A stretch of 64,000 nt of DNA. Origin: Candidatus Bathyarchaeota archaeon. GTDB taxonomy: Archaea; Thermoproteota; Bathyarchaeia; TCS64. Shown one piece after another: positions 1-64,000 of the stretch. The position numbers and the translations under genes were made by a program. Each line of letters begins with the position of its first letter. Positions within the stretch are counted from its first letter, which is position 1. The stretch covers positions 41,930 through 105,929 of the forward strand of contig JADHWN010000001.1 in the NCBI GenBank assembly GCA_016783455.1. The letters run 5' to 3'. The notes beneath the pieces are model-generated. The model worked only from the letters and a program-made list of their open reading frames with translations, was not told the origin of the DNA and did not search any database.

Positions 1-449
1 GGGACCACCAGCTGGTCGAAGGCACGGTCAACCCGGTCGTAGTAGTTGAGGCCGACGACGTGGAGCCTCTCGTCCTTGTAGGTCATCTCTCCGTCGTCGA
101 AGGCATGGAGGTATTCAGCGAGGGGGTGCTTGATGTAGTCGAGGGTGTCGCTCTGGGGCCTGCCGTCATGGTTCCCCCGGATGACGAGGACCCTGGGCTG
201 TTTACCGTGCCTCTCTTCTGTTTCCTTGGCTAGCCTGTAGAGCTCGTCGTGGGCGAACTGGACAAGGTACGGGCGGAGGGTCCTACGCTCGAAGAGGTCG
301 CCGCAGAGGAAGACGTAGTCGACGCCTGCCTCTATGATCGCGTCCACTGCCTTGGTGAATGCGTTGGAGAAGGCCTTGCGCCTGTGCTCGGCTATGGCGA
401 GGGGGATGCTGCGGCCGATATGGGCATCGGCGAGGACGGCGAACCTCAA
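1..449 (-). CDS. mre11: Mre11/SbcD-family calcineurin-like metallophosphoesterase (DNA double-strand-break repair nuclease). N-terminal ~150 aa only; the gene runs off the window start.
   Basis: Minus-strand translation from a TTG start gives MRFAVLADAHIG...GVDYVFLCGDLFE...VLVIRGNHDG. These are the phosphoesterase motifs I (D-x-H), II (GDLFD-like) and III (GNHD). No stop is reached before position 1. The ORF is absent from the supplied track because it is open-ended. Confidence 0.65.
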   Translation of the reverse strand, partial: MRFAVLADAHIGRSIPLAIAEHRRKAFSNAFTKAVDAIIEAGVDYVFLCGDLFERRTLRPYLVQFAHDELYRLAKETEERHGKQPRVLVIRGNHDGRPQSDTLDYIKHPLAEYLHAFDDGEMTYKDERLHVVGLNYYDRVDRAFDQLVV

Positions 450-634
450 CTGCTCACCTATTTTGTATTAACTACGATTGACATCCTTCTTATCCGTTGT
501 CTTAAGGGGCTGCCTCTTCAGGTCAGAGCCCGTTGACATGGATACTCTCAGCGAGAGAGGTCGCATGAAGGGCTATCGAAATCTCCCAAGAAATACATAG
601 TACAAGCAGCCAAACTAACCAACATAGGTGCATA

Positions 635-1576
635 GTGTTGTCTGAACCAACCATGCCGACCCACCACGGCATCGAAGCTAAAGTGAATGGAGACTACCCC
701 AACGAGACGCTGCGGATCCTCCACCAGAGGGGAAGCTGCCGCCACTTCAAAGACGAGAAGATACCCGAGGAGGTGCTGGAGCTCCTCCTTGGAGCGGCGG
801 TGAACGCCCCCAGCGGTGGCAACCTCCAGAGCTTCAACATAGTCAAGATCGAAGACCCCGAGCGCCGGGAGAAGCTGATGAAGATCTGCGGCAACCAGAG
901 GTTCATCGGGGAGGCACCCCTCAACCTCGTCATCTGCCTCGACCAACGTCGGAGCATGAGGTGGGCGAAGCTCGACTATGCCCCATTCACCGGCATGGCC
1001 CAGATCAGGTCCTTCCTGATGGGCATCCAGCTGACAGGCATCGTGGGCCAAGCGATCTGCGTGGCAGCTGACGCCTTAGGCCTCGGCTCCTGCTACGTCG
1101 GTACGGCCCTAGCGAATGCGGGGGAGGTCTCGGAGTTCCTTGAGCTGCCCCAGGGAGTCTTCCCTGGAGTGCTCATCAGCATCGGTTACCCCGCAGAGGA
1201 GATATCCACGAGGAAGAAGCACCGGCTGAACACCCTCCTCCACCAGGAGAGGCACCGTGACCTCCCCGACGAGGAGCTCCTCGCCGCGTACAAGGAGAAG
1301 CACGAGGCGGCATGGGCCCCCCGGGTCGAGATAACGGAGAGACGGCTCCAGAGGCTCTACGAGACCTGCCTCAGGGTCCACGGAGAGGAGTTCGCTGAAC
1401 GTAGCGTAGCACATGCACGGGAGCTAGGATATATAAGCCCCGTTCAGAGGTACTTTGGCCTCCACTACCGAGCCGACTCTGTCTTCACCTCCCCCAATTC
1501 GGAGTTCTTAGAGATCATCAAGGGGCAGAGCTGGAACATCTGCGGGGACTATAAGCCACCTATGAAACACGAATAA
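635..1576 (+). CDS. Nitroreductase-family flavoprotein with a C-terminal extension.
   Basis: 313 aa ORF with a GTG start. The nitroreductase fold shows in RGSCRHFKDEKIPEEVLELLLGAAVNAPSGGNLQSFNIVKIED and SCYVGTA. The alternative ATG at 653 is equally plausible. Confidence 0.75.
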   Translation: MLSEPTMPTHHGIEAKVNGDYPNETLRILHQRGSCRHFKDEKIPEEVLELLLGAAVNAPSGGNLQSFNIVKIEDPERREKLMKICGNQRFIGEAPLNLVICLDQRRSMRWAKLDYAPFTGMAQIRSFLMGIQLTGIVGQAICVAADALGLGSCYVGTALANAGEVSEFLELPQGVFPGVLISIGYPAEEISTRKKHRLNTLLHQERHRDLPDEELLAAYKEKHEAAWAPRVEITERRLQRLYETCLRVHGEEFAERSVAHARELGYISPVQRYFGLHYRADSVFTSPNSEFLEIIKGQSWNICGDYKPPMKHE

Positions 1577-1685
1577 CCTCTACGAGTGGGCTAACCCCTT
1601 ACGAGAGACTCGTTCAGGACAGAGGCGTTGTCACATACCGGGTAAGCGATATATAGACAGTTCCCAAAGGAATACTGAACAGAAA

Positions 1686-3287
1686 ATGGTCGACCAAGGA
1701 TTCAGGATCCCCACCAAGAAAAGCCTCGTCGTGAGAAAGGTCAGAGACGTCACCCAGAAGCAGCGGGAGCGAGCCCAAGCGGCGACTGAGTACAACGTCT
1801 TCTCTTTCCCGGCGGAGCTTCTGGTTGTGGATTACCTGTCGGACTCGGGGACAACGGCCATGACCGACAGGCAGTGGGCGGCGCTGATGTACGGGGATGA
1901 GAGCTACGGGAGGAACACCGGCTACTTCGTCCTCTTGGAGGCGTTCAGGGACATCTTCGAGAGGGGTGACGCCCGGAGGAAGACTGTGGACCTGATCCTG
2001 AGAAACGAGAGAGACGTCGACAAGCTCATGGACGAGCTCCTTCTGGTGGATGTCGAGGGGGGGTTCGTGAACGGTGGCAGGTTCCAGCTCATGAGGCCAA
2101 ACGCATTCATCGTGCCCCAGGGCAGGTGTGCTGAGCACCTGCTCTTCACCACCCTCAGGAAGGTCTTGACGGAGCACTTCCCCGGATCGGAGTACTGGAT
2201 CCCGAGCAACGGGCACTTCGACACCACCGAGGCCAACATCCACAGCAACGACATCCACCCCGTCAACCTCTTCTCGGGGGACATTTTCAGCGAGTTTCCC
2301 GTCGAGGAGATACGAGACGTGAACCCCTTCAAGGGGGATATGGACATCAGGAGGCTCGTAAAGCTCATAGATGAGAAGGGAGCGGAGTCGGTTCCCCTGA
2401 TCTACCTGACGATAACCAACAACACGGCCGCCGGTCAGCCCGTCTCCATGAGGAACATGCGCGAGGTCAGGGAGGTGGCCGACAGGTACGGCATCCCCCT
2501 GTTCTTCGACGCATGCAGGTTCGCCGAGAACGCCTACTTCATCAAGGAGTTCGAGGAGGGCTACGAGGGCTCTTCCATACCTGAGATAGTCAGGGAGATG
2601 TTCATCCACTGCGACGGGTTCTCAATCAGCTTCAAGAAGGACGGCCTAGCGAACATGGGGGGAGGCCTCTTCTTCAAGGACAGGGGGGTCTTCCATCGGC
2701 GGTTCTCCGTTGACGCTGACGTAGGGGTGCTCCTCAAGGAGATGCAGATACTCTCCTTCGGGAACGACAGCTACGGCGGCCTCAGCGGCAGGGACATCAT
2801 GGCGCTGACCATCGGCCTCTACGAGGTCGTCGAGGAGGACTACCTCCGGGACAGGATAGAGCAGGTGAGGGACATGGCGGAGAAGCTTGCCCTAAACGGA
2901 GTGCCGGTCGTCCTGCCCCCCGGAGGCCACGCGGTCTACGTTGACATTGACAGGTTCTTCGAGGGCACCGACGTGAGGATCGAAGACTTCGGTGGCGTGG
3001 GGCTAACCCTGGAGTTGATCAGGAGATACGGGATAAGGGGCTGCGAGCTAGGGCCATTCGCCTTCGAGTGGGACAAGAAGACCCCGGAGGAGAGGAAGGG
3101 CATACTGAACTTCGTGAGGTTCGCCGTGCCCAGAAACGTGTACAACGTTGAGCACATCAACTACACTGTCGCAGCGTTGACCGAGCTCCACCGGAACAGG
3201 GAGAGAATACCGAAAGTAGAGATAGTGAGGGGGAAGGAGCTCCGCCTTAGGCACTTCCAGACAGGTCTCAGACCTGTATACAGCTAG
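1686..3287 (+). CDS. Tryptophanase / tyrosine phenol-lyase (beta-eliminating lyase family, PLP-dependent).
   Basis: 533 aa. It aligns along its length with E. coli TnaA as I recall it: DYLSDSGTTAMTD, PVSMRNMREVREVADRYGIPLFFDACRFAENAYFIKE (the PLP-Lys region context) and a C-terminal ...LRHF... end. There is a central insertion of about 60 aa. Trp versus Tyr specificity cannot be called from sequence alone. Confidence 0.85.
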   Translation: MVDQGFRIPTKKSLVVRKVRDVTQKQRERAQAATEYNVFSFPAELLVVDYLSDSGTTAMTDRQWAALMYGDESYGRNTGYFVLLEAFRDIFERGDARRKTVDLILRNERDVDKLMDELLLVDVEGGFVNGGRFQLMRPNAFIVPQGRCAEHLLFTTLRKVLTEHFPGSEYWIPSNGHFDTTEANIHSNDIHPVNLFSGDIFSEFPVEEIRDVNPFKGDMDIRRLVKLIDEKGAESVPLIYLTITNNTAAGQPVSMRNMREVREVADRYGIPLFFDACRFAENAYFIKEFEEGYEGSSIPEIVREMFIHCDGFSISFKKDGLANMGGGLFFKDRGVFHRRFSVDADVGVLLKEMQILSFGNDSYGGLSGRDIMALTIGLYEVVEEDYLRDRIEQVRDMAEKLALNGVPVVLPPGGHAVYVDIDRFFEGTDVRIEDFGGVGLTLELIRRYGIRGCELGPFAFEWDKKTPEERKGILNFVRFAVPRNVYNVEHINYTVAALTELHRNRERIPKVEIVRGKELRLRHFQTGLRPVYS

Positions 3288-3382
3288 CGGACTCATGGAA
3301 GAGGCCTCCCCCCATCTTACACGGCAGATATGGATCCAAGTAAGTGAAGGGTTTAGTGCTTCCTGGCGGTGAGCAAAGCCAC

Positions 3383-3472
3383 TTAGGTCCTCTCGTCGGG
3401 GGACATGTTCTTTGCGTAGACGGCGAGGGCCGTCAGTGATGAGGACAACGCGTGGAGGACGACGCTGTTCAT
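3383..3472 (-). pseudogene. 29-codon relic matching the C-terminus of the threonine-synthase-like PLP enzyme encoded at 6307-7266; a gene remnant.
   Basis: The minus-strand translation MNSVVLHALSSSLTALAVYAKNMSPDERT* parallels ...LVLPASSSSLAALADYAKNRSSGERT... at the C-terminus of the 6307-7266 product. Shared nucleotide motif: ttgcgtagacggcgagggc versus ttgcgtagtcggccagggcggcgaggg. Confidence 0.3.
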
Positions 3473-3534
3473 CACGGGTATCTATTAGAGGGCACTGGTT
3501 ATTGTCGTTTTCATCTAAAAGCGAGGAGTCTCGC

Positions 3535-4770
3535 CTACTCCTCTCGCTTCTCGGGCTCCCTAACCTTGAGGACGGCTAAAAGCGCCCCCACGACGAGCAG
3601 CCCCGCGCTCAAGTAGAAGACGAAGGCCTTAGAGTAGCCCTGGTAGATGGCCCCACCCACGACGGTCCCGGCTCCCCAGATGAGGGACCAGGAGACGCTG
3701 GCTATCGCTGAGAACCGCCCCCGATGCTCCTTGGGGGAATAGTCGTAGAAGACCGCCTCCCAGGCAGGGTCCCCTATGCAGCTCGCCACCGTGATCAGCA
3801 ACCGGGCCACTAGGATACCCGGGTAGCCCCTCGCAACTGCGAAGAGGACGAAGGAGACCGGCCAGAGGAACATGGTCGGCAGTATGAACTTCATCCGCCC
3901 GTGCTTGTCCGAGGCCCTCGCCAGGGGGGGCATCAGAACTATCCTGGCGATCATCACCATCATCGTTGCGGCTCCCCACTGGGAGGCCAGGACGCCCACC
4001 TCCTCCTTCGCGTAGGTGACGAAGTAGGGCTCAGCCACGGCCCAGGCGAATGTGAAGACGAAGTCGATGAGGAGAAATGTCCAGAGCTGGATGGGGAGGT
4101 CCCTGAATGTGGCGACGAAGTCAGATAGGATCTCCCTCGCGGCGTTCCTAGGGTCCTTTTCGACCCCCTTCCCGTTCTCCAGGGTCTCCTCGATGTACCT
4201 GTACCTGAGGAACGAGGCCAGGGTAGCAATCACGAAGGTGAAGATGTAGGCCAATCGCATCACCGGCAGGATGCCCCTGGCGTCTATGAAGAGGCCAATA
4301 GCGTAGGGGGAGAGGAGGCCGAACAGGGAGGGGACAACCCTCCTGAGGGCCATGGAGAGGGCTCGGTTGTCAGGCGTCGTCGAGTCCGCCATGATGGAGA
4401 GGAAGGCCGGATCCCTCAGGCCGGCGAAGAGGGAGTCCAGCGCGAAGGCGACGTAGATGTACCGGTAGTCGGGGGCGTAGGCGAAGAATAGCTGGTTCAT
4501 GGCCAAGAGGAAGCTGAGGGAGTAGAGCATCTTCTTCCGCCCAAGGGCGTCTGCCAGATAACCCCCGAACAGGGAGGGGACTATCCTGATGACGGCTCCG
4601 AGAGCGAAGATGAGGCCGATGTCGATGTACCGGCCTCCTAGCTCCAGCACGTAGAGCGCGTAGAAGGGAAAAGTCATGGATGCGCCGATGTTCCACAGAC
4701 CTGAGCTGAGAAGCAGAACCCCGATGTTACTCCTTATAAATTTCCATCTACCCGCGTGGGCTTCAGGCAT
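3535..4770 (-). CDS. MFS-family transporter.
   Basis: 411 aa with multiple hydrophobic spans. An MFS-like signature appears in LIFALGAVIRIVPSLFGGYLADALGRKKML (G-x3-D-x-x-G-R-[KR]). Confidence 0.8.
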   Translation of the reverse strand: MPEAHAGRWKFIRSNIGVLLLSSGLWNIGASMTFPFYALYVLELGGRYIDIGLIFALGAVIRIVPSLFGGYLADALGRKKMLYSLSFLLAMNQLFFAYAPDYRYIYVAFALDSLFAGLRDPAFLSIMADSTTPDNRALSMALRRVVPSLFGLLSPYAIGLFIDARGILPVMRLAYIFTFVIATLASFLRYRYIEETLENGKGVEKDPRNAAREILSDFVATFRDLPIQLWTFLLIDFVFTFAWAVAEPYFVTYAKEEVGVLASQWGAATMMVMIARIVLMPPLARASDKHGRMKFILPTMFLWPVSFVLFAVARGYPGILVARLLITVASCIGDPAWEAVFYDYSPKEHRGRFSAIASVSWSLIWGAGTVVGGAIYQGYSKAFVFYLSAGLLVVGALLAVLKVREPEKREE

Positions 4771-4914
4771 ACCTCTCAGCTAACATCTATCATCAACGCT
4801 CAGGTTAATGCAATAACGGGAAGGGATCAACAATAAAAATTTACCTGAAAAAAAAAGGCCGCGTGCTAAATATTTATCTTCTAATGTCGAGATGCTTTTA
4901 CGGACCAGATAATA

Positions 4915-6357
4915 ATGTCAGGTGCCAAAGACGGTTATCTCGACGTCGAAGCCTTCTACGACAACGATTCAGTTCTAATCCGGCTCGACGGCAAGGACTA
5001 CCGCATCGAGTACCCCGAGGAGGTCTGGAGCCCCCTCAGGGATGAGGTTAAGGCCTCCATCGTAGACCACCTGGCCTTCCTAGCCACCAACTATCTCCCA
5101 TTAGTCGCCGAGAAGACGGGGGTGAGGTATAACACCCGCCTGCCGATGTTCGACTCCTTCTCCTTCAAGAGCAACGCCATGGACATGCCCTCAAGCGCCG
5201 TCCTCGACTGGAAGAAACCACATGACTATGTAAGGGACTACCTGAACCTCGACTTCGTCTTCAGCCCCGAGAGGCCCATAGTGTGGAGGGAGACCTTCGA
5301 GCCGGAAAACAGGGCGATTATATCCTTCACTTCGGGAAAGGAGAGCCTCCTCACCCTCGCCATCTGCCTCGAGCTCGGGCTGGAGCCCATCCTGATCAAC
5401 ATCGTGGAGCCCTCCAACACTTACGAGAGGGGACATAAAGCCGAGATCCTCGAGAAGATCAACGAGGAGTTCGGCATAGGCTACTACACCGTCCCCAACC
5501 AGGTGGGGCTCTTCCACGACGCCAAGCACATGGGCCTGAGGCCCAGCGCCCTGGGCTGGGGGAACCAGCTAATGTACTACCTCTTCATCTACCTCCCCTT
5601 CATAATCCACCACAGGGCAAAGTACGTCTTCTACGGCAATGAGCACAGTTGCGACTTCGAGGTTGATGGCTCAGAGGGCTTCCGTAACAACTTCTGCTAC
5701 GACCAGAGCAGCCACTGGACCATCCAGCAGGACATCATGCTGCGTACCCTGACTGGAGACTCTGCGAGCGTGGGGAGCCTCGTCGGCCCCCTCAACGAGA
5801 TAGCGGTAGTCAAGTGCCTCCACGAGGGCTACCCGGAGCTGGCGAAGTACCAGATGTCATGCTTCTGCGAGGACGAGGTCACCCGGGAGCACAGGTGGTG
5901 CTGCAACTGCTCGAAGTGCGCCAGGAACTACGCCTTCATCAAGGCCATAGGAGGGGACCCTCAGAGGGTGGGTTTCTGGCTCGACATGTTCAGCGATGAT
6001 TGCATAGGCCTCTACGCGGCCATGGATGGCAAGGAGACATATGGGTTCGACAGGAGCGGCCTCGGGAGGGAGGAGCAGGAGCTGGCGCTCCTCATGGCGT
6101 GCGAGAGGGACCCTGAGAACCCTTTCCTGAGGGAGTTCATGGCGAAGATCGATCTCGGTACCTCAGGCGAGAACCCCGGCGACCCATTGGACGCCTTGTA
6201 TGAGTACTACTTCACGCCCCAGGAGTACCTCGCGATACCCGAAGAGCTGAAGGAGCAGGTGTACGATATCTACAACAGGCTTCTGAAAACCCAGAGTGAG
6301 ACGCCCTCAGAGTCTCCTACCCGTCAAGACGGCCACGAAAGTCCTCTCTCCGGATGA
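4915..6357 (+). CDS. Uncharacterised PP-loop-like / PAPS-reductase-like ATP pyrophosphatase-family protein, paralog A. It has a conserved QueC-like C-terminal Cys cluster.
   Basis: 480 aa. Degenerate PP-loop IISFTSGKESLLTLAI (compare SGGKDS). Cys cluster MSCFCEDEVTREHRWCCNCSKCARNY. It is homologous along its whole length to the 7360-8718 product, with shared N-terminal I/VEYP-E-W and LPL-KTG blocks. Confidence 0.55.
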   Translation: MSGAKDGYLDVEAFYDNDSVLIRLDGKDYRIEYPEEVWSPLRDEVKASIVDHLAFLATNYLPLVAEKTGVRYNTRLPMFDSFSFKSNAMDMPSSAVLDWKKPHDYVRDYLNLDFVFSPERPIVWRETFEPENRAIISFTSGKESLLTLAICLELGLEPILINIVEPSNTYERGHKAEILEKINEEFGIGYYTVPNQVGLFHDAKHMGLRPSALGWGNQLMYYLFIYLPFIIHHRAKYVFYGNEHSCDFEVDGSEGFRNNFCYDQSSHWTIQQDIMLRTLTGDSASVGSLVGPLNEIAVVKCLHEGYPELAKYQMSCFCEDEVTREHRWCCNCSKCARNYAFIKAIGGDPQRVGFWLDMFSDDCIGLYAAMDGKETYGFDRSGLGREEQELALLMACERDPENPFLREFMAKIDLGTSGENPGDPLDALYEYYFTPQEYLAIPEELKEQVYDIYNRLLKTQSETPSESPTRQDGHESPLSG

Positions 6358-7266
6358 CCTGTTTTTTGCGTAGTCGGCCAGGGCGGCGAGGGAGGAGGAC
6401 GACGCCGGGAGGACGAGGAGCCCCTCCTGGTGGGCAAGGATTTCTGAGAAGGCTAGGAGCGTGTCGTCAGGGACATAGGCGGCCCACCCCCGGCTTTCCC
6501 AGAGGGCGTCCAGGGCCTCCTGCCCGTCGAGGCATCGCCAGCTCACCAGGGGCTCGTTGTGCTCGGTCTCAGTGATCTCCGAAGGCTCTAGGTCCCTTAT
6601 CCTTCTCTCTCCATTATGGAAGCAGTCCACGACGGGGTTCCCCCCGGGGGTGCTTGCGGCGACCATGATCGGGACCTTGTCGGTCTCACCTTCGTCTCGG
6701 AGCCTCTTGAAGCCCTGATGGACGCCGGCGAGGGTGGTGCCGTTGCCCACCGGCACGGCGACGACGTCTGGGGCGTACCCCAGCCTCTCGTGGATCTCGT
6801 AGGAGATCGTTGCGTAGGCCTCCATGGAAGCCTTGGTGTTGGCCTCTACACCGGGGTTGGCGTTGAACCACCCGAGCCTCGCCGCCTCTTGCCCAGAGAA
6901 CTCGACCACCTCCTCGTAAGTCCCGGGAGCCCGGTGGATGATCCCCCCCGCATCCTCCATCTCCCTTATTCGGGGAGTGTGGTAGCCTTCCGGGATGTAG
7001 ACATGGGTCTCTATGTCGAATCTCTTCGAGAGGTGGACGAAGGAGGCGCCGAAGTTGCCGCAGGAGGCTATGACGAGTTTGTCGTATCCCCCCTTCCTGG
7101 CGAGGTCCAGGCATGCATAGGAGGCTCTGTCCTTCATTGTGCCAGTGGGATTTCCGCCCTCGAACTTTAGGAAAATTTTACTGAAATCTAGCAATATTTC
7201 GATATTACGTGAACGTGTAAAGATCGTGCCCCCGATGCCGTGCAGTTTTAGATCATCTTTCAACAT
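6307..7266 (-). CDS. Threonine-synthase-like PLP-dependent enzyme (fold-type II, TrpB/ThrC/CysK superfamily).
   Basis: 319 aa. FLKFEGGNPTGTMKDRASYACLDLA is closest to the threonine synthase PLP-lysine motif E-x-NPTGSFKDRG. A glycine-rich loop VPVGNGTTLAG is present. Its 3' end overlaps the 4915-6357 gene convergently by 51 nt. Confidence 0.7.
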   Translation of the reverse strand: MLKDDLKLHGIGGTIFTRSRNIEILLDFSKIFLKFEGGNPTGTMKDRASYACLDLARKGGYDKLVIASCGNFGASFVHLSKRFDIETHVYIPEGYHTPRIREMEDAGGIIHRAPGTYEEVVEFSGQEAARLGWFNANPGVEANTKASMEAYATISYEIHERLGYAPDVVAVPVGNGTTLAGVHQGFKRLRDEGETDKVPIMVAASTPGGNPVVDCFHNGERRIRDLEPSEITETEHNEPLVSWRCLDGQEALDALWESRGWAAYVPDDTLLAFSEILAHQEGLLVLPASSSSLAALADYAKNRSSGERTFVAVLTGRRL

Positions 7267-7359
7267 TTTGATTAACTTTCTCTCGAAGAAGGATAGATAT
7301 TGTTTTTAATCACCAAGTATTTACGCGTTTCGGATCTCAGATCTAAAGGTAATGGTTAA

Positions 7360-8718
7360 GTGAAGAGTCTAGCCATCAAGGCCAGGCAGACGGACAGCGG
7401 CGTGGAGATCCGCTTCCGGGGCTCCAAATACGTCATCGAGTATCCCGACGAAATCTGGAAGGAGTACCCCCGGGAGGCCCGTGACGTTCTATTTGACAAC
7501 CTCGTCTACGCCGAGACCATCCATCTGCCTCTGACCCACAAGACCGGGGAGATAGTCTACGACACTCCTCCCCCCTACTTCCAGACCTATTTTTTCCAGA
7601 ACATGGTCATGGACTTCCCCAGCTGCGCCGACGTGGATGGTACATCGACCGCTGAGCTGCTGAAGGCCTTCATGAACACGACGGTCTCCTTCAGTGAACA
7701 GGAGATAAAGTTCCCCGACCACGTCGAGGAGACCCGGGAGGACTCCTCGGTTGTGAGCATCAGCTTCGGGAAGGACAGCCTCCTCACCTGGGCAGTCTGC
7801 AGGGAGATGGGGATGAACCCCCAGCTCTGCTACGTCGTGGAGCCCCTCCTCACATACGAGGAGAAGCACAAGATGGTCCTCGCCGAGGAGTTCCACAGGG
7901 AGTTCGGGGTCAAGCTCAACAAGATAATCCACTCCGCCGGCAAGCTCCGGGATGGCATAATGCTGGGGCTGGGCAAGACGGAGTTAGGCTGGGGACTACA
8001 GTCCACGGAGTACGCCCTCATGATCCTCCCCGTCGCCCACAGGTACGGGGCCCGGTACATCCTCCTCGGTAACGAGCAGAGCTGCGCCGAGTACTACCAT
8101 GACAAGGAGGGCTTCGTCTGTTACCCCGCCTACGACCAGAGCCACATCTGGACGAAGCAGATCGACTCCATGACCCGGCAGATGACCGGGGGAGGCGTCC
8201 GCTACATGAGCGTCATCGAGCCCCTGAACGACATCGCCGTCGTCTACGCCCTCTACAAGCGGTATCCCGAGGTGGCCAAGTATCACATGTCCTGCTTCGT
8301 GGAGACGGAAGCTGGGAGGGACCACCGCTGGTGTCTCGACTGCTCGGTCTGCAGCAAGATGTACCTCCTCATCGTGGCCTCAGGCTTCGACCCGGCCACT
8401 GTGGGCCTAACCAGGAACATGCTCACCAGGGAGTGCAAGGACTACTACAGCCTCTTCGGCGGCAGCAGCGTCAACACATACGCCCTAACGGGGAGGGGCC
8501 GGGACGAGCAGCTTTTCGGCTTCTACCTCGCCTGGAAGAACGGCGACAGGAGCGACCTGGTCCAGGAGTTCGAGGACCGCTTCCTCGACGAGGCAAGGGA
8601 CAGGGAGGACGAGCTCTATAAGACGTTCTTCGGCCTCCACGAGAGCATAACGATGCCCAAACACATCAACGAGAAGGCGACGAGCATATACAAGGAGGTG
8701 CTTTCAGATCTCCCCTAA
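7360..8718 (+). CDS. Uncharacterised PP-loop-like ATP pyrophosphatase-family protein, paralog B.
   Basis: 452 aa with a GTG start. Better-conserved PP-loop VVSISFGKDSLLTWAVC. Cys cluster MSCFVETEAGRDHRWCLDCSVCSKMY. The stop lies 5 nt before the ATP-grasp start, so the arrangement looks like an operon. Confidence 0.6.
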   Translation: MKSLAIKARQTDSGVEIRFRGSKYVIEYPDEIWKEYPREARDVLFDNLVYAETIHLPLTHKTGEIVYDTPPPYFQTYFFQNMVMDFPSCADVDGTSTAELLKAFMNTTVSFSEQEIKFPDHVEETREDSSVVSISFGKDSLLTWAVCREMGMNPQLCYVVEPLLTYEEKHKMVLAEEFHREFGVKLNKIIHSAGKLRDGIMLGLGKTELGWGLQSTEYALMILPVAHRYGARYILLGNEQSCAEYYHDKEGFVCYPAYDQSHIWTKQIDSMTRQMTGGGVRYMSVIEPLNDIAVVYALYKRYPEVAKYHMSCFVETEAGRDHRWCLDCSVCSKMYLLIVASGFDPATVGLTRNMLTRECKDYYSLFGGSSVNTYALTGRGRDEQLFGFYLAWKNGDRSDLVQEFEDRFLDEARDREDELYKTFFGLHESITMPKHINEKATSIYKEVLSDLP

Positions 8719-8722
8719 ACGA

Positions 8723-9721
8723 ATGAGGGTGGCCTTCTGCTGTAACACCCGTCACGAGGAGGACGAGTTCCAGGTCGAGTACGACCCACCGGACACGATA
8801 GAGAAGGTCAAGAAGGGGATAGAGTACGCGGGCCACGAGTACCTCTTCATCGAGGGCGACGAGACCGCATACGACCGCTTGAGGACGCTGAGGCCCGACA
8901 TGGTGCTCAACAGGGCGGAGGGGATCAGAGGGGAGAGCAGGGAGTCCCATATACCCGCCTTCTGCGAGATGCTGGGCATCCCCTACGTCGGCGCGGGCAT
9001 TATGTCCACGGCCATCTGCCTCGAGAAGCCCACAACCAAGATGATACTAGAGTTCAACGGCGTCAAGACGGCGCCCTTCCAGGTCTTCAACGCCGTCGAC
9101 GACCCCCTGGATTCCGGTGTCGAGCTACCCCTGATACTGAAGCCGAGCCACGAGGGCTCCAGCATGGGGATCAACTGGGACAACGTCGTCTTCGACGAGG
9201 CGGCGCTCAGGGCGAAGCTGGCGGAGATGCTGGAGACCTACAGGCAGCCAATCCTCGGGGAGAGGTACATCGATGGCCGCGAGTTCACCACAGGGCTCCT
9301 GGGCAACTACCTTCCGGGGGAGGAGCCCCGGTTCCTCTCAGTATTGGAGGTGGACTTCTCCAGGTTCCCGGAGGGGCTGGGGAACGTCCTGGGGCAGAAG
9401 GCGAAGACCATCTTCGACACATCAGACCACTACGTCTGCCCGGCGAACATCCCCGAGTCCCTGAGGCTGAGGCTGGAGGAGGCGTCCCTGAAGGCCTTCA
9501 AGGCTCTGGACATAAAGGACTGGGCGCGGTTCGACTGGAGGATGGACGGAGATGGGGAGATCTACTTCCTGGAGGCGAATCCGCTGCCGGGGATCGACGC
9601 GGTCGAGGAGGAGGACGAGTACAGCTTCTACCCCATGATGGCCCTCGCCTCCGACATGACCTATGACGAGATGATAAAGCAGCTGATCGAGGCCGCCTTC
9701 AGGCGGTACGGCATCAAATAG
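8723..9721 (+). CDS. ATP-grasp ligase, D-alanine--D-alanine ligase family.
   Basis: 332 aa. Ddl-like organisation with ILKPSHEGSSMGI (ATP-grasp lysine region) and EIYFLEANPLPG (C-terminal Mg/ATP motif E-x-N). Confidence 0.75.
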   Translation: MRVAFCCNTRHEEDEFQVEYDPPDTIEKVKKGIEYAGHEYLFIEGDETAYDRLRTLRPDMVLNRAEGIRGESRESHIPAFCEMLGIPYVGAGIMSTAICLEKPTTKMILEFNGVKTAPFQVFNAVDDPLDSGVELPLILKPSHEGSSMGINWDNVVFDEAALRAKLAEMLETYRQPILGERYIDGREFTTGLLGNYLPGEEPRFLSVLEVDFSRFPEGLGNVLGQKAKTIFDTSDHYVCPANIPESLRLRLEEASLKAFKALDIKDWARFDWRMDGDGEIYFLEANPLPGIDAVEEEDEYSFYPMMALASDMTYDEMIKQLIEAAFRRYGIK

Positions 9722-9733
9722 AGGGAGTGCAGT

Positions 9734-10336
9734 ATGGAGGACCTTGTACCTTTCCTGGAGGACGCGATGAGGGCGGCAGAGGGGAGGCTCCGGGACACCC
9801 TGGGCAGGGAGTGCAGGATCTGCATCCACGTCCACATGAGCGGGGAGCTCACGCAGGTCGTCGATAGGATAGACCACGAGAAGTTCAGGCCCGAGCTCCA
9901 GTACACCCTGGAGGAGCTCATGGCAAAGGCAGGAAATGGGGGCTTCGTCCTGTTCATGCTGACCTGTGACGACGAGCCGACGGCCTTCCTCTACGGCTAC
10001 ACCGATGAGGGGGACGGGTCCAGATTCTTCCTCGACTCTGTCGCCACGCTCATAGAGGGGAAAGGCATAGGCTCCATCCTGGTGACCCTCGCCCTCGTGT
10101 ACTGCCACGACATCGGATACAGGAGCGTGGAGCTGTATACGGAGGAGGTGGATGAGAGGGGGCGGCACCTCGTGAAGTTCTACGAGGACATGGGGTTCGA
10201 TTTGGCAGATAAAGACCCGGACAAGGGCGTCGTCATGCGCTCTTACCTCGATGCCTCTAAGCTCAGACACGCGTGCCTGAGATACATCGGCCTGGAGAGG
10301 GATGCCCAGGAGTTCAGCTCCATACACACCCTGTAG
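9734..10336 (+). CDS. GNAT-family N-acetyltransferase (paralog of the 14477-15040 product).
   Basis: 200 aa. GNAT motif A-like LIEGKGIGSILVTLAL. It shares the unusual block RIDHEKFRPELQY with the paralog at 14.5-15.0 kb. Confidence 0.6.
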   Translation: MEDLVPFLEDAMRAAEGRLRDTLGRECRICIHVHMSGELTQVVDRIDHEKFRPELQYTLEELMAKAGNGGFVLFMLTCDDEPTAFLYGYTDEGDGSRFFLDSVATLIEGKGIGSILVTLALVYCHDIGYRSVELYTEEVDERGRHLVKFYEDMGFDLADKDPDKGVVMRSYLDASKLRHACLRYIGLERDAQEFSSIHTL

Positions 10337-10348
10337 AGAAGCTCCGAA

Positions 10349-10360
10349 TCTTTTTCTTCC
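10349..10360 (+). terminator. Oligo-T archaeal terminator candidate after the GNAT gene.
   Basis: ctttttcttcc begins 13 nt after the TAG stop at 10334-10336. Confidence 0.35.
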
Positions 10361-10400
10361 ACACACTAATTGTTTGGAAAGTTCTCTGAAACGTTATTGG

Positions 10401-10410
10401 TTAAAAAAAG
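10401..10410 (-). terminator. Oligo-T (T7 on the minus strand) terminator candidate after the GYD gene.
   Basis: The plus-strand a7 run at 10403-10409 lies immediately downstream, on the minus strand, of the GYD stop at 10416. Confidence 0.4.
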
Positions 10411-10415
10411 GGAGG

Positions 10416-10739
10416 TCACGCCTTCAGTGTACTGACGAACTCGTCGATGGTAGCGGCGGGCATGCTGGTGATCTTCACGGTGCCTCGGCTCCCCAGCTCG
10501 ATGGACATCTTGAAGATGGCCTCGTTGTCCGGCGCATCGACGATGGTAACGAAGTCGTATGGTCCTAGGACTGCGTACTGCTCTATGACCTTCACGCCGT
10601 AGGACTCGACCTCAATGTTGACTTCCTTTATACGATCCGGCTTGTTCTTGATGGTCTTCCTCCCGTCCTCCGTCAGGGTCGAGAGGAGGATATACCTCGC
10701 CAAGGATCTCACCCATGAATGGAAAACGGAGACCTTCAC
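10416..10739 (-). CDS. GYD-domain protein.
   Basis: 107 aa. YILLSTLTEDG...VLGPYDFVTIVDAPDNEAIFKMSIELGSRG carries the GYD signature (LGPYDFV). The true start may be internal. Confidence 0.6.
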   Translation of the reverse strand: MKVSVFHSWVRSLARYILLSTLTEDGRKTIKNKPDRIKEVNIEVESYGVKVIEQYAVLGPYDFVTIVDAPDNEAIFKMSIELGSRGTVKITSMPAATIDEFVSTLKA

Positions 10740-10915
10740 AAATAGGTTACGAAAACTTCCCCTGTTTCATACCTCCCTTCCCCTTTTATTAAAAAAACAG
10801 CCATTACTCCCCAAGATAGGGTACTGCGTTCTACTGGTTAGAACAAATGGACTGGACTGTTCGAATGTGTAGCATTATACCCATGTAGCACATTATAGGT
10901 GGACGAGGTAGAGAG

Positions 10916-11662
10916 ATGAAACCTAAGTCGATCATCGTCTTAACCATAGTACTCGCATTAGCCCTGACGGCGATGTCACTCAACGCGGCGAGGCCCACCG
11001 GGAACGAGGTCTCCGAGGCGGACGCCGCCATAGAACTGGCACTGGAGTTCGTGAGGCACAGCCCCACGTACCTCTTCGACGGGGTCTACGAGACCGTTAA
11101 GGTCGTTGACACCCTCATCATGGAGAGCTACCCGGTCCAGTACGTCGTGACCATCGAGTTCGACAGCCGCCACGCTGGTTTCGGTGACAGGACCGGTCAG
11201 GTCCTGGCCCAGGTGATGACTTCCCACAAGGCCGGTGTGAAGGTCGTGGACGGCGAGGTCGTCGCGGCCATCCTTGACGACGTCTGGGACATGGTGAACC
11301 AGGAGGAGATGGAGGTCTTCAATGACGTTGACCCCGACGCTCCAGTCGTGCATGACAACCCGGCGACGACCATCCTCCCCCCGGAGAGGGCGGTTGAGCT
11401 AGCGGTGGAGTACGTCATCCTGAACTTCAGAGAGCTTGACGGCGTCAGCGCCCCGGAGAGCTGGGAGGTCGAGGACCTCACTCCCCAGGGGCTCGTCGGC
11501 GCCTCTAAGAGGAAGTTCACGGGAGACAGCTGGACAGTGGAGGCCAGCTGGGCAGTGGTCTGGAAGCCTGTCTACACCGTCGAGATAAACCACGGCGGCG
11601 AGGACGGATTCCACTGGAAGGGTACCGTGGACCAAGACGAGAACGTCATCGAGATGGAATAG
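10916..11662 (+). CDS. Hypothetical secreted or membrane-anchored protein with an internal tandem duplication.
   Basis: N-terminal signal/TM MKPKSIIVLTIVLALALTAMS. Two related modules are visible: AIELALEFVRHSPTY... and AVELAVEYVILNF.... Confidence 0.5.
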   Translation: MKPKSIIVLTIVLALALTAMSLNAARPTGNEVSEADAAIELALEFVRHSPTYLFDGVYETVKVVDTLIMESYPVQYVVTIEFDSRHAGFGDRTGQVLAQVMTSHKAGVKVVDGEVVAAILDDVWDMVNQEEMEVFNDVDPDAPVVHDNPATTILPPERAVELAVEYVILNFRELDGVSAPESWEVEDLTPQGLVGASKRKFTGDSWTVEASWAVVWKPVYTVEINHGGEDGFHWKGTVDQDENVIEME

Positions 11663-11826
11663 CCGAACTGAGCTGTACTCTCGGACACACCGGGAGAAGA
11701 CAGATTCAGACCCCCCATTTTACATTTTTATTAGATTCTGAAATCCTAGGTCCATCGGTATCCTAAGTCCCTGAAATCTGCACTACGGTTAATAGTCTCA
11801 CAGCCAGAATAAACGATGGTGTTCGC

Positions 11827-12771
11827 ATGGCCTCCTTCGAAGAGACTAATCCCTGTGACATACCCCTCGAGACGGTGGTGGGGGCTCTCCGAGCCTTCTT
11901 CCCCGACATCCGTGAGGGCGATGTGAGCTTCATCTACCACGGCACATACAACGTCTTCGAGGTGAGGGGGGACTACATCTTCCGCTTCCCGGACAGCAGC
12001 CTGCTCAACGAGGACGGACACGAGCTCATCCAGTATGAACACGAGATCCTCCAGACGCTGGGCCCCCACATCTCCCTGGAGATCCCCCAGTACGAGTACC
12101 TGTCGGAGGACCCCGAACTTCCCTTCGTCGGCTACAGAAAGATTCCAGGGGTCTCCCTGTCCACCTGCTTCGACCGCACGACCAAGAAAATCAGGGGGCA
12201 GATGGCCGAGAAGCTGGGGGGGTTCCTCTCGGAGCTCCACTCCCCCGAGGTCTACGAGGCTTACATGGATAAGTGGCCCACCGACTTCACGGGGGACGCC
12301 TTCAAGGAGTACTGGGAGAGCTACTACAGCCTCATGCAGGAGAGGGTGTACCCGGAGCTCGACCCAGACCAGAGGGCATGGGTCACACGGCTGTTCTCCG
12401 ACTACCTCGAGGACGAAGATAACTTCGCCTTCGAGCCCCGTGTCGTCCACGGCGACTTCGACATATCCAACATCATTGTGGACCCGGACTCGTATCAAGT
12501 TCAGGGAATAATCGACTTCGAGGAGACCCGGTTCTGGGACCCAGCGGCGGACCTCCTCTTCTTCAACGAGGGGGATGACTTCATCGACCTGATCCTGGAG
12601 GGCTACACCCAGCCTCCTGGCCCCAACCTCGAGGGGAGGATGCGTTTCCTGTACAACCGTGTGCCGTTGATCTACGTCTCGACCGGGATCGAGCTCGACT
12701 ACAGGGAGATGGTAGAGGCCGGCTTCAGTATGCTCGAGGCCAGGATGAGCCTCCTGACTTGGGGACTGTAG
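11827..12771 (+). CDS. Aminoglycoside/antibiotic phosphotransferase (APH) family kinase.
   Basis: 314 aa. Brenner motif VVHGDFDISNIIVD and a downstream IDFEET (D-x-E) motif are present. Confidence 0.7.
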   Translation: MASFEETNPCDIPLETVVGALRAFFPDIREGDVSFIYHGTYNVFEVRGDYIFRFPDSSLLNEDGHELIQYEHEILQTLGPHISLEIPQYEYLSEDPELPFVGYRKIPGVSLSTCFDRTTKKIRGQMAEKLGGFLSELHSPEVYEAYMDKWPTDFTGDAFKEYWESYYSLMQERVYPELDPDQRAWVTRLFSDYLEDEDNFAFEPRVVHGDFDISNIIVDPDSYQVQGIIDFEETRFWDPAADLLFFNEGDDFIDLILEGYTQPPGPNLEGRMRFLYNRVPLIYVSTGIELDYREMVEAGFSMLEARMSLLTWGL

Positions 12772-12796
12772 GTGGCTCCAGCCTCCCTAACATCAA

Positions 12797-13264
12797 TTAT
12801 CTCCAGTTGTCCAACGCTTTCCGTATGTCCAGTATTTTCCCGAGGTGGTAGGCGTTATGTTCAATGATGATGACGACCTCCCGCAAGTAGGTGTATTCGT
12901 CTGATCCGGGTATGACCGATAGCAGATCGATGTCCTGGTCCTTGACCATCTCAACAGCCCTGTCCATATCTCTGAAGAACCCGTTAACCGTCTTGTCCCA
13001 CTCTTTATCCGAGACCTCCTGACTCGGAGTGGGCCAGAGACCGCTGGGCCATTCAGGTGACTCCCAGTCCGGATCGATGGCATAATAGAGGAGGTCCTCC
13101 TGACAGATCCGCATGTGCTCCAGCTCTTCGTATATCGAGTGCAGACTATCGTCGGGCCTTACGCCTCTGAGCTCCGGTCTGATCCCTTCCAAGGCCTTCT
13201 TGTAAGGCACAAAGGCCTGCCCGCCTCTAAGGGATTTAGCTAGTTGCTCTCTTAACACATCCAT
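12797..13264 (-). CDS. DinB/YfiT-like (DinB_2) putative metal-dependent hydrolase.
   Basis: 155 aa. IIEHNAYHLGKI is the typical DinB_2 C-terminal His motif. Confidence 0.55.
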   Translation of the reverse strand: MDVLREQLAKSLRGGQAFVPYKKALEGIRPELRGVRPDDSLHSIYEELEHMRICQEDLLYYAIDPDWESPEWPSGLWPTPSQEVSDKEWDKTVNGFFRDMDRAVEMVKDQDIDLLSVIPGSDEYTYLREVVIIIEHNAYHLGKILDIRKALDNWR

Positions 13265-13363
13265 AAAGTTCTTCCCTTCCCTGGTTCACCTTGATGAATT
13301 GATGTATTAATTATTTATTAGAATGGCTAAATCCTCGGTCATCCCTCTCGCTTGGGGTCCTCT

Positions 13364-14350
13364 CTAGTAAATGTCGCTGTTTGTGACGTGCCAGCGTTGG
13401 TAGTCCGATATCTTCAGTTCACCCCTGAATACGGCTCTTCCTTCCTGGCGGGTGTTGTTTAGAGCCATCATGATGACGGTGTACCAGGGGAGGACCTTGA
13501 AGCCCATTTCCACGGCCAATGACTCGAGCCGGCTTCCCCTCTTTGCGTTAAACTCGACTGCGGTCACGCCCGTGTGCATCTCCAACAGAGCCTCCAAGGT
13601 TCCGGGTAACAGATCCTCGAGCAGACCGAGAGTGTAGTCGTTGAGGGTCATAGTGAGACCGCCGTACTCCTCCATGAGGTCGACTACGACGTAGCCCCTG
13701 GTCTCTCCGTCCATCAGAACCTTGTATGGGCGATTGTCTCTCACGGGGTGTCTATTCACCCGCCAGCGGAGATAGGGCAGGGTCCTATGGAAGTGGAGCA
13801 AGTGACTTCGCGCCGCCCACTCCTCGTAGAGCTCATGGTACTCCTCGACACTGATGGGTACCAAGTCGACGCCTCTGCGCGTAGCGAACTCCTCCAGAGC
13901 TTCACATTCAGCTTGGCATTTATCCACGTCGTATGCGAGCTCCGAGCCAGCTTTATGAGCGGCTCCAGCCGCCTCTATTAGGTTGAAGCCGATTAGTATC
14001 TCCGGGGCTCTCCCCTTCATCTCCTCTGACAGGAATCTCACAGTCCTCTGGAAGAGCCCCTTTCTGCGGTGCTCCCTGTCGACGAAGCCGTCGCAGCCCT
14101 GAACTGCCAGGAAGACCTCGTCGCCCATCCGGACCTGAAGGGGCAGGAAGGAGTTGAACGCTATGGGTACGCCCGTGGGGACGTGCTCTACAACGGCGAT
14201 GGACGTGAACCCGAGGTTGAATGGGTCCTCTTGGAACTTCCATCTGAAGACGTCCTCGTTGTACTCATCCCACAGGTCCACGTTCAGGCCATTCACAAAG
14301 GACGTTAAGTCTCCTTTTTTGAACCACCGCACAGTGTATTCGTCAGACAA
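13364..14350 (-). CDS. Two-domain GNAT-fold (FemAB/BioF2-like) acyltransferase-family protein, hypothetical.
   Basis: 328 aa. The acyl-CoA N-acyltransferase-like segment FLAVQGCDGFVDREHRRKGLFQRTV resembles an R/Q-x-x-G-x-G/A motif. Confidence 0.45.
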   Translation of the reverse strand: MSDEYTVRWFKKGDLTSFVNGLNVDLWDEYNEDVFRWKFQEDPFNLGFTSIAVVEHVPTGVPIAFNSFLPLQVRMGDEVFLAVQGCDGFVDREHRRKGLFQRTVRFLSEEMKGRAPEILIGFNLIEAAGAAHKAGSELAYDVDKCQAECEALEEFATRRGVDLVPISVEEYHELYEEWAARSHLLHFHRTLPYLRWRVNRHPVRDNRPYKVLMDGETRGYVVVDLMEEYGGLTMTLNDYTLGLLEDLLPGTLEALLEMHTGVTAVEFNAKRGSRLESLAVEMGFKVLPWYTVIMMALNNTRQEGRAVFRGELKISDYQRWHVTNSDIY

Positions 14351-14476
14351 GGAATGATGTTAGATATGTAGGGAAAGACTACATTAATTTTGAGTTCGAT
14401 CAAAGTCTAAGGAAAAAAGCACACGACGAGCTTGGATGCCCCTGACATATTAGGGGCGGTGATCGAACTGCTGACT

Positions 14477-15040
14477 CTACTTGTCCGAGATGTACCGGTC
14501 ATATAGCGACCTGATGCCTTGAGGGGTGTGTTTTAGCCTCATCTCTACGCCCTCCGATGGATCTGAGGATACAATCTCGAAGCCGAGTCTACCCCAGATT
14601 CGCGTCAGGGGCCTCCCTTCTTCGTCCACCTCCTCTGTCGTCAGCTTCGTGTATTCGTAACCATTTTCATAGGAATGGAGTATCTCCAACGCGAACAGCG
14701 TGGAGCCCACGCTCTTACCCTCGATGAGAGTTGCTGTAGTATCGGAGAAGAAAGTGCCCTCCTCCTCATCGTCGTACCCGTAATCAAAGGCGACTGCCCT
14801 GCCATCGAGTCTCGCTATCAGGCATAGGAACCCTCTCCTCTGCCTCCTCGAGTCCAGCTCGTCGCGGTCATACCATAGCTCCCGCCTGAACTTTTCGTGG
14901 TCTATTGTCTCGATATCTGTCATGAGACCCACATCAAGCTCGTGGTGGACTAAAATCTTGCATCGCCCATTCAGTAGCCGGCTTAACCTGCTTTCTGCCT
15001 CCTTTACCGACTCGGCAAAAGGGGGGATGGTTTCAGTCAT
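14477..15040 (-). CDS. GNAT-family acetyltransferase, paralog of the 9734-10336 product.
   Basis: Start taken at MTETIPPFAESVKEAESRL, which aligns with MEDLVPFLEDAMRAAEGRL of the paralog. Both carry IDHEKFRRELWY and LIEGKSVGSTLFAL. Confidence 0.6.
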   Translation of the reverse strand: MTETIPPFAESVKEAESRLSRLLNGRCKILVHHELDVGLMTDIETIDHEKFRRELWYDRDELDSRRQRRGFLCLIARLDGRAVAFDYGYDDEEEGTFFSDTTATLIEGKSVGSTLFALEILHSYENGYEYTKLTTEEVDEEGRPLTRIWGRLGFEIVSSDPSEGVEMRLKHTPQGIRSLYDRYISDK

Positions 15041-15217
15041 TGGAGACCTAAACACCGTTAATTAGTATAATGTTATAATTTTTATTATGTGCCTCCATGA
15101 AATTTTATTCCCCCCTGACGGATGAGTTTAGGGTCATTTTAGATGCGCTTGCGAGCCGGAACCAGTTTCTTAAGTTGAGCAGTGATAGGAGGGAGCGTTC
15201 CTTTTTTGTTCCGATTG

Positions 15218-15787
15218 CTACGAGGGTCTGATGTTCTGTGTGGTCCTTCTCACTACCTCTGATATCCGCCTGGCCCTCGTCTCCTCCCTCTTAGCGTCCT
15301 GCACCCAGCGGGTGTACATCAGCTTCACGGAGTTGGAGAAGGCCTCCCAGTTGCCCCAGGCCTCTTCGTCCCCCCTCAGGGCCTCGATGAGGTCATCGGG
15401 GACCTCGGGCGCCACCCTCGATGTGTAGGCGGACTCCCACCTCCCGTTCGCCTCCGCCTTCTCCACCTCGGCGTAGCCTGCCTCTGCCATGAGCCTCGCC
15501 TCCATCATCCTCTCCGCCCGCCTCCTGTTGAGCTTGGACCAGACACTGTTTCCACGTCGCGGCGAGAACCACTGACGGAACTTGTCGTCGTCGACGCTCT
15601 GCATTTTACCGTCAATCCAGCCGAAGCAGATGGCCTCCTCTACGGCCTCGTCGTACCTCAGCCCCTCCAGCTTGGACCCCTTCTTGTAGAGGGTCAGCCA
15701 GATCCCCTTCTCCCTCGTGTGGTTCTCCTCGAGCCAGCTGCGCCACTCAGATCTGGTCCTGAAGTCGAGGTCGGAGGGCTGGGACAT
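15218..15787 (-). CDS. YdeI/OmpD-associated-family-like protein (uncharacterised).
   Basis: Start taken at MSQPSDLDFRTRSEWRSWLEENH. The W-rich N-terminus and basic C-terminus are typical of YdeI-like proteins. The family call is from memory. Confidence 0.45.
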   Translation of the reverse strand: MSQPSDLDFRTRSEWRSWLEENHTREKGIWLTLYKKGSKLEGLRYDEAVEEAICFGWIDGKMQSVDDDKFRQWFSPRRGNSVWSKLNRRRAERMMEARLMAEAGYAEVEKAEANGRWESAYTSRVAPEVPDDLIEALRGDEEAWGNWEAFSNSVKLMYTRWVQDAKREETRARRISEVVRRTTQNIRPS

Positions 15788-15833
15788 GCCTACAGATAAT
15801 AGTCGAGGAGTTGAAAAAATGTCGCGTTCGGAC

Positions 15834-16139
15834 CTAGATCCGCTCAAGCTTGAAGACCACGGTCTTGCGGCCGTCGGTGCAGCTTGAGTATGAGGTGGCA
15901 GGGGCCCCTATCCAGGGGTAGTCGCCTCCCCGCATCAGGTGGATGAGGTCCCTGTAGATGTCCCTGAAGGCCCAGCTGCAAAACCCCTCCGGGCAGTCGG
16001 CGCTATCCAGGACGTATTCCTGGCCTGGGATGTGGGTCCCGCACGGGGTCGCGAAGTCAGCCAGTTCCTCGGGCATGTCGTCTCCGAAGATCTCCTCCTT
16101 GGAGAAGCCGCGGATGACGGTGATCTTTACAGCCGCCAT
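15834..16139 (-). CDS. Small Cys-rich protein (possibly the TIGR04076 family), tandem paralog 2.
   Basis: MAAVKITVIRGFSKEEIFGD...TPCGTHIPGQEYVLDS-ADCPEGFCSWAFRDI...SSCTDGRKTVVFKLERI. Its start overlaps the stop of the upstream paralog (TGATG). Confidence 0.5.
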   Translation of the reverse strand: MAAVKITVIRGFSKEEIFGDDMPEELADFATPCGTHIPGQEYVLDSADCPEGFCSWAFRDIYRDLIHLMRGGDYPWIGAPATSYSSCTDGRKTVVFKLERI

Positions 16140-16450
16140 CAGTTCTCCACCTTCTCGATCCTGAAGACCACGGGCCTCAGCCCGTCGGTGCAGGTCACCC
16201 AGTTCACCTTCCTCTCGGAGTAGTAGTCGCTCCCGAAGTAGAGGTCCACGAGGTCCTTCTGGATGTCGGCGTAGGCCCAGCTGCAGAAGCCCGCCGGGCA
16301 GCCCAGGCTGTTGTCGAGGATGAACTCCTGGCCCTCCAGGTGGATGGGGCATGGGCTCGTGAAGTCGTCGGGGAGGTGGTCGGGTGGTTCCCCCTGGAAG
16401 ACCTCCTCGACGGTGAAGCCCTTAACGACGCTGATCTTGATCCTGGTCAT
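16139..16450 (-). CDS. Small Cys-rich protein (possibly the TIGR04076 family), tandem paralog 1.
   Basis: MTRIKISVVKGFTVEEVFQG...SPCPIHLEGQEFILDNSLGCPAGFCSWAYADI...VTCTDGLRPVVFRIEKV has the same architecture as its neighbour. Confidence 0.5.
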   Translation of the reverse strand: MTRIKISVVKGFTVEEVFQGEPPDHLPDDFTSPCPIHLEGQEFILDNSLGCPAGFCSWAYADIQKDLVDLYFGSDYYSERKVNWVTCTDGLRPVVFRIEKVEN

Positions 16451-16483
16451 ATACGGCTCACGTATTCTGACACCTAGAGGATA

Positions 16484-18175
16484 TTAGTACCCTATGGCGA
16501 TGGACTCGTGCATGTATTGGTGGCACTGGACGCCCCCGTGGAGGAGCCCCGTCTCCGGGTCCACGATGACGCCGACGGGCCGCCCCCAGCCGTACCGCTC
16601 CCTGTCCACCCAGACCAGGTCGTGCCCCCTCTCCAGGAGCCCCTCCCTCACCTCCGGCGGATACCTGTTGTCGACGTAGACGGTGGAGGTCTCCCTGAAG
16701 AGCCTGGGTGCCTCGATGGCGTCCTGGATGCCCATGCCGTGGTCCACGACGTTGACGACGACGTGGGCGACGGAGACCTGGATCTTCCTGCCCCCGGGTG
16801 CTCCGACGGACATGAAGGCCTCCCCGTCTCTGAGGAGGATGGTGGGGCAGACGTTCTGGATGCGCCTCTTCCGGCCGTCGATGGAGTTGGCGTGGCCGGG
16901 CTCCGGGTTGAGGCCGTACATGGCGTTGTTCATCGTGATGCCCGTCCCGGGGACCACGATGCCGCTGCCGAATCCGTCCACGAGGGTCTGGTTTACGCAG
17001 ACCAGGTTCCCCGCCCTGTCCCCGACGGCGAGGGCCGTGGTGCACTCGGGTTCATGGCGCCAGGGGTCGCCGGGCTCGACGGCGCAGGCCTCGTCCAGGC
17101 GTATCCTCCCCCTGAGCTCCTCGGCGTACCCGTCGGAGACGAGAGCCTTCTGGGGGACGCGGACGTGGCCCGGGTCTCCGAGGTACTTGAAGCGGTCGGC
17201 GAAGGCGAGGCCCACCGCCTCCGCCATAAGGTGGACCGTCTCAGGGGATCCGAAGCCGAGGCCGGCGAGGTCGTATCCCTCCAGTATCTTGAGTATCTGC
17301 ATCATGGTGATCCCCGAGTGGCTGGGGTCGTAGACCACGTCGTATCCCCTGTAGCTCCCGGGCTCGGGCTCGTGGACTATGGGCTCGTAGATGTCCAGGT
17401 CCTCCAGGGTGACGAGGCCTCCTCCCCTCTCCATCTCCTCGGCGATGGCCTCCGCGATCCATCCCCTGTAGAAGGCGTCAGACCCATCCTCTGCGATGGA
17501 GGCCAGCGACTTTGCGAGGTCGGACTGGACGAGCTTCGGAGGGTTCTTGGCGATCACTGAGGAGGGCCTGTAGGGGTACTGGCCGTCGATGAGGTAGATC
17601 CGCCTCCACTCCGGGAAGCCTGAGAAGAGCCTTAACCTGTTCGCGATGGAGGTGGTGATGCCCCTGCCGGGGACGAAGCCCTCCCTGGCCACAGCGATGG
17701 CAGGCGCCATTACCTCCCGAAGGCTCATGGTCCCGTACCTCTCCAGGGCCTCCGTGAGGCCTGCTACTGTGCCCGGTGTGGTGCTAGCCCTGTAACCGTA
17801 GACGTTGGCGTCGCCCTTCACCTTCCTCCAGCCCATCCAGCCGGGCTCGGTGTCATCTGTGAGCTCGTACATGTCTGGGGTGCAGCTCTTGGCAGGGCGC
17901 CCGACGTAGTCGACTATGATGTTCTCCCCCGACTCGAGGTGGATGGCCATGACGCCCTCCCCACCGATGCCGTTGGAGGCTGGCTCCACGACGCAGTCCA
18001 TGAAGGCGGCGGCGATGGCGGCGTCGACGGCGGTCCCGCCCTTCCTCATCATCTTGACGCCGGCCTCGCTGATGAGGGGGTGCTTGGAGGCGACCATGCC
18101 GTTCTCGGCGACGCAGTCGGGTCTCCCGGCGCCGATCCATCTGCGTCTCTGGTAGACTAGGGGCTGATCAGACAT
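16484..18175 (-). CDS. ggt: Gamma-glutamyltranspeptidase.
   Basis: 563 aa. GGT family features: the autoprocessing and catalytic Thr in NQTLVDGFGSGIVVPGTGITMNN, and the MSVGAPGG small-subunit motif. Confidence 0.85.
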   Translation of the reverse strand: MSDQPLVYQRRRWIGAGRPDCVAENGMVASKHPLISEAGVKMMRKGGTAVDAAIAAAFMDCVVEPASNGIGGEGVMAIHLESGENIIVDYVGRPAKSCTPDMYELTDDTEPGWMGWRKVKGDANVYGYRASTTPGTVAGLTEALERYGTMSLREVMAPAIAVAREGFVPGRGITTSIANRLRLFSGFPEWRRIYLIDGQYPYRPSSVIAKNPPKLVQSDLAKSLASIAEDGSDAFYRGWIAEAIAEEMERGGGLVTLEDLDIYEPIVHEPEPGSYRGYDVVYDPSHSGITMMQILKILEGYDLAGLGFGSPETVHLMAEAVGLAFADRFKYLGDPGHVRVPQKALVSDGYAEELRGRIRLDEACAVEPGDPWRHEPECTTALAVGDRAGNLVCVNQTLVDGFGSGIVVPGTGITMNNAMYGLNPEPGHANSIDGRKRRIQNVCPTILLRDGEAFMSVGAPGGRKIQVSVAHVVVNVVDHGMGIQDAIEAPRLFRETSTVYVDNRYPPEVREGLLERGHDLVWVDRERYGWGRPVGVIVDPETGLLHGGVQCHQYMHESIAIGY

Positions 18176-18225
18176 GATCAGGGGTTATGCGATGATCTTA
18201 AAATGATATTCTCGTGCCTCGGAGG

Positions 18226-19554
18226 CTATCCTGCCTCCTTGTCTGAGACCTCCAATGCCTTGTCCAGCACCTCGATGCCCTCGTCTATCTCCTTCTCCGT
18301 GGCGATGAGTGGTGGCGCGACGATCAGCGTGTTGATTATGTTGACGACGTAGACCCCCATCTCCATCGCCGCCGCGCTGACCCTCTTCAGCGTGTTGGGC
18401 TCGAACTTCTGCTTCCGGGTCACGAAGGGCTCCTTCGTCTCCCTGTCCCTGACGAGCTCGATCCCCCAGAAAAGACCCTTCCCCCTGACGTCGCCCACTG
18501 ATTTATGAGATTCAGCGAGTCCCCTCAGGCGCTTCTCCAGAACCTTCCCCATCCTCGCGGCGTTCTCCACCAAACCTTTGTCCTCATACTCCTGAATGGC
18601 CGCCAGGGCCGCCGCGCATCCCAGGGGGTGCATGGCATATGTCTGGCCGTGGCTGAAGAGGTTGCCGGGCTGGTCGAAGTGGTCGGCTATCTCCTGGCTG
18701 GTTATGGTGGCTCCCACGGGGAAGAGGGCGCCCGTTATTCCCTTGGCCATGGACATGATGTCGGGTTCTACGCCCCAGTGCTCGATGCAGAACATCCTGC
18801 CGGTCCTCCCGAAGCCGGCCATGACCTCGTCGTCGATGAGGAGCACCCCGTGGTCGTCGCAGATCTCCCTGAGCCTGGGGACGTAGGGATCTGGGGGCAC
18901 CAGGATGCCGTTGGAGCCCACTATGGGCTCGACGACGACGCCTGCGACGGTGCCCGGTCCCTCCATCCTGATGATCTCGTCGACGTACTCGGCGCAGGTC
19001 ACTCCGCAGCCCGGGTACTCCTTCCCGAAGGGGCACCTGTAGCAGTAGCAGTCGGGGGCCCTGACGACGCCGGGCATGCCGATGGCGTGCTGGGTCCTGG
19101 GGTCCCCGGTGAGGGCGATGGCCCCCGAGGAGGCCCCGTGGTAGGACCTGTACCTTGAGATGAGCTTGGTCTTCCCGGTGTAGAGGCGGGCGATCTTGAT
19201 GGCAGCCTCGTTGGCCTCGGCGCCCCCGTTGGTGAGGAAGCTCTTGGTGAGGCCCTCAGGGGTTATCTCGGCGAGCTTCTGGCCCAGGAGGGCGGCGGGG
19301 ACCGTCGCGAAGCCTGGTGCGGCGTAGCAGAGCTTCTCCGCCTGCTCGGCTATGGCGTCGATGACCGCCTGGCTGCGGTGGCCTATGTTGCTGCACATGA
19401 GCTGGGATGAGAGGTCCAGGTAGCGCTTCCCCGAGAGGGAGGTGAAGTGACATCCGTCTGCCCTGTCGACGACGACGGGGTTCCAGGTGTTCTCGTACCT
19501 CCAGGTCCCGTAGACGTACTTCTTCTCCAGCTCCCTGTAGTACTCCTCGCTCAT
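18226..19554 (-). CDS. Class-III (omega-type) PLP aminotransferase.
   Basis: 442 aa. LLIDDEVMAGFGRTGRMF (D-E-V-x-G-F-G-R-T-G) plus MSMAKGITGA, which carries the PLP lysine. Confidence 0.8.
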   Translation of the reverse strand: MSEEYYRELEKKYVYGTWRYENTWNPVVVDRADGCHFTSLSGKRYLDLSSQLMCSNIGHRSQAVIDAIAEQAEKLCYAAPGFATVPAALLGQKLAEITPEGLTKSFLTNGGAEANEAAIKIARLYTGKTKLISRYRSYHGASSGAIALTGDPRTQHAIGMPGVVRAPDCYCYRCPFGKEYPGCGVTCAEYVDEIIRMEGPGTVAGVVVEPIVGSNGILVPPDPYVPRLREICDDHGVLLIDDEVMAGFGRTGRMFCIEHWGVEPDIMSMAKGITGALFPVGATITSQEIADHFDQPGNLFSHGQTYAMHPLGCAAALAAIQEYEDKGLVENAARMGKVLEKRLRGLAESHKSVGDVRGKGLFWGIELVRDRETKEPFVTRKQKFEPNTLKRVSAAAMEMGVYVVNIINTLIVAPPLIATEKEIDEGIEVLDKALEVSDKEAG

Positions 19555-19605
19555 GGTTCCCCCTTGGCCCTCATGGAATATAATATTTAGTTAACAATCC
19601 ACCTA

Positions 19606-21222
19606 TTGGCTGGGTGGCATGGGGTGGAAGCGGATCTAGCGTTGACCGGGGGCAATGTGGTCACCATGGACGGGGAGGAGTCGATCGCCGAGGCGGTGGC
19701 CGTCAAGTACGGGAGGATCATCAGGGTCGGTGGCTCGTCCGATGTGGAGTCCCTTATCGGCGAGGGGACGAGGGTCATCGACCTCCGGGGCAGGACGGTG
19801 GTGCCGGGGTTCATCGACAGCCACTGCCACATGATGCGGACCGGCGCGGACAGGATGATCAACGTGGACCTCAGCGAGGAGGCCGGGGTCCACTCCATAG
19901 GGGACCTCGTGGAGAGGCTGAAGGAGATGGCCGACGAGACGCCAGAAGGAGAATGGGTGGTCGGCTACCAGGAGGACGACTCCAAGCTCGCCGAGAAGAG
20001 GCATCCGACCAGATGGGACCTGGACGAGGCTAGCACGGAACACCCCATCATCATCTCCACGGTGGGAGGCCACTTCTACGTCGCCAACAGCCTGGCCTTC
20101 GAGCGGGCGGGCGTATCCAAGGACACTCCCGACCCCGTGGGGGGCAAGTTCGACAGGGACCCCGAGACCGGTGAGCCCACCGGGAGCCTCCACGAGAAGG
20201 CCTTCGGTGTCATCAAGCCGGAGGGGCCTTCGGAGCCCACCAGGGAGCAGTCCTACGAGGGGGCCAAGAGGATACTCCAGGAGTGCGCTGAGAACGGGAT
20301 CACCTGTATCTACGATTCGGTGGGGCGCTCCTCGATCAGGGCAGCCCTGGACCTCAGGAACAGGGGGGAGCTTCCCGTCAGGGTGAGGATGGACGCAGTC
20401 ATCGGCCTCTTCCCCGACCTCAACAGGCTGGGCATCTACAGGGGGATGGGGGACGACTGGGTCAGGCTCTGCGGCCTCAAGTTCTTCTTCGATGGGGCCA
20501 TCAGCGCCAGGACGGCTGCGGTCACCGAGCCCTACCTCAACAAGCCCGGCTTCTACGGGGTGATGGCCACGACCCGGGAGATCGCCACCGAGACCATCAT
20601 GGAGGCCTACGCGGAGGGCTACAGGATCTCAGCCCACGCCAACGGGGACGCGGCCATCGCGATGTATCTGGACATCATGGAGGAGGCCCAGTCGCGGTAC
20701 CCCAGGGAGGACCCCCGGAACAGGGACATCCACTGCACCGTGGTCACCCCTGAGCTGGTGGAGCGCATACGAAGGCTGGGGATCCTCCCCACCATCTTCG
20801 GCCCCTACGTCTACTACCACGGGGACAAACTGATACCCGCCTTCGGCGAGGAGCGGCTGGAGCGGATGTTCGCTGCCAGGTGGTTCCTGGACGCCGGGGT
20901 CACCATCACCGCCCACAGCGACCACCCCTGTGCCCCGTATCCGCCCCTGATGGCCGTCCACGGACTCGTGAACAGGACCACCAAGGCGGGGAGGCCCATC
21001 GGAAGGAGCCAGAGGATCTCTGTCGTGGAGGCACTCAAGCTCTACACCACCAACGCGGCGTACCAGAGCTTCGACGAGGACAGGCTGGGCTCCATCGAGG
21101 TGGGGAAGCTGGCCGACATGGTGGTCCTGGGAGAGGACATACTCACGGTCCCCACGGAGAAGATAATCGACATCCCGATCGATATGACTATCGTCGACGG
21201 GAATATTGTCTACGAGCGGTGA
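19606..21222 (+). CDS. Amidohydrolase-3-family metal-dependent hydrolase.
   Basis: 538 aa. PGFIDSHCHMMRTG (metal-binding HxH) and the C-terminal ITAHSDHPCAPY are typical of amidohydrolase 3. Confidence 0.75.
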   Translation: MAGWHGVEADLALTGGNVVTMDGEESIAEAVAVKYGRIIRVGGSSDVESLIGEGTRVIDLRGRTVVPGFIDSHCHMMRTGADRMINVDLSEEAGVHSIGDLVERLKEMADETPEGEWVVGYQEDDSKLAEKRHPTRWDLDEASTEHPIIISTVGGHFYVANSLAFERAGVSKDTPDPVGGKFDRDPETGEPTGSLHEKAFGVIKPEGPSEPTREQSYEGAKRILQECAENGITCIYDSVGRSSIRAALDLRNRGELPVRVRMDAVIGLFPDLNRLGIYRGMGDDWVRLCGLKFFFDGAISARTAAVTEPYLNKPGFYGVMATTREIATETIMEAYAEGYRISAHANGDAAIAMYLDIMEEAQSRYPREDPRNRDIHCTVVTPELVERIRRLGILPTIFGPYVYYHGDKLIPAFGEERLERMFAARWFLDAGVTITAHSDHPCAPYPPLMAVHGLVNRTTKAGRPIGRSQRISVVEALKLYTTNAAYQSFDEDRLGSIEVGKLADMVVLGEDILTVPTEKIIDIPIDMTIVDGNIVYER

Positions 21223-21246
21223 GGCTTCCAGGATACCGCGTCGTCC

Positions 21247-22059
21247 CTAGGCTTTTGTCGCCTTGATGCTGTACATGAGGGGTAGGCCGTATCCGGGCAT
21301 GTCGTGGTAGCCATCCTCCCTCCTCTCCATGAAGGCCATCTGGGTGCCGTCGACGCTGTAGGGGTACTCCCCCATCTCGGTGACGGTGAGGCCTGCGGTG
21401 ATCAGGGCGTTCACCACCTCGCTCACGGGATGGGCCCAGTTGTAGGTCCCCCAGTTCTCCACCTTGGCGTCCTGATCGGCGTATGTATTTTCGGACTCAT
21501 AGTAGTCGGGCTCCTCCCCCTGCCAGTAGCTGTACTTGACCTTGAACTCGGAGGGATCCTCAAAGTCGAAGACCCACATGAAGGGGTGGAACTCGGCGAC
21601 GAAGAAGGTGCCCCCGGGCTTGAGGTATCGGGAGACGATTCGGGCCCACTCCCCCATGTCGGGGAGCCAGCAGAGGGCACCGTAGCTCGTGAAGACGATA
21701 TCGAACTCGGCGTCGAGGTTCTCCGGCAGGTCATAGACGTTGCAGCAGACAAACTCAGCGTCGACGCCTATCTTCTTCGCGATCTCCCGTGCAAGCTCGA
21801 TGCCCGTCTCGCTGAAGTCAACGCCAGTCACCTTAGCCCCGAGCCGGGCCCAGCTCAGTGTGTCGAGGCCGAAGTGGCACTGGAGGTGGAGGAGGCTCTT
21901 CCCGGAGACGTCGCCGAAGGCCTCCAGCTCGACGCTGTGGAGGCTGTTCTTCCCAGCGATGAATCCCTCTAGGTCGTACTCCTGGGAGGCGGCGTGGATC
22001 GCCACCAGCTCGTCCCACCTCTTCCTGTTTACATCGTAGTACTTCTCCACGGCGTTCAC
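21247..22059 (-). CDS. Class I SAM-dependent methyltransferase, paralog 1.
   Basis: 270 aa. SAM motif I LLHLQCHFGLD and motif post-I VTGVDFSE are present. Confidence 0.75.
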   Translation of the reverse strand: MNAVEKYYDVNRKRWDELVAIHAASQEYDLEGFIAGKNSLHSVELEAFGDVSGKSLLHLQCHFGLDTLSWARLGAKVTGVDFSETGIELAREIAKKIGVDAEFVCCNVYDLPENLDAEFDIVFTSYGALCWLPDMGEWARIVSRYLKPGGTFFVAEFHPFMWVFDFEDPSEFKVKYSYWQGEEPDYYESENTYADQDAKVENWGTYNWAHPVSEVVNALITAGLTVTEMGEYPYSVDGTQMAFMERREDGYHDMPGYGLPLMYSIKATKA

Positions 22060-22127
22060 CTATGCGCATCCCATCCTCGTGCCGATTATTTCAATATAAC
22101 TGCGAACGAAATGAATGGAAAGTTAGA

Positions 22128-23708
22128 TTAGTAAAGGAGGCCTTCGTCCTTCTTCTCGGCCTCGGCCTTCTCCCGGGCCTCCCTGAGGAGCCCGTAGATG
22201 TCGGGGGTGCGCCCTCCGTGGCGGGTCTCCCTCATGGCGGTGCGGATCATGACCGGGACGGGGACGAAGGGCCCCACCAACACGGCCTCCCCCTGCTCCA
22301 GGGCGGGGAGGTCCCCAAGGAGGTCCTCGCTGAAGGACTCCGAGGCGGCCTGGATCGTCCTCTGGTCCTGGCTGTTCACGATGCGGAGGATGGCGAGGTT
22401 GCTGCAGTTCGCCAAGATGTCCGGGTCTAAGCGGCGGGGCCTCTGGCTGATGACCGTGAGGAAGACGCCGAACTTAGCGCCCTCGGCGGCGATCCTCGCC
22501 AGGATGTCCCTGCTGAACTTTCCGCCTCCCTCGTCGGGTGGAGACGCGAATCGGTGGGCCTCCTCGACGAAGACGAATATGGGTGGTCTTGCCCAGGGCT
22601 CCTTGCGGAACTTGGCGTTCCAGATGCGGCGGAGGAGCATGCCGACGACGACGTCCTGGACGTAGTCGGTCATGCCGCTGAGGAAGATGTCGGACATGTG
22701 CTGGGGCTGGAAGAACCTGCGGACGTCGACGTCGCCCTCGGTGAAGATACCGCGGCGTCCCAGGTCCTCGAGGCGCATGATGACCCGTGAGATGCGCTCC
22801 TTGCCCTCCGCCTTCTGGGCCTCCATCTCCGCCTCAAGGTTGTCGATGATGTCCTCCAGCGTGTACTTGGGATTCTCCGCCCTCGCCTTCCGCACGGCGC
22901 GGCGGAGGAGGATAGTCTGGAGGCTGCCGGTGATCCTGGCGAGGGCGAGGAGCTCGGGGAGGCTGCAGCCTGAGACGCTGAGGCGGAGGGGGACGACGTG
23001 GGGGGCCTCGTACGCCTCGGCGGACTCGGGGCGGTAGACCGTGACCTTGTCGTGGAACTCGTCGCTGAGACGGCCCTCCGGGTCCTGGGTCATGTTGGCG
23101 TAGTCGCCGTGGGCGTCGATGACGAGGACCGTGGCCCCCTGCCTCAGGAGCTCCTCGATGATTCGGCCGGCGAACCAGCTCTTGCCGTAGCGGGTCATGG
23201 CGAGGATGGCGGTGTGCCTGTGGAGCTCCCTGCCGCTGAGGGGGATCTTCACCGACTCCCTGTGGAGGAGGTGGCCCACGTCTAGGGGGAGGTCCCGCTC
23301 CTGTAGGGTGAATAGCTCCTTGAGGAGAGCGTCGGTGGCCCTCTTCACGGGGGTTCCGGGCATCGGGGGGGTGCGGGGTCTCCGGACGTCGCGCCTCCCG
23401 TGCTCCTCGTGGATGTAGCCCAGGATCTTGACCGAGGCGATCACCTGGAGCATCTCGTCTCCGAGGCCGATCTCCCTCTGCTTCCAGACCGCCCCGGGGG
23501 TGGTGCGCTGGTCGTAGAAGGGGTGGCGGCTGTAGAGGCTCTTCACCTGGCCCAGGACGTCCACCTTCCTAGCGGTGCCGTCCGGGAGCTGCTCCTCGAG
23601 CTCTATCTGGACGTACTCGTAGCTCCGGGGCTTGGCGTCGGGGCTGGCGATGTTGAACTCGAAGAAGTTGGGGTTCGCTTGGCCGATTATCACTCCGTAC
23701 TCAGTCAT
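22128..23708 (-). CDS. herA: HerA-family FtsK-like ATPase/helicase.
   Basis: Start at MTEYGVIIG, about 526 aa. HAS-barrel-like N-terminus. Walker A AILAMTRYGKSWF. DEAH-like Walker B PIFVFVEEAHRF. The ATG overlaps the nurA stop (ATGA). The track ORF extends spuriously upstream in the same frame. Confidence 0.75.
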   Translation of the reverse strand: MTEYGVIIGQANPNFFEFNIASPDAKPRSYEYVQIELEEQLPDGTARKVDVLGQVKSLYSRHPFYDQRTTPGAVWKQREIGLGDEMLQVIASVKILGYIHEEHGRRDVRRPRTPPMPGTPVKRATDALLKELFTLQERDLPLDVGHLLHRESVKIPLSGRELHRHTAILAMTRYGKSWFAGRIIEELLRQGATVLVIDAHGDYANMTQDPEGRLSDEFHDKVTVYRPESAEAYEAPHVVPLRLSVSGCSLPELLALARITGSLQTILLRRAVRKARAENPKYTLEDIIDNLEAEMEAQKAEGKERISRVIMRLEDLGRRGIFTEGDVDVRRFFQPQHMSDIFLSGMTDYVQDVVVGMLLRRIWNAKFRKEPWARPPIFVFVEEAHRFASPPDEGGGKFSRDILARIAAEGAKFGVFLTVISQRPRRLDPDILANCSNLAILRIVNSQDQRTIQAASESFSEDLLGDLPALEQGEAVLVGPFVPVPVMIRTAMRETRHGGRTPDIYGLLREAREKAEAEKKDEGLLY

Positions 23709-24997
23709 CAGTCTATCTCCCTCAGGGAACGTCGGGTGCCCCGTATGTCGAGTCCCGCCTCCTCGAGGCGTCGGACGATGAAGGGCTCGTACCTGCTCGT
23801 GTAGAGGTTCCTGTCGAAGCGGGCGAGGGTGTCCGTCTGCTTCAGGGGGAGGTTGTACTCGACGTCGTTGCAGTACCAGTGGAGGAGGTGGTTCAAGACC
23901 TTTTCGAGGGGCCCCGCCTCCCCCTCGTGGAACCTGTTCCCCGCCTGGTTGATCCAGGGCTCGTGGTGGCCGAGGCTGTGGGCGGCGAGGTCGACCCTGA
24001 AAGGGCGGGCGTCCGAAGTGGGCTTCCAGTAGGTGGTGGCTACCCCAGGGCACTGGAAGAAGGTGCTTATGGAGGTGATGATGGACTCTGCGGTCTCCGC
24101 TGGGAGAGTCCTCCGTATACGCGTGTAGAGGGCTGGGGCGTTCTCCCGCCCGTAGTAGATGGAGGGGGCGAGGAGCAGGGGCCGGGTGTACCCCTCGGCG
24201 GGGGCGCACACGTCGACGAGGTGGGTGTCGCAGAGGGGGCGGGCGTCGAGGAAGGGCTTCAGTGCCTCCCGGTCCGCTGCGTCCCAGGCCTCCATGCGGA
24301 TGCCGAGGTCGAGGGGGGTAGGCGCGTCCTTTAGGAGGGTGGCGGTCCTGCTCAGCCCGGCGTCACGTAGGGCCCTCCTGAGGAGGTGCATGTGGAGGTA
24401 GAAGACGGTGGAGTCCTTGGAGACGGCGGCGAGTGGGAAGCCGTTGTCGTACGCCAGCCGGCGGAGGTCGGCGAGGCTCGTGAAGAAGTCCCGGAGGAGC
24501 ACGGGGTGGTGGCGGTACTCGCGGATGGCGTAGGGGAACCGGGCGATGTAGAGGCTGCCGTCCAGGAGGACCAGGGGCCTCAAGCCCGCGTCGAGGGCCT
24601 TCCGGGCCGCCTGAGCTGCCGCGTCGTACTCGGCGATGATGCGGGCGTATCCCGGGATGAACCCCCTGTCCCGGTTGTCGTATGTGTCCTGGACGTTGAT
24701 CTTGACAGTCTTGGTGAGAGTAGGCTGCTGCCCGGGAGTGTGGGTGATGGCGAGGGCCCGGGCGACGGCGATGAATCCTCCGTAGGCGTACCGGGACTGC
24801 TGGACGCCCCCGTCGACGGAGATGAGGGCGTGAGGGCGGTCGTCGGTGTCGGCTTCGTGGGGCGTCCAGTGCTTCAGGAGGGTGTCTGAGAGGGCGGGGG
24901 GCGTCCCGGGCTCCTCCTGGTCGGCCTGGAGGTCCTTTGTGACTCGTTCCAGCTCGTCGTAGAACTCGTCGAAGAATAGGTCTCGTACTTGGGACAT
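23708..24997 (-). CDS. nurA: NurA-family 5'-3' nuclease.
   Basis: Start at MSQVRDLFFDEF, about 429 aa. The NurA catalytic block ALISVDGG is present. It sits immediately upstream of herA and is translationally coupled to it. Confidence 0.65.
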   Translation of the reverse strand: MSQVRDLFFDEFYDELERVTKDLQADQEEPGTPPALSDTLLKHWTPHEADTDDRPHALISVDGGVQQSRYAYGGFIAVARALAITHTPGQQPTLTKTVKINVQDTYDNRDRGFIPGYARIIAEYDAAAQAARKALDAGLRPLVLLDGSLYIARFPYAIREYRHHPVLLRDFFTSLADLRRLAYDNGFPLAAVSKDSTVFYLHMHLLRRALRDAGLSRTATLLKDAPTPLDLGIRMEAWDAADREALKPFLDARPLCDTHLVDVCAPAEGYTRPLLLAPSIYYGRENAPALYTRIRRTLPAETAESIITSISTFFQCPGVATTYWKPTSDARPFRVDLAAHSLGHHEPWINQAGNRFHEGEAGPLEKVLNHLLHWYCNDVEYNLPLKQTDTLARFDRNLYTSRYEPFIVRRLEEAGLDIRGTRRSLREID

Positions 24998-25148
24998 TCC
25001 GTGTCGTCTGAAGATTGTGTGTCTAGGCTTAAATCTTTGAGAGGTGGATGAAAGTGCTCCGAGGGGGTGGTTCGTGCATAACCGGAGGTCAACCGGTTGT
25101 TCATCGCACGTGAATAGAAATATTAGCGTTAACGCCGTAGGGCATATC

Positions 25149-26513
25149 ATGGTTGATTTTTCGGAGATACTTGAGAAGGTACCCGACTGGAAGGCGTACC
25201 ACACCATCGATGAGCTGCATGAGAGCTCGGCGAGGCTCGCGAACGAGTACCCCGACCAGGTGGAGCTCATGGTCCTGGGGAGGTCCGCCCAGGGCGAGGA
25301 CATCGACTGCCTGAAGATAGGTGAAGGCAGGTACAACGCGTTGATCCACGGGTTCCCCAACTGCGAGGAGCCCTTCGGCGGGAACCTCCTGGACTACCTC
25401 TCCTGGGCCCTGGTGGAGCATCCCGAGGTCACGGAGAAGCTCGACTACACCTGGTACCTCATCAAGTGCAGCGACCCCGACGGTGCGAGGCGGAACGAGG
25501 GCTTCCACGGGGGCCCCCACACACCCATGAACTTCACAATGAACTACTACAGGACCCCAAACAAGGGGACCCCCGATAGCTGCTTCCCCTTCAGGTTCGG
25601 GCCCATGGACATGGACTCTCCTGTGCCGGAGACACGGGCCCTGATGGAGGTGATGGACAGGGTGCCCATGACCTTCGTGAGCAGCCTCCACATGATGAAG
25701 TGGGGCGGGATAACCTACGAGGTGCCTCATCCCTGCCCTGAGCTCTACGCCCCCCTCTGGAACGTGGCGAAGCAGTTCCACGTCTTCCCCAGGAAGCGGC
25801 TGGGGACCACTCTGGCTCCTGGGATACAGCAGGCAGCGTACCTGGCCCCCTCCCGGGGGTGGATAAGGCAGTGGGCCGCGGGGAACACCAACATCGAGCC
25901 ACTGCCCGGGTGCAACCTCTACGAGTACGGGCAGATGCTGAACCCCGACATGTTCATCATGATCCCCGAGTGCTGCATCTGGTACGACCCCCGGATGTGG
26001 GACGACTCCCCCAGCGAGACCACCCTTGGCTACTCCCTGGAGTACGCCCACGAGAGGTCGACTGAGGTGAGCAACTTCAGCCTCGACGTCTGGAACAGAG
26101 CCCTCCCCGACCTGAAGGTGGAGTCGCCGTACAAGGACATGATGGACGACTGGATGGAGCCCATCATCAAGAAGTACACCAACGTCAGCAACCCCCCCTT
26201 CACATTCGACCCCGAGGTCCACGCCAGGAAGGCCACCGTCGCCGAGAAGATCGGAGTCGAGGGCCGGGACGACCTCTACAGGATGTTCTACCTGGGAGGG
26301 ATGATACGGACCATCGACGCGGAGCTGGAGGCCGACGGTAGCGAGAGGCTCACCGGGCTCCGAGGCGAGGTGATGGCGAAGATCCAGGAGTACGACGAGT
26401 TCCTCCACGCCAACTACGACATCGTAGCCCACCCCCTCAGGAACCTGGTGGGGATGAGCCTGGGCTCACTGCTCCACAGCGCCCTCTACGCCAAGACCAG
26501 GCAGACCAAATAG
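25149..26513 (+). CDS. M14 metallocarboxypeptidase-like protein with an atypical zinc site.
   Basis: Start at MVDFSEIL. The N-terminal YHTIDELHESSARLANEYPDQVELMVLGRSAQGEDIDCLKIG matches the canonical carboxypeptidase-A domain opening. An SDPDG motif stands in for NPDG. The HxxE zinc motif is not canonical (HGFPNCEE). Confidence 0.5.
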   Translation: MVDFSEILEKVPDWKAYHTIDELHESSARLANEYPDQVELMVLGRSAQGEDIDCLKIGEGRYNALIHGFPNCEEPFGGNLLDYLSWALVEHPEVTEKLDYTWYLIKCSDPDGARRNEGFHGGPHTPMNFTMNYYRTPNKGTPDSCFPFRFGPMDMDSPVPETRALMEVMDRVPMTFVSSLHMMKWGGITYEVPHPCPELYAPLWNVAKQFHVFPRKRLGTTLAPGIQQAAYLAPSRGWIRQWAAGNTNIEPLPGCNLYEYGQMLNPDMFIMIPECCIWYDPRMWDDSPSETTLGYSLEYAHERSTEVSNFSLDVWNRALPDLKVESPYKDMMDDWMEPIIKKYTNVSNPPFTFDPEVHARKATVAEKIGVEGRDDLYRMFYLGGMIRTIDAELEADGSERLTGLRGEVMAKIQEYDEFLHANYDIVAHPLRNLVGMSLGSLLHSALYAKTRQTK

Positions 26514-26518
26514 AATCT

Positions 26519-26550
26519 CGGGGGGGTCTCCTCCCCCACACGTTTTTTCT
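26519..26550 (+). terminator. GC hairpin plus T-run terminator candidate between convergent genes.
   Basis: gggggggtctcctccccc forms a stem and is followed by cacacgttttttc, directly after the TAG stop at 26511-26513. Confidence 0.45.
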
Positions 26551-27430
26551 AGGGAGTTTCGCCCATCCGGTGTAGGTCGGCCTCTGCGATTATGTATCCG
26601 AAGCCTGACCAGGCGTCGGTGGAGACCACCTCCTTGAGGAGCTCCACGTACCTCTCCTCCTGGCCGTTGAACCTGAACCAGTTGGCGATGCCGTTCCCCG
26701 AGGCGGTGACCCCGAGGCTGCTCTCCTCCCGGGCCGCACTGAGGATCGCCTCGGCGTCCATCTCCCCCTTGTGGGCGAGGAGGCAGTGGTGGTAGTTGGC
26801 GCTGACGTGTATCTCCATGTCCGCCGTGATGGTCTCCAGAAGCGCGGACGCCTCCCCCTCCTCCCCCAGGCGCCTCAGGATCATGTAGAGCCAGTAGGCC
26901 CCCATAATCGTGTGGTCGTCATTCCTCGCCACCTCGATGAGCCTCCTGAAGGAGCCCGCGGCCTCGTCGAGCTCCCCCTTGGCGTAGTAGGCCAGCCCCA
27001 TGTGGTAGTAGGTGTTGGTGTGGAGGGAGTAGATCTCCAGGTGCTCGCTGCCCGGGAGCCCGCTGTACTCGACTTCATCAGGTTTCCCTGTCATGTGCTT
27101 GACCGCGAGGCGGGAGTCCTCGATGGCGTGGTCGAAGAGACGGAGGGTGAGAAACCTGTGGGCCCTGTGCCTGTAAAGCCACGGGTCCTCCGAAGCCCTC
27201 TCCAGCCCCATGGTGAATATGGCGACTGCCCTGCGGTACTGACCCATGTACGCGTACTGGCGTCCCAGATGGATGATCCTCTCTACGTCCTCGGGGTCCT
27301 CTCTCCAGTCCTTCAGCGCCTGATCTAGCTTCTCCTGCTGCTTCTTCGCGAGGTCGGGGCGGTAGGGTACGTGGTACAGGGGTCTCCTGAACAGAGTGAA
27401 GGCCTCTGGTACGCCTGGAAGCTCAACCAA
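26549..27430 (-). CDS. TPR-repeat protein.
   Basis: 293 aa. Repeated W/Y-x-x-G-x-x-Y-A-x-x-G-style helical hairpins are visible, for example YYHMGLAYYAKGELDEAAGSFRRLIE. Confidence 0.55.
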   Translation of the reverse strand: MVELPGVPEAFTLFRRPLYHVPYRPDLAKKQQEKLDQALKDWREDPEDVERIIHLGRQYAYMGQYRRAVAIFTMGLERASEDPWLYRHRAHRFLTLRLFDHAIEDSRLAVKHMTGKPDEVEYSGLPGSEHLEIYSLHTNTYYHMGLAYYAKGELDEAAGSFRRLIEVARNDDHTIMGAYWLYMILRRLGEEGEASALLETITADMEIHVSANYHHCLLAHKGEMDAEAILSAAREESSLGVTASGNGIANWFRFNGQEERYVELLKEVVSTDAWSGFGYIIAEADLHRMGETP

Positions 27431-27591
27431 TTAAGATCAGAGGTAATGTGGTGACCATTCGTAGTTAACGTTTCTTTTTACTATGGTGTGCGGGTGCGTG
27501 TGGGATTTGAGACACCTAGATATGATACAGGTTGAGAAGACCTTCGACCTGCGCGCGCCTCGGTCAGTACAACACCCGTTGTATGTGTTCG

Positions 27592-27852
27592 CTACTCCTC
27601 AAGCAGTCTGTTGATCCGGTCGACGCTCTCTTCAATGGACGACAGCCTCTTGGTGAAGTCAGTCAGGTCTTCTGAGAGCTTGTCGATTGACTCCCCCTCC
27701 GGCCTCTGCTTTACGATGTGCGCCGTCATCATGAGCGCGGCGAAGACCAGCCAGAGCGAAGCCCCGGCCAGGTATTCTGTGTAGTTGAATATGCCTATGA
27801 TCCCTGCCATCCCGACCCAGACCCCTACGATTGCGGTTCCTCTATAATCCAT
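27592..27852 (-). CDS. Small membrane protein, hypothetical.
   Basis: 86 aa with two hydrophobic helices and an acidic coiled tail. It overlaps the ArsR stop by 11 nt. Confidence 0.35.
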   Translation of the reverse strand: MDYRGTAIVGVWVGMAGIIGIFNYTEYLAGASLWLVFAALMMTAHIVKQRPEGESIDKLSEDLTDFTKRLSSIEESVDRINRLLEE

Positions 27853-28189
27853 CTTTTTCCCTCCTTTTTCTCAGTTCTTCAGGCGATATCTCGATGTGGA
27901 AGTCCCTGAGCTTGTAGTACCTCAGCGCCCGGGCCTCGTCCTCCAGGGTCACGACCCTGGTCTCGACGAGGCCGGCCTCCCTGAGCTTCTTGAGGTGCAC
28001 CTTGGCGAGGGCCCTGCTGATCCCAACGTCCTTGGCTATGCCGCTCAGGTAGCTCTCGCCCTCCGTGAGTGAGGACAGTATCTGGAGCCTTGAGATGTGC
28101 CCCAGCGCCTTGAGCTTGGACGCCAGCTCTTCGATTTCCACGTCTACACGCCTACGGAAACATGTAATAATTTGATTACATATAAGCAT
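27842..28189 (-). CDS. ArsR/SmtB-like winged-HTH transcriptional regulator.
   Basis: HISRLQILSSLTEGESYLSGIAKDVGISRALAKVHLKKLREAGLV is an ArsR-type HTH. Confidence 0.55.
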   Translation of the reverse strand: MLICNQIITCFRRRVDVEIEELASKLKALGHISRLQILSSLTEGESYLSGIAKDVGISRALAKVHLKKLREAGLVETRVVTLEDEARALRYYKLRDFHIEISPEELRKRREKDGL

Positions 28190-28282
28190 TATGTTTCAGG
28201 TAAGGATTCAATATATCATGGAGAACGCCGTCATCGCGGGGACACGTGGGGTTATAAAACCAGAAACCCAGTACAGGGTGAG

Positions 28283-29260
28283 ATGACCATCGACCTATCC
28301 GGCGTCTTCGACGTGACCGAGATCTGGGCGGCCCGGAAGAGGATCTCGGGGATCGTCTACAGGACGCCGCTCGTCTACTCCAGCGGCCTCAGCGAGAGGA
28401 CGGGGAGCCAGGTCTACCTGAAGATGGAGTGCTGGCAGAGGTGCGGGTGCTTCAAGGTGAGGGGGGCCGTGAACCACGTCTCGTCCCTGACGCCCGAGGA
28501 GAGGGGGCGGGGGCTGGTCACCGCCTCCAGCGGGAACCACGCGCTGGCCGTGGCCTTCGCCTCGCAGCTGTTCGGGGATCATCCGACCAGGATCTACGTC
28601 CCGGAGGACGTCGACCCCGCTAAGGTGAAACGGATTCTGGCCTGGGGTCCGGACCTCGTGTACCACGGCAGGAGCTTCCAGGAGACCTTCGACGAGGCGC
28701 GGCGATACGCTAAGGAGAACGGGTCAGTTTTCGTTCACAGCCACGCGGATCCCAAGGTGATCGCTGGGCAGGGCACCATCGGCCTGGAGGTCATGGAGGA
28801 CCTACCCGACGCCGAGGCGATCATCGTCCCAATAGGTGGGGGAGGGCTGGTCTCGGGGATATCGTCGGCGGTGAAGACCGTCTCGGAGGAGGTCAAGGTC
28901 TACGGCGTGGAGCCGACGGCCGCCCCGGGGGCCTACAGGTCCCTGAGGGAGGGGGTGTGCCATGAGACTCTGGATGTGAGTGAGAGCATCGCCGACGGAT
29001 TGCTGGGGGGGTTCGGGAGGCTGCCCTTTGAGATCTGCAGGCGGACGGTGGACGACACGTTCCTAGTCGATGATGGGGAGATCGTGGAGGCCATGGCTGC
29101 GTTCCAGCAGGAGGAGCAGGTGATGGTGGAGCCCGCTTCGTCGGTGGGGCTCGCTGCCATGCTCTCCGGTAAGATCAGGTTGCAGGACAGGAAGGTCGTG
29201 CTGGTGGTCACGAGCAGAAACATCGATGCGTCAAGATACAACCAGCTCATTAAACTCTAA
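28283..29260 (+). CDS. Threonine/serine dehydratase (threonine ammonia-lyase-like, PLP fold-type II).
   Basis: Start at MTIDLSG. The PLP-lysine motif CFKVRGAVN (compare SFKIRGA) and the glycine loop IVPIGGGGLVSGI are both present. Confidence 0.8.
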   Translation: MTIDLSGVFDVTEIWAARKRISGIVYRTPLVYSSGLSERTGSQVYLKMECWQRCGCFKVRGAVNHVSSLTPEERGRGLVTASSGNHALAVAFASQLFGDHPTRIYVPEDVDPAKVKRILAWGPDLVYHGRSFQETFDEARRYAKENGSVFVHSHADPKVIAGQGTIGLEVMEDLPDAEAIIVPIGGGGLVSGISSAVKTVSEEVKVYGVEPTAAPGAYRSLREGVCHETLDVSESIADGLLGGFGRLPFEICRRTVDDTFLVDDGEIVEAMAAFQQEEQVMVEPASSVGLAAMLSGKIRLQDRKVVLVVTSRNIDASRYNQLIKL

Positions 29261-29303
29261 CATTAATATTTCAGTCACACCTAGAACCCCACAGGTGTAA
29301 CTC

Positions 29304-29554
29304 ATGAGCAAAGTTATAGAGTACACCAGGGACATCTTCGGAGACGAAGACGAGTACAGGTGCTGCTACCGCGGCTACCTCGGCAACAAGTACGCTTCCT
29401 CGTCCTCTCCAACAAACGCCTCCTCTTCCTCCACGAGAAGGGCATCTCATCCGACTTCGACAAGATAGTGGATGTCCCCTACGACGAGGTCGCCGACTGC
29501 AGCTGCGTCGACCGCAACCTCATCGCCATTAAAACCATAGAGAAGTTTCGTTAA
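29304..29554 (+). pseudogene. Frameshifted paralog of the small bacterial-PH-domain-like protein encoded at 32771-33082.
   Basis: Frame 1 reads MSKVIEYTRDIFGDEDEYR...GNKYA. It then switches by +1 near 29395 to ...FLVLSNKRLLFLHEKG...IVDVPYDEVAD, which is the 29360-29554 ORF. Together these recapitulate MSKVIEYTKGILGDEDQFK...ILCNQRLLFIHEKG...ILEIPYDRVQEY of the intact paralog. This is either a single-nucleotide indel or a sequencing error. Confidence 0.5.
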
Positions 29555-29624
29555 ATGACGAAAATTTCACTAATTAGCGAAAGTATTTATGAGTCGGATG
29601 TTAGTAAAGTAGCATGGACATCGA

Positions 29625-30260
29625 ATGGCTATGAAACTTACATCCAAGAAATCATACAGAGTCATAGAGCACCTGCTCAAGCAACCCGAGAGCAGCCAAC
29701 TGGGGCTCTCAAACGAGACAGGGGTAGCCCTGGGACACGTGAACAAGATAATCAACTACATGCACGACCTGAACATGGTCTCCAAAAAGTCCCGAAGCTA
29801 CATCCTAACGGACCCCCTCCGACTGCTGGAGAAGATCAGCTTCGAGCGCCCCCTCAAACGGCTGGAGACCACAACGTTCCGCCTTCCCACAACCTCAATC
29901 GTGGAGAGCGAGGAGATCTTGAACAATGCCTGTAATAAAAACAACGTCGACTACGCCCTGACATCCTTCAGCGGCCTAAGACGCTACTACGAGTACCACA
30001 TATCATACCCCTCCATCCACGCCTACGTATCAGACCCAGGGATCGAGACGAAGATAGAGCACGGCGAAGGCGCCATACCCGTCACCCTCCTCAAACCAGA
30101 CAGGCCCGAGATACTCGTCAACTCCCTTGAGATCGACGGACTACGCGCCTGCGACAGGATCCAGATCGTCGTCGACCTGTTCTCAAGCGGATACGGCAGG
30201 GACGCCGCCATGAAGTTCCTAGAGGTCATCCAGCATGGGACAGAGGAACATACTAGCTGA
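29625..30260 (+). CDS. Winged-HTH regulator, AbiEi-like putative antitoxin.
   Basis: 211 aa. N-terminal HTH (LGLSNETGVALGHVNKIINYMHDLNMV). It overlaps the downstream nucleotidyltransferase gene by 26 nt. Confidence 0.45.
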   Translation: MAMKLTSKKSYRVIEHLLKQPESSQLGLSNETGVALGHVNKIINYMHDLNMVSKKSRSYILTDPLRLLEKISFERPLKRLETTTFRLPTTSIVESEEILNNACNKNNVDYALTSFSGLRRYYEYHISYPSIHAYVSDPGIETKIEHGEGAIPVTLLKPDRPEILVNSLEIDGLRACDRIQIVVDLFSSGYGRDAAMKFLEVIQHGTEEHTS

Positions 30261-31029
30261 CCACTCCTACCGGGAGCTCCTCAGCCTACTCGACTGGTTC
30301 TACCTCCACGGACCCATCCCCATCATCATAGGCGGCTGGGCTGTCTTCCTCTACAACTCATATCTCGGATCAGCGGACATCGACCTCGTAGGCCCTAGCA
30401 TGGGCGGCCTCTTCAATAACACCCTTGAGGGCTTCGAGCGCAGCCAGGGCTACGAAGCGGTCACAACCGACAGGTTAGGCCTGCAGACGAGCTTCAGGAA
30501 GCCCGTGATAGAAAACGGGGAGATAGTGGGCCACGTCCAGATCGACGCGTGCACCTACGAGCAGGACACCGGGGGCTTCCACGAGGACCCCTCCATGAAG
30601 CTCCCGTACGCCCTGTGCGCCGAAGCCGACCTCCGCTCCCACGTAAAACTGGACAGCAAGAGAGAGGCCTACATCCCAAGGAAGACCCTGCTCCTCCTCT
30701 ACAAACTCAAAGCCCTCAGGGACAGAACCCACGACCTCAGGACAAAAGGCCCGATACTCGGTTCCGAGAGGAGGAACTGGCTACGCGACAAACGCATAAA
30801 AGACGGAGCAGATCTCATGGCACTGCTGGACCCCCAGCCGAGAACCTGCACCCTAGCAGAGGAACTGGACACAAACCTACTGACCAAGATAATCGAAAAC
30901 CATTCCCTCCAGTTCACCCTGGAAAGCCTAGAAGAACTGCCGAACATGGAGGAAGCACTCAGCCTGTACAGAAACGCAAGCCGAGAGCAAGTAGCAGATT
31001 GGGTAAAAGACACGGTAACACGTAGCTAG
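30235..31029 (+). CDS. AbiEii/DUF1814-like nucleotidyltransferase, putative toxin.
   Basis: 264 aa. IIIGGWAVFLYNSYLGSADIDLVGP matches the AbiEii KGGTAL...R-x-S-x-DID-h nucleotidyltransferase signature, a minimal-NTase G[GS]...D-h-D-h pattern. Confidence 0.5.
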   Translation: MGQRNILADHSYRELLSLLDWFYLHGPIPIIIGGWAVFLYNSYLGSADIDLVGPSMGGLFNNTLEGFERSQGYEAVTTDRLGLQTSFRKPVIENGEIVGHVQIDACTYEQDTGGFHEDPSMKLPYALCAEADLRSHVKLDSKREAYIPRKTLLLLYKLKALRDRTHDLRTKGPILGSERRNWLRDKRIKDGADLMALLDPQPRTCTLAEELDTNLLTKIIENHSLQFTLESLEELPNMEEALSLYRNASREQVADWVKDTVTRS

Positions 31030-31499
31030 ACAAAACACCATTCCAGACACTGAAAGCCTTTGGTACAACGACACCTACAAGGAAAATACAGGTGAAACAA
31101 ACAATCCCACAGTGAAAAATACGCCAAACGATAAAAGAAACCTGAAAACAGCCCCTCCCAATCCGATGCCAGGCAAAAACACGGTCCATTCCCAGAAAAA
31201 CTATCTGAGGGGGGAGGGGGGGGTCATGCATCCGCCTATGAAAAACGCCCCTGCAGACGAAAGGAACCCCGGAAAACCCCCGACACGACCCCGTTCATAC
31301 CAAAAGGGGTACCTATTCATACCAAAAACACGCTCAAAACCCCTCAACGGAACAGTGAAAACACCACACCCAACACAACAGACCTCGCACGAAAAAAACC
31401 CCACGGAACGCTTATCCCCTGCCAGCCACACGCGAAAAAAACGCTTATCATATGTCACCACTCACAACCCCCAAATACACCCGCAGCCACACTACAACC
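31030..31499. repeat. A/C-rich (+ strand) low-complexity noncoding tract 1, internally repetitive.
   Basis: Almost devoid of T and poor in G on the + strand. Internal direct repeats include ttcataccaaaa (twice), acagtgaaaa (twice) and acgcttatc (twice). It contains G6-A-G8-TCATGCATCC at 31209-31233. Confidence 0.6.
31209..31233 (+). repeat. Repeat motif GGGGGGAGGGGGGGG-TCATGCATCC, copy 1. A G-quadruplex-capable run followed by a palindromic ATGCAT core.
   Basis: The same motif recurs at 43324-43349 as G8-A-G7-TCATGCATCC. Confidence 0.7.
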
Positions 31500-32549
31500 A
31501 TGAGACTCAACACCCTACCCAGGGCAGGCCTAGCGGTCACCCCTACACCCCTCCAGCCCCTCCCCAACCTCACCGAGCACCTCGGAGGCCCCACCATCCT
31601 CGTCAAACGCGACGACCTCACAGGCCTCGCATTCGGAGGCAACAAGGCCCGCAAGCTCGACTACCTCATGGGAGACGCCCTCCAGAAGAAGGCTGACATC
31701 ATCGTCACGGGCGCCGGATTCCACAGCAATTGGTGCACCCAGACTGCCGCAGCCTGCTGCAAGCTCGGCCTCCCCCTCATCCTCGTCAAGAGCGGCCCCC
31801 AGGACGGATACGACCCCGACCAGTGGGACGGCAACCACCTCCTCCACCACCTCTACGGAGCAGACATCACCATCCTCAAGGAGGGCTCAGGCCAACGCCG
31901 CCAGGAGATCACAGACGAGCTCCGCGCACAGGGCCGCAACCCCTACCTCATGCCCGTCGGAGGCTCCACCCCCCTCGGCGCCGCAGGATACGTCCACTGC
32001 ATGCTCGAACTCCTCACCCAGGCCGTGGACCAGACCACAGAGATCACCCACCTCTACCACGCCACCGGCTCAGGGGGCACCCAGACCGGACTCGCCCTCG
32101 GCGCCAAGGCCCTCAACACAGGCATCAAGGTCGTCGGCGTCTCCACCGGCTTCGGCGACAGCGCAAGACGCATAGAGAACCTCCTCAGGCTCTCCCACGA
32201 GACCGCCGAGTTCCTGGAGATCGAGACACGTCTCACCGAGGCCGACATCAACGTCCTCGACCAGTACAGCGAGGGATACGGATACGCCACCGAGGCCAAG
32301 ACAGAGGCAATAAAACTCCTCGCAGAGAAGGAGGGCCTCCTCATCGACCCCGTCTACACCGCCACCGCCATGGCAGCCCTCATCGACGACGCCCGGACAG
32401 GAAAGCTCACCGAAGACGACACAGCCGTATTCCTCCACACAGGAGGCACAGCAGCCCTATTCCCATACCGCGACACCCTCAAAGCCCACACCCAGGGGAA
32501 ACCCCTCCCATGGAAGATCCCCCAGTGGAATCCAGACTACACCGGGTAG
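31500..32549 (+). CDS. ACC deaminase / D-cysteine desulfhydrase family PLP enzyme.
   Basis: Start at MRLNTLPR. ILVKRDDLTGLAFGGNKARKLDYLM holds the PLP-lysine in the G-G-N-K-x-R-K-L-E/D context. The glycine loop is HATGSGGTQTG. Codon third positions are almost exclusively A or C. Confidence 0.75.
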   Translation: MRLNTLPRAGLAVTPTPLQPLPNLTEHLGGPTILVKRDDLTGLAFGGNKARKLDYLMGDALQKKADIIVTGAGFHSNWCTQTAAACCKLGLPLILVKSGPQDGYDPDQWDGNHLLHHLYGADITILKEGSGQRRQEITDELRAQGRNPYLMPVGGSTPLGAAGYVHCMLELLTQAVDQTTEITHLYHATGSGGTQTGLALGAKALNTGIKVVGVSTGFGDSARRIENLLRLSHETAEFLEIETRLTEADINVLDQYSEGYGYATEAKTEAIKLLAEKEGLLIDPVYTATAMAALIDDARTGKLTEDDTAVFLHTGGTAALFPYRDTLKAHTQGKPLPWKIPQWNPDYTG

Positions 32550-32770
32550 AACCCACAAAGAAGACAGAACCCAAACCCGAGAACCCCAGAAACCTCCCTA
32601 ATAAATGATAAGAAGAGAGGGACAGGAGAGAAGTGGCCTCTGCAGGAGGACCCTGCCCCCTCCAACCGTAGAACACCCAAAACCCCCTTAAGAGCATGAT
32701 GGGCAACAAAACCTAACCAACCCCTCCAAAATTATAATAAACATAAAACCCAATATGTTCAGGTGCTTAA
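32550..32770. repeat. A/C-rich (+ strand) low-complexity noncoding tract 2.
   Basis: aacccacaaagaagacagaacccaaacccgagaaccccagaaacc... has the same skewed composition as tract 1. Confidence 0.5.
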
Positions 32771-33082
32771 TTGAGCAAGGTAATTGAGTACACGAAGGGG
32801 ATCCTGGGCGACGAAGACCAGTTCAAGACCAGCTTCAGGGGGACCCTCGGCAACAGCTTCGGCTACATCATCCTATGCAACCAACGCCTCCTCTTCATCC
32901 ACGAGAAGGGCACAGGAGGGTTCGACAAGATCCTCGAGATCCCGTACGACCGCGTACAGGAATACGGATTCCCTGAGCCCAACCGACTCAGCATCACCCA
33001 GAAAGAAGGTAACACGAACGAGATAGTGGTCGCTGGCTCCACCCTGTTCCTGAAGATGAGCTTAAAAGAGCTCATACCTTAA
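32771..33082 (+). CDS. Small bacterial-PH-domain-like (bPH/DUF1696-like) protein.
   Basis: 103 aa with a TTG start. GYIILCNQRLLFIHEKG...ILEIPYDRVQEY resembles the YokE-like bPH core. This is the intact paralog of the 29304-29554 pseudogene. Confidence 0.5.
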   Translation: MSKVIEYTKGILGDEDQFKTSFRGTLGNSFGYIILCNQRLLFIHEKGTGGFDKILEIPYDRVQEYGFPEPNRLSITQKEGNTNEIVVAGSTLFLKMSLKELIP

Positions 33083-33106
33083 AAATCACCTATTTTTCCC
33101 ATACCC

Positions 33107-33123
33107 TGAATAACCACCCAACC
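33107..33123 (+). repeat. 17-nt exact repeat TGAATAACCACCCAACC, copy 1. Copy 2 is at 43355-43371.
   Basis: An exact match between two A/C-rich intergenic tracts 10 kb apart. Confidence 0.6.
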
Positions 33124-33189
33124 AGGGCATACCCCTCCCCACACAAAGGACATAACATAAGACCTATGCCACCCACAACACGAGTGGAG

Positions 33190-33519
33190 GAGGTGCAGCG
33201 ACGGCCCCCCAGGGCTCAAGGGCTCACCCACGGACAGGGGCGCACGACCCCCCTCAGGCTCGGGACCCCGCGAGCGCCAAACGTCCAGGCTTAGGCCGCT
33301 CCCTCCCGGGCCTCACCGGTTCACCCGACTACAGCCCCCACGCCCCCCTACGAGGGCGCAGAGAACAACCGCCGACCCCGCGGGACAAGCCCTCGACGGA
33401 GAGCCGCACGTCTTACCCGCAGGCTTCACCCCATCACACCGAGGTTACTGACCCCTCCTATAGCCCGTTTGAAGGCAAGGGGAAGGGCTAGCTCCCGGTC
33501 CTACCCGCCGCTGCACCAA
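33190..33519 (-). ncRNA. Signal recognition particle RNA (archaeal 7S / SRP RNA) candidate.
   Basis: The minus-strand RNA contains CCGGUGAGGCCCGGGAGGGAGCGGCCUAAGCCUGG. This closely parallels the universally conserved SRP helix-8 region of E. coli 4.5S, CCAGGUCAGGUCCGGAAGGAAGCAGCCAAGGC, including a GNRA-type GGGA tetraloop. The 5' GGUGCAGCGGCGG pairs with the 3' CCGUCGCUGCACC to form the long terminal helix. Length is about 326 nt. The region is GC-rich and noncoding. Confidence 0.65.
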
Positions 33520-33553
33520 CCACAACGCAGCCCGACGATAAAACCGTTACGCA

Positions 33554-34417
33554 CTAGAGGATCGGCACCAGACCGAACTTAACAAGGCTCAGAAGCAGGT
33601 TAGAGACCATCAGCGCCAGGAAGCTGAACATAGTCATCCGCTCCAGAACCCTGCCCCACCCCGGCTTCGTCGCCAGATACTCCCTCACCATCTGCCCCCC
33701 ATCCAGCGGATAGATGGGTAGCATGTTCACCATCGCCAGGTTAATCGACAGAAAGTAAAGCCAGTTCAGGAACACACCCACCACCCGGGGCAGGCTTCCC
33801 CCCACCACGGAGAAGACACCCACCACCAGCAGCCCCGTCACCAGGTTCACCAGGGAACCGGACGCGAAGACCCGCAGCTTAGACATCAGCCCAGCCCTCC
33901 CCAGGGACTCCTCATCGGGCTCCACGGCCCCCCCGAAGGTCACCACCGCCACCAGCAGCGCCGCCGACCTCACCTCGATCCCCTCAACCGCGCACATCAC
34001 CCCGTGGCTCAGCTCATGGAGAAGGATCACCACCCCCGCCGCAGCCAGGAACCAGACCATGCTCTGAAACTGGATGGTCACCCCCGGGATCAGGGGCATC
34101 ACCGGAGACGCCTCGGCCGGCACGTAGAGGAACCTGTAAAGATTAAGGAACAGCATGTATGTCATGAACGCCACCTGACCGAAGAAGGAGGCCACACCCA
34201 CGTTCCCCACCACCCTCCAGAGCCCCGGACGCCAGCTCCCCACACGGATCAGCACCGAGTTCAACCGCGTCGACTTATACATCGCGTAGAGGGGATGAAG
34301 CTCAACCCCGAACCTCTCCAGCTTCAGGAACCTCGCCAACAAGTAGAAGACGAACCACCCCACAACTAGAAGACCTAGAGTAGCGTACGTCTCATACCAC
34401 ATGGCCAAACTTGACAC
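33554..34417 (-). CDS. Site-2 protease (M50 family) intramembrane metalloprotease.
   Basis: 287 aa, polytopic. HExxH appears in VILLHELSHGVMCA. The LDG motif appears in NMLPIYPLDGGQM. Confidence 0.75.
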   Translation of the reverse strand: MSSLAMWYETYATLGLLVVGWFVFYLLARFLKLERFGVELHPLYAMYKSTRLNSVLIRVGSWRPGLWRVVGNVGVASFFGQVAFMTYMLFLNLYRFLYVPAEASPVMPLIPGVTIQFQSMVWFLAAAGVVILLHELSHGVMCAVEGIEVRSAALLVAVVTFGGAVEPDEESLGRAGLMSKLRVFASGSLVNLVTGLLVVGVFSVVGGSLPRVVGVFLNWLYFLSINLAMVNMLPIYPLDGGQMVREYLATKPGWGRVLERMTMFSFLALMVSNLLLSLVKFGLVPIL

Positions 34418-34474
34418 CAGCGAGCTTTACTAATAAGCGAAACCCCCCTTTAAATACCGTTTGAGGAGGGAGCG

Positions 34475-35158
34475 ATGACAGACAACATCGAGGTCGAGTA
34501 CACCCAGGAACACTGGGAACTCCTCAGCAGGCTCAGGGACGAGGCCAAGACTCTCACCCGCCCCCTCGCGGAGGCTCACATCGAGGCCCTCGTCTACGGC
34601 AGCATCGCCCGCGGAGACGTCCACACCGGAAGCGACATCGACGTATTCATCCCCAGCCCACCCGCCCCCACCATCCTCGAAACCCTCATCAACCGCACAG
34701 GCATCCAGACCGCCAACAGGGAGATCATTCAGGCCACACCCACGTACGCCGCCAAGGGCTACATCCATGCAGCCGAAAACAGGAGCTACTCCTTCCCCCT
34801 CGTCCAGCTTCGAGCCCACGAACGGGAGTTCTACGACTTCGCGGGGTCCCTCACCCCCAAACAGCTACAGGATGGAACACGGGTCCCAGGAGTCGACAAG
34901 CACCTAAAGCTAATAGAGCCCACGGAACGAGGGCACACCGAGACCCCCATCCAGGGCAGGGAGGGGGTCGTCGCAAAGACCCTGGGCGTAGGCGTCACCA
35001 TCGTCCTAGACAGGGTCCGAACCCTCCAGCGCAGGGAGAGGATAGGCAGGACCGGGGTCTACATAAAACGCCCCCTCGCCCCCGACGAGACGTTCGGGGA
35101 TGTCTACCAGCAGCTGGCACGGACAAGGCCCGCTCTGAGACGCAGAATGAGAATGTAA
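34475..35158 (+). CDS. Pol-beta-superfamily nucleotidyltransferase-domain protein.
   Basis: LVYGSIARGDVHTGSDIDVFIPS matches the GS-x9-13-D-h-D nucleotidyltransferase motif. The C-terminal roughly 120 aa is uncharacterised. Confidence 0.6.
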   Translation: MTDNIEVEYTQEHWELLSRLRDEAKTLTRPLAEAHIEALVYGSIARGDVHTGSDIDVFIPSPPAPTILETLINRTGIQTANREIIQATPTYAAKGYIHAAENRSYSFPLVQLRAHEREFYDFAGSLTPKQLQDGTRVPGVDKHLKLIEPTERGHTETPIQGREGVVAKTLGVGVTIVLDRVRTLQRRERIGRTGVYIKRPLAPDETFGDVYQQLARTRPALRRRMRM

Positions 35159-35176
35159 AAAAAGGGAATTATGAGG

Positions 35177-36385
35177 CTACTCGAGGTCCTTGAAGACCCT
35201 CACCCTGAGGCCCCTGGGGACCCGGACGCCCTCGGCGAGGCGCTCCCCTATGAGGGTCGCGATCCCCCGCTCCATGGCGACGTCCACGAGGCGCCCGGTG
35301 ACGATGCCGTCGAAGACGACCGTCTCCACATCCGCCTCGTTTCTTAACCGCTCCACGAGCTCCATGACGGGCACCTCACCGATCTTGCCACCGTCCTTCT
35401 TCACCAAGACGCCCTCGAGGGTCCCCTTCAGCCCCTTGGCGACCTCGGCCAGCTCCTTGAGCATCTCGGCATCCTTAGGGTCGACCTCGGCCGCACGGGC
35501 GGGCTTCGCCACTCGAGCAGGCCTAGCTGCACGGGCAGGCTTGGCCTCCGCCGGCTTTGCGCTCTCGGCCTCCGCGAAGGGCACCCTGGCCGCCAAGGCG
35601 GCCCGTATCTCGGCTGGGGTGAGGTCCTCGACCTCCTTGCCCCTGGGGGCCCTGGCGACGTACTTGGGCTGGGCTACTTGGGTCAGCTCCTTGAGGATGA
35701 GATCTCCGCCCCTGTCCCCGTCGAGGAAAGCGGTTATCTCCTTCTTCCTCTTCACGAGGTTTATGATGGTGCGGGGGACCTTCACGCCCTCCAGGGCGAT
35801 GATGTCCGTGTAGCCGCTCTTAAGGAGGTTGTTCACGTCCGCCCTGCCCTCGACGATAAGTATCTCATTCGCCTTGCTGAGGTCGGGGGTAGCGGTTAGC
35901 TTCTCACGTCCGTAGGTCACTGCCTTGACCGTCTTGTCCTCCCTGGAGACCTCGGTGAGGAGCTTCTCGATGTCCTGGGTCTCGGTTACCACCCAGTCCC
36001 TCATGAGCTCCTTAGCCCGCTTCATTATCTGCTCCCGCTTGTCAAAGCGGACGTCAGAAATCTGTTCCACGGAGACCTTCGCCTCGCATGGCCCTACCCG
36101 GTCAACCGTCTCCATCGCCGCTGCGATGATGGCGGTCTCCGCCCTGTCCAGGCTGGAGGGGGCGACGATCCTCCCCTCGGTCCGATCCTTCGCGGACTTC
36201 AGGTCGATGTCTATCCTTCCGATCTTGCCGGACCTCTGGAGCTCCCTGAGCTCAAAGTTCTTAGGGAAGAGCCCCTCGGTCTGGCCGAAGATGGCCCCGA
36301 TGACGTCGTGCTTCTCGACGACGCCGTCGACGACGAATTTCGCCTCAATTATGTACTTTGCGCTATGCTTCTCTTTTGAACCCAT
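35177..36385 (-). CDS. dnaG: Archaeal DnaG-type primase (Toprim domain).
   Basis: Start at MGSKEKHSAKYIIEAKFVVDG. The Toprim block is EILIVEGRADVNNL...ITAFLDGDRGGDL. The Ala/Lys/Pro-rich low-complexity linker KPAEAKPARAARPARVAKPARAAE is typical of archaeal DnaG C-termini. Confidence 0.8.
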   Translation of the reverse strand: MGSKEKHSAKYIIEAKFVVDGVVEKHDVIGAIFGQTEGLFPKNFELRELQRSGKIGRIDIDLKSAKDRTEGRIVAPSSLDRAETAIIAAAMETVDRVGPCEAKVSVEQISDVRFDKREQIMKRAKELMRDWVVTETQDIEKLLTEVSREDKTVKAVTYGREKLTATPDLSKANEILIVEGRADVNNLLKSGYTDIIALEGVKVPRTIINLVKRKKEITAFLDGDRGGDLILKELTQVAQPKYVARAPRGKEVEDLTPAEIRAALAARVPFAEAESAKPAEAKPARAARPARVAKPARAAEVDPKDAEMLKELAEVAKGLKGTLEGVLVKKDGGKIGEVPVMELVERLRNEADVETVVFDGIVTGRLVDVAMERGIATLIGERLAEGVRVPRGLRVRVFKDLE

Positions 36386-36577
36386 TATGTTCACGTCTAT
36401 ATCATCTACCACTCTTGCCGCAGGTGAACGCTTCTCCCAGTGTCCACCTGGGGTTGACAGAATCAAACCCGGTCGTGAATGCAAGGAGAACGACGCCCCG
36501 TTTAGGAGGCTCGTTCGTTCGCCCCGCGGTGAGAGTGATGCGGTGTTTTCTACACCGCGCATCTAAACATCAGGCCT

Positions 36578-36588
36578 GTTTAAAAATG
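36578..36588 (+). promoter_or_regulatory. TATA-box candidate upstream of gap.
   Basis: gtttaaaaatg lies about 40 nt upstream of the GTG start at 36626. Confidence 0.3.
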
Positions 36589-36625
36589 TTCCCGATTTGA
36601 ACATCGTGTTTTAATAATCAGCGCA

Positions 36626-37657
36626 GTGACTTTAGCTGAGGGACGGTTTTTGGGAGTTAAGGTCGGTATAAACGGCTTCGGCAGGACCGGCAGGCTCGCC
36701 TACAGGGCTGCATTGGAGTTGGGGCTGGACCTGGACTTCGTCGCCATCAACAGGGGCGACGCGAAGACCCTGGCCCACCTGCTCAAGTATGACAGCGTAC
36801 ACGGGAAGCTTCCCTTCAACGTCGAGGTGGAGGGTGACACCATCGTGGTCGACGGGAAGGCGCTGGAAGTCCTGTACGAGTCGGATCCCGAGAAGCTCCC
36901 CTGGAAGGCTATGGATGTGTACCTGGCCATCGAGTCCTCGGGTAAGTTCAGGGACAGGGAGGGCGCCTCGAAGCACATCAAGGCGGGTGCCCGGAAGGTC
37001 CTCATCTCGGCGCCGGCTAAGGGTCCGGACATCATGGTCGTGAGGGGAGTCAACGACCACCTCTATGACCACGGGAAGCACTACATCGTCTCCAACGCCT
37101 CATGCACCACCAACTGCGTCGCCCCCGTCATGAAGGTCCTCAACGACGAGTTCGGAGTGGAGTCCGGGTTCATGACGACGGTCCACGCCTACACTAACGA
37201 CCAGCAGATCCTCGACAAGGCCCACAAGGACCTGAGGCGGGCCAGAGCGGCTGCCATGAGCATCATCCCGACGACGTCAGGGGCCACGACCGCTACCGGG
37301 GAGGTGATCCCAGAGCTGAAGGGGAGGCTCAACGGCATGGCGATGAGGGTGCCCGTGCCGACGGCGTCGGTTGTGGACTTTGTGGGGGTCCTGGGGGAGA
37401 AGACGACGGCCGAGGCCGTAAACGGAGCCTTCAGGGAGGCCTCGGTGAAGGGGTTGAAGGGGATCCTCGACTACTCGGAGGAGCCCTTGGTCTCATGCGA
37501 CTACATCCATAACCCCTACTCGGCGGTGGTGGATGGCCTGTCGACCATGGCCTCGGGCAAACTTGTGAAGGTTCTAGCCTGGTACGATAACGAGTGGGGC
37601 TACTCCTGCAGGCTCGCCGAGATGGCGGAGAAGATGGGCCGGATGGCCGGCTTCTAG
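36626..37657 (+). CDS. gap: Glyceraldehyde-3-phosphate dehydrogenase, class I (bacterial/eukaryotic type).
   Basis: 343 aa. GINGFGRTGR (NAD-binding). ASCTTNC (catalytic Cys). WYDNEWGYS is the class-I C-terminal signature. Confidence 0.9.
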   Translation: MTLAEGRFLGVKVGINGFGRTGRLAYRAALELGLDLDFVAINRGDAKTLAHLLKYDSVHGKLPFNVEVEGDTIVVDGKALEVLYESDPEKLPWKAMDVYLAIESSGKFRDREGASKHIKAGARKVLISAPAKGPDIMVVRGVNDHLYDHGKHYIVSNASCTTNCVAPVMKVLNDEFGVESGFMTTVHAYTNDQQILDKAHKDLRRARAAAMSIIPTTSGATTATGEVIPELKGRLNGMAMRVPVPTASVVDFVGVLGEKTTAEAVNGAFREASVKGLKGILDYSEEPLVSCDYIHNPYSAVVDGLSTMASGKLVKVLAWYDNEWGYSCRLAEMAEKMGRMAGF

Positions 37658-37659
37658 GT

Positions 37660-38742
37660 CTACCTTGTGACCGTCAGCTTCCTCATCTTCTCGAGGTTCT
37701 CCGGCTTCTTCTCGAAGTATTTCGCCACGGGCTCCAGGAGCTTGATGACTGCTGTTGAAACCCCGTTCTTCAGGTCCAGGGGGTGGAGTTCCCCCTTCTC
37801 GTACGTCTCCGCCAGCTCCTCGAAGCTGTAGAACGTTATGTCACCACCGTACTTGCTGGGTCGTTCGATGTCCAGCTGCCCCAGATGGGGGAAGACCAGC
37901 ATCCTGGCGTGAGCGAGGACGGGGTTGTCCATGACCACCTTCTCAGGGCAGTATGCTTCGCGATACTTTTCTTTGATCTCGTCGGGAGAATCGTTGATCC
38001 AGACGGCCCCCTTCCCGACGCTCTTGCTCATCTTGTGCTTGATGCTCTTATCGATATCTGCGTCTTCGTCGAAGCTTCCCTCTACTTTTGTCATCTGCAG
38101 CCCTGGCAGGAGGGCGTTGTGTAGGCAGACCGGAGGTTTGAACCCTAGCTTCGGGGCTGCCTCCCTGGCGAGCATGTGGACCTTCCTCTGATCCATGCCT
38201 GCGCAGGCGACGTCTAGTTTCATCTCGAAGATGTCGCTGGTCTGCATGGCGGGGTAGAGGGCGAATGCGGTCTCGACGTCGACGGAGTCGGCGCTCCTCC
38301 CCATGATGGGCATCGCCCTGAGGGTCCTCCTGAGGCTCGTGGACTTCATGACCCGGACGACCTTCTCCCAGTAGTCCTTGGTGTCGACGATGTCAGATGC
38401 CCAGAGGTACTCCACCTTGCCTTCAGGTAGCCCAACCGCAGTGAAGCAGTCCTTGAAGTACTCGGCCGCGATGGCGAGGTTCTCCAGGACGCCCCCCATC
38501 TTGTTGTTAATCCAGCCGTGCCACTCGGCAAGGTAGATTATGAAGTGAAAGCCAGCTTCAACGTAGTCGCTAATCTTCTTTCCCACGATGAGGCCATGGG
38601 CTGTGTGCATCAGGCCGCTGGGCTCGAAGCCGACGTAGCCCCGTGGGTGGTCCTTGGTCTCTAGAAGCTCACGGAGCTCGTCGACAACGATGATCTCCTG
38701 GAGGTTTCTCGTGACAAGATTCAGACGGGTCTCTGTGTCCAT
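37660..38742 (-). CDS. tyrS: Tyrosyl-tRNA synthetase, archaeal type.
   Basis: 360 aa. It aligns throughout with M. jannaschii TyrRS as I recall it: YVGFEPSGLMHTAHG (HIGH-like), YPAMQTSD...GMDQRKVHMLARE, KMSKS, and the C-terminal ELHPLDLKNGVSTAVIKLLEPV. Confidence 0.85.
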   Translation of the reverse strand: MDTETRLNLVTRNLQEIIVVDELRELLETKDHPRGYVGFEPSGLMHTAHGLIVGKKISDYVEAGFHFIIYLAEWHGWINNKMGGVLENLAIAAEYFKDCFTAVGLPEGKVEYLWASDIVDTKDYWEKVVRVMKSTSLRRTLRAMPIMGRSADSVDVETAFALYPAMQTSDIFEMKLDVACAGMDQRKVHMLAREAAPKLGFKPPVCLHNALLPGLQMTKVEGSFDEDADIDKSIKHKMSKSVGKGAVWINDSPDEIKEKYREAYCPEKVVMDNPVLAHARMLVFPHLGQLDIERPSKYGGDITFYSFEELAETYEKGELHPLDLKNGVSTAVIKLLEPVAKYFEKKPENLEKMRKLTVTR

Positions 38743-38813
38743 AGATATCCCCTGGGAACGGATATTGGAGGGGAGAGCGTCGATTTAAGGTTTGAGGGCA
38801 GGTGCAGCTACCC

Positions 38814-39620
38814 TCATGCAGGCTTCACGGCCTTCACAGAGAACATCAGGGGCAGCTGGTAATTCTTTCTCTTGAACCTCCGGTAGCCGTCATCGTCCGT
38901 CTCCATGTTTGAGTAGATCTCGTCGACGCTGTACGGGTACTCCCTGAACTCCTTCAATGTCAGGCCAGCCCCGATGAGGGAGTTGATGATGCGGCTTATG
39001 GGGTGGGCCCATTCGTAGGTTCCCTTGTTCTCGATGAACGCGTCCCTGTCTGCGTAGCTTCCCTGGACCTCGTAGTAGGATGGCTCACGGTTGTGCCAGT
39101 AGCTATACCTCACTACCAGATCCTCGCCCTCCTGCTCGAAGACCCACATGAAGGGGTGGAACTCCGCCATGTAGAAAGTGCCTCCTGGCTTCAGGTAATG
39201 GGAGACGATCTCAGCCCAACCCTCGATGTCGTGGAGCCAGTTGATGACGCCGTAGCTGGTGTAGACGACGTCGAACTCTCCGTCGACGTGCTCGGGTAGG
39301 TCGTATATATTGGCGTGGATGAACTGGGCGGGGATCCTTAACTGCTCCGAGAGGTGCCTAGCCAGCTGTATGGCGTTCTCGGAGAAGTCGACGCCAGTGG
39401 CTTCGGCTCCCAGCCTCGCCCATGAGAGGGTGTCGAGGCCGAAGTGGCACTGGAGGTGGAGGAGGCTCTTCCCGGAGACATCGCCGAGGGCTTCCAGCTC
39501 TATATCGTGGAGGGAGCTCTCTCCGTCAAGGAATCCCTCCAGGTTGTAATGCCTAGACTTGGAGTGGATGTCCACGAGCTCGTTCCAGTACTTGAGGTTA
39601 GTCTTGTAGAACTTCTCCAT
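38814..39620 (-). CDS. Class I SAM-dependent methyltransferase, paralog 2.
   Basis: Start at MEKFYKTNLKYW. It parallels the 21247-22059 product, with an identical 27-aa block GDVSGKSLLHLQCHFGLDTLSWARLGA. Confidence 0.7.
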   Translation of the reverse strand: MEKFYKTNLKYWNELVDIHSKSRHYNLEGFLDGESSLHDIELEALGDVSGKSLLHLQCHFGLDTLSWARLGAEATGVDFSENAIQLARHLSEQLRIPAQFIHANIYDLPEHVDGEFDVVYTSYGVINWLHDIEGWAEIVSHYLKPGGTFYMAEFHPFMWVFEQEGEDLVVRYSYWHNREPSYYEVQGSYADRDAFIENKGTYEWAHPISRIINSLIGAGLTLKEFREYPYSVDEIYSNMETDDDGYRRFKRKNYQLPLMFSVKAVKPA

Positions 39621-39685
39621 GGGAATTGAGATGAGGGAGATGATACTAAAGGAATTTCCTGTAAAAAGGGGAAAAAGGGATGCGG

Positions 39686-40777
39686 TCACCAGAGACGGGG
39701 GCTCTTGAAGAGGGACTCACATCCGTCATCGGTGACGTAGACGTTCTCCTCGAAGCGGACACCGCCCAGGCCGGGGATATAGATGCCGGGCTCCACCGTG
39801 TGGACGTAGCCGACCCTCTCGACGTCGTTTGACCTCTTGGAGAGGCCGGGCTTCACGAAGCCGCTGACGGGGTGACCGAGGCTGTGGGGATAGTCCTCAT
39901 AGCCATGGTCGATGAGCACTCGCCTGCTCAGGGCGTCGAGCTCCTTGCAGCTCACGCCGGGCTTGATGGCGTCGAGCACGGCCTGCACCGACTTGTCCAT
40001 GGCCTCCAGCATGTGCTGCTTCTTGGGGTCGCTTCCGACTAGGAAGGTCCTGGAGATATCTGCCATATATCCATGCTTCACGGGACCCAGGTCTATTAGG
40101 ACCAGATCCCCATCCTCCACTACCCTGTCGCTGGGGGCGCCGTGGACGTGGGCTGAATCCGGCCCGCTGTTGACGATGCAGAAGCTCATGCCTTCGGCTC
40201 CAGCCTTCCTCATGGCGTAGACCGCCTCGGCAGCTAGCTCGCACTCGTTTATCCCGGGTTTCAGGTTGTCGTGGACGGCTTGAGTGCCTATGTCAGCCAG
40301 CGCCGAGGCCTTCCTCTGGTACTTGAGCTCCTCGGGATAGGGGCCGAAGAGGACCTCGGGGAGGATGGTGGGCTGGATGTCGACCACCTCGGCCTTGAAG
40401 CCCTCGTTGTAGAGCTGATACCTGCTGTGGGTGAGGCCGGAGGGGTTGCATCCTATCTTCTTGCCCGTCCCCAGGCAGTTGTTGACGAAGTCGATCACGG
40501 CCTGGTCGGGGGACGCTGTGCCTCTGTCATAGACAGCGACTGTGGAGTCGTCGGCGTCCCTGGCGTCCATGGATGAGCAGATGAGCGTGGGCTCAGCCCC
40601 CATGGGGACGACGAGGGCGCTGCCGACGGAGGTGTTCACGAGGCGTTTGAACATGTTTCCACCGGTCCTACCCGCCTTCAGGAGGCAGACGACGTCGATA
40701 CCGTGGGTGCCCATGTGCTCCCTCAACTGGGCGACCCTCCGGTTACAGAAATCCTCTAGAGTTGACATTTCAGACAC
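39686..40777 (-). CDS. M24-family metallopeptidase (Xaa-Pro aminopeptidase / prolidase-like).
   Basis: 363 aa. The pita-bread fold metal ligands appear in LVLIDLGPVKHGYMADISRTF, HSLGHPVSG and YVHTVEPGIY. Confidence 0.8.
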   Translation of the reverse strand: MSEMSTLEDFCNRRVAQLREHMGTHGIDVVCLLKAGRTGGNMFKRLVNTSVGSALVVPMGAEPTLICSSMDARDADDSTVAVYDRGTASPDQAVIDFVNNCLGTGKKIGCNPSGLTHSRYQLYNEGFKAEVVDIQPTILPEVLFGPYPEELKYQRKASALADIGTQAVHDNLKPGINECELAAEAVYAMRKAGAEGMSFCIVNSGPDSAHVHGAPSDRVVEDGDLVLIDLGPVKHGYMADISRTFLVGSDPKKQHMLEAMDKSVQAVLDAIKPGVSCKELDALSRRVLIDHGYEDYPHSLGHPVSGFVKPGLSKRSNDVERVGYVHTVEPGIYIPGLGGVRFEENVYVTDDGCESLFKSPRLW

Positions 40778-40835
40778 CTATTGACCTGAAAATATATTAT
40801 GCCTTACGATGGGACCCGATCTCTCCATCATCGCC

Positions 40836-40858
40836 TTTGACAAGAGGATTTGTCAAAA
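40836..40858. promoter_or_regulatory. Perfect inverted repeat TTTGACAA-n6-TTGTCAAA, an operator candidate.
   Basis: tttgacaagaggatttgtcaaaa lies about 55 nt upstream of the HTH-membrane regulator gene at 40912. It is a likely autoregulatory site. Confidence 0.4.
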
Positions 40859-40911
40859 CTGATGGTTCAAAAACGGTTATTTAGCTCGCGGAGAGTTGGA
40901 AACCGGGTGAA

Positions 40912-41619
40912 ATGAGCGAGAACAGTGGTCTCGGTGATGAGATCGAGGACGTAATCATGCAGGCCTTGACCCATCGCGAGAGGCGTAACATACTGAAGAT
41001 CATCGACCATTCCAATGGTGGTGTGATCTACAGTGGGATCCTGGGAGAGACGGGGCTCTCCACGGGGAGGCTCAACTACCACCTTAAGGAGCTTGAGGGC
41101 TTCATCGAGAAGGATGAGGAGAGGAGGTATCAGCTCACCTCCCTGGGGAAGAAGGCCGTCAGGCTCATGCGGGGCATCCGGGACGACCTGGATGATAGCT
41201 ACGAGGGCTACGTCTCGGTAGCAAAGGCCAGTAGAAGGACGTTCATCAATCGAAATCTGGACCGAGCGTTCTACGTGATAGCCGTCCTCCTGCTGATCGG
41301 TCCCCTCATCACAGTCTGGCTCTACACGGTGAACCCTCAAACTTGGTGGATTGGAGGGCTCACGTGGACGTTCTACCTCATCCTTGTCTACCTCATGGAC
41401 CGGGTACGTAAAGGGTCCCCAAAGTATCTCCTTGGGTTCATAAACTGGCTGGAGTGGAGGCTCTACGGAGATGGTAAAAAGGGGGAACGTAAAGTCAGCT
41501 TCCCAGGGTCCAGGCTCGTTATCGGATTACTCGTTGGATTAGCCATCGGGGCTATTTTCGACAAGACTGGAGCTGGTCTGCTCCTCGGCCTTTTCATCGG
41601 GGCTGCTTTGGAGATCTGA
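40912..41619 (+). CDS. ArsR-like winged-HTH domain fused to a C-terminal multi-pass membrane domain.
   Basis: N-terminal ALTHRERRNILKIIDHSNGGVIYSGILGETGLSTGRLNYHLKELEG is an HTH. Four predicted TM helices follow. Confidence 0.55.
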   Translation: MSENSGLGDEIEDVIMQALTHRERRNILKIIDHSNGGVIYSGILGETGLSTGRLNYHLKELEGFIEKDEERRYQLTSLGKKAVRLMRGIRDDLDDSYEGYVSVAKASRRTFINRNLDRAFYVIAVLLLIGPLITVWLYTVNPQTWWIGGLTWTFYLILVYLMDRVRKGSPKYLLGFINWLEWRLYGDGKKGERKVSFPGSRLVIGLLVGLAIGAIFDKTGAGLLLGLFIGAALEI

Positions 41620-41685
41620 GTCGAAAGATGAGAATTAAAAAATCCCCACAGGACATTATGATTATACAGTGTTGGAGGGAGTACA

Positions 41686-43263
41686 TTGGCTGAGACGGGG
41701 GGAGTAAAGTCCAATAGAAAGATAATCATCGTCGCAGTCGTAATCATCGTTTCCTCAATTGGGCTGTACCTATGGTACAACTGGGGTAGTGCAGTCAAGT
41801 ATGAGGTGTACGACAGGTTTGGGTTCTCCTTTGACTACCCCAAGGGGATGGAGTTTTCAGAGACTGGTTTTGGTGACTGGAGCCTCGCTTCAGTGAATTC
41901 GGGCGTTGTTCAAGGGATGTTAATGGGGGAAAGCCCAGAGTTGATTGGCGTCATCTGGTTCCACAATGAGTCTGCGCCGGTTTTTGAAGATTTTCTCGAT
42001 AGGGCCTTCACGGAGCTGGGTGAGGGGACCGAGGTCGATGAGAGGAATGAGTTGGTAACTTCAACTAAGGATGGCTACGATATGCTGACGCAGACGTTCA
42101 CACTATACATCGGAGACGACAAGACGATCGGCAAGGTGGGGACCTGGTACGACTCCGGGGCTCAAAGGTCCTACATGGTTTTCCACATCAGGGCCTCGAC
42201 GTTACCAGAGAAGAGGATGGAGACGGAATTCAACAAGCTTCTGGGATCTTTCGAAAGCTCCTACGAGGCTCTGTTGAAGATAACTCTGGAATCCTACTGG
42301 CCGACAGATGAATGGCGGACAGCGGTTCCAGAGGATGTAGGTATCTACTCAGGGCCTCTAGACGACATGCTTGAGGAGATCAGTAGAAGAGGCATCGGCG
42401 TAGATAGCGTCACCGTGGTAAGGGACGGATACGTCGTTCTCGACGAGTACTTCTCACCCTACGAAGGAGAGCCGCATATAATCTACTCGTGCACTAAGAG
42501 CGTGGTCTCGACCCTCATCGGCATCGCCATCGAGGAGGGGTACATTGAAGACCTCGACGTGAGGATGCTTGACCTCTTCCCGGACAGGACGGCGGGCAGC
42601 ATGAGCGCATGGAAGGAGGAGATGACCCTCAGGGACCTCCTCACCATGACGGCGGGCTTCAATGCCCGTGACTCATACCTCTACGAGTGGGAGGGACTGT
42701 ACACCATGCATGACAGCACGGACGCCCTCCAGTACGTCCTGGACCTCCCTGTTATCGAGGAGCCGGGAACCCGGTTCGAGTACACCAACGGCGTCTCCCA
42801 CCTCCTATCGTGCATCATCACCGAGAAGACAGGTATGAGCGCCCTGGAGTACGGCAGGGAACGCCTGTTCGAGCCCCTGGGCATCCACGATGTGGAATGG
42901 CACAACGACTCCATAGGGAGGAACTGGGGCTACAGCCGGATCTACATCACCCCCCACGACATGGCGAAGCTCGGCTACCTCTTCCTCAACAAGGGTCAAT
43001 GGGATGGAACCCAGATCGTGCCAGGGGAGTGGGTTGAGGAGGCCACCACCAAGCACGTGGACGCGACGATCATGGACGGGTACGGCTACCAGTGGTGGGT
43101 CAGCGGAGAGGGATACTACTCAGCGGTGGGCCACAAGGGGCAGTTCATCCACGTCGTCCCAGACCTCGACCTCGTGGCGGTCTTCACCAGCCGAAATGAA
43201 GTGGACTTCGATAGAATACTATCTCTACTGGAGACCTACGTCATACCCGCTGTCGTCCCCTAA
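41686..43263 (+). CDS. Serine-hydrolase beta-lactamase/transpeptidase-like family protein with an N-terminal TM anchor and an extra N-terminal domain.
   Basis: 525 aa. SxxK active site IIYSCTKSVVSTLIG. A Y-x-N-like motif in FEYTNGVSHLL. An HKG/KTG-like motif in AVGHKGQ. Confidence 0.75.
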   Translation: MAETGGVKSNRKIIIVAVVIIVSSIGLYLWYNWGSAVKYEVYDRFGFSFDYPKGMEFSETGFGDWSLASVNSGVVQGMLMGESPELIGVIWFHNESAPVFEDFLDRAFTELGEGTEVDERNELVTSTKDGYDMLTQTFTLYIGDDKTIGKVGTWYDSGAQRSYMVFHIRASTLPEKRMETEFNKLLGSFESSYEALLKITLESYWPTDEWRTAVPEDVGIYSGPLDDMLEEISRRGIGVDSVTVVRDGYVVLDEYFSPYEGEPHIIYSCTKSVVSTLIGIAIEEGYIEDLDVRMLDLFPDRTAGSMSAWKEEMTLRDLLTMTAGFNARDSYLYEWEGLYTMHDSTDALQYVLDLPVIEEPGTRFEYTNGVSHLLSCIITEKTGMSALEYGRERLFEPLGIHDVEWHNDSIGRNWGYSRIYITPHDMAKLGYLFLNKGQWDGTQIVPGEWVEEATTKHVDATIMDGYGYQWWVSGEGYYSAVGHKGQFIHVVPDLDLVAVFTSRNEVDFDRILSLLETYVIPAVVP

Positions 43264-43323
43264 CCGCAGGTCCGAGAATCACAGTGGCATACAGAAACAC
43301 ACGTGTACGTGAAAGGGGGGGAG

Positions 43324-43349
43324 GGGGGGTCATGCATCCAAGCGTGAAT
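43324..43349 (+). repeat. Repeat motif G8-A-G7-TCATGCATCC, copy 2.
   Basis: A direct repeat of the 31209-31233 motif in the same orientation, 12.1 kb away. Confidence 0.7.
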
Positions 43350-43354
43350 AACCA

Positions 43355-43371
43355 CCCAACCGAGAAAAGGA
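43355..43371 (+). repeat. 17-nt exact repeat TGAATAACCACCCAACC, copy 2.
   Basis: Identical to 33107-33123. Confidence 0.6.
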
Positions 43372-43745
43372 CGCTGAAAACGACTCCAGACGAGTCAGAT
43401 TCAGCATAAAAACGTGATGATAAGGCCTGAATACAGGGTAAAACCAGGTGGGCGGACGCCCCTGTCCCTCTGGGCAAACCCACGGCCTCACAGATAGGAC
43501 AACGCCCCCCTCAGCCGAGCTCTCTCATCCCAGAGGATTCCGACGCCCGCCCTGCCCACCTGTGCCATGTCTGGGTAACCCCGAATCACAGGCAGCCCTC
43601 CCCGAGGTCCGTCTGCATGGTGCGTCGCCTGGCGGGCACATAAACAGGAACAGGCAGCCACACTTAACCTTTACAGATGGCGTAGGCAACACAACGGGCG
43701 ACAGACGGGAACCCTCAGGGAGGCAACTACACGGAGATGGAGGCC

Positions 43746-43976
43746 TCACCGCAACCTCAATTCGCCCAGGAGCCCCCGCTTATACAGGATGTAACCCACC
43801 ACAGCGACCACAAGGATCACCATCATCGGCAGGACGACCTCAGAGAACACAGCTGGATCAGCCAGATCCCTCCCGGCAACCGCTGAGATGACGAAGACTA
43901 CTGCGACCGCAACATAGAACAGCTTCTCACGATTCTCCAAGGGCAACACTCGACTACCTAAGGAGCAGAAGCCCAC
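43746..43976 (-). CDS. Possible small two-TM membrane protein; weak call.
   Basis: 76 aa ORF with hydrophobic spans FYVAVAVVFVISAVAG and MMVILVVAVVGYILY. There is no homology signal, and the ORF lies in skewed DNA. Confidence 0.25.
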   Translation of the reverse strand: MGFCSLGSRVLPLENREKLFYVAVAVVFVISAVAGRDLADPAVFSEVVLPMMVILVVAVVGYILYKRGLLGELRLR

Positions 43977-44156
43977 CTAAAACACTTATTTCACTGCCAG
44001 ATGCAGCCTACTACTGATAATAAAATACGTAAATCAGAAGCCCCGGAGACCATTAACTTCGACCTATACCTAAAACCATTCATATAGTGGATTTTCGCGC
44101 AAAGACAGCGCATACCGAGCGTCAAGAAGGGCATTAATCCCCCACATATCAATGAA

Positions 44157-44166
44157 TTTTAAATAT
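44157..44166 (+). promoter_or_regulatory. Archaeal TATA box (TTTTAAATAT) upstream of the M14 peptidase gene.
   Basis: A canonical TTTAAATA core 15-20 nt upstream of the first ATG. Spacing suggests a leaderless transcript, possibly initiating at the second in-frame ATG at 44187. Confidence 0.4.
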
Positions 44167-44180
44167 TTCATCAACAATGT

Positions 44181-46718
44181 ATGTCCATGCCATCTGAAAT
44201 AAAATCGCCCGAGGAATTTTTCGGGCACAAGATGGGCGCAGACCGGAAACTGGTCCGCTGGGAGAAAATAGTCGAATACTTCTGGCACCTGGACAACTCA
44301 CCGTGCGTAAAGGTAACCGACCTGGGCAAGTCCACCGAGGGCAACCCATTCCTCCTCGCGGTCATCTCGTCCCCCGAGAACATCAAGAACCTAAACAAGA
44401 TACGGGATATGAGCTACAACGTAGCCCATCCCCAAGGGCTGAGCAATAGACAGCTCGACAGGATATACAAGGACGGGAAGACCGTGGTCTCAATGACCAT
44501 GAGCATCCACGCCTCCGAGGTCGGCGGCACACAGATGTCCCCCGAGCTCTGCTACGAGGTCGCCACGAGCCCCGAGCACGAGGAGATCCGGCAGAACACC
44601 GTGCTCCTGGCATTCCCCAGCTTCAATCCCGACGGCCAGATAATGGTCACCGACTGGTACAACGAGCATCTGGACACCGAGTACGAGGGAACGGGGACAC
44701 CGTTCCTCTACCACAAGTACGTGGGCCACGACAACAACAGGGACGCCATCCACCTCACCCAGGTGGAGTCCCAGATGGTCTCCAAGGTCATGTACGGTGA
44801 GTGGTACCCCCAGGCATACATCGACCACCACCACATGGGAGGCACAGGCGCCCGATTCTACATACCGCCGTTCGCCAACCCCGTAGACCCCAACGTCGAC
44901 CCCCTCATCTGGACGGAGCAGCAGCTCTACGGCGCCATGATGGCCACCATGCTGGAGGGCGCCGGCAAGACGGGCATCGAATCCGCAGCTACGTATCCGG
45001 GCGAGTTCATGCCCACATTCAACTACATCCCATGCTGGCACAACATCTGCGGGATGCTCACCGAGTCGGCATCTGCAAGGATAGCCACCCCCAGCTACGT
45101 CCACTACCACCAGTTGAGGCCGAGCAGGCGCGGCCGCCCAGAGTACAGGACCCAGATGGGCTTCCCCCACCCCTGGAAGGGGGGCTGGTGGAGGCTTAGG
45201 GACATCGTGGAGCAGCAGAAGATCTCATCCCTAGCCTGCCTGAAGGTCACCTCGAGCAACAGGGAGATGATCCTCAGGAACATGTACAAGAAGGCGAGTA
45301 GGGGCATAGAGAAGGGCAAGACCGAGGCGCCCTACGCATTCATCTTCAAGCCTGAGCAGCACGACGAGCTCAGCACGTACAAGCTCATGAAGACCCTCAT
45401 GGACATGGACATCAGGGTGAGCCGCAGCAAGCGTGAGTTCAAGGCCGAGGGAGTGACGTACCCCAGGGGCACGTACGCCGTCTTCGCCGCCCAGCCGATC
45501 AGGCCCTACATCATGTCCCTCCTCAGGAGGACGTTCTACCACGCAGGACCCTTCAGCTACGACAGCAACGGCAACCCCATCTCCCCCTACGACCTCTGCA
45601 CCTACAATATCGCCGAGTTCATGGGCATCGACCTCCACGAGGTGAAGGGCCCTTTCGAGGGAGAGTTCGAGGAGCTCCCGTCGGTCAGGTACCCCAGGGG
45701 CTCCGTCGAGGGCAGCCCCAAGGGATACATCCTCGACTGCAGGTACAACGACAGCTTCGCCGCCGTCAGCAGGCTGCTAAGGAGGGACACCGATGTCCAT
45801 AGGACCACCGAGCCGATCGAGGTAAACGGTGAGACCATCGGAAAAGGCGCATTCTACATCCCCGCAGCCGACGGCATAGAGGATGCTATAACCAGGCTCT
45901 CCAAGCAGCTCCATCTGACATTCCTACCAGCGCCCTCTGAAAACTTCAAGCATGAGCCCGTCAAGATGCTGAGGGTGGGCATGTACTACAGGTACAGGGG
46001 GGGTAACATGGACGAGGGCTGGACACGATGGCTCCTCGAAAAGTACAGGTTCAGGTACAAGAGGCTCCTGGACGCCGACGTCAAGAGGGGTAGGCTAGTC
46101 AACAAGTACGATGTCATCATCCTCCCGAGCGACAGCAAGGAGATGATCACAGGTGAAGGGATCGAGGAGTACTACAAGAAACGCTTCGGGTCTGGACGGT
46201 CGCCACCCAAATACCCCAAAGAGTACGAGAGCGGCATCGGCAAGGAGGGCGTCGAAAAGCTGAAGGAGTTCGTTGAAGAGGGCGGGACCCTGGTGGCCCT
46301 CGGAGCCGCCTCCGCATTCGCCATCGAGGCCCTGGAGCTGCCTGTCAAGAACGTGCTGCAGGACCTTAAATCCAAGGACTTCCTCTGCCCGGGCTCATCG
46401 CTCCACGTCGACGTAAACAGGGAGAACTCGCTGACGGACGGCGTAAAGGACGACCTGCTGATAATATTCAGGAACAACCCCGCGTTTGAAGTGGTGCCCA
46501 GCGCCAAGAACGAGGAGATGCAGGTAGTCCTCTCCTATCCTGATAAGAGGATCATGGAGAGCGGCTGGCTCATCGGGGAGGAGTACCTCAGTAGGAAGGC
46601 GGCCCTCATCGACGCCAAGAAGGGGAAGGGCAGGGCGGTCCTGTTCGGCTTCTCGCCCCAGTTCAGGGCGCAGACCGACGCCACGTTCAAGCTCTTCTTC
46701 AACTGCCTCATCGGCTGA
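44181..46718 (+). CDS. Large M14-family zinc carboxypeptidase with a C-terminal class-I-glutamine-amidotransferase-like/DJ-1-like domain.
   Basis: 845 aa. Zinc motif HxxE in SIHASEVGG, then PSFNPDGQ (NPDG). A downstream His/Glu sits in the M14 framework. The C-terminal AVLFGFSPQFRAQTDATFKLFFNCL resembles the end of an LD-carboxypeptidase or GATase-like fold. Confidence 0.7.
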   Translation: MSMPSEIKSPEEFFGHKMGADRKLVRWEKIVEYFWHLDNSPCVKVTDLGKSTEGNPFLLAVISSPENIKNLNKIRDMSYNVAHPQGLSNRQLDRIYKDGKTVVSMTMSIHASEVGGTQMSPELCYEVATSPEHEEIRQNTVLLAFPSFNPDGQIMVTDWYNEHLDTEYEGTGTPFLYHKYVGHDNNRDAIHLTQVESQMVSKVMYGEWYPQAYIDHHHMGGTGARFYIPPFANPVDPNVDPLIWTEQQLYGAMMATMLEGAGKTGIESAATYPGEFMPTFNYIPCWHNICGMLTESASARIATPSYVHYHQLRPSRRGRPEYRTQMGFPHPWKGGWWRLRDIVEQQKISSLACLKVTSSNREMILRNMYKKASRGIEKGKTEAPYAFIFKPEQHDELSTYKLMKTLMDMDIRVSRSKREFKAEGVTYPRGTYAVFAAQPIRPYIMSLLRRTFYHAGPFSYDSNGNPISPYDLCTYNIAEFMGIDLHEVKGPFEGEFEELPSVRYPRGSVEGSPKGYILDCRYNDSFAAVSRLLRRDTDVHRTTEPIEVNGETIGKGAFYIPAADGIEDAITRLSKQLHLTFLPAPSENFKHEPVKMLRVGMYYRYRGGNMDEGWTRWLLEKYRFRYKRLLDADVKRGRLVNKYDVIILPSDSKEMITGEGIEEYYKKRFGSGRSPPKYPKEYESGIGKEGVEKLKEFVEEGGTLVALGAASAFAIEALELPVKNVLQDLKSKDFLCPGSSLHVDVNRENSLTDGVKDDLLIIFRNNPAFEVVPSAKNEEMQVVLSYPDKRIMESGWLIGEEYLSRKAALIDAKKGKGRAVLFGFSPQFRAQTDATFKLFFNCLIG

Positions 46719-46821
46719 CCCCAACCTTTCTATATATTTTTTCTTAACAGTCAATACTAGTTTATAGAATCGAAGGGATTTTATATTCAAGCAATGTAGC
46801 TAAAGAGAATCGTGATCAAAG

Positions 46822-48018
46822 ATGCCAGTTGAAAGATTCGCCAAGAATGAATTGATACCCTCTCTCCAGGCTCGCATGGGCGGAGGGACCCGAGCGAGGA
46901 TGGGCCCCATGGAGGGCATGATCAACCTGGGCGCGGGGGACCCCGACTTCAACCAGCCCGAGTTCATCAACAAGGCCGTCTACGAAGCCATGAAGGAGGG
47001 CTACACTCACTACTCCTTCGGCGGCGACCCCGAGTTCAAGCAGGCCATCGCCAGCTACTACAAGAAATACGGAGTGGACGTCGATCCTAACACCCAGATA
47101 GTGATCGAGTCCGGTGGCAGTCAGGCCATATTCAGGTCCTTCGGGGCCATCCTGAACCCGGGGGAGGAGATCCTCATTATGGACCCTGCCTACGGAGGCT
47201 ACAGGGGACCGGCCGCCTACTTCGGCGCGACGATGACCAGGGCCAAGCTGACCAAGGGGAAGGACGGCCTCTTCAGGCCTGACATGGACAACATCAGGGC
47301 CGCCATCACCGACAAGACCAAGGCTATGCTCATCTGCAATCCCGACAACCCCTGTGGGACCGTCTACACGGAGAAGGAGCTCAAGGGGCTGGCCGAGGTC
47401 GCCGTTGAGAAGGACATCGTCCTAATCGCGGACGAGATCTACACGGAGTTCACGTGGGGCGACAGCGTGCACAGGCCCATAATCAACCTGCCGGGAATGG
47501 AGGAGAGGACCATGGTGCTCATGAGCTTCTCCAAGACCTTCGCCTGGACGGGCTGCAGGGCGGGTTACATCATCGCGGGCCCCGAGCTAATGAGGGTGGT
47601 CAACGCCGTGCCCACGGGGATCTGCTCGATGCCCGTGGCCTTCCAGAGGGCGGGGATCAAGGCCCTCAACGAGGGCTGGGACTTCGTCGATGAGATGAAG
47701 GCAGAGTACAAGAAGCGCATCGACTTCATGGCGCCACGTCTGTCCGAGATAGAGGGCATAACCTGCCCCTACCCCGAGGGCGCATTCTACCTCTTCCCCG
47801 ACATCTCTGAGCTGGGGGTGCCCTCAGCCAAGTTCTCCCAAGACCTCTTCGTAAAAGAGAAAGTGCGCTGCGCATCCGGCAGCGGGTACGGCGAGAACGG
47901 TGAGGGACACATCAGGTTCGCCCTAGTGAGGCCGGTTGAGGACCTGGCAGAGGCCTGCGACCGCATCGAGAAGTTCGTCAAAAGCCTCCCACCCAAAGCC
48001 CCAAGCGCCTACCCCTAA
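46822..48018 (+). CDS. Class I/II PLP-dependent aminotransferase (aspartate aminotransferase family).
   Basis: 398 aa. LICNPDNPCGTVYT, and the PLP lysine in MSFSKTFAWTGCRAGY. Confidence 0.8.
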   Translation: MPVERFAKNELIPSLQARMGGGTRARMGPMEGMINLGAGDPDFNQPEFINKAVYEAMKEGYTHYSFGGDPEFKQAIASYYKKYGVDVDPNTQIVIESGGSQAIFRSFGAILNPGEEILIMDPAYGGYRGPAAYFGATMTRAKLTKGKDGLFRPDMDNIRAAITDKTKAMLICNPDNPCGTVYTEKELKGLAEVAVEKDIVLIADEIYTEFTWGDSVHRPIINLPGMEERTMVLMSFSKTFAWTGCRAGYIIAGPELMRVVNAVPTGICSMPVAFQRAGIKALNEGWDFVDEMKAEYKKRIDFMAPRLSEIEGITCPYPEGAFYLFPDISELGVPSAKFSQDLFVKEKVRCASGSGYGENGEGHIRFALVRPVEDLAEACDRIEKFVKSLPPKAPSAYP

Positions 48019-48027
48019 ACTCTCCAT

Positions 48028-48040
48028 TTCCTTTTTTATC
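48028..48040 (+). terminator. Oligo-T terminator candidate.
   Basis: ttccttttttatc begins 10 nt after the TAA stop at 48016-48018. Confidence 0.35.
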
Positions 48041-48053
48041 CATTATAGCGAGT

Positions 48054-49508
48054 TCAGCCTTTTCGGCCCAGCCTCTCGGCTGCCTCTCTTGCTGCCTGAA
48101 GGGGAGGGGCGATGTCGTCGGGGATCGGACACATGTACGTCCTGCCCTGAAGCCTCTCCGAGAGCTCATCCCTTGCATTCTCGACGAGCCCCGGTTTAGT
48201 AAGTAGGTCCAGAGCCGAGCCAGCTATGGTCTTCGCCGCGAAGATCAGGCTCTTGTGCCCTATGCTTGTCCCGCTGCATGCCACGGCCTGCCATGCGTGG
48301 CCAGGTGCCCCGAGGACGAAGGTGGCGGTGGAGAACTCCATGGTCGGAGTGTTCCAGCTCACGTCGGAGACGTCCGTCGACCCCATGTTGACCTCCCCCT
48401 CATCCCAGGCGTCGAATATCTCGGAGACGAGGTCGACGTCGACGTACTTTTCCCAGTTCGGGAGCTTCATGTTTCTCAGTCTGTTCAATTTCTGCGATCG
48501 AGGCACGGATTCGGCGATCTCATGTGCGAACTCTAGTTCGTCCTTCGTGTATTCGGGGGCTCCCACCTCCCTCATGTTAGCAACCACCAGCTCGCTTAGG
48601 GTCCTGTTGGGGATCTTGTTGCTGCAGCCGCAGAGGTAGTCGATCTTGAAGTCGGTCTCGGTCATCATGGCGGCGCCCTCCGCGATCTTCTTTATCCTCC
48701 CGTAGATGGGCTCCAGCTGGTCGTTCTCTGGTGCTCTGATGTAGTACCAGCTGCGGGCGTAGCCGGGGACGACGTTGGGCTGGTCGCCGCCGTCCTCGGT
48801 GATGTAGTGGATGCGGGCCTTGTCGATGACGTGCTCTCTGAGGTAGTTGACGCCGACGTTCATCAGCTCCACGGCGTCCAGGGCGCTCCTCCCCTGCTCG
48901 GGGGAGCCCGCGGCGTGGGAGGTCTTCCCGTAGAAGTGGAACTTGACGCTGTAGACGGCGTTGCTGCTCTTCAGCCCGGCCGCGTTGACCGAGCTAGGGT
49001 GGTGGCTCAGCGATGCGTCAACGTCGTCGAAGAGGCCCGCGCGTGCCATGAAGGTCTTGCCGTCGTAGTTCTCCTCCGCGGGCGAGCCGTAGAACCTGAC
49101 GGTCCCCTCGAGGCCCCGCTCCTCCATCGCATATCTAACGGCGACGGCCCCAGCCATCCCCGAGACTCCATGGATGTTGTGCCCGCAGCCGTGTCCGGGT
49201 GCCCCCTCCTTCAGAGGGTCCTTGTAGGGGACCTTCTTCTGGGAGATGCCCGGCAGGGCGTCGAACTCCCCAAGAACGGCTATGACGGGCTTCCCTCTCC
49301 CCCAGGACGCCACGAACGCGGTGGGCATACCGGCCACGCCCCGTTCCATGTTGAATCCATGGGACTCAAGCTCGTCGGCCAGGAGCTTCGAGGACCTCTC
49401 CTCCATGAGCCCCAGCTCAGCGTAGTCCCAGATGGCGTCGCTTAACTCGATCAATCTATCCCTGTTCTCATCTATCCAGCTCCAGGCTTTCTCCTTCATA
49501 ATGATCAA
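48054..49508 (-). CDS. M20-family amidohydrolase/peptidase (AbgB-like aminobenzoyl-glutamate hydrolase subunit B family).
   Basis: 484 aa. Metal ligands appear in GHGCGHN and VLGEFDALPG. The M20D dimerisation domain signature is present. Confidence 0.75.
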   Translation of the reverse strand: MIIMKEKAWSWIDENRDRLIELSDAIWDYAELGLMEERSSKLLADELESHGFNMERGVAGMPTAFVASWGRGKPVIAVLGEFDALPGISQKKVPYKDPLKEGAPGHGCGHNIHGVSGMAGAVAVRYAMEERGLEGTVRFYGSPAEENYDGKTFMARAGLFDDVDASLSHHPSSVNAAGLKSSNAVYSVKFHFYGKTSHAAGSPEQGRSALDAVELMNVGVNYLREHVIDKARIHYITEDGGDQPNVVPGYARSWYYIRAPENDQLEPIYGRIKKIAEGAAMMTETDFKIDYLCGCSNKIPNRTLSELVVANMREVGAPEYTKDELEFAHEIAESVPRSQKLNRLRNMKLPNWEKYVDVDLVSEIFDAWDEGEVNMGSTDVSDVSWNTPTMEFSTATFVLGAPGHAWQAVACSGTSIGHKSLIFAAKTIAGSALDLLTKPGLVENARDELSERLQGRTYMCPIPDDIAPPLQAAREAAERLGRKG

Positions 49509-49582
49509 TATAAAGAGGGGAAGAGGAGATGAGACTTTCGTTCACTTGGTTAGGACCCCCTTCAGGTTATCCACTTGACGCC

Positions 49583-50557
49583 TCAGATTCCGGGGTATCT
49601 CTGACCGCTGTCAGGCAGCACCGTGACGACATGAGCATCTCGATCCAGATTCTTCGCGAGTTCCAATGCTGCATGCACGTTGGCCCCTGAGGAAACACCG
49701 GTGAACAACCCCTCGACGACTGCCAGCCCCCTCATCATCTCGAAGGCCTCCTCGTCCTTGACGAGAACGACTTGGTCCACGATGTCCGTGTTGTCCATGA
49801 CTATCTCGGGAACGAACGTCTCCCCTATTCCCTCTATCCTGTGGGGGATCCCTGAGCCTATCGGTAGGCTGCTCCCGTAGTACATGTTGTAGTAGGCTGG
49901 CGCCGCGGTCGGCTCGACGGCGACTATCTTGGTCTCCGGGTTCGCCTCCTTCAGCATTTGAGTGACACCCACGAGGGTTCCCCCGGTGCCTATGCCCGCC
50001 ACGAAGACCTCCACGTGGCCCGCCTGCCTCAGTATCTCCTTGCCCGTGGCGTGGTGGGCCTTCACGTTGTCGGGGTTCCTGAACTGGTCGAGGAGGAAGG
50101 CGCCTCTCTCCTCCGCCTCCTCCCTCGCCCTCCTGACTGTGGCGTCTATGCCCTCTTCTGAGGGAGTGAAGATCAGCTCAGCTCCGTAGCTGTCCATCAT
50201 TTTAGCCTTCACGCCACTCGTCGTCTCCGGGACCACGATCACCGCTTTGTATCCCTTGTAGGCAGCGATCATGGCGACCGAGACGCCGGTGTTTCCGCTG
50301 GAGGCCTCGACGATGGTGTCGCCATTGCCCAGTAAGCCGCTCCTTTCAGCTGACTCTATGGCGTAGTGCACCATGCGGTCCTTTATGCTCCCGCTGGGGT
50401 TGAGGAACTCCGCCTTAGCGAAGACCCTAGCTTCAGAGGAATGGCTGAGTCGAGAGAGCTCAAGGAGGGGCGTGTTGCCGATCAGATCGAGAACAGAGCC
50501 GAAGAAATTATTTCGAATTATTAACTCGTGTGCAGGGGATCCTGCAAAAACCCTCAC
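49583..50557 (-). CDS. Cysteine synthase / O-acetylserine sulfhydrylase family PLP enzyme.
   Basis: GNTPLLEL..., the PLP-Lys motif NPSGSIKDRM, and EASSGNTGVSVAMIAA. The exact start is uncertain because the track start looks about 10 aa too long. Confidence 0.8.
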   Translation of the reverse strand: MRVFAGSPAHELIIRNNFFGSVLDLIGNTPLLELSRLSHSSEARVFAKAEFLNPSGSIKDRMVHYAIESAERSGLLGNGDTIVEASSGNTGVSVAMIAAYKGYKAVIVVPETTSGVKAKMMDSYGAELIFTPSEEGIDATVRRAREEAEERGAFLLDQFRNPDNVKAHHATGKEILRQAGHVEVFVAGIGTGGTLVGVTQMLKEANPETKIVAVEPTAAPAYYNMYYGSSLPIGSGIPHRIEGIGETFVPEIVMDNTDIVDQVVLVKDEEAFEMMRGLAVVEGLFTGVSSGANVHAALELAKNLDRDAHVVTVLPDSGQRYPGI

Positions 50558-50665
50558 CCATATTCATCACCTTATACGTGAGCTATAGGGCGGGCGTGAG
50601 TTTATATATGCGTTTCCCATGGAGGACGTTCTTCCGTTGACTGCAATATAAAAAATGGGATGAGA

Positions 50666-51502
50666 TCACTTGGTGATGATGACCTCGTCGACCTTCATCT
50701 TCTGTGACTTGATGGGGGCCTCGTCAGGCCAACCGACGATGATGTGATTGCGGCTAACGAACTCATCATGGAGGCCCAGGTACTCCCGGACCCTCTTCTG
50801 GGTCTCCTCGCCGTGGGTGAGCCAGCAGGCGCCGAGGCCCAGGGCGTGGGCCATGAGGCAGATGTGGTCGGCGGCCGCGGCGGCGTCGTAGTAGATGTTC
50901 TGGGGGACTGCCTTGTCGAACCTCATGGCTTTGTAAAGACGCATGTCCTGGCAGACGACGATCATGACGCAGTTCTCAACGGGTATGTCACTCCTGACCA
51001 GCTTGAACTCCTCGGGCTTCTTGAAGACCACGAAGCGGGTGGTTCCCACGTTGCAACCGTGGGGGGCGTAGAGGCCCGCCTGGATTACCTTCCGTATCAA
51101 CTCGTCGGGTACGGGCTTGTCCTTGAACTGGCGGATGGAGCGCCTCCTGTAGATTAGTTTGTTGACGGTCTCCATCTCCTGGTCGGGGAAGGCTTCCGGG
51201 AGCTCCGTGCCCAGGTCCAGCTCCCCGCCGGTCCTCAGCATCCGGGCGAGGCCGACGTAGTTGAGGCTCCACTGGATATCGGGGGCGTCCGTGGGAAGCC
51301 CTCTCCTCTTCCAGATGTCCATGAGGTACTCCCCTGTCTCCCCGAAGCTCTTCTGGATCCCCCGCTTCCCTGCCATTATGCGGTAGATGTTGACCTCGAT
51401 GGTGTGGTGGATCCTCTCGTGGATGATGCCCCTGAGAATCGCGGGGTCCATCTCCATGAGCTCCTGCTCGATGTATCCGTGGACTGTGACTGGTTCGCTC
51501 AT
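50666..51502 (-). CDS. Nitroreductase-family protein with an N-terminal extension.
   Basis: 278 aa. RRSIRQFKDKPVPDELIRKVIQAGLYAPHGCNVGTTRFVV and LGLGACWL are present. Confidence 0.65.
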   Translation of the reverse strand: MSEPVTVHGYIEQELMEMDPAILRGIIHERIHHTIEVNIYRIMAGKRGIQKSFGETGEYLMDIWKRRGLPTDAPDIQWSLNYVGLARMLRTGGELDLGTELPEAFPDQEMETVNKLIYRRRSIRQFKDKPVPDELIRKVIQAGLYAPHGCNVGTTRFVVFKKPEEFKLVRSDIPVENCVMIVVCQDMRLYKAMRFDKAVPQNIYYDAAAAADHICLMAHALGLGACWLTHGEETQKRVREYLGLHDEFVSRNHIIVGWPDEAPIKSQKMKVDEVIITK

Positions 51503-51570
51503 GACTTCTCACTGGAGAATAGATGGATCGCATGATGTTTAAAAAATGAAATATGGGGAAAAGTTAGGGG

Positions 51571-52734
51571 TCAGCCGAACACTTTCTCGAACCGCTCCAC
51601 TACAAGCTTCTCATCGCCCGGCAGCATTATGAGGCAGTTGAGGCCGAAGCCCGTGCCGCCCCCGCCTCTTACCCAGATCTCGGGGTCCTCCTCACGGAGG
51701 CTCAGGACGATCTCGCGGACCTCCTGCGGCGTCTTATCCTTGAATTCCAGCTGAACACCGAGGGTGTGGTAGACGCAGCCCTCCTGGGAGGCAGGTCTGA
51801 AGCTGAGGTCGACGCCCTGGAGGCCGGGCAGCTTCTTGATGCTCTTCATGATGTAACGGGCCCTCTTCCAGGCGGGCTCAAACCTCTCGGCGTCGTGGTC
51901 CATCTCCAGCCACTTCTTGAAGGCGACGATCAGGGCGACCACCTCCTGCCTGTCGAGTTTGTAGCCTCTGCCGATGCTCCTGTAGTAGCCTCCCTGCTCC
52001 ATGGGGCCGGCCTCGGCGCCGATGAAGCTGTGGAGGGCCATGGCCTCGATGAGGTCCTTCTTGCCGATGGCGAAGCCCGTCGAGTTGGGTCCCAGCACGT
52101 ACTTGCCCCCGTAGCAGGCGACATCGACACCCATCTTCACGTACTTCTTCAGGATGTCAGGGGGGTAGGTCATCCCAGAAACGTCTAGTATGACGGGGAC
52201 GCCGTGCTTGTGGGCAACCTTCACGGTCTCCTCGACGGATAATACACCTGGCCTGAGGCTCCCTGCCAAAGCATGGTGGATGGCCGCCGTCTTGTCCGTG
52301 ATGGCGTTCTCCATGAGCTCAGCCGTGCAGCCGTACCTCTCGTCGCCGACGAAAACGAACTTGCCCCCCGGGACCTCCATGCTCCTGTCGTAGACGAGGA
52401 GCCTGTTCGCCCTCTGGATGATTATCTCGTCCTTCATCCCGGTGGTGTCTGGGAGCCGTCTCATCTTCTCAGGGTCCTTACCAGCCATCGCCGAGGCGGC
52501 CGCCAGGACAAGGGCGTTGAACGCCCCTGAGGTGATCCAGCCGGCCTCCGCCTCACAGGCCTCGGCGATGATCTCACCGCCTCTCTTCATGAGGTCCCAC
52601 ATGTAGACGTAGCTCTTGTTGGCCTCCTCCATGGCCTTTAGAATATCCTTGGATAAGGTGGAGCCACCTAGCCTTGTAAGGGCGAAGGATGCGTTGACCA
52701 CCCGGTTTACTCCGAGCTCCTTGTAGATGCTCAT
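51571..52734 (-). CDS. SelA-like PLP-dependent enzyme (L-seryl-tRNA(Sec) selenium transferase-related family).
   Basis: Start at MSIYKELG. The lysine-containing block CYGGKYVLGPNSTG parallels the SelA SGDKLLGGPQ motif. It is an archaeal MJ0158-type paralog, and its function is unknown. Confidence 0.55.
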   Translation of the reverse strand: MSIYKELGVNRVVNASFALTRLGGSTLSKDILKAMEEANKSYVYMWDLMKRGGEIIAEACEAEAGWITSGAFNALVLAAASAMAGKDPEKMRRLPDTTGMKDEIIIQRANRLLVYDRSMEVPGGKFVFVGDERYGCTAELMENAITDKTAAIHHALAGSLRPGVLSVEETVKVAHKHGVPVILDVSGMTYPPDILKKYVKMGVDVACYGGKYVLGPNSTGFAIGKKDLIEAMALHSFIGAEAGPMEQGGYYRSIGRGYKLDRQEVVALIVAFKKWLEMDHDAERFEPAWKRARYIMKSIKKLPGLQGVDLSFRPASQEGCVYHTLGVQLEFKDKTPQEVREIVLSLREEDPEIWVRGGGGTGFGLNCLIMLPGDEKLVVERFEKVFG

Positions 52735-52873
52735 AATTATCGGGTAGACTGGGTCATATTGGAGATAAAACAGTTTCCAGCCCAACCCTTTTCATATTCA
52801 ATATGTACCATTCTAGAGGGTCCCAATGGTTTGTAGAGTTCGAGCTAGGGATTTCGGCGTCGTCCTTGGACAT

Positions 52874-53899
52874 ATGGAGATGGGCAAGCTCAACGCCATT
52901 ACGGATGTGGGGGGCGTGGGGGTAGGCCACTCCACCATCATTTCAGGCGAAGACGTGAGAACGGGGGTGACGGCCATCGTCCCCCATCAGGGCAACCCCC
53001 ACGAGGAGAAGGTCACGGCGGCCGTGGACCTCTTCAACGCCTATGGGAAGGCGACGGGGCTCCCTCAGATCATGTTCGAGGGTGTTCTGGAGGTGCCTAT
53101 CATGCTCACGGAGACCCTGAACACGTGGAGGGTGGCGGACGCCACACTGGATTACATGAGTGAGGGGTACGGCGTTAAGCCCGGGTCCCTCAACGTCGTG
53201 GTCGGGGAGACCAACGGGGGACACCTCACCAACAACTTCGGGAGGCACGTCGGGAGGGAGGCGGTCTTCAAGGCCTTGGACGCCGCCCGGAGCCCCGGGG
53301 GCGTTGGGCATGTGCCCGAGGGGAACGTAGGGGGTGGAACTCCCATGTCGGGCTATGGGTTCAAGGGAGGCATCGGGACCTCCTCAAGGGTCTTCGGTAA
53401 CTTCACCGTCGGCGTCCTGGTCCAGCTCAACTGCGGCCGGAAGGACGACCTCATGATAGGCGGCGTGCCTGTGGGGCGCGAGGTGGAGCTGCCAAGGCCG
53501 CCAGGCAGGAGCCCGGGCAACTCCATCATGATGATCGTCGCGACGGACCTCGCCATGGACTCCCGGCAGCTCTGGAAGGTGGCTAAAAGGGCCGCCTTGG
53601 GGCTGGCCAGGACCGGCTCCTACGGGAGTAACGGGAGCGGTGATTTCACCATAGCTTTCACGACCGGGGGGAAGGACTTCAAGGGGCTCATGGAGGTGTG
53701 GCCTGGGGAGAGGCGCTCACGGGGGGACGGCTTCCTGAACCCTGTCTACAGGGCTACAGTTGAGGCTACCGAGGAGGCGATAGTGAATGCCCTGTTCATG
53801 GCAGAGACGATGGTGGGAAGGGACGGTCACACTAGATACGCCCTCCCAACGGAGCAGCTGCCCGAAATCTTCGAGAGGTACGGGAGACCCGTCGGATAG
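52874..53899 (+). CDS. S58/DmpA-family (P1) aminopeptidase-amidase (Ntn-hydrolase fold).
   Basis: Start at MEMGKLNAITDVGGVGVGH (family opening NAITDV-GV-VGH). The autoprocessing region is GGIGTSS. Confidence 0.7.
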   Translation: MEMGKLNAITDVGGVGVGHSTIISGEDVRTGVTAIVPHQGNPHEEKVTAAVDLFNAYGKATGLPQIMFEGVLEVPIMLTETLNTWRVADATLDYMSEGYGVKPGSLNVVVGETNGGHLTNNFGRHVGREAVFKALDAARSPGGVGHVPEGNVGGGTPMSGYGFKGGIGTSSRVFGNFTVGVLVQLNCGRKDDLMIGGVPVGREVELPRPPGRSPGNSIMMIVATDLAMDSRQLWKVAKRAALGLARTGSYGSNGSGDFTIAFTTGGKDFKGLMEVWPGERRSRGDGFLNPVYRATVEATEEAIVNALFMAETMVGRDGHTRYALPTEQLPEIFERYGRPVG

Positions 53900-53916
53900 G
53901 GTCGAGAAGGAGAACC

Positions 53917-55218
53917 TCAGCCTTTGTAGTTGCTGAAGAACTCCTCGGATGCTGTAAGGTACTCGTCCACGTCCTCTTCGGTGTGGGGCTCAGCGAGGAA
54001 GGAGTGGGGTAAGCCCGGGGTGACGTAGGCGAAGCCCCTGGGGATCATATGCTCGTAGAGGGCTAAGGCTGGCCTCTTGTCATTCTTGAGCACGTCCCTG
54101 GCGTTGCGGGGCCTCTCCTTCTGGAAGTGGATGGCGAACCCTGATCCCACGCCCGTGATGACCGCATCAACATTGCTCCCGCTGATTATGTCCTCGAGGC
54201 CCTCCCTCATCCTGCTCCCCAGGGCGTCTATCTTCTCGTAGACCTCTCCGTTCCTGAGGATGTCGAGGGTTGTGATCCCAGCTATCATGCTGATCGGGTT
54301 CCCCGTGAAGGTGCCTCCGTGGAAGGACCGTTCGCTGTCATCGGGATACTTCCTGTGGTCGAGGCGCTCGAAGACCTCCTCGGAGCCACAGAAGGCCCCG
54401 ATGGGGAAGCCCCCTCCCATGACCTTCCCTAGGATGGTGATGTCGGGGTTAACGCCGTAGTAGCCCTGAGCGCAGCTCGGGCCCAGCCTGAAACCGGTGA
54501 TGACCTCGTCGAAGATGAGGAGGGTCCCCGTCTCGTCGCAGATCTCCCGGAGCCCCTCGAGGTAGCCCGGATCTGGAGCGAGGAGGCCAGCTGCCCCCAT
54601 TATAGGCTCCACGATGAGGCAGGCCTGCCCCTCCCCCTTCAGAGCCTCATTCGCGGCGTCAAGGTCGTTGAATGGGATGACCGCCGTATCCTCCGTCGTC
54701 TTCGGATTCAAGCCCGCGGACGCGGAGGCGTCGAATGGGGCGTGGACCGCCTTGTGGAGGCTGTCGTATCCGCCATGCCAACCCCCCTCTATCTTAACCA
54801 TCCCCATCCTGCCCGTGTACGCTCTGGCCAGGCGGCTCGCGTACATGTTGGCCTCGGTCCCGGAGCTGGTGTACCTGAGCATCTCTGCCGAGGGCACCAT
54901 CTCAACGAGGCGCTCCGCCAGTTTGACCTCCAGCTCGTGGGAGAAGCCGTAATGGGTCCCCCTCCCCAGCTGCTCCCCGACGGCCTCCACCACCGCGTCC
55001 GGGGAGTGACCCAGAATTAGGGCGCCGTGCCCCACCCAGTAGTCGGTGTAGATGTTCCCGTCGACGTCGGTGAGCTTGACACCCTTGGCGCTCTTCACGT
55101 AGTAGGGATGAGGGGTGATATCCCTGATGCCGTATGACACACCAGCCGGGAGGACCTTTCCCGCTCTGGCGTAGAGCCTCTTGGAGGTGGAGGTCTTCTC
55201 CTCGTAGGTCTTCAACAT
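53917..55218 (-). CDS. Glutamate-1-semialdehyde 2,1-aminomutase-like class-III aminotransferase.
   Basis: 433 aa. LLIFDEVITGFRLG, and the PLP lysine in TILGKVMGGGFPIGAF. Confidence 0.8.
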   Translation of the reverse strand: MLKTYEEKTSTSKRLYARAGKVLPAGVSYGIRDITPHPYYVKSAKGVKLTDVDGNIYTDYWVGHGALILGHSPDAVVEAVGEQLGRGTHYGFSHELEVKLAERLVEMVPSAEMLRYTSSGTEANMYASRLARAYTGRMGMVKIEGGWHGGYDSLHKAVHAPFDASASAGLNPKTTEDTAVIPFNDLDAANEALKGEGQACLIVEPIMGAAGLLAPDPGYLEGLREICDETGTLLIFDEVITGFRLGPSCAQGYYGVNPDITILGKVMGGGFPIGAFCGSEEVFERLDHRKYPDDSERSFHGGTFTGNPISMIAGITTLDILRNGEVYEKIDALGSRMREGLEDIISGSNVDAVITGVGSGFAIHFQKERPRNARDVLKNDKRPALALYEHMIPRGFAYVTPGLPHSFLAEPHTEEDVDEYLTASEEFFSNYKG

Positions 55219-55268
55219 GAACCACTGAGTACATCTAGCCTTCTACAGACTTAGGCTTTAAGGTGAAA

Positions 55269-57140
55269 TCACATGAAAAATGAGGGTTTCAGGACCGTTT
55301 TCCCGGTCTGTGCCTTCAGGTTCAGAAGCTCTCCCTTCTGCGCCTCGAGCACCGCCCAGAACTCCTCGGGCATCTTGGGCTCGTCCCGGAAGACCTCCTC
55401 CATCCTGGAGATCTTCTCAAGGTAGTTATCGACACGCACGCTGAACTGCTGGTCGTACTCCTCCTGAGAGTACTCCCTGTCGAAGACACGCCTGAACAGG
55501 CCCCTCAGATCATCGTATAGCGGCAGGTAGCCTATCGGCGTCCTGATGGCGGGGTACTCCCCGTGTACGCGGCCCTCGGCCCAGAGGATCCAGACCTTCT
55601 TGTCCACCTTCTCGTTGGTGTACTCTCCCTCGTGCTTCAGGAAATAGTTGGTGGCGTAGACCTTGGGGCAGTTCCTGAGGTTCCTCCCGAACTTGATGTG
55701 GTTGGAGAGGTAGAGGCCTAGGGGTACAACCATGAAGTCCATGACCGCCATGGGGCTGCTCGTCCTCACGCCCCTCTTCCCGAGGGTCGCTGAGGTGGTC
55801 TCTGACTCTATGGTGGCGCCGAGGTAGACACCGTGCTCCCAGCTCAGGCTCTCCGAGATGGGGACGTTGGTGTCGGAGTCCCTACCACCGTAGTAGATCC
55901 CCCGTATCACGACGCCGTCGGGGTTGTCGATGTTGGGGTCGGCGTTCTCGAGCACGCTCAGCCTTATGGTGTAGCGGGCGTTGGGGTGGGCGAGGGGTAT
56001 CTCGTTCCCCTCGGGGTCCTTCTTCCCCTTCCACCAGTCACCGGAGTGGTTCACACCCTTGGTCGGGTACTCCCCGTCCTCCAAACCCATTCCCAGCCAG
56101 TAGGGGCGCCCTTCGGCGATGAGGACATTTGAGAAGATCATCTCCCGGGGGGTCTGGAGCACCTTATAGATCAGGGGGTCGTCGACGGTGTTCACGTCCC
56201 TGATGATCCCGAAGACCCCGGACTCGATGTTCACTGCCCTGCAGTTGCCCGCGTCATCCATCTTTAGGTAGGCGATGTCGTCTCCCACGATGCTCTGACC
56301 GGGTATCATGGCGGTGCTGGTCTTGCCGCAGGCGCTGGGGTAGGCGCCGGCGAAGTACGTCACCCTCTCCTTCTCCGGGGGGTGGACCCCCATGATGAGC
56401 ATGTGTTCTGTGAGCCAGTCCTCTTGGTTCGCCTTGTAGATGGCGAGGCGGAGGGCCAGCTTCTTGAGGCCGAGGCTGTTGCCGGCGTACTGGTTGTTGA
56501 CGCTGTAGACCTTGCCGTCCATGAAGTCGACGTAGATCCGCCTCCCCTCGACGTTCACGGTGCAGTTGCGCTCGTCGATCTCCCCCGCCGAGTGGATGAA
56601 GGTGAAGAAGTCCGGGGAGCCCTCGAGCCTCTTGAACTCCTCGTAGCCGCTCCTGTAGAGGAGGTCCTCACTGTGGGCTACGTAGGCGGAGTCGGTCAGC
56701 TGCAACGCGCATATTGAGAACCGGGAGTTGGTGGGTCCCAGGCTGAAGAAGCGGACGAAGACTTCCTTCCCCTTCATCGCTCCGTTGAGGAGTCCCAGGA
56801 CCTCCTTGAGCCCCGCTTCCCTCTCCACCGAGTTGATGCCCCGGCTCAGGGTCTGCCCCTCAGGGAGGAGGACGGCGGTGTGGGCCTTGTCCCTAGCCTG
56901 ATCTTGGAAGCCGTCGTAGTGGATCGTGTGGCCCTCCATCTCTAGCTTGCGTTCCTCCCCTAGCTCCAGGGCCCGCTGTCTGACGTAGGCGACCTCTTCA
57001 GGGTCGTCCGTGATAACACTCACCCTAGTGGGCTTGCACAGCCTCACGAACCTCTCAACCTGCTCAATGACGTGGGGATTGACGAGGGCATTTAATTTAT
57101 CAATGTTTTCCGGATCGAGAAGACCCTCTAACGACGCCAT
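55269..57140 (-). CDS. pckG: Phosphoenolpyruvate carboxykinase (GTP).
   Basis: 623 aa. Kinase-1a P-loop AYPSACGKTS. The GTP-PEPCK blocks FAGAYPSACGKT, IVGDDIAYL and YGGRDSDTNVP are present. Confidence 0.9.
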   Translation of the reverse strand: MASLEGLLDPENIDKLNALVNPHVIEQVERFVRLCKPTRVSVITDDPEEVAYVRQRALELGEERKLEMEGHTIHYDGFQDQARDKAHTAVLLPEGQTLSRGINSVEREAGLKEVLGLLNGAMKGKEVFVRFFSLGPTNSRFSICALQLTDSAYVAHSEDLLYRSGYEEFKRLEGSPDFFTFIHSAGEIDERNCTVNVEGRRIYVDFMDGKVYSVNNQYAGNSLGLKKLALRLAIYKANQEDWLTEHMLIMGVHPPEKERVTYFAGAYPSACGKTSTAMIPGQSIVGDDIAYLKMDDAGNCRAVNIESGVFGIIRDVNTVDDPLIYKVLQTPREMIFSNVLIAEGRPYWLGMGLEDGEYPTKGVNHSGDWWKGKKDPEGNEIPLAHPNARYTIRLSVLENADPNIDNPDGVVIRGIYYGGRDSDTNVPISESLSWEHGVYLGATIESETTSATLGKRGVRTSSPMAVMDFMVVPLGLYLSNHIKFGRNLRNCPKVYATNYFLKHEGEYTNEKVDKKVWILWAEGRVHGEYPAIRTPIGYLPLYDDLRGLFRRVFDREYSQEEYDQQFSVRVDNYLEKISRMEEVFRDEPKMPEEFWAVLEAQKGELLNLKAQTGKTVLKPSFFM

Positions 57141-57316
57141 CTAATATCTTTGAGAGAATATTCGCTATGTATATAGCCTTTCTGATTTCGTAAAGACTAG
57201 TACTTATCCTATTCCCTTAAATAGGCACTATCTTGACCCTGGAGGGTTAAAAGCCGTCTTTTAAAGCATATTTACAGGTAAAAGATAGGAATAAACTAGT
57301 TACAGGGGTTAAAGGT

Positions 57317-57326
57317 TTTAAATAAG
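57317..57326 (+). promoter_or_regulatory. TATA-box candidate (TTTTAAATAA).
   Basis: About 30 nt upstream of the ATG at 57356, in an AT-rich divergent intergenic region. Confidence 0.4.
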
Positions 57327-57355
57327 TCAACAACGCGTATACGAGGTTTTTCGGA

Positions 57356-58273
57356 ATGGTTGTGAAATCCAACAAGGACAAGCTGATGAAGCAGGCGCTG
57401 ATGGGCAAGGTCGCCCCGCCGGTGATGGCGGCCTCCGGGAGGAGCACGTACGTCACCACCTGGGACGGCAAGCCCAAGATCGGCATCGGCGTAGGCGGAA
57501 TCAAGTACAACGTCAAGATGGGGGACCCGTGCCTCGGCTGGCCCGAGACGGAGTACATGACCCCCGGGGTAGCCCTATATGGAGCCGACGAGAAGGCCGA
57601 GTACGACAGGCGCAGCGCGAGCGGAAGTGGCACGGCGTTCACAAAGCTGAGCTGCATCGGGAACAAAGTCACCGTGGTCGGCGGAGACGCCAAGGGCTCC
57701 AAGGGAGTGGTCACAGGTAAAGGTGGGGTCGGGGGCACGAGCAGGCACATCCTCTCCCACTTCCCCAGGGATGTCCTGAAGAAGCTGAACATCGGGGACA
57801 AGATGAGGGTCGCCTCCAAGGGGGTGGGCCTGAAGGTGGAGGGCTTCGACGGCAGGCTCTTCAACATGGCCCCCTCGTTCCTCGAGGCGCTGGAACCGGA
57901 GCTAGATGGGGACGTCCTGGAACTCCCCGTCGCAAAGGAGATACCAGTCATCGCTATGGGAATGGGTGTGGGCGGCTCCTCAGCGGAGTCCGGCGGTTGG
58001 TGCGTCCAAGTGTCCCCACCTCATCTTGTGGAGATGCTGGGCCTTGGCGACCTGAGATTCGGCGACCTGGTGGCCTGCAAGGACGCCCTCATGTCCTACG
58101 GGAAGGGCTACTACAAAGGCGCTGTCACGGTGGGAGTCGTGACCACGGGGGAGAGCCAGGTTGCGGGACAGGGGCCAAGCGTGATGGCCATCGCGGCCTC
58201 GAAGCACGGCAAGATAAAGTCCAGGGTCGACGCTACGGCGAACGTGGCCAAGTACCTAGAGCTGGAGGGATGA
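57356..58273 (+). CDS. Conserved hypothetical protein, tandem paralog A (possibly DUF4438-like).
   Basis: 305 aa. It is homologous to the next gene, sharing blocks KDKLMKQALMGKV / KDRLVKQAVMAEV, IGIGVGGIKYNV / IGLGMSGVKYNV and GYYKGAVTVGVV / GYYKGAVTIGIV. Confidence 0.5.
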   Translation: MVVKSNKDKLMKQALMGKVAPPVMAASGRSTYVTTWDGKPKIGIGVGGIKYNVKMGDPCLGWPETEYMTPGVALYGADEKAEYDRRSASGSGTAFTKLSCIGNKVTVVGGDAKGSKGVVTGKGGVGGTSRHILSHFPRDVLKKLNIGDKMRVASKGVGLKVEGFDGRLFNMAPSFLEALEPELDGDVLELPVAKEIPVIAMGMGVGGSSAESGGWCVQVSPPHLVEMLGLGDLRFGDLVACKDALMSYGKGYYKGAVTVGVVTTGESQVAGQGPSVMAIAASKHGKIKSRVDATANVAKYLELEG

Positions 58274-59136
58274 CTATGGAGACAAACAAGGACAGGTTAG
58301 TCAAGCAGGCAGTGATGGCCGAGGTAAACCACCCGTCCGCCTCTAGGGGCTACAGGGTCGACTGGGACGGAGTTCCCCGGATCGGCCTCGGCATGTCCGG
58401 TGTGAAGTACAACGTGGGCGTCGGCGACCTCTGCTACTACCTCGAGAACGGTGAGCACACGGAGCCCGGTCTTAGCATCTCCAACAACAACCCCGGAGAG
58501 GGACAAGCCCTGGGAGTGCTGGGCTGCATAGGCAACCACGTGAAGCTCACCTCGGGGGAGGCGAAGGGTGAGAAGGGGTACATCACGGGGAAGCACGGGA
58601 GCTTCATGTGCTGGTTCCCGCCCGAGGTGCAGGAGAAGATCAGCCCCGGGGACAAGATCAAGGTGAAGGCCTGGGGCGTAGGGCTGAAGATCGCTGGCTT
58701 TGAGGAGACGGTCAGGGTGAACAAGATAGACCCGGAGCTCTTGGAGAAGATGGGCGTCGAGGTGAAGGGCGGTAAGCTCCACGTCCCCGTGACTAAGGAG
58801 TACCCGTGCTGGATAATGGGCTCCGGCTACGGCATGTTCCCTGTGACCATCGACTACGACATCCAGACCACGTGCGACCTTGTCTGGGACGAGCTGAACC
58901 TCAAGGACATCCGCTTCGGGGACATCGTCTGCCTCAGGGACCAGCTCAACTGGTGGGGCAGGGGCTACTACAAGGGGGCGGTGACCATCGGCATCGTCAT
59001 CCACGGCTGGAGCTACTCCGCGGGCCACGGCCCCGGCGTGACAACGATACTCAGCTCGAAGGACGACACCATCGTGCCCAAGATAGACCCCAACGCCAAC
59101 ATAGCCTATTATCTGGGTGTCAAGGAGAAGCCCTAG
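58266..59136 (+). CDS. Conserved hypothetical protein, tandem paralog B.
   Basis: 290 aa. It overlaps the preceding paralog by 8 nt (ATGACTATGG), so the two are translationally coupled. Confidence 0.5.
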
Positions 59137-59144
59137 TAAAACCC

Positions 59145-59159
59145 TTTTTTTCTTTTTTT
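59145..59159 (+). terminator. Strong oligo-T terminator (T6-C-T7).
   Basis: accctttttttctttttttc begins 6 nt after the TAG stop at 59134-59136. Confidence 0.5.
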
Positions 59160-59222
59160 CGTACTCGAGAGACGTTTATATTCCGCCCCAGTTCGATCCA
59201 GAACAGACGGCTTGTGGCATCC

Positions 59223-60275
59223 ATGAAGCTGACCAGACGTCGATTCCTTGAGGTTGCCGCTCTTGCAGGAGCGGGGATCATCATAGGCGCCTACCTTGAC
59301 CCCTTTTCAAGCAGTGAGGATGCCAAGGAGACCGTTGAGAATGGAGATAATGGGATGAATGGACCGAGCGACGTCGAGTCGGACGTGTACATCATCAAGG
59401 CGTCAGATCGTTTAGAAGGGTTGGAGTCTTTACTTGGCGAGTTCGACATGTCCAAGTACTCGGGCAAAGGAGTGGCCTTGAAGGCGAACTACAACGACGA
59501 CCACCCGTTCCCCGCATCCACCCATGTGGACACTCTCAGGGGGATCGTGGGCGCCCTCAAGGGTGCGGGGGTGGCTGGGCTGACTCTGGCCGAGAGGAGC
59601 GGAATGGGGGTTGCCAGGGCGGTCATGGAGGAAAGGGGGGTCTACGGTCTCGCCGAGGAACTGGGCTTCGAGGTCATCTCCCTGGACGAGGTGGGGGCGG
59701 ACGGCTGGACCAAGGTCAATGCCGAGGGGCTCCACTGGAGCGACGGATTCTACATCTCAAACGTCTTCCTGGAGGCCGACCACGTGGTCCAGACCTGCTG
59801 CCTCAAGACCCACAGGTTCGGGGGGCACTTCACCATGTCCCTGAAGAACTCGGTGGGGCTCGTCGCGAAGACCATCCCCGGGATCAACCACAACTACATG
59901 GACGAGCTCCACGGCTCACCCCACCTGAGGCGCATGATAGCCGAGATCAACGCGTTCTACGACGTCGACCTCGTCGTGATGGACGCGATGAAGGCCTTCG
60001 TGAACAGGGGGCCCGAGGCCGGGGACACCGTGGAGCCCGGGCTGCTCCTAGCCAGCAGGGACCGCGTCGCCCTCGACGCCGTGGGCGTGGCCATCCTGAG
60101 GAGATACTGCTCCACGGATGAGGTCATGAGGGGCTCCATCTTCGACCTTGACCAGATAAAGAGGGCGGCCGAGCTGGGTATTGGCGTGAGCAGCGCCGAC
60201 TCCATCAGCCTGATACCCGTGAACGACGAGGCCCAAGGTATGGTGGGAGAGCTGGAAGGGATCCTGAAAGAATAG
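59223..60275 (+). CDS. DUF362-domain protein with a twin-arginine (Tat) signal peptide.
   Basis: MKLTRRRFLEVAALAGAGIIIGAY is an RR-x-FL-x Tat motif. The remaining ~330 aa resembles DUF362. Confidence 0.6.
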   Translation: MKLTRRRFLEVAALAGAGIIIGAYLDPFSSSEDAKETVENGDNGMNGPSDVESDVYIIKASDRLEGLESLLGEFDMSKYSGKGVALKANYNDDHPFPASTHVDTLRGIVGALKGAGVAGLTLAERSGMGVARAVMEERGVYGLAEELGFEVISLDEVGADGWTKVNAEGLHWSDGFYISNVFLEADHVVQTCCLKTHRFGGHFTMSLKNSVGLVAKTIPGINHNYMDELHGSPHLRRMIAEINAFYDVDLVVMDAMKAFVNRGPEAGDTVEPGLLLASRDRVALDAVGVAILRRYCSTDEVMRGSIFDLDQIKRAAELGIGVSSADSISLIPVNDEAQGMVGELEGILKE

Positions 60276-60278
60276 GGT

Positions 60279-61352
60279 TTAAGCGTGGACCGTTATCCTG
60301 CCCATGGAGGTCTTGGCGACGACGCCTATCTTCCTACCTTTTTCCTCGAAGCCCATCGTCTTGACCGCCACGTGATGCTTCTTTGACCTCAGGTACTCCA
60401 GCTCAGGGAGGTCAACCGAGATCCTGCCCATGCTCGTCGTGAGGTCCAAGTCGTACCCGTTGTCGGGATCGTCCGAGACGCCGAGATCGATGGTCCCATG
60501 GCTCGTGAGAAGCTCGTAGTTCCCGCCCTCGCTGCATGGGAGGGAGAGCTGGATCTTGCCGTTGCTGGTCTTCAGGTATGCGTCCGTGGACTTCAGCTCG
60601 CCCTTTATCTTGCCATTGCTGGTCCTTATGTTGAGAACCTGGGCGTCGACTCCGTCGAGGACGACCGCTCCGTTGCTTGTCTTCCCGTCAAGCCTCTCGG
60701 CTGTGATGTTCTCCATGAGTATCTTGCCGTTCGAAGTCTGCAGGTCCAGGTTACTGCCCTCGATCTCTGCGAGGTTGATCGACCCGTTGCTGGTCTTCAG
60801 GTTCAGCGCCGTCTCGACTCCCCTTGGGAGGGTGGCGTCCACGCAGACGCTGTACGAAACCCTGTGTGCGGGGTGGTCGAAGCCGAGGCTCAGCTTCTTC
60901 AGGCCCTCGACCTCTGTCTCTGAGAAGTCGACTATCAGGGCTTTCAGGTTCGTATCAGCTTCCTCCTCGGTGTATCCCCAGGCCTTGATGAGGAGGTCGA
61001 TCTTGTACTCGGGCTTGTCCCAGGTGCCGACGTTTATCTTGCCGTTCCTGCTCTCGACTTCGAGGAGCAGCTTGTCTGTCTCGACTGGCCCGGTGAGGGT
61101 CCTCTCCTCCTCTACTTTATACCGGTTGGTGCCCCATGAGCCTGCCCGGGCCTCCTCCGTTGCGCTCTTGACGGTCTCCTCGATGGTCCTCACAGCTTGG
61201 TTGACCATCGTCTCGATGCTTCCCTCCAGAGTGGAGAGGTCCTGGCGGGCCGGTACGCCCTCCTCCTCCGCCCTGCTCGTCCTCTGACCGCAGGCTGAGC
61301 AGAAGTAGGCGTCTTCGGAGAGCTCCTTCCCGCATTTAATGCAATAAACCAT
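60279..61352 (-). CDS. Zinc-ribbon plus DUF4097-like beta-strand-repeat (putative adhesin/YvlB-like) protein.
   Basis: Start at MVYCIKCGKELSEDAYFCSACG (CxxC...CxxC). Repeated [LK]KTSNG[KS]I strands follow (TSNGSINL, TSNGKILM, TSNGAVVL, TSNGKIKG, TSNGKIQL). Confidence 0.55.
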   Translation of the reverse strand: MVYCIKCGKELSEDAYFCSACGQRTSRAEEEGVPARQDLSTLEGSIETMVNQAVRTIEETVKSATEEARAGSWGTNRYKVEEERTLTGPVETDKLLLEVESRNGKINVGTWDKPEYKIDLLIKAWGYTEEEADTNLKALIVDFSETEVEGLKKLSLGFDHPAHRVSYSVCVDATLPRGVETALNLKTSNGSINLAEIEGSNLDLQTSNGKILMENITAERLDGKTSNGAVVLDGVDAQVLNIRTSNGKIKGELKSTDAYLKTSNGKIQLSLPCSEGGNYELLTSHGTIDLGVSDDPDNGYDLDLTTSMGRISVDLPELEYLRSKKHHVAVKTMGFEEKGRKIGVVAKTSMGRITVHA

Positions 61353-61533
61353 ATTTGGCCACTGAGATGGGTTGAGCGTTCTCGGGTTATAAGGGAAGCT
61401 CACCTCTGGCAATCACATGATGTGAGTAAAAGGTCTGAGTGGATGCAACCGTAAGTTCCTATGTCTTGGGATGACAGCCCAAGAAATATTAGCTGTGACT
61501 AATCTATGTGGACTCCGGACCTAAATTCAACCC

Positions 61534-61740
61534 TTACTTCTCGGAGTAGAAGTGATCCGGACAGTAGAAAGGGTTCTCACCTTTCTGTGCTTTAATGCGG
61601 GTCTTCACGACCCTGTCACCTGCCTTGAAGACCTTCCCACATCTCATGCACTTGACCTTGATGCCAAAGTTGCTATATGTCTGCAGGCTCCGTTCCGTCA
61701 GCACTAGCTCCTTCACAGTCGAATCTATAGACTTCCTCAA
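61534..61740 (-). CDS. Small zinc-ribbon protein, hypothetical.
   Basis: 68 aa. CMRCGKVF...FYCPDH is a C-x2-C ... C-x2-H arrangement. Confidence 0.35.
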   Translation of the reverse strand: MRKSIDSTVKELVLTERSLQTYSNFGIKVKCMRCGKVFKAGDRVVKTRIKAQKGENPFYCPDHFYSEK

Positions 61741-61998
61741 ACTCTTCTTTAATAAGAATCCGGTTGAATATCTTTAGAATTCGGTCTAAAACTATTTTAA
61801 ACTGAAAACATAGTTAATTTAATGGAAAGTACCTCTTTCACAGGATTTAATTTCAGTTAATATTCTAATATGTTCAGATTTGTGAAAAGGTCTGACCATA
61901 GAGGCTCATTGCATCGTGAATGTGTCTCCGAGAGGCTGTTTCATGCCCTCTGGGAATCGATATATAATCAGTTCAGCTTTCAATGGTCTTGATAGCTC

Positions 61999-62526
61999 AT
62001 GGACGTTCTGGAGGCCATCAAGGGGCGGAGGAGCATAAGAATGTACAAGGCCGACCTTGTCCCCGAGGAGCTGATGCGGGTGCTCGTGGAGGCCGGGCAG
62101 TGGGCACCCACCGGCGCTAACCGGCAGAACTGGAAGTTCATCGCGGTGACCGACCCCAAGCTCATGAGGAGCGTGAAGAGGATCTCGCCAATGATGTGGG
62201 GGGAGGCACCTGCAGCCATCTTCATCTGCCAAGACCTAACACGGAGCAGGGCCCCACCTGAGGGGGGATCCGGGAGAACCACCGGATTCGTCTCCCAGAA
62301 CATCATGCTCGCGGCGTACTCGCTGGGGCTTGGGACCTGCCCTATCGGGGGGTTCAACAGGGCGGCTGCCAGGGACCTCCTCGACGTCCCCGACGACATG
62401 GTGCCCCTCCTCCTGATAACCGTCGGCTACCCTGATGAGACGCCGGAGGTGAGGCTCCGGAGGCCCTTCTCAGAGGTGGCCTACCTGAACTCGTGCAGGA
62501 ACCCGTGGAGGGTCGGGGATGAGTGA
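61999..62526 (+). CDS. Nitroreductase-family protein.
   Basis: 175 aa. RRSIRMYKADLVPEELMRVLVEAGQWAPTGANRQNWKFIAV is a classic nitroreductase N-terminus. GLGTCPIGGF is also present. Confidence 0.75.
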   Translation: MDVLEAIKGRRSIRMYKADLVPEELMRVLVEAGQWAPTGANRQNWKFIAVTDPKLMRSVKRISPMMWGEAPAAIFICQDLTRSRAPPEGGSGRTTGFVSQNIMLAAYSLGLGTCPIGGFNRAAARDLLDVPDDMVPLLLITVGYPDETPEVRLRRPFSEVAYLNSCRNPWRVGDE

Positions 62527-62803
62527 GGAGCTCGACGAGGCCTTCCTGGACTACATGAGCTACCTGGTCTTCATGGCGGCCCAGCTGCCGTGGGGCTACG
62601 GGAGCTTCGCCCTGGTGAAGGGCCTCGGGAAGGTGCTGGAACTGAAGGCATTGAGCGCGGAGCTGGGCCACGACGAGCTCTGCGGAAGGCTAAAGGCCGA
62701 GCTGGACGCCGTCGAGGGCACACCCTCCTCCGAGACGGAGACCTGGACAGCCCTTCTCGACAGGCTCACCTCTATCCTCACCGAGGAGATGAAGAAGGCC
62801 TAG
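62519..62803 (+). CDS. Hypothetical small protein. Its start overlaps the nitroreductase stop (ATGAGTGA).
   Basis: 94 aa, helical and acidic. There is no homology signal. Translational-coupling geometry supports it being real. Confidence 0.35.
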   Translation: MSEELDEAFLDYMSYLVFMAAQLPWGYGSFALVKGLGKVLELKALSAELGHDELCGRLKAELDAVEGTPSSETETWTALLDRLTSILTEEMKKA

Positions 62804-62892
62804 AGACGAGCCTGCTCTGCTTCATCGAGGCTCTCCGAGGTACCGTACACAGTATTATATCGAGAGGTTAAGATTCTATAGAGGCGTTAGAG

Positions 62893-64000
62893 TTGCGAAA
62901 CGTCATTCTCATCATGCTGGACAGCCTGCGGAGGGACCATGTGGGATGCTACGGGAACGACTGGATAAGGACCCCTAACATCGACGACCTGGCGGCTGAG
63001 GGGGTCAGGTTCACCAACGCGTATCCTGAGGCCCTCCCCACTATCCCTGTCAGGCGGGCGATGCACACCGGGTACAGGACCTTCCCCTGCCGGGACTACA
63101 AGCTCTCCAAGGGGGACACCGTCCTCATCCCTGGGTGGCAGCCCATCCCCGAGGAGCAGGTGACCATGGCCGAGGTGTTCCGCCACCATGGCTACGTCAC
63201 GGCTCATATCGCCTCCACCCCTCACATCTTCAAGCCCTCCATGAACTTCCACAGGGGGTACACGGCTTGGGAGTGGATCAGGGGTCAGGAGGCAGACCAC
63301 CTCAGGGTCCCCCTCAAAGGGGAGATAGAGGATACGGCCAACCTCCCGTGCGACCTGGCCTACGGGTGCGTGGGCCACAGCCTCAGGCACTGCCTGGCGA
63401 ACATGCAGGGCTGGGAGACGGAGGAAGACTGGTTCCCTCCCCGGACCTTCGGCGCGGCTACCCGCTGGTTGGAGAGGAACGGCGGGGGCGAGGAGCCCTT
63501 CCTCCTGGTGATAGACGAGTTCGACCCCCACGAGCCCTGGAACGCCCCCAGGGACATCCTGGAGCACTACTTTGATACCGGCTCCTACGAGGGGAGGCGG
63601 GTGATCAACACCACCGGAGGCGCCTACGAGTTCAGGGAGGGGGAGCTGGAGTACACCCTCGCCCAGTACGCCGGAGAGGTGGAGCTCTGCGACAAGTACG
63701 TAGGGCTCCTACTGGACAGGGTGAAGGAGATGGGTCTCTGGGACGAGACCGTCGTCCTCCTGGTCTCCGACCACGGCCACAACATCATGGACCACGGCGT
63801 CATCCACAAGATGCCCGACCACATGTACCCGGAGCTCATGGACCTCGTCTACATAGTCAGGAGCCCCGACGGTGAGGCAGCCGGCTCCGAGTGCGATGCC
63901 TACGCCGCGCACCACGACATCCCAGTGACCCTGATGGGCATGGCCGGCGTTGAGCCCCCCTCTGGCCTAGACGGCCGTAACGTCTGGGCCTACGCGACGG
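62893..64000 (+). CDS. Sulfatase-like hydrolase (alkaline-phosphatase superfamily); 3' end beyond the window.
   Basis: TTG start. MRNVILIMLDSLRRDHVGCYG (metal-binding D-x-x-R-x-D-H). LLVSDHGHN (C-terminal metal site). The formylglycine position reads T-I-P-V-R rather than C/S-x-P-x-R. Confidence 0.7.
   Translation, partial: MRNVILIMLDSLRRDHVGCYGNDWIRTPNIDDLAAEGVRFTNAYPEALPTIPVRRAMHTGYRTFPCRDYKLSKGDTVLIPGWQPIPEEQVTMAEVFRHHGYVTAHIASTPHIFKPSMNFHRGYTAWEWIRGQEADHLRVPLKGEIEDTANLPCDLAYGCVGHSLRHCLANMQGWETEEDWFPPRTFGAATRWLERNGGGEEPFLLVIDEFDPHEPWNAPRDILEHYFDTGSYEGRRVINTTGGAYEFREGELEYTLAQYAGEVELCDKYVGLLLDRVKEMGLWDETVVLLVSDHGHNIMDHGVIHKMPDHMYPELMDLVYIVRSPDGEAAGSECDAYAAHHDIPVTLMGMAGVEPPSGLDGRNVWAYAT

Follow-up and report, generated by a model that had tools for sequence, protein, structure and literature searches.

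A conserved archaeal cassette pairing a MurL-like PP-loop enzyme with a Ddl-family ATP-grasp ligase, and its possible role in peptide synthesis

Described relatives

MurL (XOO_1319 of Xanthomonas oryzae) acts together with the ligase MurD2 in an alternative route of peptidoglycan synthesis (Feng et al. 2017; PMC5808125, PMC8788868). The enzyme requires ATP and Mg, accepts only the ligase product as substrate and releases AMP, which implies adenylation of a carboxylate (PMC5808125, PMC8788868). It carries no recognised domains and acts on the C-terminal residue that the ligase has just added. No other member of the MurL superfamily has been characterised; the structure of MurL itself has not been solved and its mechanism is unresolved.

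Other pathways offer parallels to parts of the locus described here. N-acetylglutaminylglutamine amide (NAGGN) is synthesised by Ngg plus AsnO, and NAAG by NAT8L plus RIMKLA. As known from general background and in their logic only, these routes resemble the locus in combining a GNAT with an ATP-grasp dipeptide ligase to yield an N-acetyl dipeptide; in the case of NAGGN, a PP-loop enzyme likewise works on the C-terminal carboxylate. Pyrrolysine (PylB/PylC/PylD) and D-cycloserine (DcsD/DcsC/DcsG) synthesis both use a Ddl-family ATP-grasp enzyme on a non-proteinogenic amino acid that is supplied by a dedicated tailoring enzyme, namely a radical-SAM mutase for pyrrolysine and a CysK-like PLP enzyme plus a racemase for D-cycloserine, comparable to the PLP and KamA variants described below.

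A four-gene unit and its enzymes

We analysed a stretch of 64,000 nt from a Candidatus Bathyarchaeota archaeon (contig JADHWN010000001.1), hereafter the window, which contains the genes listed in Table 1. All seven features proposed by an earlier sequence-only reading were found, including the remnant of a second PLP-gene copy beside the transporter and the two divergent PP-loop-like paralogs with a QueC-like Cys4 cluster, for which the identity holds over the full length and all four Cys are present in both. The close packing of paralog B, the ATP-grasp gene and the GNAT gene was also borne out, but the gaps are 4 and 12 nt rather than the 5 and 13 nt claimed. The PLP gene and paralog A do overlap convergently, by 51 nt (6307-6357). 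That the transporter belongs to the MFS was correct, whereas its description as an exporter is an assumption only, the direction of transport being undetermined. The two divergent intergenic regions are presumed to contain putative promoters, an archaeal one in the case of the region next to the MFS gene.

Table 1. Features of the locus (window coordinates)
Feature	Position	Strand	Size and evidence
PLP-gene remnant, pseudogene fragment	3344..3475	-	direct repeat D1, DNA alignment and translation
MFS transporter	3535-4770	-	411 aa; Pfam MFS_1, E 1.6e-43
Intergenic, AT-rich, divergent (MFS gene / paralog A)	4771..4914		sequence read directly
Paralog A, MurL-like PP-loop enzyme	4915-6357	+	480 aa; 35% identical to paralog B
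PALP, threonine-synthase-like fold-type-II PLP enzyme	6307-7266	-	319 aa; Pfam PALP, E 1e-50
Intergenic, AT-rich, divergent (PLP gene / paralog B)	7267..7359		sequence read directly
Paralog B, MurL-like PP-loop enzyme of the conserved cassette	7360-8718	+	452 aa
Ddl-family ATP-grasp ligase	8723-9721	+	332 aa; Pfam Dala_Dala_lig_C, E 9e-29
GNAT acyltransferase	9734-10336	+	200 aa; Pfam Acetyltransf_1, E 1.6e-6

Paralog B, the ATP-grasp ligase, the GNAT and PALP form a real, previously uncharacterised four-gene unit that is common to many sediment archaea, and for which we found no published description. All four occur together in at least 51 of 62 evaluable species-level genomes (PALP in 60 of the 62 loci), and such recurrence in several archaeal phyla is more than chance. 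The hosts belong to the Bathyarchaeia, to the Thor-, Hermod-, Hod-, Borr- and Promethearchaeota and to the Aigarchaeota/Nitrososphaeria; one of them (L057) is a MAG assigned to the genus Bathyarchaeum, for which an enrichment culture exists. Where both genes could be located, paralog B and the ATP-grasp gene were mostly separated by -11 to ~110 nt, and the ATP-grasp and GNAT genes by 3 to 73 nt. In two loci the latter genes are fused, as confirmed by Pfam (L045, L046), and a third (L047) has one ORF of matching size. A single 829-aa open reading frame covers the MurL-like and ATP-grasp proteins in L088, possibly due to an assembly error. The cassette comes in two subtypes, each present in several phyla.

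Paralog B comprises an N-terminal domain (residues 1 to ~120), a QueC-like core with the PP-loop SFGKDS at residues 135-140, and a C-terminal helical domain (~345-452). Among 104 diverse relatives, C312, C325 and C328 are invariant and C331 is present in at least 90%. A high-confidence model predicts a QueC-like, carboxylate-adenylating PP-loop core with a Cys4 site, and a test for QueC features found the PP-loop ATP-pyrophosphatase fold with its Cys4 metal site in the MurL-like enzyme. Neither paralog matched any Pfam family; there were no matches to Pfam QueC or Asn_synthase, and the QueC models of Pfam and NCBIfam gave nothing at E ≤ 0.01. The NCBIfam MurL model did match paralog B (28.7 bits, E 4.7e-7), below its curated 700-bit equivalog cut-off, but did not match paralog A. 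Indeed, 80 of the 104 relatives matched this model (best E 3.3e-12), as exemplified by P0160, where residues 42-431 align to model positions 66-438 of 447 (E 4e-9). These matches are remote, with 29-35 bits in individual scans compared to the cut-off of 700. MurL is nonetheless the sole family link of the MurL-like enzyme, and the profile matches place the inferred homology at the superfamily level, across the ~450-aa architecture. MurL-like relatives number in the hundreds, with 797 clusters at 50% identity.

As in the MurD2/MurL system, the gene of a peptide-bond-forming ligase adjoins that of a ~450-aa protein of this superfamily, and the matches of the archaeal proteins cover most of the MurL model. 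The partner here is a Ddl-type ATP-grasp enzyme; neither the window cluster nor any related locus examined contained a Mur ligase. The cassette further differs in having the GNAT and the threonine-synthase-like PLP enzyme as conserved partners, and its hosts are archaea without murein (an SRP RNA supports the archaeal host); the substrate cannot be UDP-MurNAc-dipeptide. QueC itself, the 7-cyano-7-deazaguanine (preQ0) synthase, is a single-domain protein of ~220 aa, compared to 452 aa for paralog B, which has additional N- and C-terminal domains specific to its family; neither Pfam nor TIGRFAM yielded a QueC match, and queD, queE, queF and tgt are absent nearby. Relative to NAGGN and NAAG synthesis, the ATP-grasp enzyme is Ddl-type rather than RimK-type, the PP-loop enzyme is MurL/QueC-like rather than an asparagine synthetase with a glutaminase domain, and a PLP enzyme is present that NAGGN synthesis lacks. 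The pyrrolysine and D-cycloserine pathways contain neither a MurL-like enzyme nor a GNAT; their tailoring enzymes are from other families, and their remaining genes are absent at the cassette. Membership in the Qat or type IV CBASS Cap9 systems was considered and rejected (PADLOC negative, partner genes absent). The QatC model touched only one of the 104 relatives (E 0.009).

The ATP-grasp protein scored 100.9 bits against Pfam Dala_Dala_lig_C, but remained below every curated Ddl cut-off (best NCBIfam model NF002378, 161.6 compared to 243). Aligned to E. coli DdlB, it retains K215, R255, D257, E270, N272 and S281, whereas the omega-loop Tyr216 is replaced by Thr; the N-terminal region around DdlB E15 did not align with it, either in this alignment or in the PDB profile search. 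In the GNAT family alignment, the acyl-CoA loop is kept (motif EGKGIG). For PALP, the nearest PDB matches in a profile search were threonine synthases (E 1e-41), and its PLP lysine K45 aligns with K61 of the Thermus thermophilus enzyme. It passed the cut-off of NCBIfam NF004996, "threonine synthase" (351.8 bits compared to 266), but did not reach that of TIGR00260 thrC (66.1 compared to 167.1 bits). Furthermore, T85, T88, N154, S155 and R160 of the T. thermophilus enzyme, which we take to bind O-phosphohomoserine or its phosphate, correspond to C, F, E, A and S in PALP. A CGNFG motif is conserved in the PALPs of the cassette family, all of its positions but F being invariant. At JGI the orthologues are called "threonine synthase", at NCBI only "pyridoxal-phosphate dependent enzyme". 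The names "D-alanine--D-alanine ligase" and "threonine synthase" on these archaeal genes are probably wrong.

Local additions and the wider family

The remaining genes of the window locus are not part of the conserved unit. Direct repeat D1 (6315-6416 and 3361-3462, 74% identity by DNA alignment) links the PLP gene to the remnant, which corresponds to ~40 codons of its 3' end. The minus-strand translation of the remnant, VVLHALSSSLTALAVYAKNMSPDERT*VALLTARKH, is the counterpart of the intact PALP C-terminus, LVLPASSSSLAALADYAKNRSSGERTFVAVLTGRRL, and its in-frame stop marks it as a pseudogene fragment. The MFS gene is a lineage-specific addition, and MFS association across loci is sporadic: L011 has an MFS gene after the GNAT gene, with a product 67% identical to that in the window, and others lie near the cassette in L002, L012, L050, L051, L004 and L048. 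Paralog A has the PP-loop TSGKES and retains four of four Cys in the family alignment, with Ser in place of the near-invariant Cys89 of B-type proteins. Its C-terminal tail, encoded in the overlap, was found in no homologue in the alignment. The clade is rare (P0124 at 52% and P0127 at 38% identity), and no ATP-grasp gene adjoins these relatives. Placed beside the decayed second PLP-gene copy, paralog A and the MFS protein may be there to handle a variant of the product or to transport it.

In the wider MurL-like family, the PLP enzyme is often swapped for a KamA-type aminomutase or accompanied by a LysA-like decarboxylase. Among the 39 metagenome loci with sufficient flanking sequence, a Ddl-family ATP-grasp gene lies within 1.5 kb of the MurL-like gene in 34 and a KamA-family 2,3-aminomutase is encoded in 18; a LysA/FslC-like decarboxylase was present in 14 of the 80 loci fetched, and PALP in four metagenome loci. 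The KamA-type aminomutases of these sister clusters score close to AblA (507 bits compared to a 525-bit cut-off). L092 encodes a fusion of KamA and ATP-grasp together with a second ATP-grasp enzyme, a MurL-like enzyme and a GNAT. Some metagenome loci have two ATP-grasp genes close to the MurL-like gene. The constant ATP-grasp/MurL-like pairing with its varying KamA, LysA-like and PALP partners indicates a fixed core with interchangeable amino-acid-tailoring enzymes.

A putative peptide pathway and competing readings

The sequence-only reading had interpreted the locus as an accessory cluster for an undescribed small-molecule or peptide pathway, to be given up if the PP-loop paralogs fell into a housekeeping family and the genes were not co-localised in related genomes. 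Searches of Pfam and NCBIfam left both paralogs outside QueC, the tRNA thiolases and any other housekeeping family, and the co-localisation is strongly conserved, so the interpretation was not refuted. It gains support from the ATP-grasp and GNAT fusions, the one MurL-like and ATP-grasp fusion and the PLP-enzyme swaps in sister clusters. "Accessory" is a fair label; each of the two cassette subtypes occurs in several phyla. The extent of the cluster was overdrawn, as only four genes are conserved and the other features (MFS gene, paralog A, remnant) are specific to the lineage. Absent from that reading was MurL, by profile similarity the nearest characterised relative, which would provide a precedent for a ligase plus an epimerase (MurD2/MurL).

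With slightly less than even confidence, we propose that the locus encodes a conserved archaeal pathway, independent of ribosomes and NRPS, to a small N-acylated peptide, probably a dipeptide, and that this pathway includes a MurL-like epimerase. The threonine-synthase-like PLP enzyme would make or tailor an amino-acid building block from a substrate other than O-phosphohomoserine, and the Ddl-family ligase would couple it with a second amino acid via an acyl-phosphate. By analogy with MurL acting on the MurD2 product, paralog B could then adenylate the free C-terminal carboxylate of the ligase product, which would drive a one-way inversion of the alpha-carbon (L to D) followed by release of AMP, and the GNAT would acetylate the free amino group. 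The data directly show the identities and folds of the gene products, the conservation of their motifs and of synteny, the fusions and the exchange of tailoring enzymes as modules. All substrates, the order of the steps, export and epimerisation as the outcome of adenylation are inferences, as would be amidation in its place. Against the proposal, the similarity to MurL is remote (~29 bits compared to the 700-bit cut-off) and the MurL mechanism is itself unresolved. Moreover, canonical Ddl enzymes accept D-amino acids as such, which makes an epimerase downstream of ligation dispensable.

Among solved structures, the nearest are those of QueC, Cap9 and QatC, enzymes that make amides or nitriles without epimerising, which speaks against an epimerase. 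As in QueC and Cap9, where a carboxylate is adenylated and an amide then formed, the MurL-like enzyme could instead activate a carboxylate for attack by ammonia or an amine, giving an N-acetyl-dipeptide amide or amine conjugate of the compatible-solute type. We consider this rather unlikely, though far from negligible. The triad of GNAT, ATP-grasp and PP-loop enzyme resembles the logic of NAGGN synthesis (general knowledge), the AblA-like aminomutases and GNAT of sister clusters recall the synthesis of the osmolyte N-epsilon-acetyl-beta-lysine, the LysA/FslC-like decarboxylase of some of them could provide an amine, and the cassette of L002 has genes for mechanosensitive channels nearby. However, a glutaminase domain or partner is absent, the window-type cassette has no amine-generating enzyme, the sequence link is to MurL without a Pfam QueC or Asn_synthase match, and the osmolyte idea is analogy only. 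The enzymes of the cassette might also salvage or detoxify D-amino acids or peptidoglycan peptides from bacterial necromass, the GNAT acylating them and the MurL-like enzyme inverting the N-acyl compound one-way, comparable to the D- to L- route of N-succinyl-amino-acid racemase. In one Bathyarchaeia subclade (11-12 loci), an enolase of the OSBS/N-acylamino-acid-racemase type (TIGR01928, 273 bits, above cut-off) is encoded 1-5 kb downstream, along with an Amidohydro_3 hydrolase; the same enolase type occurs near the cassette in Promethearchaeota L002, S12 beta-lactamase or D-aminopeptidase-like genes are nearby in L001 and L002, and sediment archaea such as the hosts are known to degrade detrital protein (general knowledge). 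Yet these racemase and hydrolase neighbours occur in a minority of loci only (S12 genes in just two), a pair of ATP-consuming enzymes that includes a ligase fits biosynthesis better than catabolism, and salvage has no need of a tailoring PLP enzyme or aminomutase. We thus regard it as improbable.

Modification of a macromolecule, either a protein terminus or RNA, has precedents in the anti-phage conjugation of deazaguanine to a protein N-terminus by Cap9/QatC and in the modification of ribosomal proteins by RimK/RimI. Here, PADLOC returned only one negligible BrxP match for the six proteins, QatA, QatB, QatD and CD-NTase partners are absent, no small target ORF is conserved and the TM-score to QatC is low (0.37). 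The ATP-grasp enzyme is moreover of the Ddl type for small substrates and the partner enzymes tailor free amino acids, leaving this explanation very improbable. That there is no functional unit, and that unrelated hypothetical genes merely neighbour a normal threonine synthase, an acetyltransferase and a Ddl-like gene, could be argued from the NF004996 match and the JGI name, but is hardly credible given the cross-phylum synteny, short gaps and fusions, the missed thrC cut-off, the replaced substrate-binding residues and the noncommittal NCBI name.

If the proposed peptide pathway is correct, the cassette would indicate a small peptide metabolite common to Bathyarchaeia and Asgard archaea, in which almost no specialised metabolism is known. 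Its product could be an osmolyte, a signal, an antimetabolite or an envelope component, and a cassette of four small soluble proteins is testable. The high-confidence model, a QueC-like core with two new domains, offers a structural entry to the MurL-type mechanism, and hundreds of MurL relatives are almost always paired with a ligase. It is possible, if doubtful, that they represent a large unrecognised archaeal class of ribosome-independent peptide pathways, built on a fixed Ddl-family ligase and a MurL-type C-terminal epimerase with swappable tailoring enzymes. In that case, Asgard archaea and Bathyarchaeia would deliberately make peptides with D- or beta-amino acids, and MurL-type chemistry would extend beyond Xanthomonas cell-wall synthesis as a biosynthetic strategy of general use.

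Layout of the locus

The locus is built around a cassette of four genes, encoding paralog B (one of two MurL-like PP-loop proteins), a D-Ala-D-Ala ligase (Ddl)-family ATP-grasp enzyme, a GNAT acyltransferase and a threonine-synthase-like PLP enzyme of the PALP family. The gaps between the paralog B and ATP-grasp genes and between the ATP-grasp and GNAT genes measure 4 and 12 nt, respectively. Paralog A, the other MurL-like protein, is 35% identical to paralog B from end to end. Its gene overlaps the PLP gene tail-to-tail by 51 nt, and alignment showed that the overlapped stretch encodes a C-terminal tail absent from all homologues. The sequence-only reading had further proposed the remnant of a second PLP gene beside the MFS transporter gene, and this was borne out: the segment matches the PLP gene's 3′ terminus at 74% identity, and its translation is recognizable as a C-terminus and contains an in-frame stop.

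Positions of the features discussed, in the window or in related loci
Feature	Sequence	Position	Strand	Remarks
Nitroreductase and tryptophanase-type genes	window	635-3287	+	
PLP gene remnant	window	3361-3462		
MFS transporter	window	3535-4770	-	ORF listing and family scan
Paralog A	window	4915-6357	+	480 aa; no Pfam match
PALP, fold-type-II PLP enzyme	window	6307-7266	-	Pfam PALP, E 1e-50
Paralog B	window	7360-8718	+	452 aa; no Pfam match
D-Ala-D-Ala-ligase-family ATP-grasp	window	8723-9721	+	Pfam Dala_Dala_lig_C, E 9e-29
GNAT	window	9734-10336	+	ORF listing and family scan
GYD-domain gene	window	10416-10739	-	
ORF of 328 aa	window	13364-14350	-	no Pfam match
Second GNAT	window	14477-15055	-	
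Archaeal SRP RNA	window	33198-33511	-	Rfam RF01857, 108.6 bits
MFS-related features	L011	2111-2725 and 7006-8262		
Enolase/hydrolase region	L024	10542-13997		one Bathyarchaeia subclade
Enolase near cassette	L002	1393-2571		Promethearchaeota; same enolase type
Sister cluster	L098	4911-11181		
Sister cluster	L132	4719-8347		

Because an MFS gene occurs near the cassette only sporadically (in the window lineage and in L011, L012, L002, L050/51 and L004/48), and because the paralog A clade is rare among the relatives and its members outside the window lack an adjoining ATP-grasp gene, we regard the transporter, paralog A and the PALP remnant as a local elaboration. The neighborhoods of the paralog-A-type relatives in L090 and L093 contained no ATP-grasp gene and no consistent partner. 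Locally, the region looks like a wrecked second PALP-plus-MurL-like module with a transporter gene placed inside it. In the related locus L011 (86% identity in paralog B), a full MFS homologue (67%) lies downstream of the GNAT gene and a 92-aa MFS fragment adjoins the 3′ end of the PLP gene; the transporter gene has thus changed position between close relatives.

The SRP RNA confirms that the stretch is archaeal chromosome, and among named relatives Bathyarchaeota/Bathyarchaeia MAGs are the closest. Scans for Rfam families and tRNAs turned up no RNA element in the flagged region and no tRNA gene across the whole 64 kb. Upstream lie a nitroreductase-family gene and a gene for a 533-aa protein of the tryptophanase/tyrosine-phenol-lyase family, a length that exceeds the models by about 70 aa, and longer contigs of the same organism carry kynureninase-like and DDAH/arginine-deiminase-like genes further upstream; none of these showed conserved adjacency to the cassette elsewhere. 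The GYD-domain gene adjoining the GNAT gene encodes 107 aa as an ORF in the window and 59 or 95 aa as called in the near-identical contigs L006-L008, which points either to a start that is uncertain or to minor differences in sequence. The second GNAT, adjoined by an ORF of 328 aa, is 39% identical to the cassette GNAT, and in several related genomes it is this second copy, rather than the window's cassette GNAT, that the in-cassette GNAT resembles more closely. GC content is 0.64-0.67 at positions 16500-19500, compared with 0.53-0.61 in the cassette region.

Conservation of the cassette across archaea

Homologues of 75%, 61% and 48% identity lie, respectively, on an unbinned contig from a sediment metagenome, in an Aigarchaeota MAG and in a Promethearchaeota MAG; all of these contigs carry PALP, MurL-like and ATP-grasp genes, usually joined by the GNAT gene. 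When one genome per species was scanned, 134 contained a relative, and the best 80 were analyzed. Among the 62 loci with sufficient flank, ATP-grasp was present in 57, GNAT in 56 and PALP in 60, and at least 51 contained all four genes, a lower bound because fused genes were counted as missing. Absence of such co-localization would have spoken against the accessory biosynthetic cluster proposed by the sequence-only reading, which thus stands on this point. Gaps mostly ranged from −11 to about 110 nt between the MurL-like and ATP-grasp genes and from 3 to 73 nt between the ATP-grasp and GNAT genes. ATP-grasp and GNAT form one protein in L045 and L046 (confirmed by Pfam), L047 has a single ORF of the size seen in these fusions, and in L088 the MurL-like and ATP-grasp parts share one open reading frame of 829 aa.

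The cassette comes in two types, whose MurL-like proteins are 47% identical. PALP lies upstream in the first (the window, 34 Bathyarchaeia, Borrarchaeum and Aigarchaeota/Nitrososphaeria) and downstream, in convergent orientation, in the second (13 Thor-, 5 Prometh-, 2 Hermod- and 1 Hodarchaeota, and 10 Bathyarchaeia). As both types span phyla, the cassette either moves between sediment archaea or was duplicated long ago. Relatives of the MurL-like family were not found on plasmids.

Four loci (L010, L014, L060 and L068) are filed as bacterial MAGs, namely Patescibacteria, Krumholzibacteriaceae, Actinomycetota and Desulfaltia, and their MurL-like proteins are 47-92% identical to that of the window, the typical archaeal range. 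Misbinning probably explains three of them, whose contigs are short (2-14 kb); L060 is on a contig of 729 kb. Genes for S12 beta-lactamases/D-aminopeptidases, considered as a sign of D-peptide chemistry, were near the cassette in only two loci and were dropped.

The MurL-like proteins and their partner enzymes

Sequence searches of the PDB with paralogs A and B returned only noise. An AlphaFold2 model of paralog B, built from an alignment of 17 sequences (mean pLDDT 90, pTM 0.90), had a fold of the carboxylate-adenylating type, and the match that Foldseek ranked at the top was the 428-aa QueC-like protein QatC. Structural matches were limited to the central part (roughly residues 125-340), and Foldseek found no PDB counterpart for the N-terminal (1 to about 120) or the C-terminal helical domain (about 345-452). 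The PP-loop reads TSGKES in paralog A and SFGKDS in paralog B; across 104 diverse relatives, G137, C312, C325 and C328 are invariant, and K138, S140 and C331 are kept in at least 90%. The NCBIfam MurL model matched paralog B (E 4.7e-7), its distant relative P0160 (E 4e-9, covering model positions 66-438 of 447) and 80 of the 104 relatives in all (best E 3e-12), every match falling far below the 700-bit equivalog cut-off. The paralogs thus belong to the MurL superfamily and carry a QueC-like catalytic core, the link to MurL resting on this model alone without direct comparison to a MurL sequence, and they are neither MurL nor QueC. A housekeeping QueC or tRNA thiolase, which would have undermined the sequence-only reading, was ruled out by the absence of family matches and by the different architecture and context. 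The family comprises 797 clusters (50% identity, E ≤ 1e-3), 175 of them at E ≤ 1e-30.

The ATP-grasp enzyme reached none of the curated Ddl cut-offs. An alignment with E. coli DdlB showed that it retains K215, R255, D257, E270, N272 and S281 and has Thr at the position of Tyr216; the E15-bearing N-terminal segment of DdlB did not align with it. An N-T-R motif, R64 and R73 are invariant among cassette-family ATP-grasps, and R69 occurs in at least 90%. The PLP enzyme exceeded the cut-off of NCBIfam NF004996 "threonine synthase" (351.8 bits, cut-off 266) but reached only 66 bits with the canonical thrC model TIGR00260 (cut-off 167). It retains the PLP lysine (K45, which corresponds to K61 of Thermus thermophilus threonine synthase), whereas T85, T88, N154, S155 and R160 of that enzyme, which we take to hold the substrate carboxylate and phosphate, are replaced by C, F, E, A and S. 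If these roles are right, O-phosphohomoserine is unlikely to be the substrate, and an ordinary threonine synthase is unlikely given both the missed cut-off and the replaced residues. Cassette-family PLP enzymes keep a CGNFG motif, with C, G, N and the second G invariant, and NCBI labels the orthologues only "pyridoxal-phosphate dependent enzyme". In the GNAT, the acyl-CoA loop EGKGIG is intact, and a motif specific to the family, TEExDEKG, is present. Judged by their residues, ligase, acyltransferase and PLP enzyme all look competent.

A modular family and its possible chemistry

From the wider clade, 80 metagenome loci were retrieved, 39 of them with at least 2.5 kb of flank on both sides. 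In 34 of these 39, a Ddl-family ATP-grasp gene lay within 1.5 kb of the MurL-like gene, several loci having two, and a KamA-family aminomutase, which passed TIGR00238 and scored up to 507 bits against an AblA cut-off of 525, was present in 18. TS-like PALP and GNAT were found in 4 and 5 of the 39, and a LysA/FslC-like PLP decarboxylase gene directly followed the MurL-like gene in 14 of all 80. These counts indicate an invariant core of Ddl-type ligase and MurL-like protein with an interchangeable amino-acid enzyme.

In sister clusters (L092, L097-L175), a KamA-family 2,3-aminomutase is accompanied by one or two Ddl-type ATP-grasps, often by a LysA/FslC-like decarboxylase and in some cases also by an AlaDH/PNT-like protein and a YheC/D ATP-grasp. 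L092, the locus of P0160, encodes, in this order, a fusion of a KamA-type radical-SAM aminomutase and a Ddl-type ATP-grasp, a second ATP-grasp, the MurL-like protein and a GNAT. The KamA-type clusters look like an uncharacterized pathway for beta-amino-acid-containing peptides.

The nearest known system is MurD2/MurL of Xanthomonas by sequence and logic, QueC with the QueC-like Cap9 and QatC by structure, and N-acetylglutaminylglutamine amide synthesis by the combination of enzyme classes. At least one defining test failed for each of MurL, QueC, Ddl sensu stricto and threonine synthase sensu stricto, and we found no published description of the cassette or of archaeal MurL relatives. MurL, which has no recognized domains, requires ATP and Mg2+, produces AMP and acts unidirectionally, epimerizing to D-Glu the C-terminal L-Glu that the ligase MurD2 has just attached (PMC5808125, PMC8788868). 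The cassette likewise pairs a ligase with a MurL-type enzyme, but with another ligase class, new partners and new hosts. By analogy, the PLP enzyme would provide a building block, the ATP-grasp would ligate it, the MurL-like enzyme would adenylate the new C-terminal carboxylate and invert the alpha-carbon, and the GNAT would cap the amine. We reason that activating the carboxylate of an N-acylated residue would make the alpha-proton labile, for example via an oxazolone, which would explain why ligase products, rather than free amino acids, serve as substrates of such an epimerase. What the data themselves establish is the type of fold, the competent look of the partner enzymes, the tight operon-like linkage, the fusions and the modular partners. 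We favor this epimerase pathway, but only tentatively, on remote homology and genome context; substrates, product, stereochemistry and role are not established.

The chief alternative is that adenylation ends in amide formation, the outcome known from QueC, Cap9 and AsnO; the product would then be the amide of an N-acetyl-dipeptide or a conjugate with an amine, perhaps one that acts as an osmolyte. We consider this outcome rather unlikely. Salvage or detoxification of D-amino acids is suggested by enolases of the N-acylamino-acid-racemase type and by amidohydrolases, which neighbor the cassette in one Bathyarchaeia subclade and in L002, but such a role is hard to square with two synthetic enzymes that consume ATP and seems improbable. 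Within L024-L049, a subset of loci carries, 1-5 kb downstream of the cassette, an enolase of the OSBS/N-acylamino-acid-racemase type (TIGR01928, 273 bits) together with an Amidohydro_3 hydrolase of 547 aa. We give little credence to macromolecule modification or defense, a defense system being rejected since PADLOC was negative and partner genes were absent, and next to none to chance co-location. Housekeeping, defense and chance alike are hard to reconcile with the modular arrangement seen across the family: a fixed core with a swappable tailoring enzyme is the pattern expected of modular small-peptide biosynthesis.

What the first reader, a model, noticed from the sequence alone, without database searches (positions are those of the whole stretch)
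29270..35170. 5.9-kb island with extreme strand-specific base composition, independent of gene orientation
Between about 29.27 and 35.17 kb the + strand is rich in A and C and strongly depleted in T and G. Genes on the + strand, such as the ACC-deaminase-like gene at 31500-32549, use almost only A- or C-ending codons. The minus-strand S2P protease gene conversely uses G- or T-ending codons. Flanking genes (threonine dehydratase upstream, dnaG downstream) show the ordinary G-rich coding-strand pattern. The skew therefore follows the DNA strand, not the coding strand. That is the signature expected from long-term asymmetric deamination of a single-stranded minus strand (C to U and A to I give + strand G to A and T to C). 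It could reflect prior residence on a rolling-circle or strand-displacement replicon, persistent R-loop or single-strand exposure, or acquisition from a genome with different strand bias. The island carries an AbiE-like TA pair, two bPH-like genes (one broken), two nucleotidyltransferases, the S2P protease and the SRP RNA candidate. The SRP RNA argues against simple foreign origin. The M14 gene at 44181-46718 also leans towards C-ending codons, but less clearly.
Basis: seen in the sequence. Interest (0 to 1): 0.75.

Follow-up and report, generated by a model that had tools for sequence, protein, structure and literature searches.

The report
Strand-skewed mutation domain around archaeal SRP RNA
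In one group of Bathyarchaeia, a few kilobases of ordinary core chromosome around the signal-recognition-particle RNA gene have one DNA strand loaded with G and T, whichever way the genes point; this looks like a local one-strand mutation pressure strong enough to reshape codons, proteins and the RNA itself, and its cause is not established.

Summary
Window 29.2-35.4 kb is the only stretch where (A+C-G-T)/N averages +0.27, against -0.01 +/- 0.07 elsewhere. All five plus-strand genes are A/C-ending (z +2.7 to +5.4). The one minus-strand gene, the S2P protease, is G/T-ending (z -6.0). Intergenic DNA (+0.39 to +0.48) and the SRP RNA follow the same DNA strand.

It is not a foreign island or a chimera. 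The order dnaG-NTase-S2P-SRP RNA is conserved across Bathyarchaeia, and both junctions recur in independent assemblies. The same skew occurs at the orthologous locus in a related subgroup, including complete chromosome CP070784.1. It is graded between lineages: S2P and NTase values anti-correlate (rho -0.87). It is absent in most other Bathyarchaeia.

The PLP-enzyme gene is strongly skewed only when it lies next to the SRP RNA. Proteins shifted in opposite directions, and G.U pairs in the SRP RNA roughly doubled. Polarised substitutions show a continuing roughly twofold excess of minus-strand C>T.

The left 2 kb is separate: a mobile two-gene cassette with an A/C-rich tail that keeps its bias in unrelated contexts.

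Best reading: recurrent single-strand exposure of the S2P/SRP-sense strand. The cause, transcription/R-loop or replication, is unresolved.

The parts
29209..35435 (.). Whole A+C-rich (+ strand) / G+T-rich (- strand) segment. It is a composite of a mobile cassette (left) and a conserved skew domain (right).
   Evidence: Maximal-scoring segment, mean (A+C-G-T)/N +0.25, against -0.014 +/- 0.068 elsewhere.
29304..29554 (+). Frameshifted fragment of a bPH-like gene. It is a direct duplicate of 32771-33082.
   Evidence: Direct repeats D1, D2 and D8, spaced about 3467 nt apart, 74-86% identical. ORF translations.
29625..30260 (+). Cassette gene 1: 211-aa protein with a weak N-terminal winged-helix hit and no family assignment.
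   Evidence: No Pfam or PADLOC hit; NCBIfam MarR-like match well below cutoff. (AC-GT)3 is +0.41. Always paired with gene 2 in other contexts.
30235..31029 (+). Cassette gene 2: 264-aa member of a family whose named hits are all Bathyarchaeota/Bathyarchaeia. It carries a GG...DIDLV motif typical of pol-beta-type nucleotidyltransferases, seen by eye only.
   Evidence: 158 homologues, no Pfam hit. Coding (AC-GT)3 is +0.42 here and +0.32 to +0.50 in three unrelated contexts.
31030..31451 (.). A/C-rich non-coding tail that travels with the cassette.
   Evidence: (A+C-G-T)/N +0.41, AT skew +0.53. Homologous core shared with the L115 tail. The L115 tail is +0.32 to +0.42. No conserved ORF on either strand.
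31452..32549 (+). PLP-dependent enzyme of the D-cysteine desulfhydrase / ACC-deaminase family. It is the most strongly skewed gene.
   Evidence: PF00291 at 7e-50; the closest NCBIfam matches are below their cutoffs. (AC-GT)3 is +0.62, z = +5.4. Orthologues next to the SRP RNA are +0.50 to +0.62; elsewhere they are +0.07 to +0.28.
32771..33082 (+). Intact bPH-like gene (103 aa).
   Evidence: PF14470 bPH_3, E = 1.3e-4, 22.9 bits against a cutoff of 23, so borderline. (AC-GT)3 is +0.37.
33198..33511 (-). Archaeal SRP (7S) RNA gene. The RNA is enriched in G and U.
   Evidence: RF01857, 108.6 bits against a gathering score of 96.5. RNA (G+U-A-C)/n is +0.23, against 0 to +0.10 in unskewed lineages. 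20-23 G.U pairs against about 12. Own BRE/TATA element at about -30.
33554..34417 (-). Site-2 protease (Peptidase_M50). It is the only protein gene on the G+T-rich strand and has inverted codon endings.
   Evidence: PF02163 at 1.4e-19. Third positions A .02, C .25, G .58, T .15, z = -6.0. Richer in V/G/F/W/C than unskewed orthologues.
34475..35158 (+). Conserved nucleotidyltransferase (NT227), divergent from S2P.
   Evidence: PF01909 at 1.2e-7. Syntenic with S2P across Bathyarchaeia and in Desulfurococcales. (AC-GT)3 is +0.43, against +0.10 in unskewed orthologues. Richer in T/P/H/Q/N/K.
35177..36562 (-). Archaeal DnaG (Toprim), the right flank. Its body is ordinary, with a slight leak of the skew into its last 300-400 nt.
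   Evidence: Toprim hits. (AC-GT)3 is +0.03. Bins at 35363-35600 are +0.20 to +0.25. A T7 tract follows the stop codon.
28097..29260 (+). Threonine/serine dehydratase-like PLP enzyme, the left flank. It is not skewed.
   Evidence: PF00291 at 5e-77. (AC-GT)3 is -0.10. The junction with the cassette recurs in independent assemblies L123-L126.

Best explanation
**What it is.** The 5.9-kb 'island' is two adjacent things that happen to share polarity.

**(1) The core, about 31.4-35.4 kb.** This covers the PLP gene, bPH, the SRP RNA, S2P, NT227 and the last few hundred nt of dnaG. It is ordinary, syntenic Bathyarchaeial chromosome. In this lineage and some relatives it is subject to a local mutation pressure that acts on one DNA strand.
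- The strand that is the sense strand of S2P and the SRP RNA loses C to T, and probably A to G, about 2-3 times faster than its complement.
- With GC content held constant, this drives that strand towards G+T and the other strand towards A+C. Third codon positions, spacers, amino-acid composition and wobble pairing in the SRP RNA all follow.
- The pattern is the one expected when a strand is repeatedly single-stranded and suffers deamination, perhaps with some G oxidation.

**Likely cause (inferred, not shown).** I think transcription-linked exposure (R-loops or open DNA) around the very highly expressed SRP RNA gene is most likely. The domain always contains or abuts that gene, and the G+T-rich strand is its non-template strand.

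**(2) The left part, 29.3-31.45 kb.** This is a mobile two-gene cassette with an A/C-rich non-coding tail. It has the same coding-strand bias wherever it sits. It is inserted here between two copies of a bPH gene.

**Shown:** the skew, that it is strand-specific, that it arose in situ at a conserved locus, that it is graded between lineages, a continuing C>T asymmetry, and the composite structure.

**Inferred:** single-strand exposure, and the link to transcription.
For: - **Strand-specific, not codon-specific.** Spacers are +0.39 to +0.48. The SRP RNA is keto-rich, with G.U pairs 20.4 against 11.9 and unpaired positions +0.18 against -0.06. On one common strand, S2P and the complement of NT227 reach nearly the same third-position composition.
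- **Mutational, not translational.** Amino-acid composition shifts in opposite directions. S2P has V/G/F/W/C at .336 against .267. NT227 has T/P/H/Q/N/K at .279 against .180.
- **Arises in place at a core locus.** Synteny is conserved. The orthologous locus in CP070784.1 (L004), where DnaG is only 67% identical, has NT227, S2P and the PLP gene at -0.36 to -0.49 on one strand. PLP orthologues elsewhere are +0.07 to +0.28. In L044 an M24 peptidase gene on the S2P strand, inside the domain, is -0.20.
- **Graded intensity.** S2P against NT227 gives rho -0.87 over 13 lineages, from none (L003, L051) to extreme (L043: -0.62 / +0.74).
- **Still operating.** At third positions plus spacers, + strand G>A is .134 against C>T .064 (2.08-fold, p = .003; flank 1.15-fold). 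C>A exceeds G>T 2.3-fold in both gene orientations, and the flank shows the reverse. Skew-raising and skew-lowering changes (44 against 60) are compatible with equilibrium.
- **Size of the effect.** A toy model needs only C>T raised 2.4-fold and A>G raised 3.1-fold.
- **Anchoring at the SRP RNA.** Every skewed segment includes or abuts the gene. In L040/L041 the RNA and the 2 kb downstream are skewed while S2P and NT227 are not.
- **The cassette is separate.**
Against: **Against the transcription link**
- NT227 lies upstream of S2P and is divergent from it, yet its template strand is the G+T-rich one. The PLP and bPH genes show the same.
- No single annotated transcript spans the domain.
  - dnaG ends in a T7 terminator-like tract.
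  - S2P and the SRP RNA each have their own TATA-like elements.
  - The SRP RNA promoter is the same in skewed and unskewed lineages.
- Oligo-T tracts on the minus strand at about 31.4 kb should stop read-through.
- The profile is a plateau with sharp edges, not a decay away from the SRP RNA.

**Limits of the evidence**
- Excess A>G on the exposed strand is not seen in recent substitutions; only 41 T sites were available.
- No dinucleotide context signature was found.
- Lineage comparisons are not phylogenetically independent, so their p-values are optimistic.
- Other genes in these genomes have A/C-rich coding strands for reasons tied to their own orientation, for example the divergent pair in L010. 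Part of the plus-strand signal could therefore be gene-specific.
Confidence: 0.45

Rival explanations
1. A replication-linked cause. In the affected lineages the segment is replicated in a way that leaves the minus strand single-stranded for unusually long. Possible routes are chronic fork pausing at the SRP RNA locus, head-on conflict with the plus-strand genes, or a local strand-displacement or R-loop-primed initiation zone. This would give an exaggerated 'leading-strand' (G+T-rich) composition.
For: - The direction of the shifts (G>C and T>A on one strand, regardless of gene orientation) is the classical replication-type asymmetry.
- Plateau-like amplitude with sharp edges suits a bounded replication domain better than decay from a promoter.
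- The G>T versus C>A asymmetry has the opposite sign in the island and in the flank.
- The effect covers genes upstream of and divergent from the SRP RNA, which transcription does not easily explain.
Against: - Cumulative GC skew shows no polarity switch. Both flanks have almost no strand bias (plus-strand genes +0.09, minus-strand genes +0.13), so the amplitude is not a mirror image of the flanks.
- The conserved core has almost no non-coding space for an origin: the spacers are 18, 57 and 42 nt.
- No Orc1/Cdc6 gene or repeated origin-box-like motif turned up in the 28.8-35.6 kb repeat scan or among the ten proteins scanned against Pfam.
- Archaeal Okazaki gaps are far shorter than 3-6 kb (background knowledge).
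Confidence: 0.2
2. Selection on RNA composition rather than mutation. The plus-strand mRNAs would be selected to be A/C-rich (little secondary structure, or a particular codon-usage class). The S2P mRNA and SRP RNA would be G/U-rich for their own reasons. The apparent strand-specificity would then come from the gene arrangement.
For: - Some genes are A/C-rich on their own coding strand wherever they lie. The cassette and its tail are one case. The divergent gene pair in L010, with a polarity switch between the two genes, is another.
- The typical gene already leans towards A/C endings, at +0.11.
Against: - S2P and NT227 shift in opposite directions, in step, across lineages (rho -0.87).
- On one DNA strand they converge to the same four-base composition.
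- Spacers, the TATA-to-start spacer of the SRP RNA promoter and unpaired SRP RNA positions shift too.
- Protein composition is dragged along.
- The PLP gene is strongly biased only at this locus.
- Recent substitutions are strand-asymmetric at weakly constrained sites.
Confidence: 0.1
3. The whole island is foreign DNA that acquired its composition on another replicon (rolling-circle plasmid, single-stranded or strand-displacement virus), or came from a donor genome with strong strand bias.
For: - The left 2.2 kb behaves like mobile DNA. The cassette and tail occur in unrelated contexts with the same bias, once directly beside a tRNA-Arg gene. In the window they sit between direct repeats of a bPH gene.
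- Close relative L044 lacks the cassette.
Against: - dnaG-NT227-S2P-SRP RNA is conserved synteny in dozens of Bathyarchaeia, and NT227-S2P-SRP RNA is conserved even in Desulfurococcales.
- The skew is graded among close relatives.
- The PLP gene is baseline elsewhere.
- The cassette has no relatives in viral contigs or plasmids.
Confidence: 0.03
4. An assembly chimera or a sequencing artefact.
For: The edges coincide with gene ends.
Against: - The right junction recurs in L033, L034 and L035. The left junction recurs in L123-L126. These come from different assemblies and samples.
- The source contig is 178 kb at 44x coverage.
- The same phenomenon is present in a complete chromosome.
Confidence: 0.01

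Closest known systems
Transcription-associated mutagenesis and strand asymmetry: excess C>T and A>G on the non-template strand, G+T-rich sense strands in mammalian genes, and tRNA genes with their flanks as mutation hotspots (Thornlow et al. 2018, PMC6130373; Green et al. 2003, cited there)
   Same: - The G+T-rich strand is the non-template strand of a very highly expressed stable-RNA gene and of S2P.
- C>T on that strand is in excess.
- The flanks on both sides of the RNA gene are affected.
- The intensity differs between lineages, as expression or repair capacity might.
   Different: - The amplitude is about ten times that of mammalian transcription skews (from my own knowledge).
- The extent is 3-6 kb rather than the RNA gene and its immediate flanks.
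- It overrides the orientation of four protein genes, whose own sense strands become A+C-rich.
- No transcript spanning the domain is evident.
Vertebrate mitochondrial strand asymmetry: the H strand is single-stranded during strand-displacement replication and suffers C>T and A>G deamination, leaving the L strand A+C-rich
   Same: - The same four-base pattern: one strand A+C-rich and the other G+T-rich, regardless of gene orientation.
- Comparable magnitude.
- Amino-acid composition is dragged along.
- The equilibrium fits best with both transitions elevated.
   Different: - This is a chromosomal micro-domain of 3-6 kb, not a whole replicon.
- There is no gradient along the segment, only a plateau.
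- The flanks are unbiased.
- There is no evidence of a replication origin.
Replication-associated GC/AT skew of bacterial and archaeal chromosomes (review: PMC3269012)
   Same: G>C and T>A together on one strand, independent of coding strand.
   Different: - It does not extend over a whole chromosome arm.
- There is no polarity switch at an origin or terminus.
- The third-position amplitude (0.4-0.7) is much higher than I know for replication skews (from my own knowledge).
- It is specific to one locus and to certain lineages.
GC-skewed R-loop-forming regions at eukaryotic CpG-island promoters and terminators (background knowledge; found in several papers)
   Same: - A G-rich non-template strand favours R-loops.
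- R-loops expose that strand, which would deplete its C further. This could be self-reinforcing.
   Different: - This has not been described for archaea, or for a multi-gene segment with mixed gene orientation.
- No R-loop data exist here.
Genomic islands / integrated mobile elements with atypical composition
   Same: The cassette and tail at 29.3-31.45 kb are variable between close relatives, lie between direct repeats, and lie next to a tRNA gene in another genome.
   Different: - The core of the skewed segment is conserved and syntenic.
- No integrase or transposase gene is present.
- The atypical feature is strand skew at unchanged GC3, not altered GC content.

Membership tests
Replication-associated strand compositional asymmetry | One strand is enriched in G over C and T over A, independent of gene orientation. 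| tested here: met
   The minus strand is G+T-rich at third positions of genes on both strands, in spacers and in the SRP RNA.
Replication-associated strand compositional asymmetry | The asymmetry extends over a replichore and switches polarity at an origin or terminus. | tested here: not met
   The domain is 3-6 kb with unbiased flanks on both sides, and cumulative skew shows no switch.
Transcription-associated mutational strand asymmetry | The non-template (sense) strand of the transcribed unit gains T and G through excess C>T and A>G. | tested here: inconclusive
   Met for S2P and the SRP RNA. C>T excess is 2.08-fold (p = .003) and G.U pairs are roughly doubled. Reversed for NT227, the PLP gene and bPH, whose sense strands are A+C-rich. 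A>G is untestable with only 41 T sites.
Transcription-associated mutational strand asymmetry | The asymmetry is confined to a transcription unit and scales with expression. | not testable with these tools
   No expression data are available. The sequence shows separate promoters and a terminator-like tract rather than one unit.
Mitochondrial-type strand-displacement asymmetry | Both C>T and A>G are elevated on the displaced strand. | tested here: inconclusive
   The equilibrium composition fits best with both elevated (SSE .0006, against .011 for C>T alone). Recent substitutions confirm only C>T.
Mitochondrial-type strand-displacement asymmetry | The skew forms a gradient proportional to the time spent single-stranded, measured from an origin. 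| tested here: not met
   Third positions form a plateau of about +0.4 with step-like edges.
Horizontally acquired genomic island | The segment is absent from the orthologous locus of relatives, or sits in variable context. | tested here: not met
   For 31.4-35.4 kb, dnaG-NT227-S2P-SRP RNA is conserved in dozens of Bathyarchaeial loci. For 29.3-31.45 kb the feature is met: the cassette is absent in L044 and L037 and occurs in unrelated contexts.
AbiE (AbiEi/AbiEii) toxin-antitoxin pair | The two proteins match AbiEi and AbiEii family profiles. | tested here: not met
   No Pfam, NCBIfam or PADLOC match for either protein at E <= 0.01, apart from a weak MarR-type helix-turn-helix hit. The architecture (small HTH protein overlapping a ~264-aa protein with a GG...DIDLV motif) resembles AbiE only by eye.
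Archaeal SRP RNA (RF01857) | Covariance-model score above the gathering threshold over the full model. | tested here: met
   108.6 bits against 96.5, model positions 1-317.
Site-2 protease (Peptidase_M50) | Pfam PF02163 match above cutoff. | tested here: met
   70.8 bits against 27.2, E = 1.4e-19.

The most novel reading that the evidence does not exclude
Some Bathyarchaeia may maintain a persistent, self-reinforcing single-stranded or R-loop zone of several kilobases, anchored at the SRP RNA locus. The G-rich displaced strand would favour R-loops, and the R-loops would deaminate that strand further. This would be an undescribed kind of chromosomal 'mutational micro-domain' in archaea, and possibly a cryptic R-loop-primed replication initiation zone. 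It would impose its composition on any gene that lands in it, and would measurably alter proteins and an essential RNA.
Probability: 0.15. Interest if true: 0.85.

Novelty: new variant of a known kind. Interest (0 to 1): 0.62.

Why it matters
**What is unusual.** Strand asymmetries are normally weak. They span whole chromosome arms when caused by replication, or are tied to each gene's own orientation when caused by transcription. Here a stretch of only 3-6 kb of core chromosome carries one of the strongest asymmetries I know of.
- Its third-position values are comparable with animal mitochondria.
- It overrides gene orientation.
- It has changed the amino-acid make-up of two conserved proteins in opposite directions.
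- It has roughly doubled the G.U wobble pairs in an essential RNA.
- Its strength varies continuously among related lineages.

**Why that is useful.** This is a natural experiment on how local DNA metabolism shapes sequence in an uncultured archaeal group. It offers a specific locus where single-strand exposure, R-loops or unusual replication could be looked for directly.

**Practical consequences.**
- Composition-based island and HGT detectors would wrongly flag this core locus.
- Rfam scores for the SRP RNA fall towards the threshold in skewed lineages. In CP070784.1 (L004) the RNA is not reported at the gathering score.

Tried and rejected
- **Foreign origin of the whole island.** Rejected on conserved synteny.
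- **Chimera.** Rejected, because both junctions recur in independent assemblies.
- **Codon-usage or translational selection alone.** Rejected because spacers, the SRP RNA and amino-acid composition also shift, and because S2P and NT227 anti-correlate.
- **Origin- or terminus-type polarity switch.** None in the cumulative skew.
- **One long minus-strand transcript from dnaG.** A T7 tract follows dnaG, and S2P and the SRP RNA have their own TATA-like elements.
- **Skewed lineages lost the SRP RNA promoter and co-transcribe it with S2P.** Rejected: the BRE/TATA element is conserved in all lineages.
- **General test of skew downstream of tRNA genes.** Not feasible, with only 9 tRNAs in 1.24 Mb of held loci.
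- **Dinucleotide context signature for an enzymatic deaminase.** Nothing beyond mild CA depletion.
- **A defined start point of the skew inside dnaG.** There is a leak of about 600 nt in L004, L038 and L043, but the data are noisy and show no crisp site.
- **A conserved minus-strand small ORF in the cassette tail.** Not conserved in L115 or L116.
- **Viral or plasmid relatives of the cassette.** None found.
- **Repeats or origin-like motifs in the island.** Only the bPH duplication was found.
- **First polarised substitution test on all sites.** Under-powered, and confounded by constrained sites. Redone on third positions plus spacers.
- **Literature search.** No paper in the held library combines 'strand asymmetry' with Bathyarchaeota.

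Full report
**1. The observation**

The window comes from a Bathyarchaeial archaeon. It carries an archaeal SRP RNA and an archaeal DnaG, and the closest genome records are Candidatus Bathyarchaeota/Bathyarchaeia MAGs. Overall G+C is 59%.

- In 1-kb windows, GC skew reaches -0.29 and AT skew +0.47 between 30.5 and 35 kb. These are the extremes of the whole 64 kb.
- The maximal A+C-rich segment is 29209-35435, with a mean (A+C-G-T)/N of +0.25.
- One-kb windows inside the island average +0.27, against -0.014 +/- 0.068 outside.

Third codon positions show the same thing. The 47 ORFs outside the island have coding-strand (AC-GT)3 of +0.113 +/- 0.094, and plus- and minus-strand genes do not differ (+0.09 against +0.13). 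The five plus-strand island genes are +0.37 to +0.62 (z = +2.7 to +5.4). The single minus-strand gene, the M50 site-2 protease at 33554-34417, is -0.45 (z = -6.0), with third-position A .02, C .25, G .58, T .15.

Non-coding stretches inside the island are +0.39 to +0.48, against -0.02 +/- 0.11 for 29 spacers elsewhere. The edges are step-like, within about 300 nt.

- Within this window, 'independent of orientation' rests on one protein gene, one RNA gene and the spacers.

**2. Not foreign and not chimeric**

*Synteny.* I anchored on DnaG in species-representative genomes and on S2P in metagenomes.
- The order g36626-dnaG-NT227-S2P-SRP RNA is conserved in dozens of Bathyarchaeial loci.
- NT227-S2P-SRP RNA is conserved even in Desulfurococcales.

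*Junctions.*
- The right junction recurs in independent assemblies L033, L034 and L035.
- The left junction recurs in L123-L126.
- The source contig is 178 kb at 44x coverage.

**3. The skew belongs to this locus in certain lineages**

Most Bathyarchaeia have baseline values for both S2P (+0.05 to +0.3) and the oppositely oriented NT227 (+0.05 to +0.2).

A subgroup with S2P at least about 65% identical shows opposed values:

| Locus | S2P | NT227 |
|---|---|---|
| L043 | -0.62 | +0.74 |
| window | -0.45 | +0.46 |
| L004 | -0.42 | +0.39 |
| L045 | -0.33 | +0.48 |
| L038 | -0.30 | +0.33 |
| L047 | -0.25 | +0.40 |

L004 is the complete chromosome CP070784.1, whose DnaG is only 67% identical to the window's. 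Others at similar distance (L003, L040-42, L048, L051) are not skewed.

- Within this subgroup the two genes are strongly anti-correlated (rho = -0.87, n = 13, p about 1e-4). These lineages are not phylogenetically independent.
- The skewed segment spans 2-6 kb and always includes or abuts the SRP RNA gene.
- In L040/L041 the RNA and about 2 kb downstream are skewed, while S2P and NT227 are not.
- Third positions must be saturated at these distances. A skew shared by such divergent lineages has therefore to be maintained, not just inherited.

**4. It is mutational and acts on a DNA strand**

*(a) Common composition on one strand.* Skewed S2P third positions are A .03, C .28, G .56, T .13. The complement of skewed NT227 is A .03, C .23, G .58, T .16. 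Their unskewed orthologues differ from these and are close to strand-symmetric. GC3 is unchanged at about .81-.84.

*(b) Protein composition follows.*
- S2P gains residues encoded by G/T codons: V/G/F/W/C at .336 against .267.
- NT227 gains residues encoded by A/C codons: T/P/H/Q/N/K at .279 against .180.

*(c) The SRP RNA follows.*
- (G+U-A-C)/n is +0.21 to +0.27, against 0 to +0.10 in unskewed lineages.
- On an RNAalifold consensus structure, G.U pairs rise from 11.9 to 20.4 and A-U pairs fall from 8.0 to 4.25.
- Unpaired positions shift from -0.06 to +0.18.
- Rfam scores are correspondingly lower: 106-119 bits against 123-129. In L004 the RNA is not reported at the gathering score.

*(d) The PLP-enzyme gene acquires the skew in place.* It is +0.50 to +0.62 when it lies beside the SRP RNA (window, L033, L037, L044, L004). 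Its orthologues elsewhere are +0.28, +0.26, +0.07 and +0.11.

*(e) A second gene on the S2P strand.* In L044 an M24 peptidase gene on the S2P strand, inside the domain, is -0.20.

**5. Is it still operating?**

I aligned the window with its closest relatives (99-88% nucleotide identity) and polarised changes that a single lineage (or the window's own clade) carries while all other sequences agree, requiring that the outgroup L037 be present.

At third positions plus spacers:
- + strand G>A occurs at .134 per G, against C>T at .064 per C. That is 2.08-fold (p = .003). The adjacent dnaG/g36626 control gives 1.15-fold.
- C>A exceeds G>T 2.3-fold (p = .02). On all sites this direction is seen in both S2P and the plus-strand genes, while both flank genes show the opposite direction.

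On the minus strand these correspond to excess C>T and G>T, the changes expected from deamination and oxidation of exposed DNA.

The predicted excess of A>G on the minus strand could not be tested, because only 41 T sites were available. Skew-raising and skew-lowering changes (44 against 60) are compatible with equilibrium.

A toy four-state model with a strand-symmetric baseline reproduces the observed composition with C>T raised 2.4-fold and A>G raised 3.1-fold. C>T alone, raised 3.7-fold, reproduces the C, G and T shifts but not the loss of A. The model shows plausibility only.

**6. The left third of the island is a different object**

*The cassette has no family assignment.* The two overlapping genes at 29625-31029 have no family match in Pfam, NCBIfam or PADLOC. 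'AbiE-like' is therefore an analogy based on architecture only.

*It is a mobile module.*
- The 264-aa protein belongs to a family of 158 homologues; every hit that carries a name is from Bathyarchaeota/Bathyarchaeia.
- With its partner gene it occurs in unrelated contexts: L115 beside arginyl-tRNA synthetase, L116 and L117.

*The bias travels with it.*
- In all three contexts the cassette is +0.30 to +0.50 while its neighbours are about 0 to +0.25.
- In L115 the non-coding DNA downstream is +0.32 to +0.42 and shares a conserved core with window 31030-31451.
- In L115 that tail abuts a tRNA-Arg gene on the opposite strand.

*Its setting in the window.*
- The cassette and the PLP gene lie between an intact bPH-like gene and a frameshifted copy of it.
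- Close relative L044 lacks the cassette.
- No viral or plasmid relatives were found.

So this part carries its bias with it, and its polarity matching the neighbouring domain may be coincidence.

More generally, strongly deviant genes are rare in the held loci: 2% below -0.2 and 4% above +0.4. They do exist, though. L010 has a divergent gene pair (+0.64 and +0.40), each A/C-rich on its own coding strand. That is a different pattern, linked to orientation.

**7. Mechanism**

*Shown:* a local, strand-specific and at least partly continuing substitution bias that hits the sense strand of S2P and the SRP RNA. It is graded among lineages and acts on whatever lies in the domain.

*Inferred:* that strand is unusually often single-stranded.

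I favour a transcription-linked cause at the SRP RNA locus for three reasons:
- The domain is anchored there.
- The affected strand is the non-template strand of that highly expressed gene.
- Stable-RNA genes and their flanks are known hotspots of transcription-associated mutagenesis (PMC6130373).

Several facts count against a simple version of this:
- The domain covers NT227, which is upstream and divergent.
- It imposes A+C-richness on the sense strands of the plus-strand genes.
- dnaG is followed by a T7 tract.
- S2P and the SRP RNA have their own promoters, and these are conserved in skewed and unskewed lineages alike.
- The profile is a plateau, not a decay.

A replication-linked cause (fork pausing or local strand-displacement synthesis) explains the indifference to gene orientation and the sharp edges better. 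It lacks any sign of an origin, a polarity switch or mirrored flanks. I rate transcription or R-loop exposure ahead of replication, and neither is established.

**8. Comparison with known phenomena, and novelty**

The base pattern is that of mitochondrial H/L-strand asymmetry and of transcription-associated asymmetry. The scale, the setting in chromosomal core DNA, the override of gene orientation and the variation between lineages match neither of these, nor replication skew. I found no report of this in the searchable literature. I classify it as a new variant of a known kind, namely local strand-asymmetric mutagenesis.

**9. Verdict**

The feature is real, robust and unusual. The foreign-origin options are wrong for the core. 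The island is a composite. The cause of the one-strand exposure remains open and can be tested directly.

Noticed in passing
window 29304-29554 and 32771-33082: A frameshifted fragment and an intact copy of a bPH-like gene form direct repeats about 3467 nt apart (74-86% identical). They bracket the cassette, its tail and the PLP gene. This looks like a duplication created by insertion or recombination. Close relative L044 keeps only a 53-nt remnant.
   Followed up: partly
window 29625-31451; L115 9397-11271; L116 494-2232; L117 6749-8358: A two-gene cassette (about 205-223 aa plus about 262-271 aa, overlapping) with an A/C-rich non-coding tail is a mobile unit of unknown function in Bathyarchaeia. 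It keeps an A/C-rich coding strand in every context seen. The tails share a conserved core (GGGGGGTCAT.GC...AAAGGAACCC.GGAAAA). It matches no Pfam, NCBIfam or PADLOC family.
   Followed up: partly
L115 11272-11346 (minus strand): A tRNA-Arg(CCG) gene lies immediately beyond the cassette's A/C-rich tail on the opposite strand. The skew starts right at the tRNA's 3' end. This fits either integration next to a tRNA gene or read-through from it.
   Followed up: partly
L010 5854-7038 (minus) and 7513-8700 (plus): A divergent gene pair in another Bathyarchaeon, one of them a class-V aminotransferase-like enzyme. Each gene is strongly A/C-rich on its own coding strand (+0.64 and +0.40), and polarity switches in the spacer (+0.44). 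This bias is linked to gene orientation, unlike the SRP-locus domain.
   Followed up: partly
L040 and L041 (SRP RNA at L041 6978-7288): The SRP RNA is as keto-rich (+0.22) as in skewed lineages, and the 2.5 kb from the 3' end of S2P downstream is moderately G+T-rich. S2P and NT227 themselves are unskewed. This may be a shifted or decaying domain.
   Followed up: no
L004 12912-13223: In complete chromosome CP070784.1, nhmmer finds the SRP RNA, but Rfam does not report it at the gathering score. In the calls that list scores, RNAs of strongly skewed loci score 108-119 bits against 123-129 for most unskewed ones. The skew may therefore cause annotation to miss the gene.
   Followed up: partly
L011 (DATKWN010000071.1): A contig labelled 'Candidatus Krumholzibacteriaceae bacterium' carries the archaeal dnaG-NT227-S2P-SRP RNA arrangement, with DnaG 64-65% identical to the window's. 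It is probably a mis-binned archaeal contig.
   Followed up: no
window 1-64000: Neither ARAGORN nor Rfam finds a tRNA gene anywhere in the 64-kb window.
   Followed up: no
window 22838-25076: This is the strongest segment of opposite sign in the window (G+T-rich, mean -0.18; GC skew up to +0.24). It covers the 5' part of a DUF87 ATPase gene on the minus strand and a 167-aa plus-strand ORF. It is much weaker than the island.
   Followed up: no
window 43448-44180: A small ORF with unusually A-rich third positions (A .34; (AC-GT)3 +0.30, z = +2.0), followed by an A/C-leaning spacer (+0.25). It lies just upstream of the M14 gene, which is itself ordinary.
   Followed up: no
window 35159-35176 (minus strand): The dnaG stop codon is followed directly by CCCTTTTTTTAC, an oligo-T tract typical of archaeal terminators. 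It lies in the 18-nt gap between the convergent dnaG and NT227 genes.
   Followed up: no

Follow-up and report, generated by a model that had tools for sequence, protein, structure and literature searches.

Two intact ORFs lie on the plus strand between positions 29625 and 31029 of the 64-kb stretch of DNA from a Bathyarchaeia archaeon that was analyzed here (the window). Gene A (29625 to 30260) encodes 211 amino acids and gene B (30235 to 31029) encodes 264, and the two share 26 nt (30235 to 30260), as described in the first-pass annotation and confirmed by the ORF coordinates. In homologous pairs the genes overlap by 14 to 26 nt or abut. A GAGGT sequence within gene A, upstream of the gene B ATG, resembles an SD sequence and could therefore couple translation of the two genes. 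Homologs of A start with MKLTS, equivalent to a start at position 29631. The features of the locus are as follows.

29252 to 31338 (no strand): segment missing from a related contig (L092), comprising a bPH pseudogene, the cassette and an A/C-rich spacer (2.09 kb).
29543 to 31029, plus strand: portable cassette with putative operators, promoter and genes A and B, delimited by BLASTN against three relatives.
29546 to 29563 (no strand): palindrome P1, TTTCGTTAAATGACGAAA, putative operator, within which the truncated bPH pseudogene has its stop codon (sequence and homologs).
29565 to 29582 (no strand): palindrome P2, TTTCACTAATTAGCGAAA, putative operator (sequence and homologs).
29584 to 29590, plus strand: TATA-like box TATTTAT directly 3′ of P2, putative archaeal promoter (sequence).
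29625 to 30260, plus strand: gene A, 211 aa, wHTH domain (residues ∼8 to 61) and AbiEi_2-like C-terminal domain (∼64 to 204) (homologs, hhalign and AF2).
30222 to 30226, plus strand: SD-like GAGGT, 8 nt 5′ of the gene B ATG and within gene A (sequence).
30235 to 31029, plus strand: gene B, 264 aa, Pol-beta-fold nucleotidyltransferase (NTase) of the DUF1814 (AbiEii/MenT) superfamily, predicted toxin (AF2, Foldseek and profiles).
30328 to 30384, plus strand: motifs I and II of B, I32-G33-G34 ... S46-A-D48-I-D50 (hGG x13 DhD) (alignment).
30544 to 30546, plus strand: D104 of B, likely third catalytic carboxylate, in the QIDAC strand (beta-strand in the AF2 model).
30703 to 30726, plus strand: motif III of B, K157-L-K-A160-L-R-D-R164 (KLxAxxxR) (alignment).
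30799 to 30813, plus strand: motif IV of B, K189-D190-G-A-D193 (+DxxD) (alignment).

The limits of the cassette were set by BLASTN against three relatives found in unrelated contexts (L003, L090 and L089; 79, 77 and 73% identity, respectively). Similarity begins at 29542 to 29546 and stops at 31003 to 31027, with unrelated flanks on either side, giving a unit of 1.49 kb whose insertion point in the Bathyarchaeia archaeon lies between two metabolic genes, both coding for PALP enzymes. An independent metagenome contig (L128) carries a copy in which A is 100% and B 99% identical. The contig L092 is ∼91% identical at the nucleotide level to the window up to position 29251 and again from 31339, with only ∼170 bp in between, while a further contig (L091) holds a different gene at the same site as the cassette. 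This empty site bears out the suggestion in the first-pass annotation that the pair is accessory DNA. The frameshifted neighboring gene mentioned there is also real; the sequence at 29304 to 29554 is paralogous to an intact bPH_3 gene (32771 to 33082) but frameshifted and truncated at its 3′ end, and the repeat spacing, 3467 nt at first, shifts along the gene to 3468 and then 3465 nt. The aberrant base composition attributed to the region is no more than a weak anomaly: gene A has a GC content of 0.542 (z = −2.0; third lowest among 51 ORFs) and gene B one of 0.570 (z = −1.15), and the GC3 of both genes is within 1 SD. No defense island was found in the 64-kb window, the neighborhood being housekeeping; no tRNA gene was found in the window either, and Rfam identified SRP RNA only. 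The cassette is not flanked by long repeats, either direct or inverted.

A scan of 185,579 species genomes with the B-family profile A1 identified 84 loci, distributed patchily over unrelated archaeal phyla, with two copies in some genomes. Of 80 genome loci, 76 have an A-like ORF directly upstream and in the same orientation, and one protein (P0271) is a natural A-B fusion; the pair is therefore conserved as neighbors, a point on which the first-pass annotation had left its reading to depend. These loci range from Bathyarchaeia to Methanomicrobia, Thermoplasmatota and Micrarchaeota and also include one bacterium. Their flanks are different in every lineage, with integrases, RHH, PIN, GmrSD and AbiEii as recurrent neighbor families, and genes are split at 6 of the 80 loci. 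Many Bathyarchaeia metagenome contigs also carry the pair, at 45 to 98% identity. No relatives were found in 2.9 million IMG/VR viral contigs, a fold search of BFVD returned generic NTase folds only (E value, ≥2e−3), and tblastn of B against 72,556 plasmids gave no match. All homologs of A and B are labeled "hypothetical protein."

The AF2 model of B (pLDDT, 93.3) has a Pol-beta-type NTase fold. Its top Foldseek match was Pb27 (5uvd; E value, 1.6e−4), and matches to MenT1 (8an5 and 8an4) had E values of 1.7e−3 to 1e−2 at a probability of 0.99 to 1.00, with 8rr5 also among the top matches; MenT3, MenT4 and JHP933 lay outside the top 50. Pb27 and MenT1 are both assigned to the DUF1814 superfamily in a 2026 preprint on AbiEii. 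The TM-scores of B to the Pb27 and MenT1 structures were modest, at 0.33 to 0.50 (0.30 to 0.50 across the top matches), and the relationship to structures of this superfamily is thus remote. The first-pass annotation had allowed for a housekeeping NTase such as a fragment of a CCA-adding enzyme. The nearest structures were instead those just named, and neither B nor 103 relatives had a Pfam or NCBIfam match to PolyA_pol or CCA-adding families. Chance ORFs and a housekeeping NTase were both rejected, given the conservation and distribution.

At the sequence level, 158 homolog clusters of B were identified in a database of 5.8 billion proteins, and the wider family comprises 323 clusters at 50% identity. 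B had no match in Pfam, PADLOC or NCBIfam at an E value of ≤10, none of 63 close family members matched the Pfam AbiEii model, and a narrow B-family profile found nothing among PDB sequences. The B superfamily profile matched a single PDB sequence, that of MenT1, in three collinear motif segments. Of 103 distant relatives, 15 had a weak Pfam AbiEii match (best, 3.1e−5), and PADLOC matches in this set were mostly to AbiEii models (up to 9 of 103; best, 6e−5). Using hhalign, the superfamily profile (A3) aligned with a profile of haloarchaeal AbiEii proteins (A5) at 97.7% (E value, 1.4e−12) over 170 columns that cover motifs I to IV, and the narrower B profile (A1) aligned with it at 94.0%; the A5 proteins score 22.7 to 28.2 bits on PF08843, just above the Pfam gathering score of 22.5, and form a peripheral branch. 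One canonical-looking AbiEii (L017:1766-2707) gave no signal with the B profiles, an uninformative result from a single sequence that also gave no signal with the Pfam-positive haloarchaeal AbiEii profile and had no PDB sequence match. A separate homolog search seeded with a 47-aa MenT1 fragment returned fragments of 52 to 83 aa only, two of them with PF08843.

The DUF1814 motifs, including hG[G/S] and the metal-binding DhD, have been defined previously (PMC3985639), and the peptide quoted in the first-pass annotation, IIIGGWAVFLYNSYLGSADIDLVGP, corresponds to residues 30 to 54 of B. Residues G34, W35, S46, D48, D50, K157, K189, D190 and D193 do not vary among 103 members of the superfamily. 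In motif III, the same set shows at least 90% conservation of A160 and R164, with Leu at the "aromatic" position, and D104 is invariant in alignment A1 and at least 90% conserved in alignment A3. Motif III aligns to MKIRAFPDR of Pfam-positive AbiEii proteins, and motif IV aligns to KDLAD of these proteins and to QDRSD of MenT1. Judged by sequence, the catalytic set of B is intact. Two residues before the DxD, S46 occupies the phospho-acceptor position, for which the reported equivalents are T65 in AbiEii, T39 in MenT1 and S78 in MenT3. Of the AbiEii motifs II to IV that were to be looked for, DhD, KLxAxxxR and +DxxD are thus present. The DUF1814-specific Arg of motif II (R63 in AbiEii and R37 in MenT1) is absent, its place four residues before D48 being taken by L44 between the invariant Y43 and G45, and the spacer between motifs I and II has 13 rather than the family-specific 15 residues.

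Several of these observations would also suit a regulated, non-toxic NTase acting on a small molecule or antibiotic, as ANT(2″)-Ia does, or on another cellular target, with A as a dedicated wHTH regulator whose C-terminal domain binds a ligand or the enzyme. According to the AbiEii preprint, the DUF1814 superfamily also includes the non-toxins ANT(2″)-Ia, Pb27 and JHP933, and matches to the Pfam model Aminoglyc_resit [ANT(2″)] were as frequent among the distant relatives of B as those to AbiEii (15 of 103 each). The missing motif II Arg, the location between two PALP enzymes and the lack of any match of B to curated defense models point the same way. Against this stand the structural matches of B to a bona fide toxin, MenT1, and the invariance of the Ser at the auto-phosphorylation position, together with the features of gene A and of the locus as a whole.

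Gene A has 121 homolog clusters in the same 5.8-billion-protein database. Its AF2 model (pLDDT, 92.6) shows an H-H-H-beta-beta arrangement at residues 8 to 61; HTH_24 matches 38 and TrmB 35 of 58 family members, and the Foldseek matches were IclR, MarR and Sso10a wHTH proteins. For the remainder of the protein, hhalign aligned the A-family profile (A2) with a protein scoring 35.6 bits on PF09952 (97.3%; E value, 2.3e−11) over 194 columns that include the whole C-terminal domain, which supports the AbiEi-like C-terminal domain expected in the first-pass annotation. The A-family profile also aligned with the partners of annotated AbiEii genes (97.1%). The C-terminal half of A has a weak structural match to the NTase folds 5kqj and 4ok0, a likeness that has been reported for AbiEi as well. 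In Pfam, A and 58 family members had no AbiEi_* match, and 1 of 50 diverse A-like proteins weakly matched AbiEi_2. The AbiEi structure 6y8q lay outside the top 50 Foldseek matches of A, and a diverse A profile run against PDB sequences found generic wHTH regulators only, AbiEi and Rv2827c not being among them. A narrow A-family profile matched designed helical repeat proteins only, and these matches were rejected as spurious. Gene A is predicted to encode the antitoxin and autorepressor.

The two 18-bp palindromes upstream of gene A are separated by 1 bp. P1 is conserved in L003, L090 and L089, and homologs have TTTATAT or TTAAATA at the spot equivalent to the TATA-like box relative to the palindromes. 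Palindromes with a score of at least 8 were identified upstream of A genes at 54% of 37 loci, whereas shuffled sequences reached this score in 2.3% and control upstream regions in 13% of cases. Tandem palindromes are kept in A-B relatives, with half-sites that vary with the subfamily. The promoters of the AbiEi and Rv2827c genes contain paired inverted repeats to which these proteins bind, and P1 and P2 are putative operators for negative autoregulation by A; their conservation next to a TATA-like box is consistent with the autorepressor role previously suggested.

Taken together, A is homologous over its full length to antitoxins of the AbiEi_2 type and to the partners of annotated AbiEii genes, and the pair is an overlapping bicistron with palindromic putative operators that moves as a 1.49-kb unit, shows presence/absence polymorphism, occurs in multiple copies and has integrase and TA neighbors. 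The bicistronic arrangement, mobility and patchy presence are typical of TA or defense modules, not of metabolic enzymes, and a regulated non-toxic NTase is considered rather unlikely. The model search proposed in the first-pass annotation was negative: with A, B and the closely related family members, no AbiEi or AbiEii model of Pfam, PADLOC or NCBIfam was matched, even at E-value cutoffs of 1 to 10. Since all of these fall below every curated AbiEi and AbiEii model, the locus is a relative of AbiE and not a member by these thresholds. The AbiE-like reading is still supported by the combination of a wHTH/AbiEi_2-like A with a DUF1814-superfamily B, their linkage and the palindromes, that is, by profile, structure and linkage evidence.

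An unlikely variant is that these genes represent an archaea-specific, uncurated branch of DUF1814 NTases (323 clusters) that works differently from bacterial AbiE and MenAT. The missing motif II Arg and an extra helical insert may then go with another substrate or nucleotide specificity, the C-terminal domain of the antitoxin may have arisen from the toxin lineage as a degenerate NTase fold, and mobility may take the form of a minimal 1.49-kb cassette of promoter and two genes that enters intergenic hot spots without an associated recombinase.

It could also be asked whether the cassette is decayed or domesticated, with B competent but non-toxic, or A acting only as a regulator, and no current TA or defense function. 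The adjoining frameshifted bPH_3 pseudogene and the split A or B genes at some homologous loci fit such a history, but both ORFs are intact in the window, all invariant catalytic residues and both putative operators are present, and an identical copy exists in the independent contig L128, which makes decay very unlikely. That the pair serves lineage-specific housekeeping RNA processing and is vertically inherited in Bathyarchaeia, for instance as a CCA-related NTase or one that repairs tRNA 3′ ends plus its regulator, might be suggested by the many metagenome contigs and by the location among housekeeping genes near SRP RNA, but is hardly credible given the few and patchy loci among the species genomes, the lineage-specific flanks, the lack of the pair in L092 between ∼91% identical flanks, the split genes and the lack of a CCA-adding or poly(A) polymerase match.

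The best explanation is therefore that the two genes form a self-contained TA-type cassette acquired horizontally and distantly homologous to AbiE and MenAT (probability, about 0.7). By homology to the action of MenT1, MenT3 and AbiEii, free B would add nucleotides from NTPs to some essential RNA, the most probable target being the CCA at the 3′ end of tRNAs, and this modification would bring translation and growth to a halt. Through its C-terminal domain, A would bind B across the active site and neutralize it, probably by inducing auto-phosphorylation of the invariant Ser46 (the type VII logic) or by occlusion, and the wHTH domain would bind the two palindromes abutting the TATA/BRE region and repress the operon. 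B would be released if A were lost or titrated, be it through virus infection, through stress or because the cassette is lost, with abortive infection and/or stabilization of the cassette as the possible outcome. Two terms used in the first-pass annotation are outdated: AbiEii, called GTP-specific there, is now reported to be a pyrimidine-specific tRNA NTase, and AbiE, classed there as type IV, becomes type VII with the antitoxin-induced auto-phosphorylation now reported to neutralize AbiEii.

The cassette is an interesting, not a surprising, extension of a known kind of system and was previously unannotated. Among prokaryotic anti-phage systems, AbiE reportedly ranks fourth in abundance, and AbiEii/MenT toxins were recently shown to block translation through extension of the tRNA 3′ end and to be inactivated by auto-phosphorylation that the antitoxin induces. 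An AbiE-like archaeal branch is missed by the Pfam, NCBIfam and PADLOC models, and censuses of TA and defense systems in Bathyarchaeia, methanogens and Thermoplasmatota consequently under-count such pairs. The alignments, motif map, putative operators and cassette limits provide a basis for detection profiles. The locus also offers a test of whether archaea, too, use the auto-phosphorylation (type VII) mechanism, and the empty-site polymorphism provides a clean case from nature in which a TA cassette was gained with no visible mobile-element machinery.

Compared with known systems, the locus shares with AbiE of L. lactis and S. agalactiae a bicistronic arrangement of overlapping genes in accessory DNA. 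The upstream gene in both encodes a two-domain protein of ∼200 aa with a wHTH and a C-terminal domain, the latter being the antitoxicity domain in AbiEi, and the downstream gene encodes a Pol-beta-fold NTase with motif I, DxD, KLxAxxxR and +DxxD. A Ser or Thr two residues before the DxD (T65 in AbiEii and S46 in B) and paired inverted repeats at the promoter are also common to both. In contrast to AbiE, A is related to AbiEi_2 (PF09952)-type proteins rather than to COG5340 AbiEi, and B differs in the motif I-II spacer (13 rather than 15 residues), the absent motif II Arg, a longer motif III-IV spacing (17 gap columns against haloarchaeal AbiEii) and an extra C-terminal helical region. The promoter of the locus is archaeal, with a TATA box and 18-bp palindromes 1 bp apart, whereas the repeats of AbiE are 23 bp long and 3 bp apart. 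In E. coli, AbiE of S. agalactiae did not protect against phage.

MenT1 of the M. tuberculosis MenAT1 system (Rv0078B/Rv0078A) is the closest experimentally characterized toxin among the structure matches of B, at ranks 2 to 5 after 5uvd, and shares its compact NTase core. T39-x-D41-x-D43 of MenT1 corresponds to S46-x-D48-x-D50 of B, K137 to K157, and D149 and D152 to D190 and D193, although MenT1 has only 196 aa compared with the 264 of B. MenA1, a single-helix-type antitoxin of 7.4 kDa, has no wHTH, and MenAT1 is not transcriptionally autoregulated, whereas A has two domains and putative operators; its logic is closer to that of MenA3, MenA4 and AbiEi than to that of MenA1.

Haloarchaeal plasmids carry pairs annotated as "nucleotidyl transferase AbiEii/AbiGii toxin family protein" (e.g., WP_255152670.1, WP_222609488.1 and WP_006183547.1) that resemble the locus in gene sizes, order and overlap, with upstream hypothetical proteins of 203 to 204 aa. 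Their NTases share with B the signatures GGWAV...Y.GS.DID, K..A...R and KD..DL, but have an insertion of ∼10 residues between motif I and DxD and belong to a separate family, whose similarity to B is not detectable by tblastn. Pb27 (5UVD), ANT(2″)-Ia (5KQJ) and JHP933 (4OK0) have the same fold as B and are non-toxins. These three proteins stand alone without an AbiEi-like partner, whereas B is strictly coupled to an AbiEi_2-like gene.

Two overlapping ORFs, termed A and B, are preceded by two palindromes, P1 and P2, that are putative operators. The first-pass annotation had described an AbiEi/AbiEii-like pair of 211 and 264 aa overlapping by 26 nt on accessory DNA, and the ORF coordinates matched exactly.

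29546-29563: P1, 18-bp palindrome upstream of A, TTTCGTTAAATGACGAAA
29565-29582: P2, 18-bp palindrome adjoining P1, TTTCACTAATTAGCGAAA
29625-30260, plus strand: A, 211 aa, predicted winged helix-turn-helix (wHTH) antitoxin
30235-31029, plus strand: B, 264 aa, predicted nucleotidyltransferase (NTase) toxin

A Shine-Dalgarno-like GAGGT lies within A, 8 nt ahead of the ATG of B. Searches among 5.8 billion proteins identified 121 homolog clusters for A and 158 for B, and all named homologs were hypothetical proteins from Bathyarchaeota/Bathyarchaeia; an exhaustive profile search extended the wider family of B to 323 clusters at 50% identity. These clusters, together with confident AF2 models (pLDDT of 92.6 for A and 93.3 for B), ruled out a chance reading frame for either gene. 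Neither palindrome is significant alone. A TATA-like TATTTAT follows them immediately, ∼35 nt before the start of A, and relatives carry one or two palindromes in the equivalent position, abutting TTTATAT or TTAAATA, with half-sites that vary by subfamily (TTCGGT/ACCGAA, ATCCCAT/ATGGGAT, GTTCAC/GTGAAC, and GTTTAC/GTAAAC). Palindrome scores of ≥8 were obtained for 54% of 37 non-redundant loci, compared with 2.3% of shuffles and 13% of control upstream regions taken from the same contigs. Palindromes coupled with a TATA-like box form the kind of sequence signature that a self-regulating wHTH protein would have, and A is predicted to bind the palindromes.

A scan of 185,579 genomes (one per species) identified 84 B-like loci, chiefly in Bathyarchaeia, with others in Nitrososphaerales, Micrarchaeota, Methanothrix, Methanoregula, Methanocella, ANME-1, Thermoplasmatota, Baldrarchaeota, Hydrothermarchaeota, and one Dehalococcoidia; some genomes carried two copies. 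An A-like ORF was found directly upstream of B on the same strand in 76 of 80 retained loci, and two of the other four are cut by a contig end. One library protein, P0271 (502 aa), matched the A profile at residues 3 to 193 (98.9%) and the B profile at residues 213 to 449 (E value, 3e−34); it may be a true A-B fusion or arise from an error in sequencing or gene calling. In six of the 80 loci (L021, L022, L028, L079, L084, and L085), A or B was split into two ORFs, which could reflect pseudogenization or MAG assembly error. The stop-to-stop ORF containing the A-like region spanned ∼330 codons in Methanomicrobia, ANME-1, and some Thermoplasmatota (loci L033-L054, L056-L058, L060, L066, L068-L069, L072, L074-L078, L082, and L085), suggesting a possible N-terminal extension of ∼120 to 130 aa. 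Weak matches to nSTAND_NTPase4, NucS_C, and PDDEXK_10 were seen among these ORFs, which may represent a three-domain antitoxin variant.

When the window was compared with three relatives with other flanks, nucleotide similarity set in at the first base of P1 (29542-29546) and stopped at 31003-31027, at the stop codon of B. As similarity was limited to this span, the conserved unit is a 1.49-kb cassette made up of the operators, the promoter, and both genes. What flanks the pair differed in every lineage examined, even at 70 to 80% protein identity (xanthine dehydrogenase and NUDIX; ArgRS and MFS; an AbiEi_2/RHH cluster; HMG-CoA reductase and AFOR; SDH and MFS). Using the upstream PALP gene as an anchor in metagenomes, the cassette was found in two contigs, L128 (100% identical) and L094 (92%). 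In contig L092, ∼170 bp replaced window segment 29252-31338, with both flanks ∼91% identical at the nucleotide level. In the 94%-identical relative L091, a different gene and a 53-nt bPH remnant occupied this spot; in place of the cassette, an opposite-strand ORF of 411 aa (L091 5470-6964) lies between the two PALP genes. The intergenic spot between the PALP genes is a hypervariable insertion site. The variable flanks, the defined cassette edges, and the absence of the cassette from L092 despite its similar flanks bear out the claim of accessory DNA, while the supposed compositionally aberrant island was reduced to a mild GC deviation (z = −2.0 for A and −1.15 for B).

The frameshifted neighboring gene also proved real: a truncated bPH_3 (bacterial PH domain) copy at 29304-29554 runs into the left edge of the cassette. 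Its frameshift falls between 29388 and 29394 and its stop codon within P1, and with a paralog at 32771-33082 (74 to 86% nucleotide identity) it brackets the region; L091 and L092 lack intact bPH_3 copies. Downstream of B, a 420-bp intergenic region (31030-31451) is strongly A+C-rich on the plus strand, with a G-rich run, GGGGGGAGGGGGGGG, at 31208-31222. The empty-site relative L092 shares no more of this region than the final ∼110 bp (from 31339), and the region had no Rfam match. A pronounced strand-compositional skew at 30001-35000, and also at 43001-47000 (AT, +0.28 to +0.43; GC, −0.13 to −0.29; 1-kb windows), reaches well past the cassette and is therefore not a cassette property.

Neighbors of the cassette were housekeeping genes (HerA-like helicase, M14 peptidase, TPR, ArsR, two PALP enzymes, SRP RNA, M50 protease, and Toprim). 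No integrase, transposase, or obvious defence gene was identified among 10 flanking genes scanned, and no tRNA genes were present in the 64-kb window. Other features include the following.

22128-24209, minus strand: 692-aa protein upstream of the cassette with a HerA-type helicase central domain (DUF87; E value, 1.5e−34)
33198-33511, minus strand: archaeal SRP RNA (RF01857; 108.6 bits), the only Rfam family in the window
34475-35158, plus strand: unrelated second NTase-domain protein of 227 aa (NTP_transf_2; E value, 1.2e−7), 3.4 kb downstream

Across the 149 nearest neighbors of homologous pairs (133 families), no conserved context was found; the recurrent families were Phage_integrase (5), RHH_8 (3), and GmrSD_N, PIN, AAA_21, and canonical AbiEii (2 each). 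No cassette copies were found on IMG/VR viral contigs.

Neither A nor B had an AbiEi/AbiEii match in Pfam, PADLOC, or NCBIfam, even at an E value of ≤10, and none of 63 B-family and 58 A-family members scanned singly reached these models. The HMM check proposed by the first-pass annotation therefore failed, and by curated thresholds the pair is not an AbiE member. The N-terminal wHTH of A was clear, with HTH_24 in 38 of 58 members, agreeing AF2 topology, and Foldseek matches to wHTH regulators; AbiEi 6Y8Q was absent from the top 50. The A profile aligned over 194 columns, spanning the wHTH and C-terminal domain, with a protein that has a Pfam AbiEi_2 score of 35.6 bits (97.3%; E value, 2.3e−11), and also matched the upstream partners of annotated haloarchaeal AbiEii genes (97.1%; E value, 6.5e−11). 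The AbiEi_2 model itself detected one of 50 diverse A-like partners.

In the AF2 model of B, an alpha/beta NTase core of the Pol-beta type leads into a helical region. Foldseek against the PDB ranked first 5uvd, a Paracoccidioides brasiliensis "NTase-like" antigen (E value, 1.6e−4), with the Mycobacterium tuberculosis toxin MenT1 (8an5, 8an4, and 8rr5) likewise at the top (E values, 1.7e−3 to 1.7e−2; probability, 0.99 to 1.00); the lower-ranked matches were all Pol mu, Pol beta, and Pol lambda palm cores. The modest TM-scores (0.30 to 0.50) make this relationship distant. As a 2026 AbiEii preprint places AbiEii, MenT1-4, Pb27 (5UVD), ANT(2″)-Ia, and JHP933 in one DUF1814 superfamily, the best structural neighbors of B all belong to it. 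MenT1, deposited as an "AbiEii/AbiGii toxin family protein," was the sole PDB sequence match of a profile built from 103 relatives; on its own this match is not significant (E value, 0.15), but it comprises three collinear segments (GGWAV..DID, LLyKLkA, and KDxaDilaL). A bridge to accepted AbiEii proteins came from locus L004, where a second divergent pair adjoins a homologous A-B pair. The NTase of this second pair is matched over its full length by homologs from haloarchaeal plasmids, which carry the annotation "AbiEii/AbiGii toxin family protein" and exceed the Pfam AbiEii cutoff (28.2, 26.7, and 22.7 versus 22.5 bits). In profile-profile comparison, the B superfamily aligned with these over 170 columns, B residues 3 to 200 (97.7% probability; E value, 1.4e−12), and the narrow B-family profile reached 94.0%. 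The L004 pairs lie in a small toxin-antitoxin (TA) cluster (6006-10406; also in L005) with an orphan AbiEi_2 gene and an RHH gene, the second pair being on the opposite strand and scoring 20.9 bits on AbiEi_2 (cutoff, 21) and 17.4 bits on AbiEii (cutoff, 22.5).

Weak Pfam AbiEii matches occurred in 15 of the 103 diverse B relatives (best, 3.1e−5), and PADLOC returned mostly AbiEii models (up to 9/103; best, 6e−5). ANT(2″) was also matched by 15, and NTP_transf_5, DUF2204, and DUF6036 by fewer. The ANT(2″)-like matches, and the non-toxin members of the DUF1814 superfamily, would suit the main rival, that B is a non-toxic regulated NTase, which however leaves the AbiEi-type partner, the strict A-B coupling, and the cassette-like mobility unexplained. 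The reading of A-B as an AbiE-like TA pair carried by accessory DNA stands, as remote homology plus architecture rather than as membership by curated models, and the motif-II Arg and a spacer length depart from the published family. By homology, free B would be an NTP-dependent transferase, most likely acting on tRNA 3′ CCA ends as do MenT1, MenT3, and AbiEii, and such modification would stop translation. The C-terminal domain of A would bind and neutralize B by inducing auto-phosphorylation of S46, occluding the active site, or both, and the wHTH of A would act on P1 and P2 to repress the operon. The role could be antiviral abortive infection, cassette stabilization, or both. This reading would not surprise a specialist, and the pair is useful for annotating archaeal TA/defence repertoires and as a test case for whether archaea, too, use the auto-phosphorylation mechanism.

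Following the definitions of Dy et al. 2014 (PMC3985639), the motifs of B are as follows.

Motif I: I32-G33-G34
Motif II: D48-I-D50
Motif III: K157-L-K-A160-L-R-D-R164
Motif IV: K189-D190-G-A-D193

Motifs II to IV, which the first-pass annotation had singled out, are all present, and D104 is likely the third carboxylate. G34, W35, S46, D48, D50, K157, K189, D190, and D193 were invariant in 103/103 B-superfamily sequences. B departs from two published features of the family: the motif I-II spacer is 13 rather than 15 residues, and the DUF1814-specific Arg of motif II is replaced by L44, between invariant Y43 and G45. The motif III-IV spacing is also longer than in AbiEii and MenT1, with 17 gap columns in the alignment to haloarchaeal AbiEii. 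S46 lies two residues ahead of the DxD, a position equivalent to the auto-phosphorylated residues MenT1 T39, MenT3 S78, and AbiEii T65. AbiEi and Rv2827c bind paired inverted repeats, which the putative operators P1 and P2 of A parallel.
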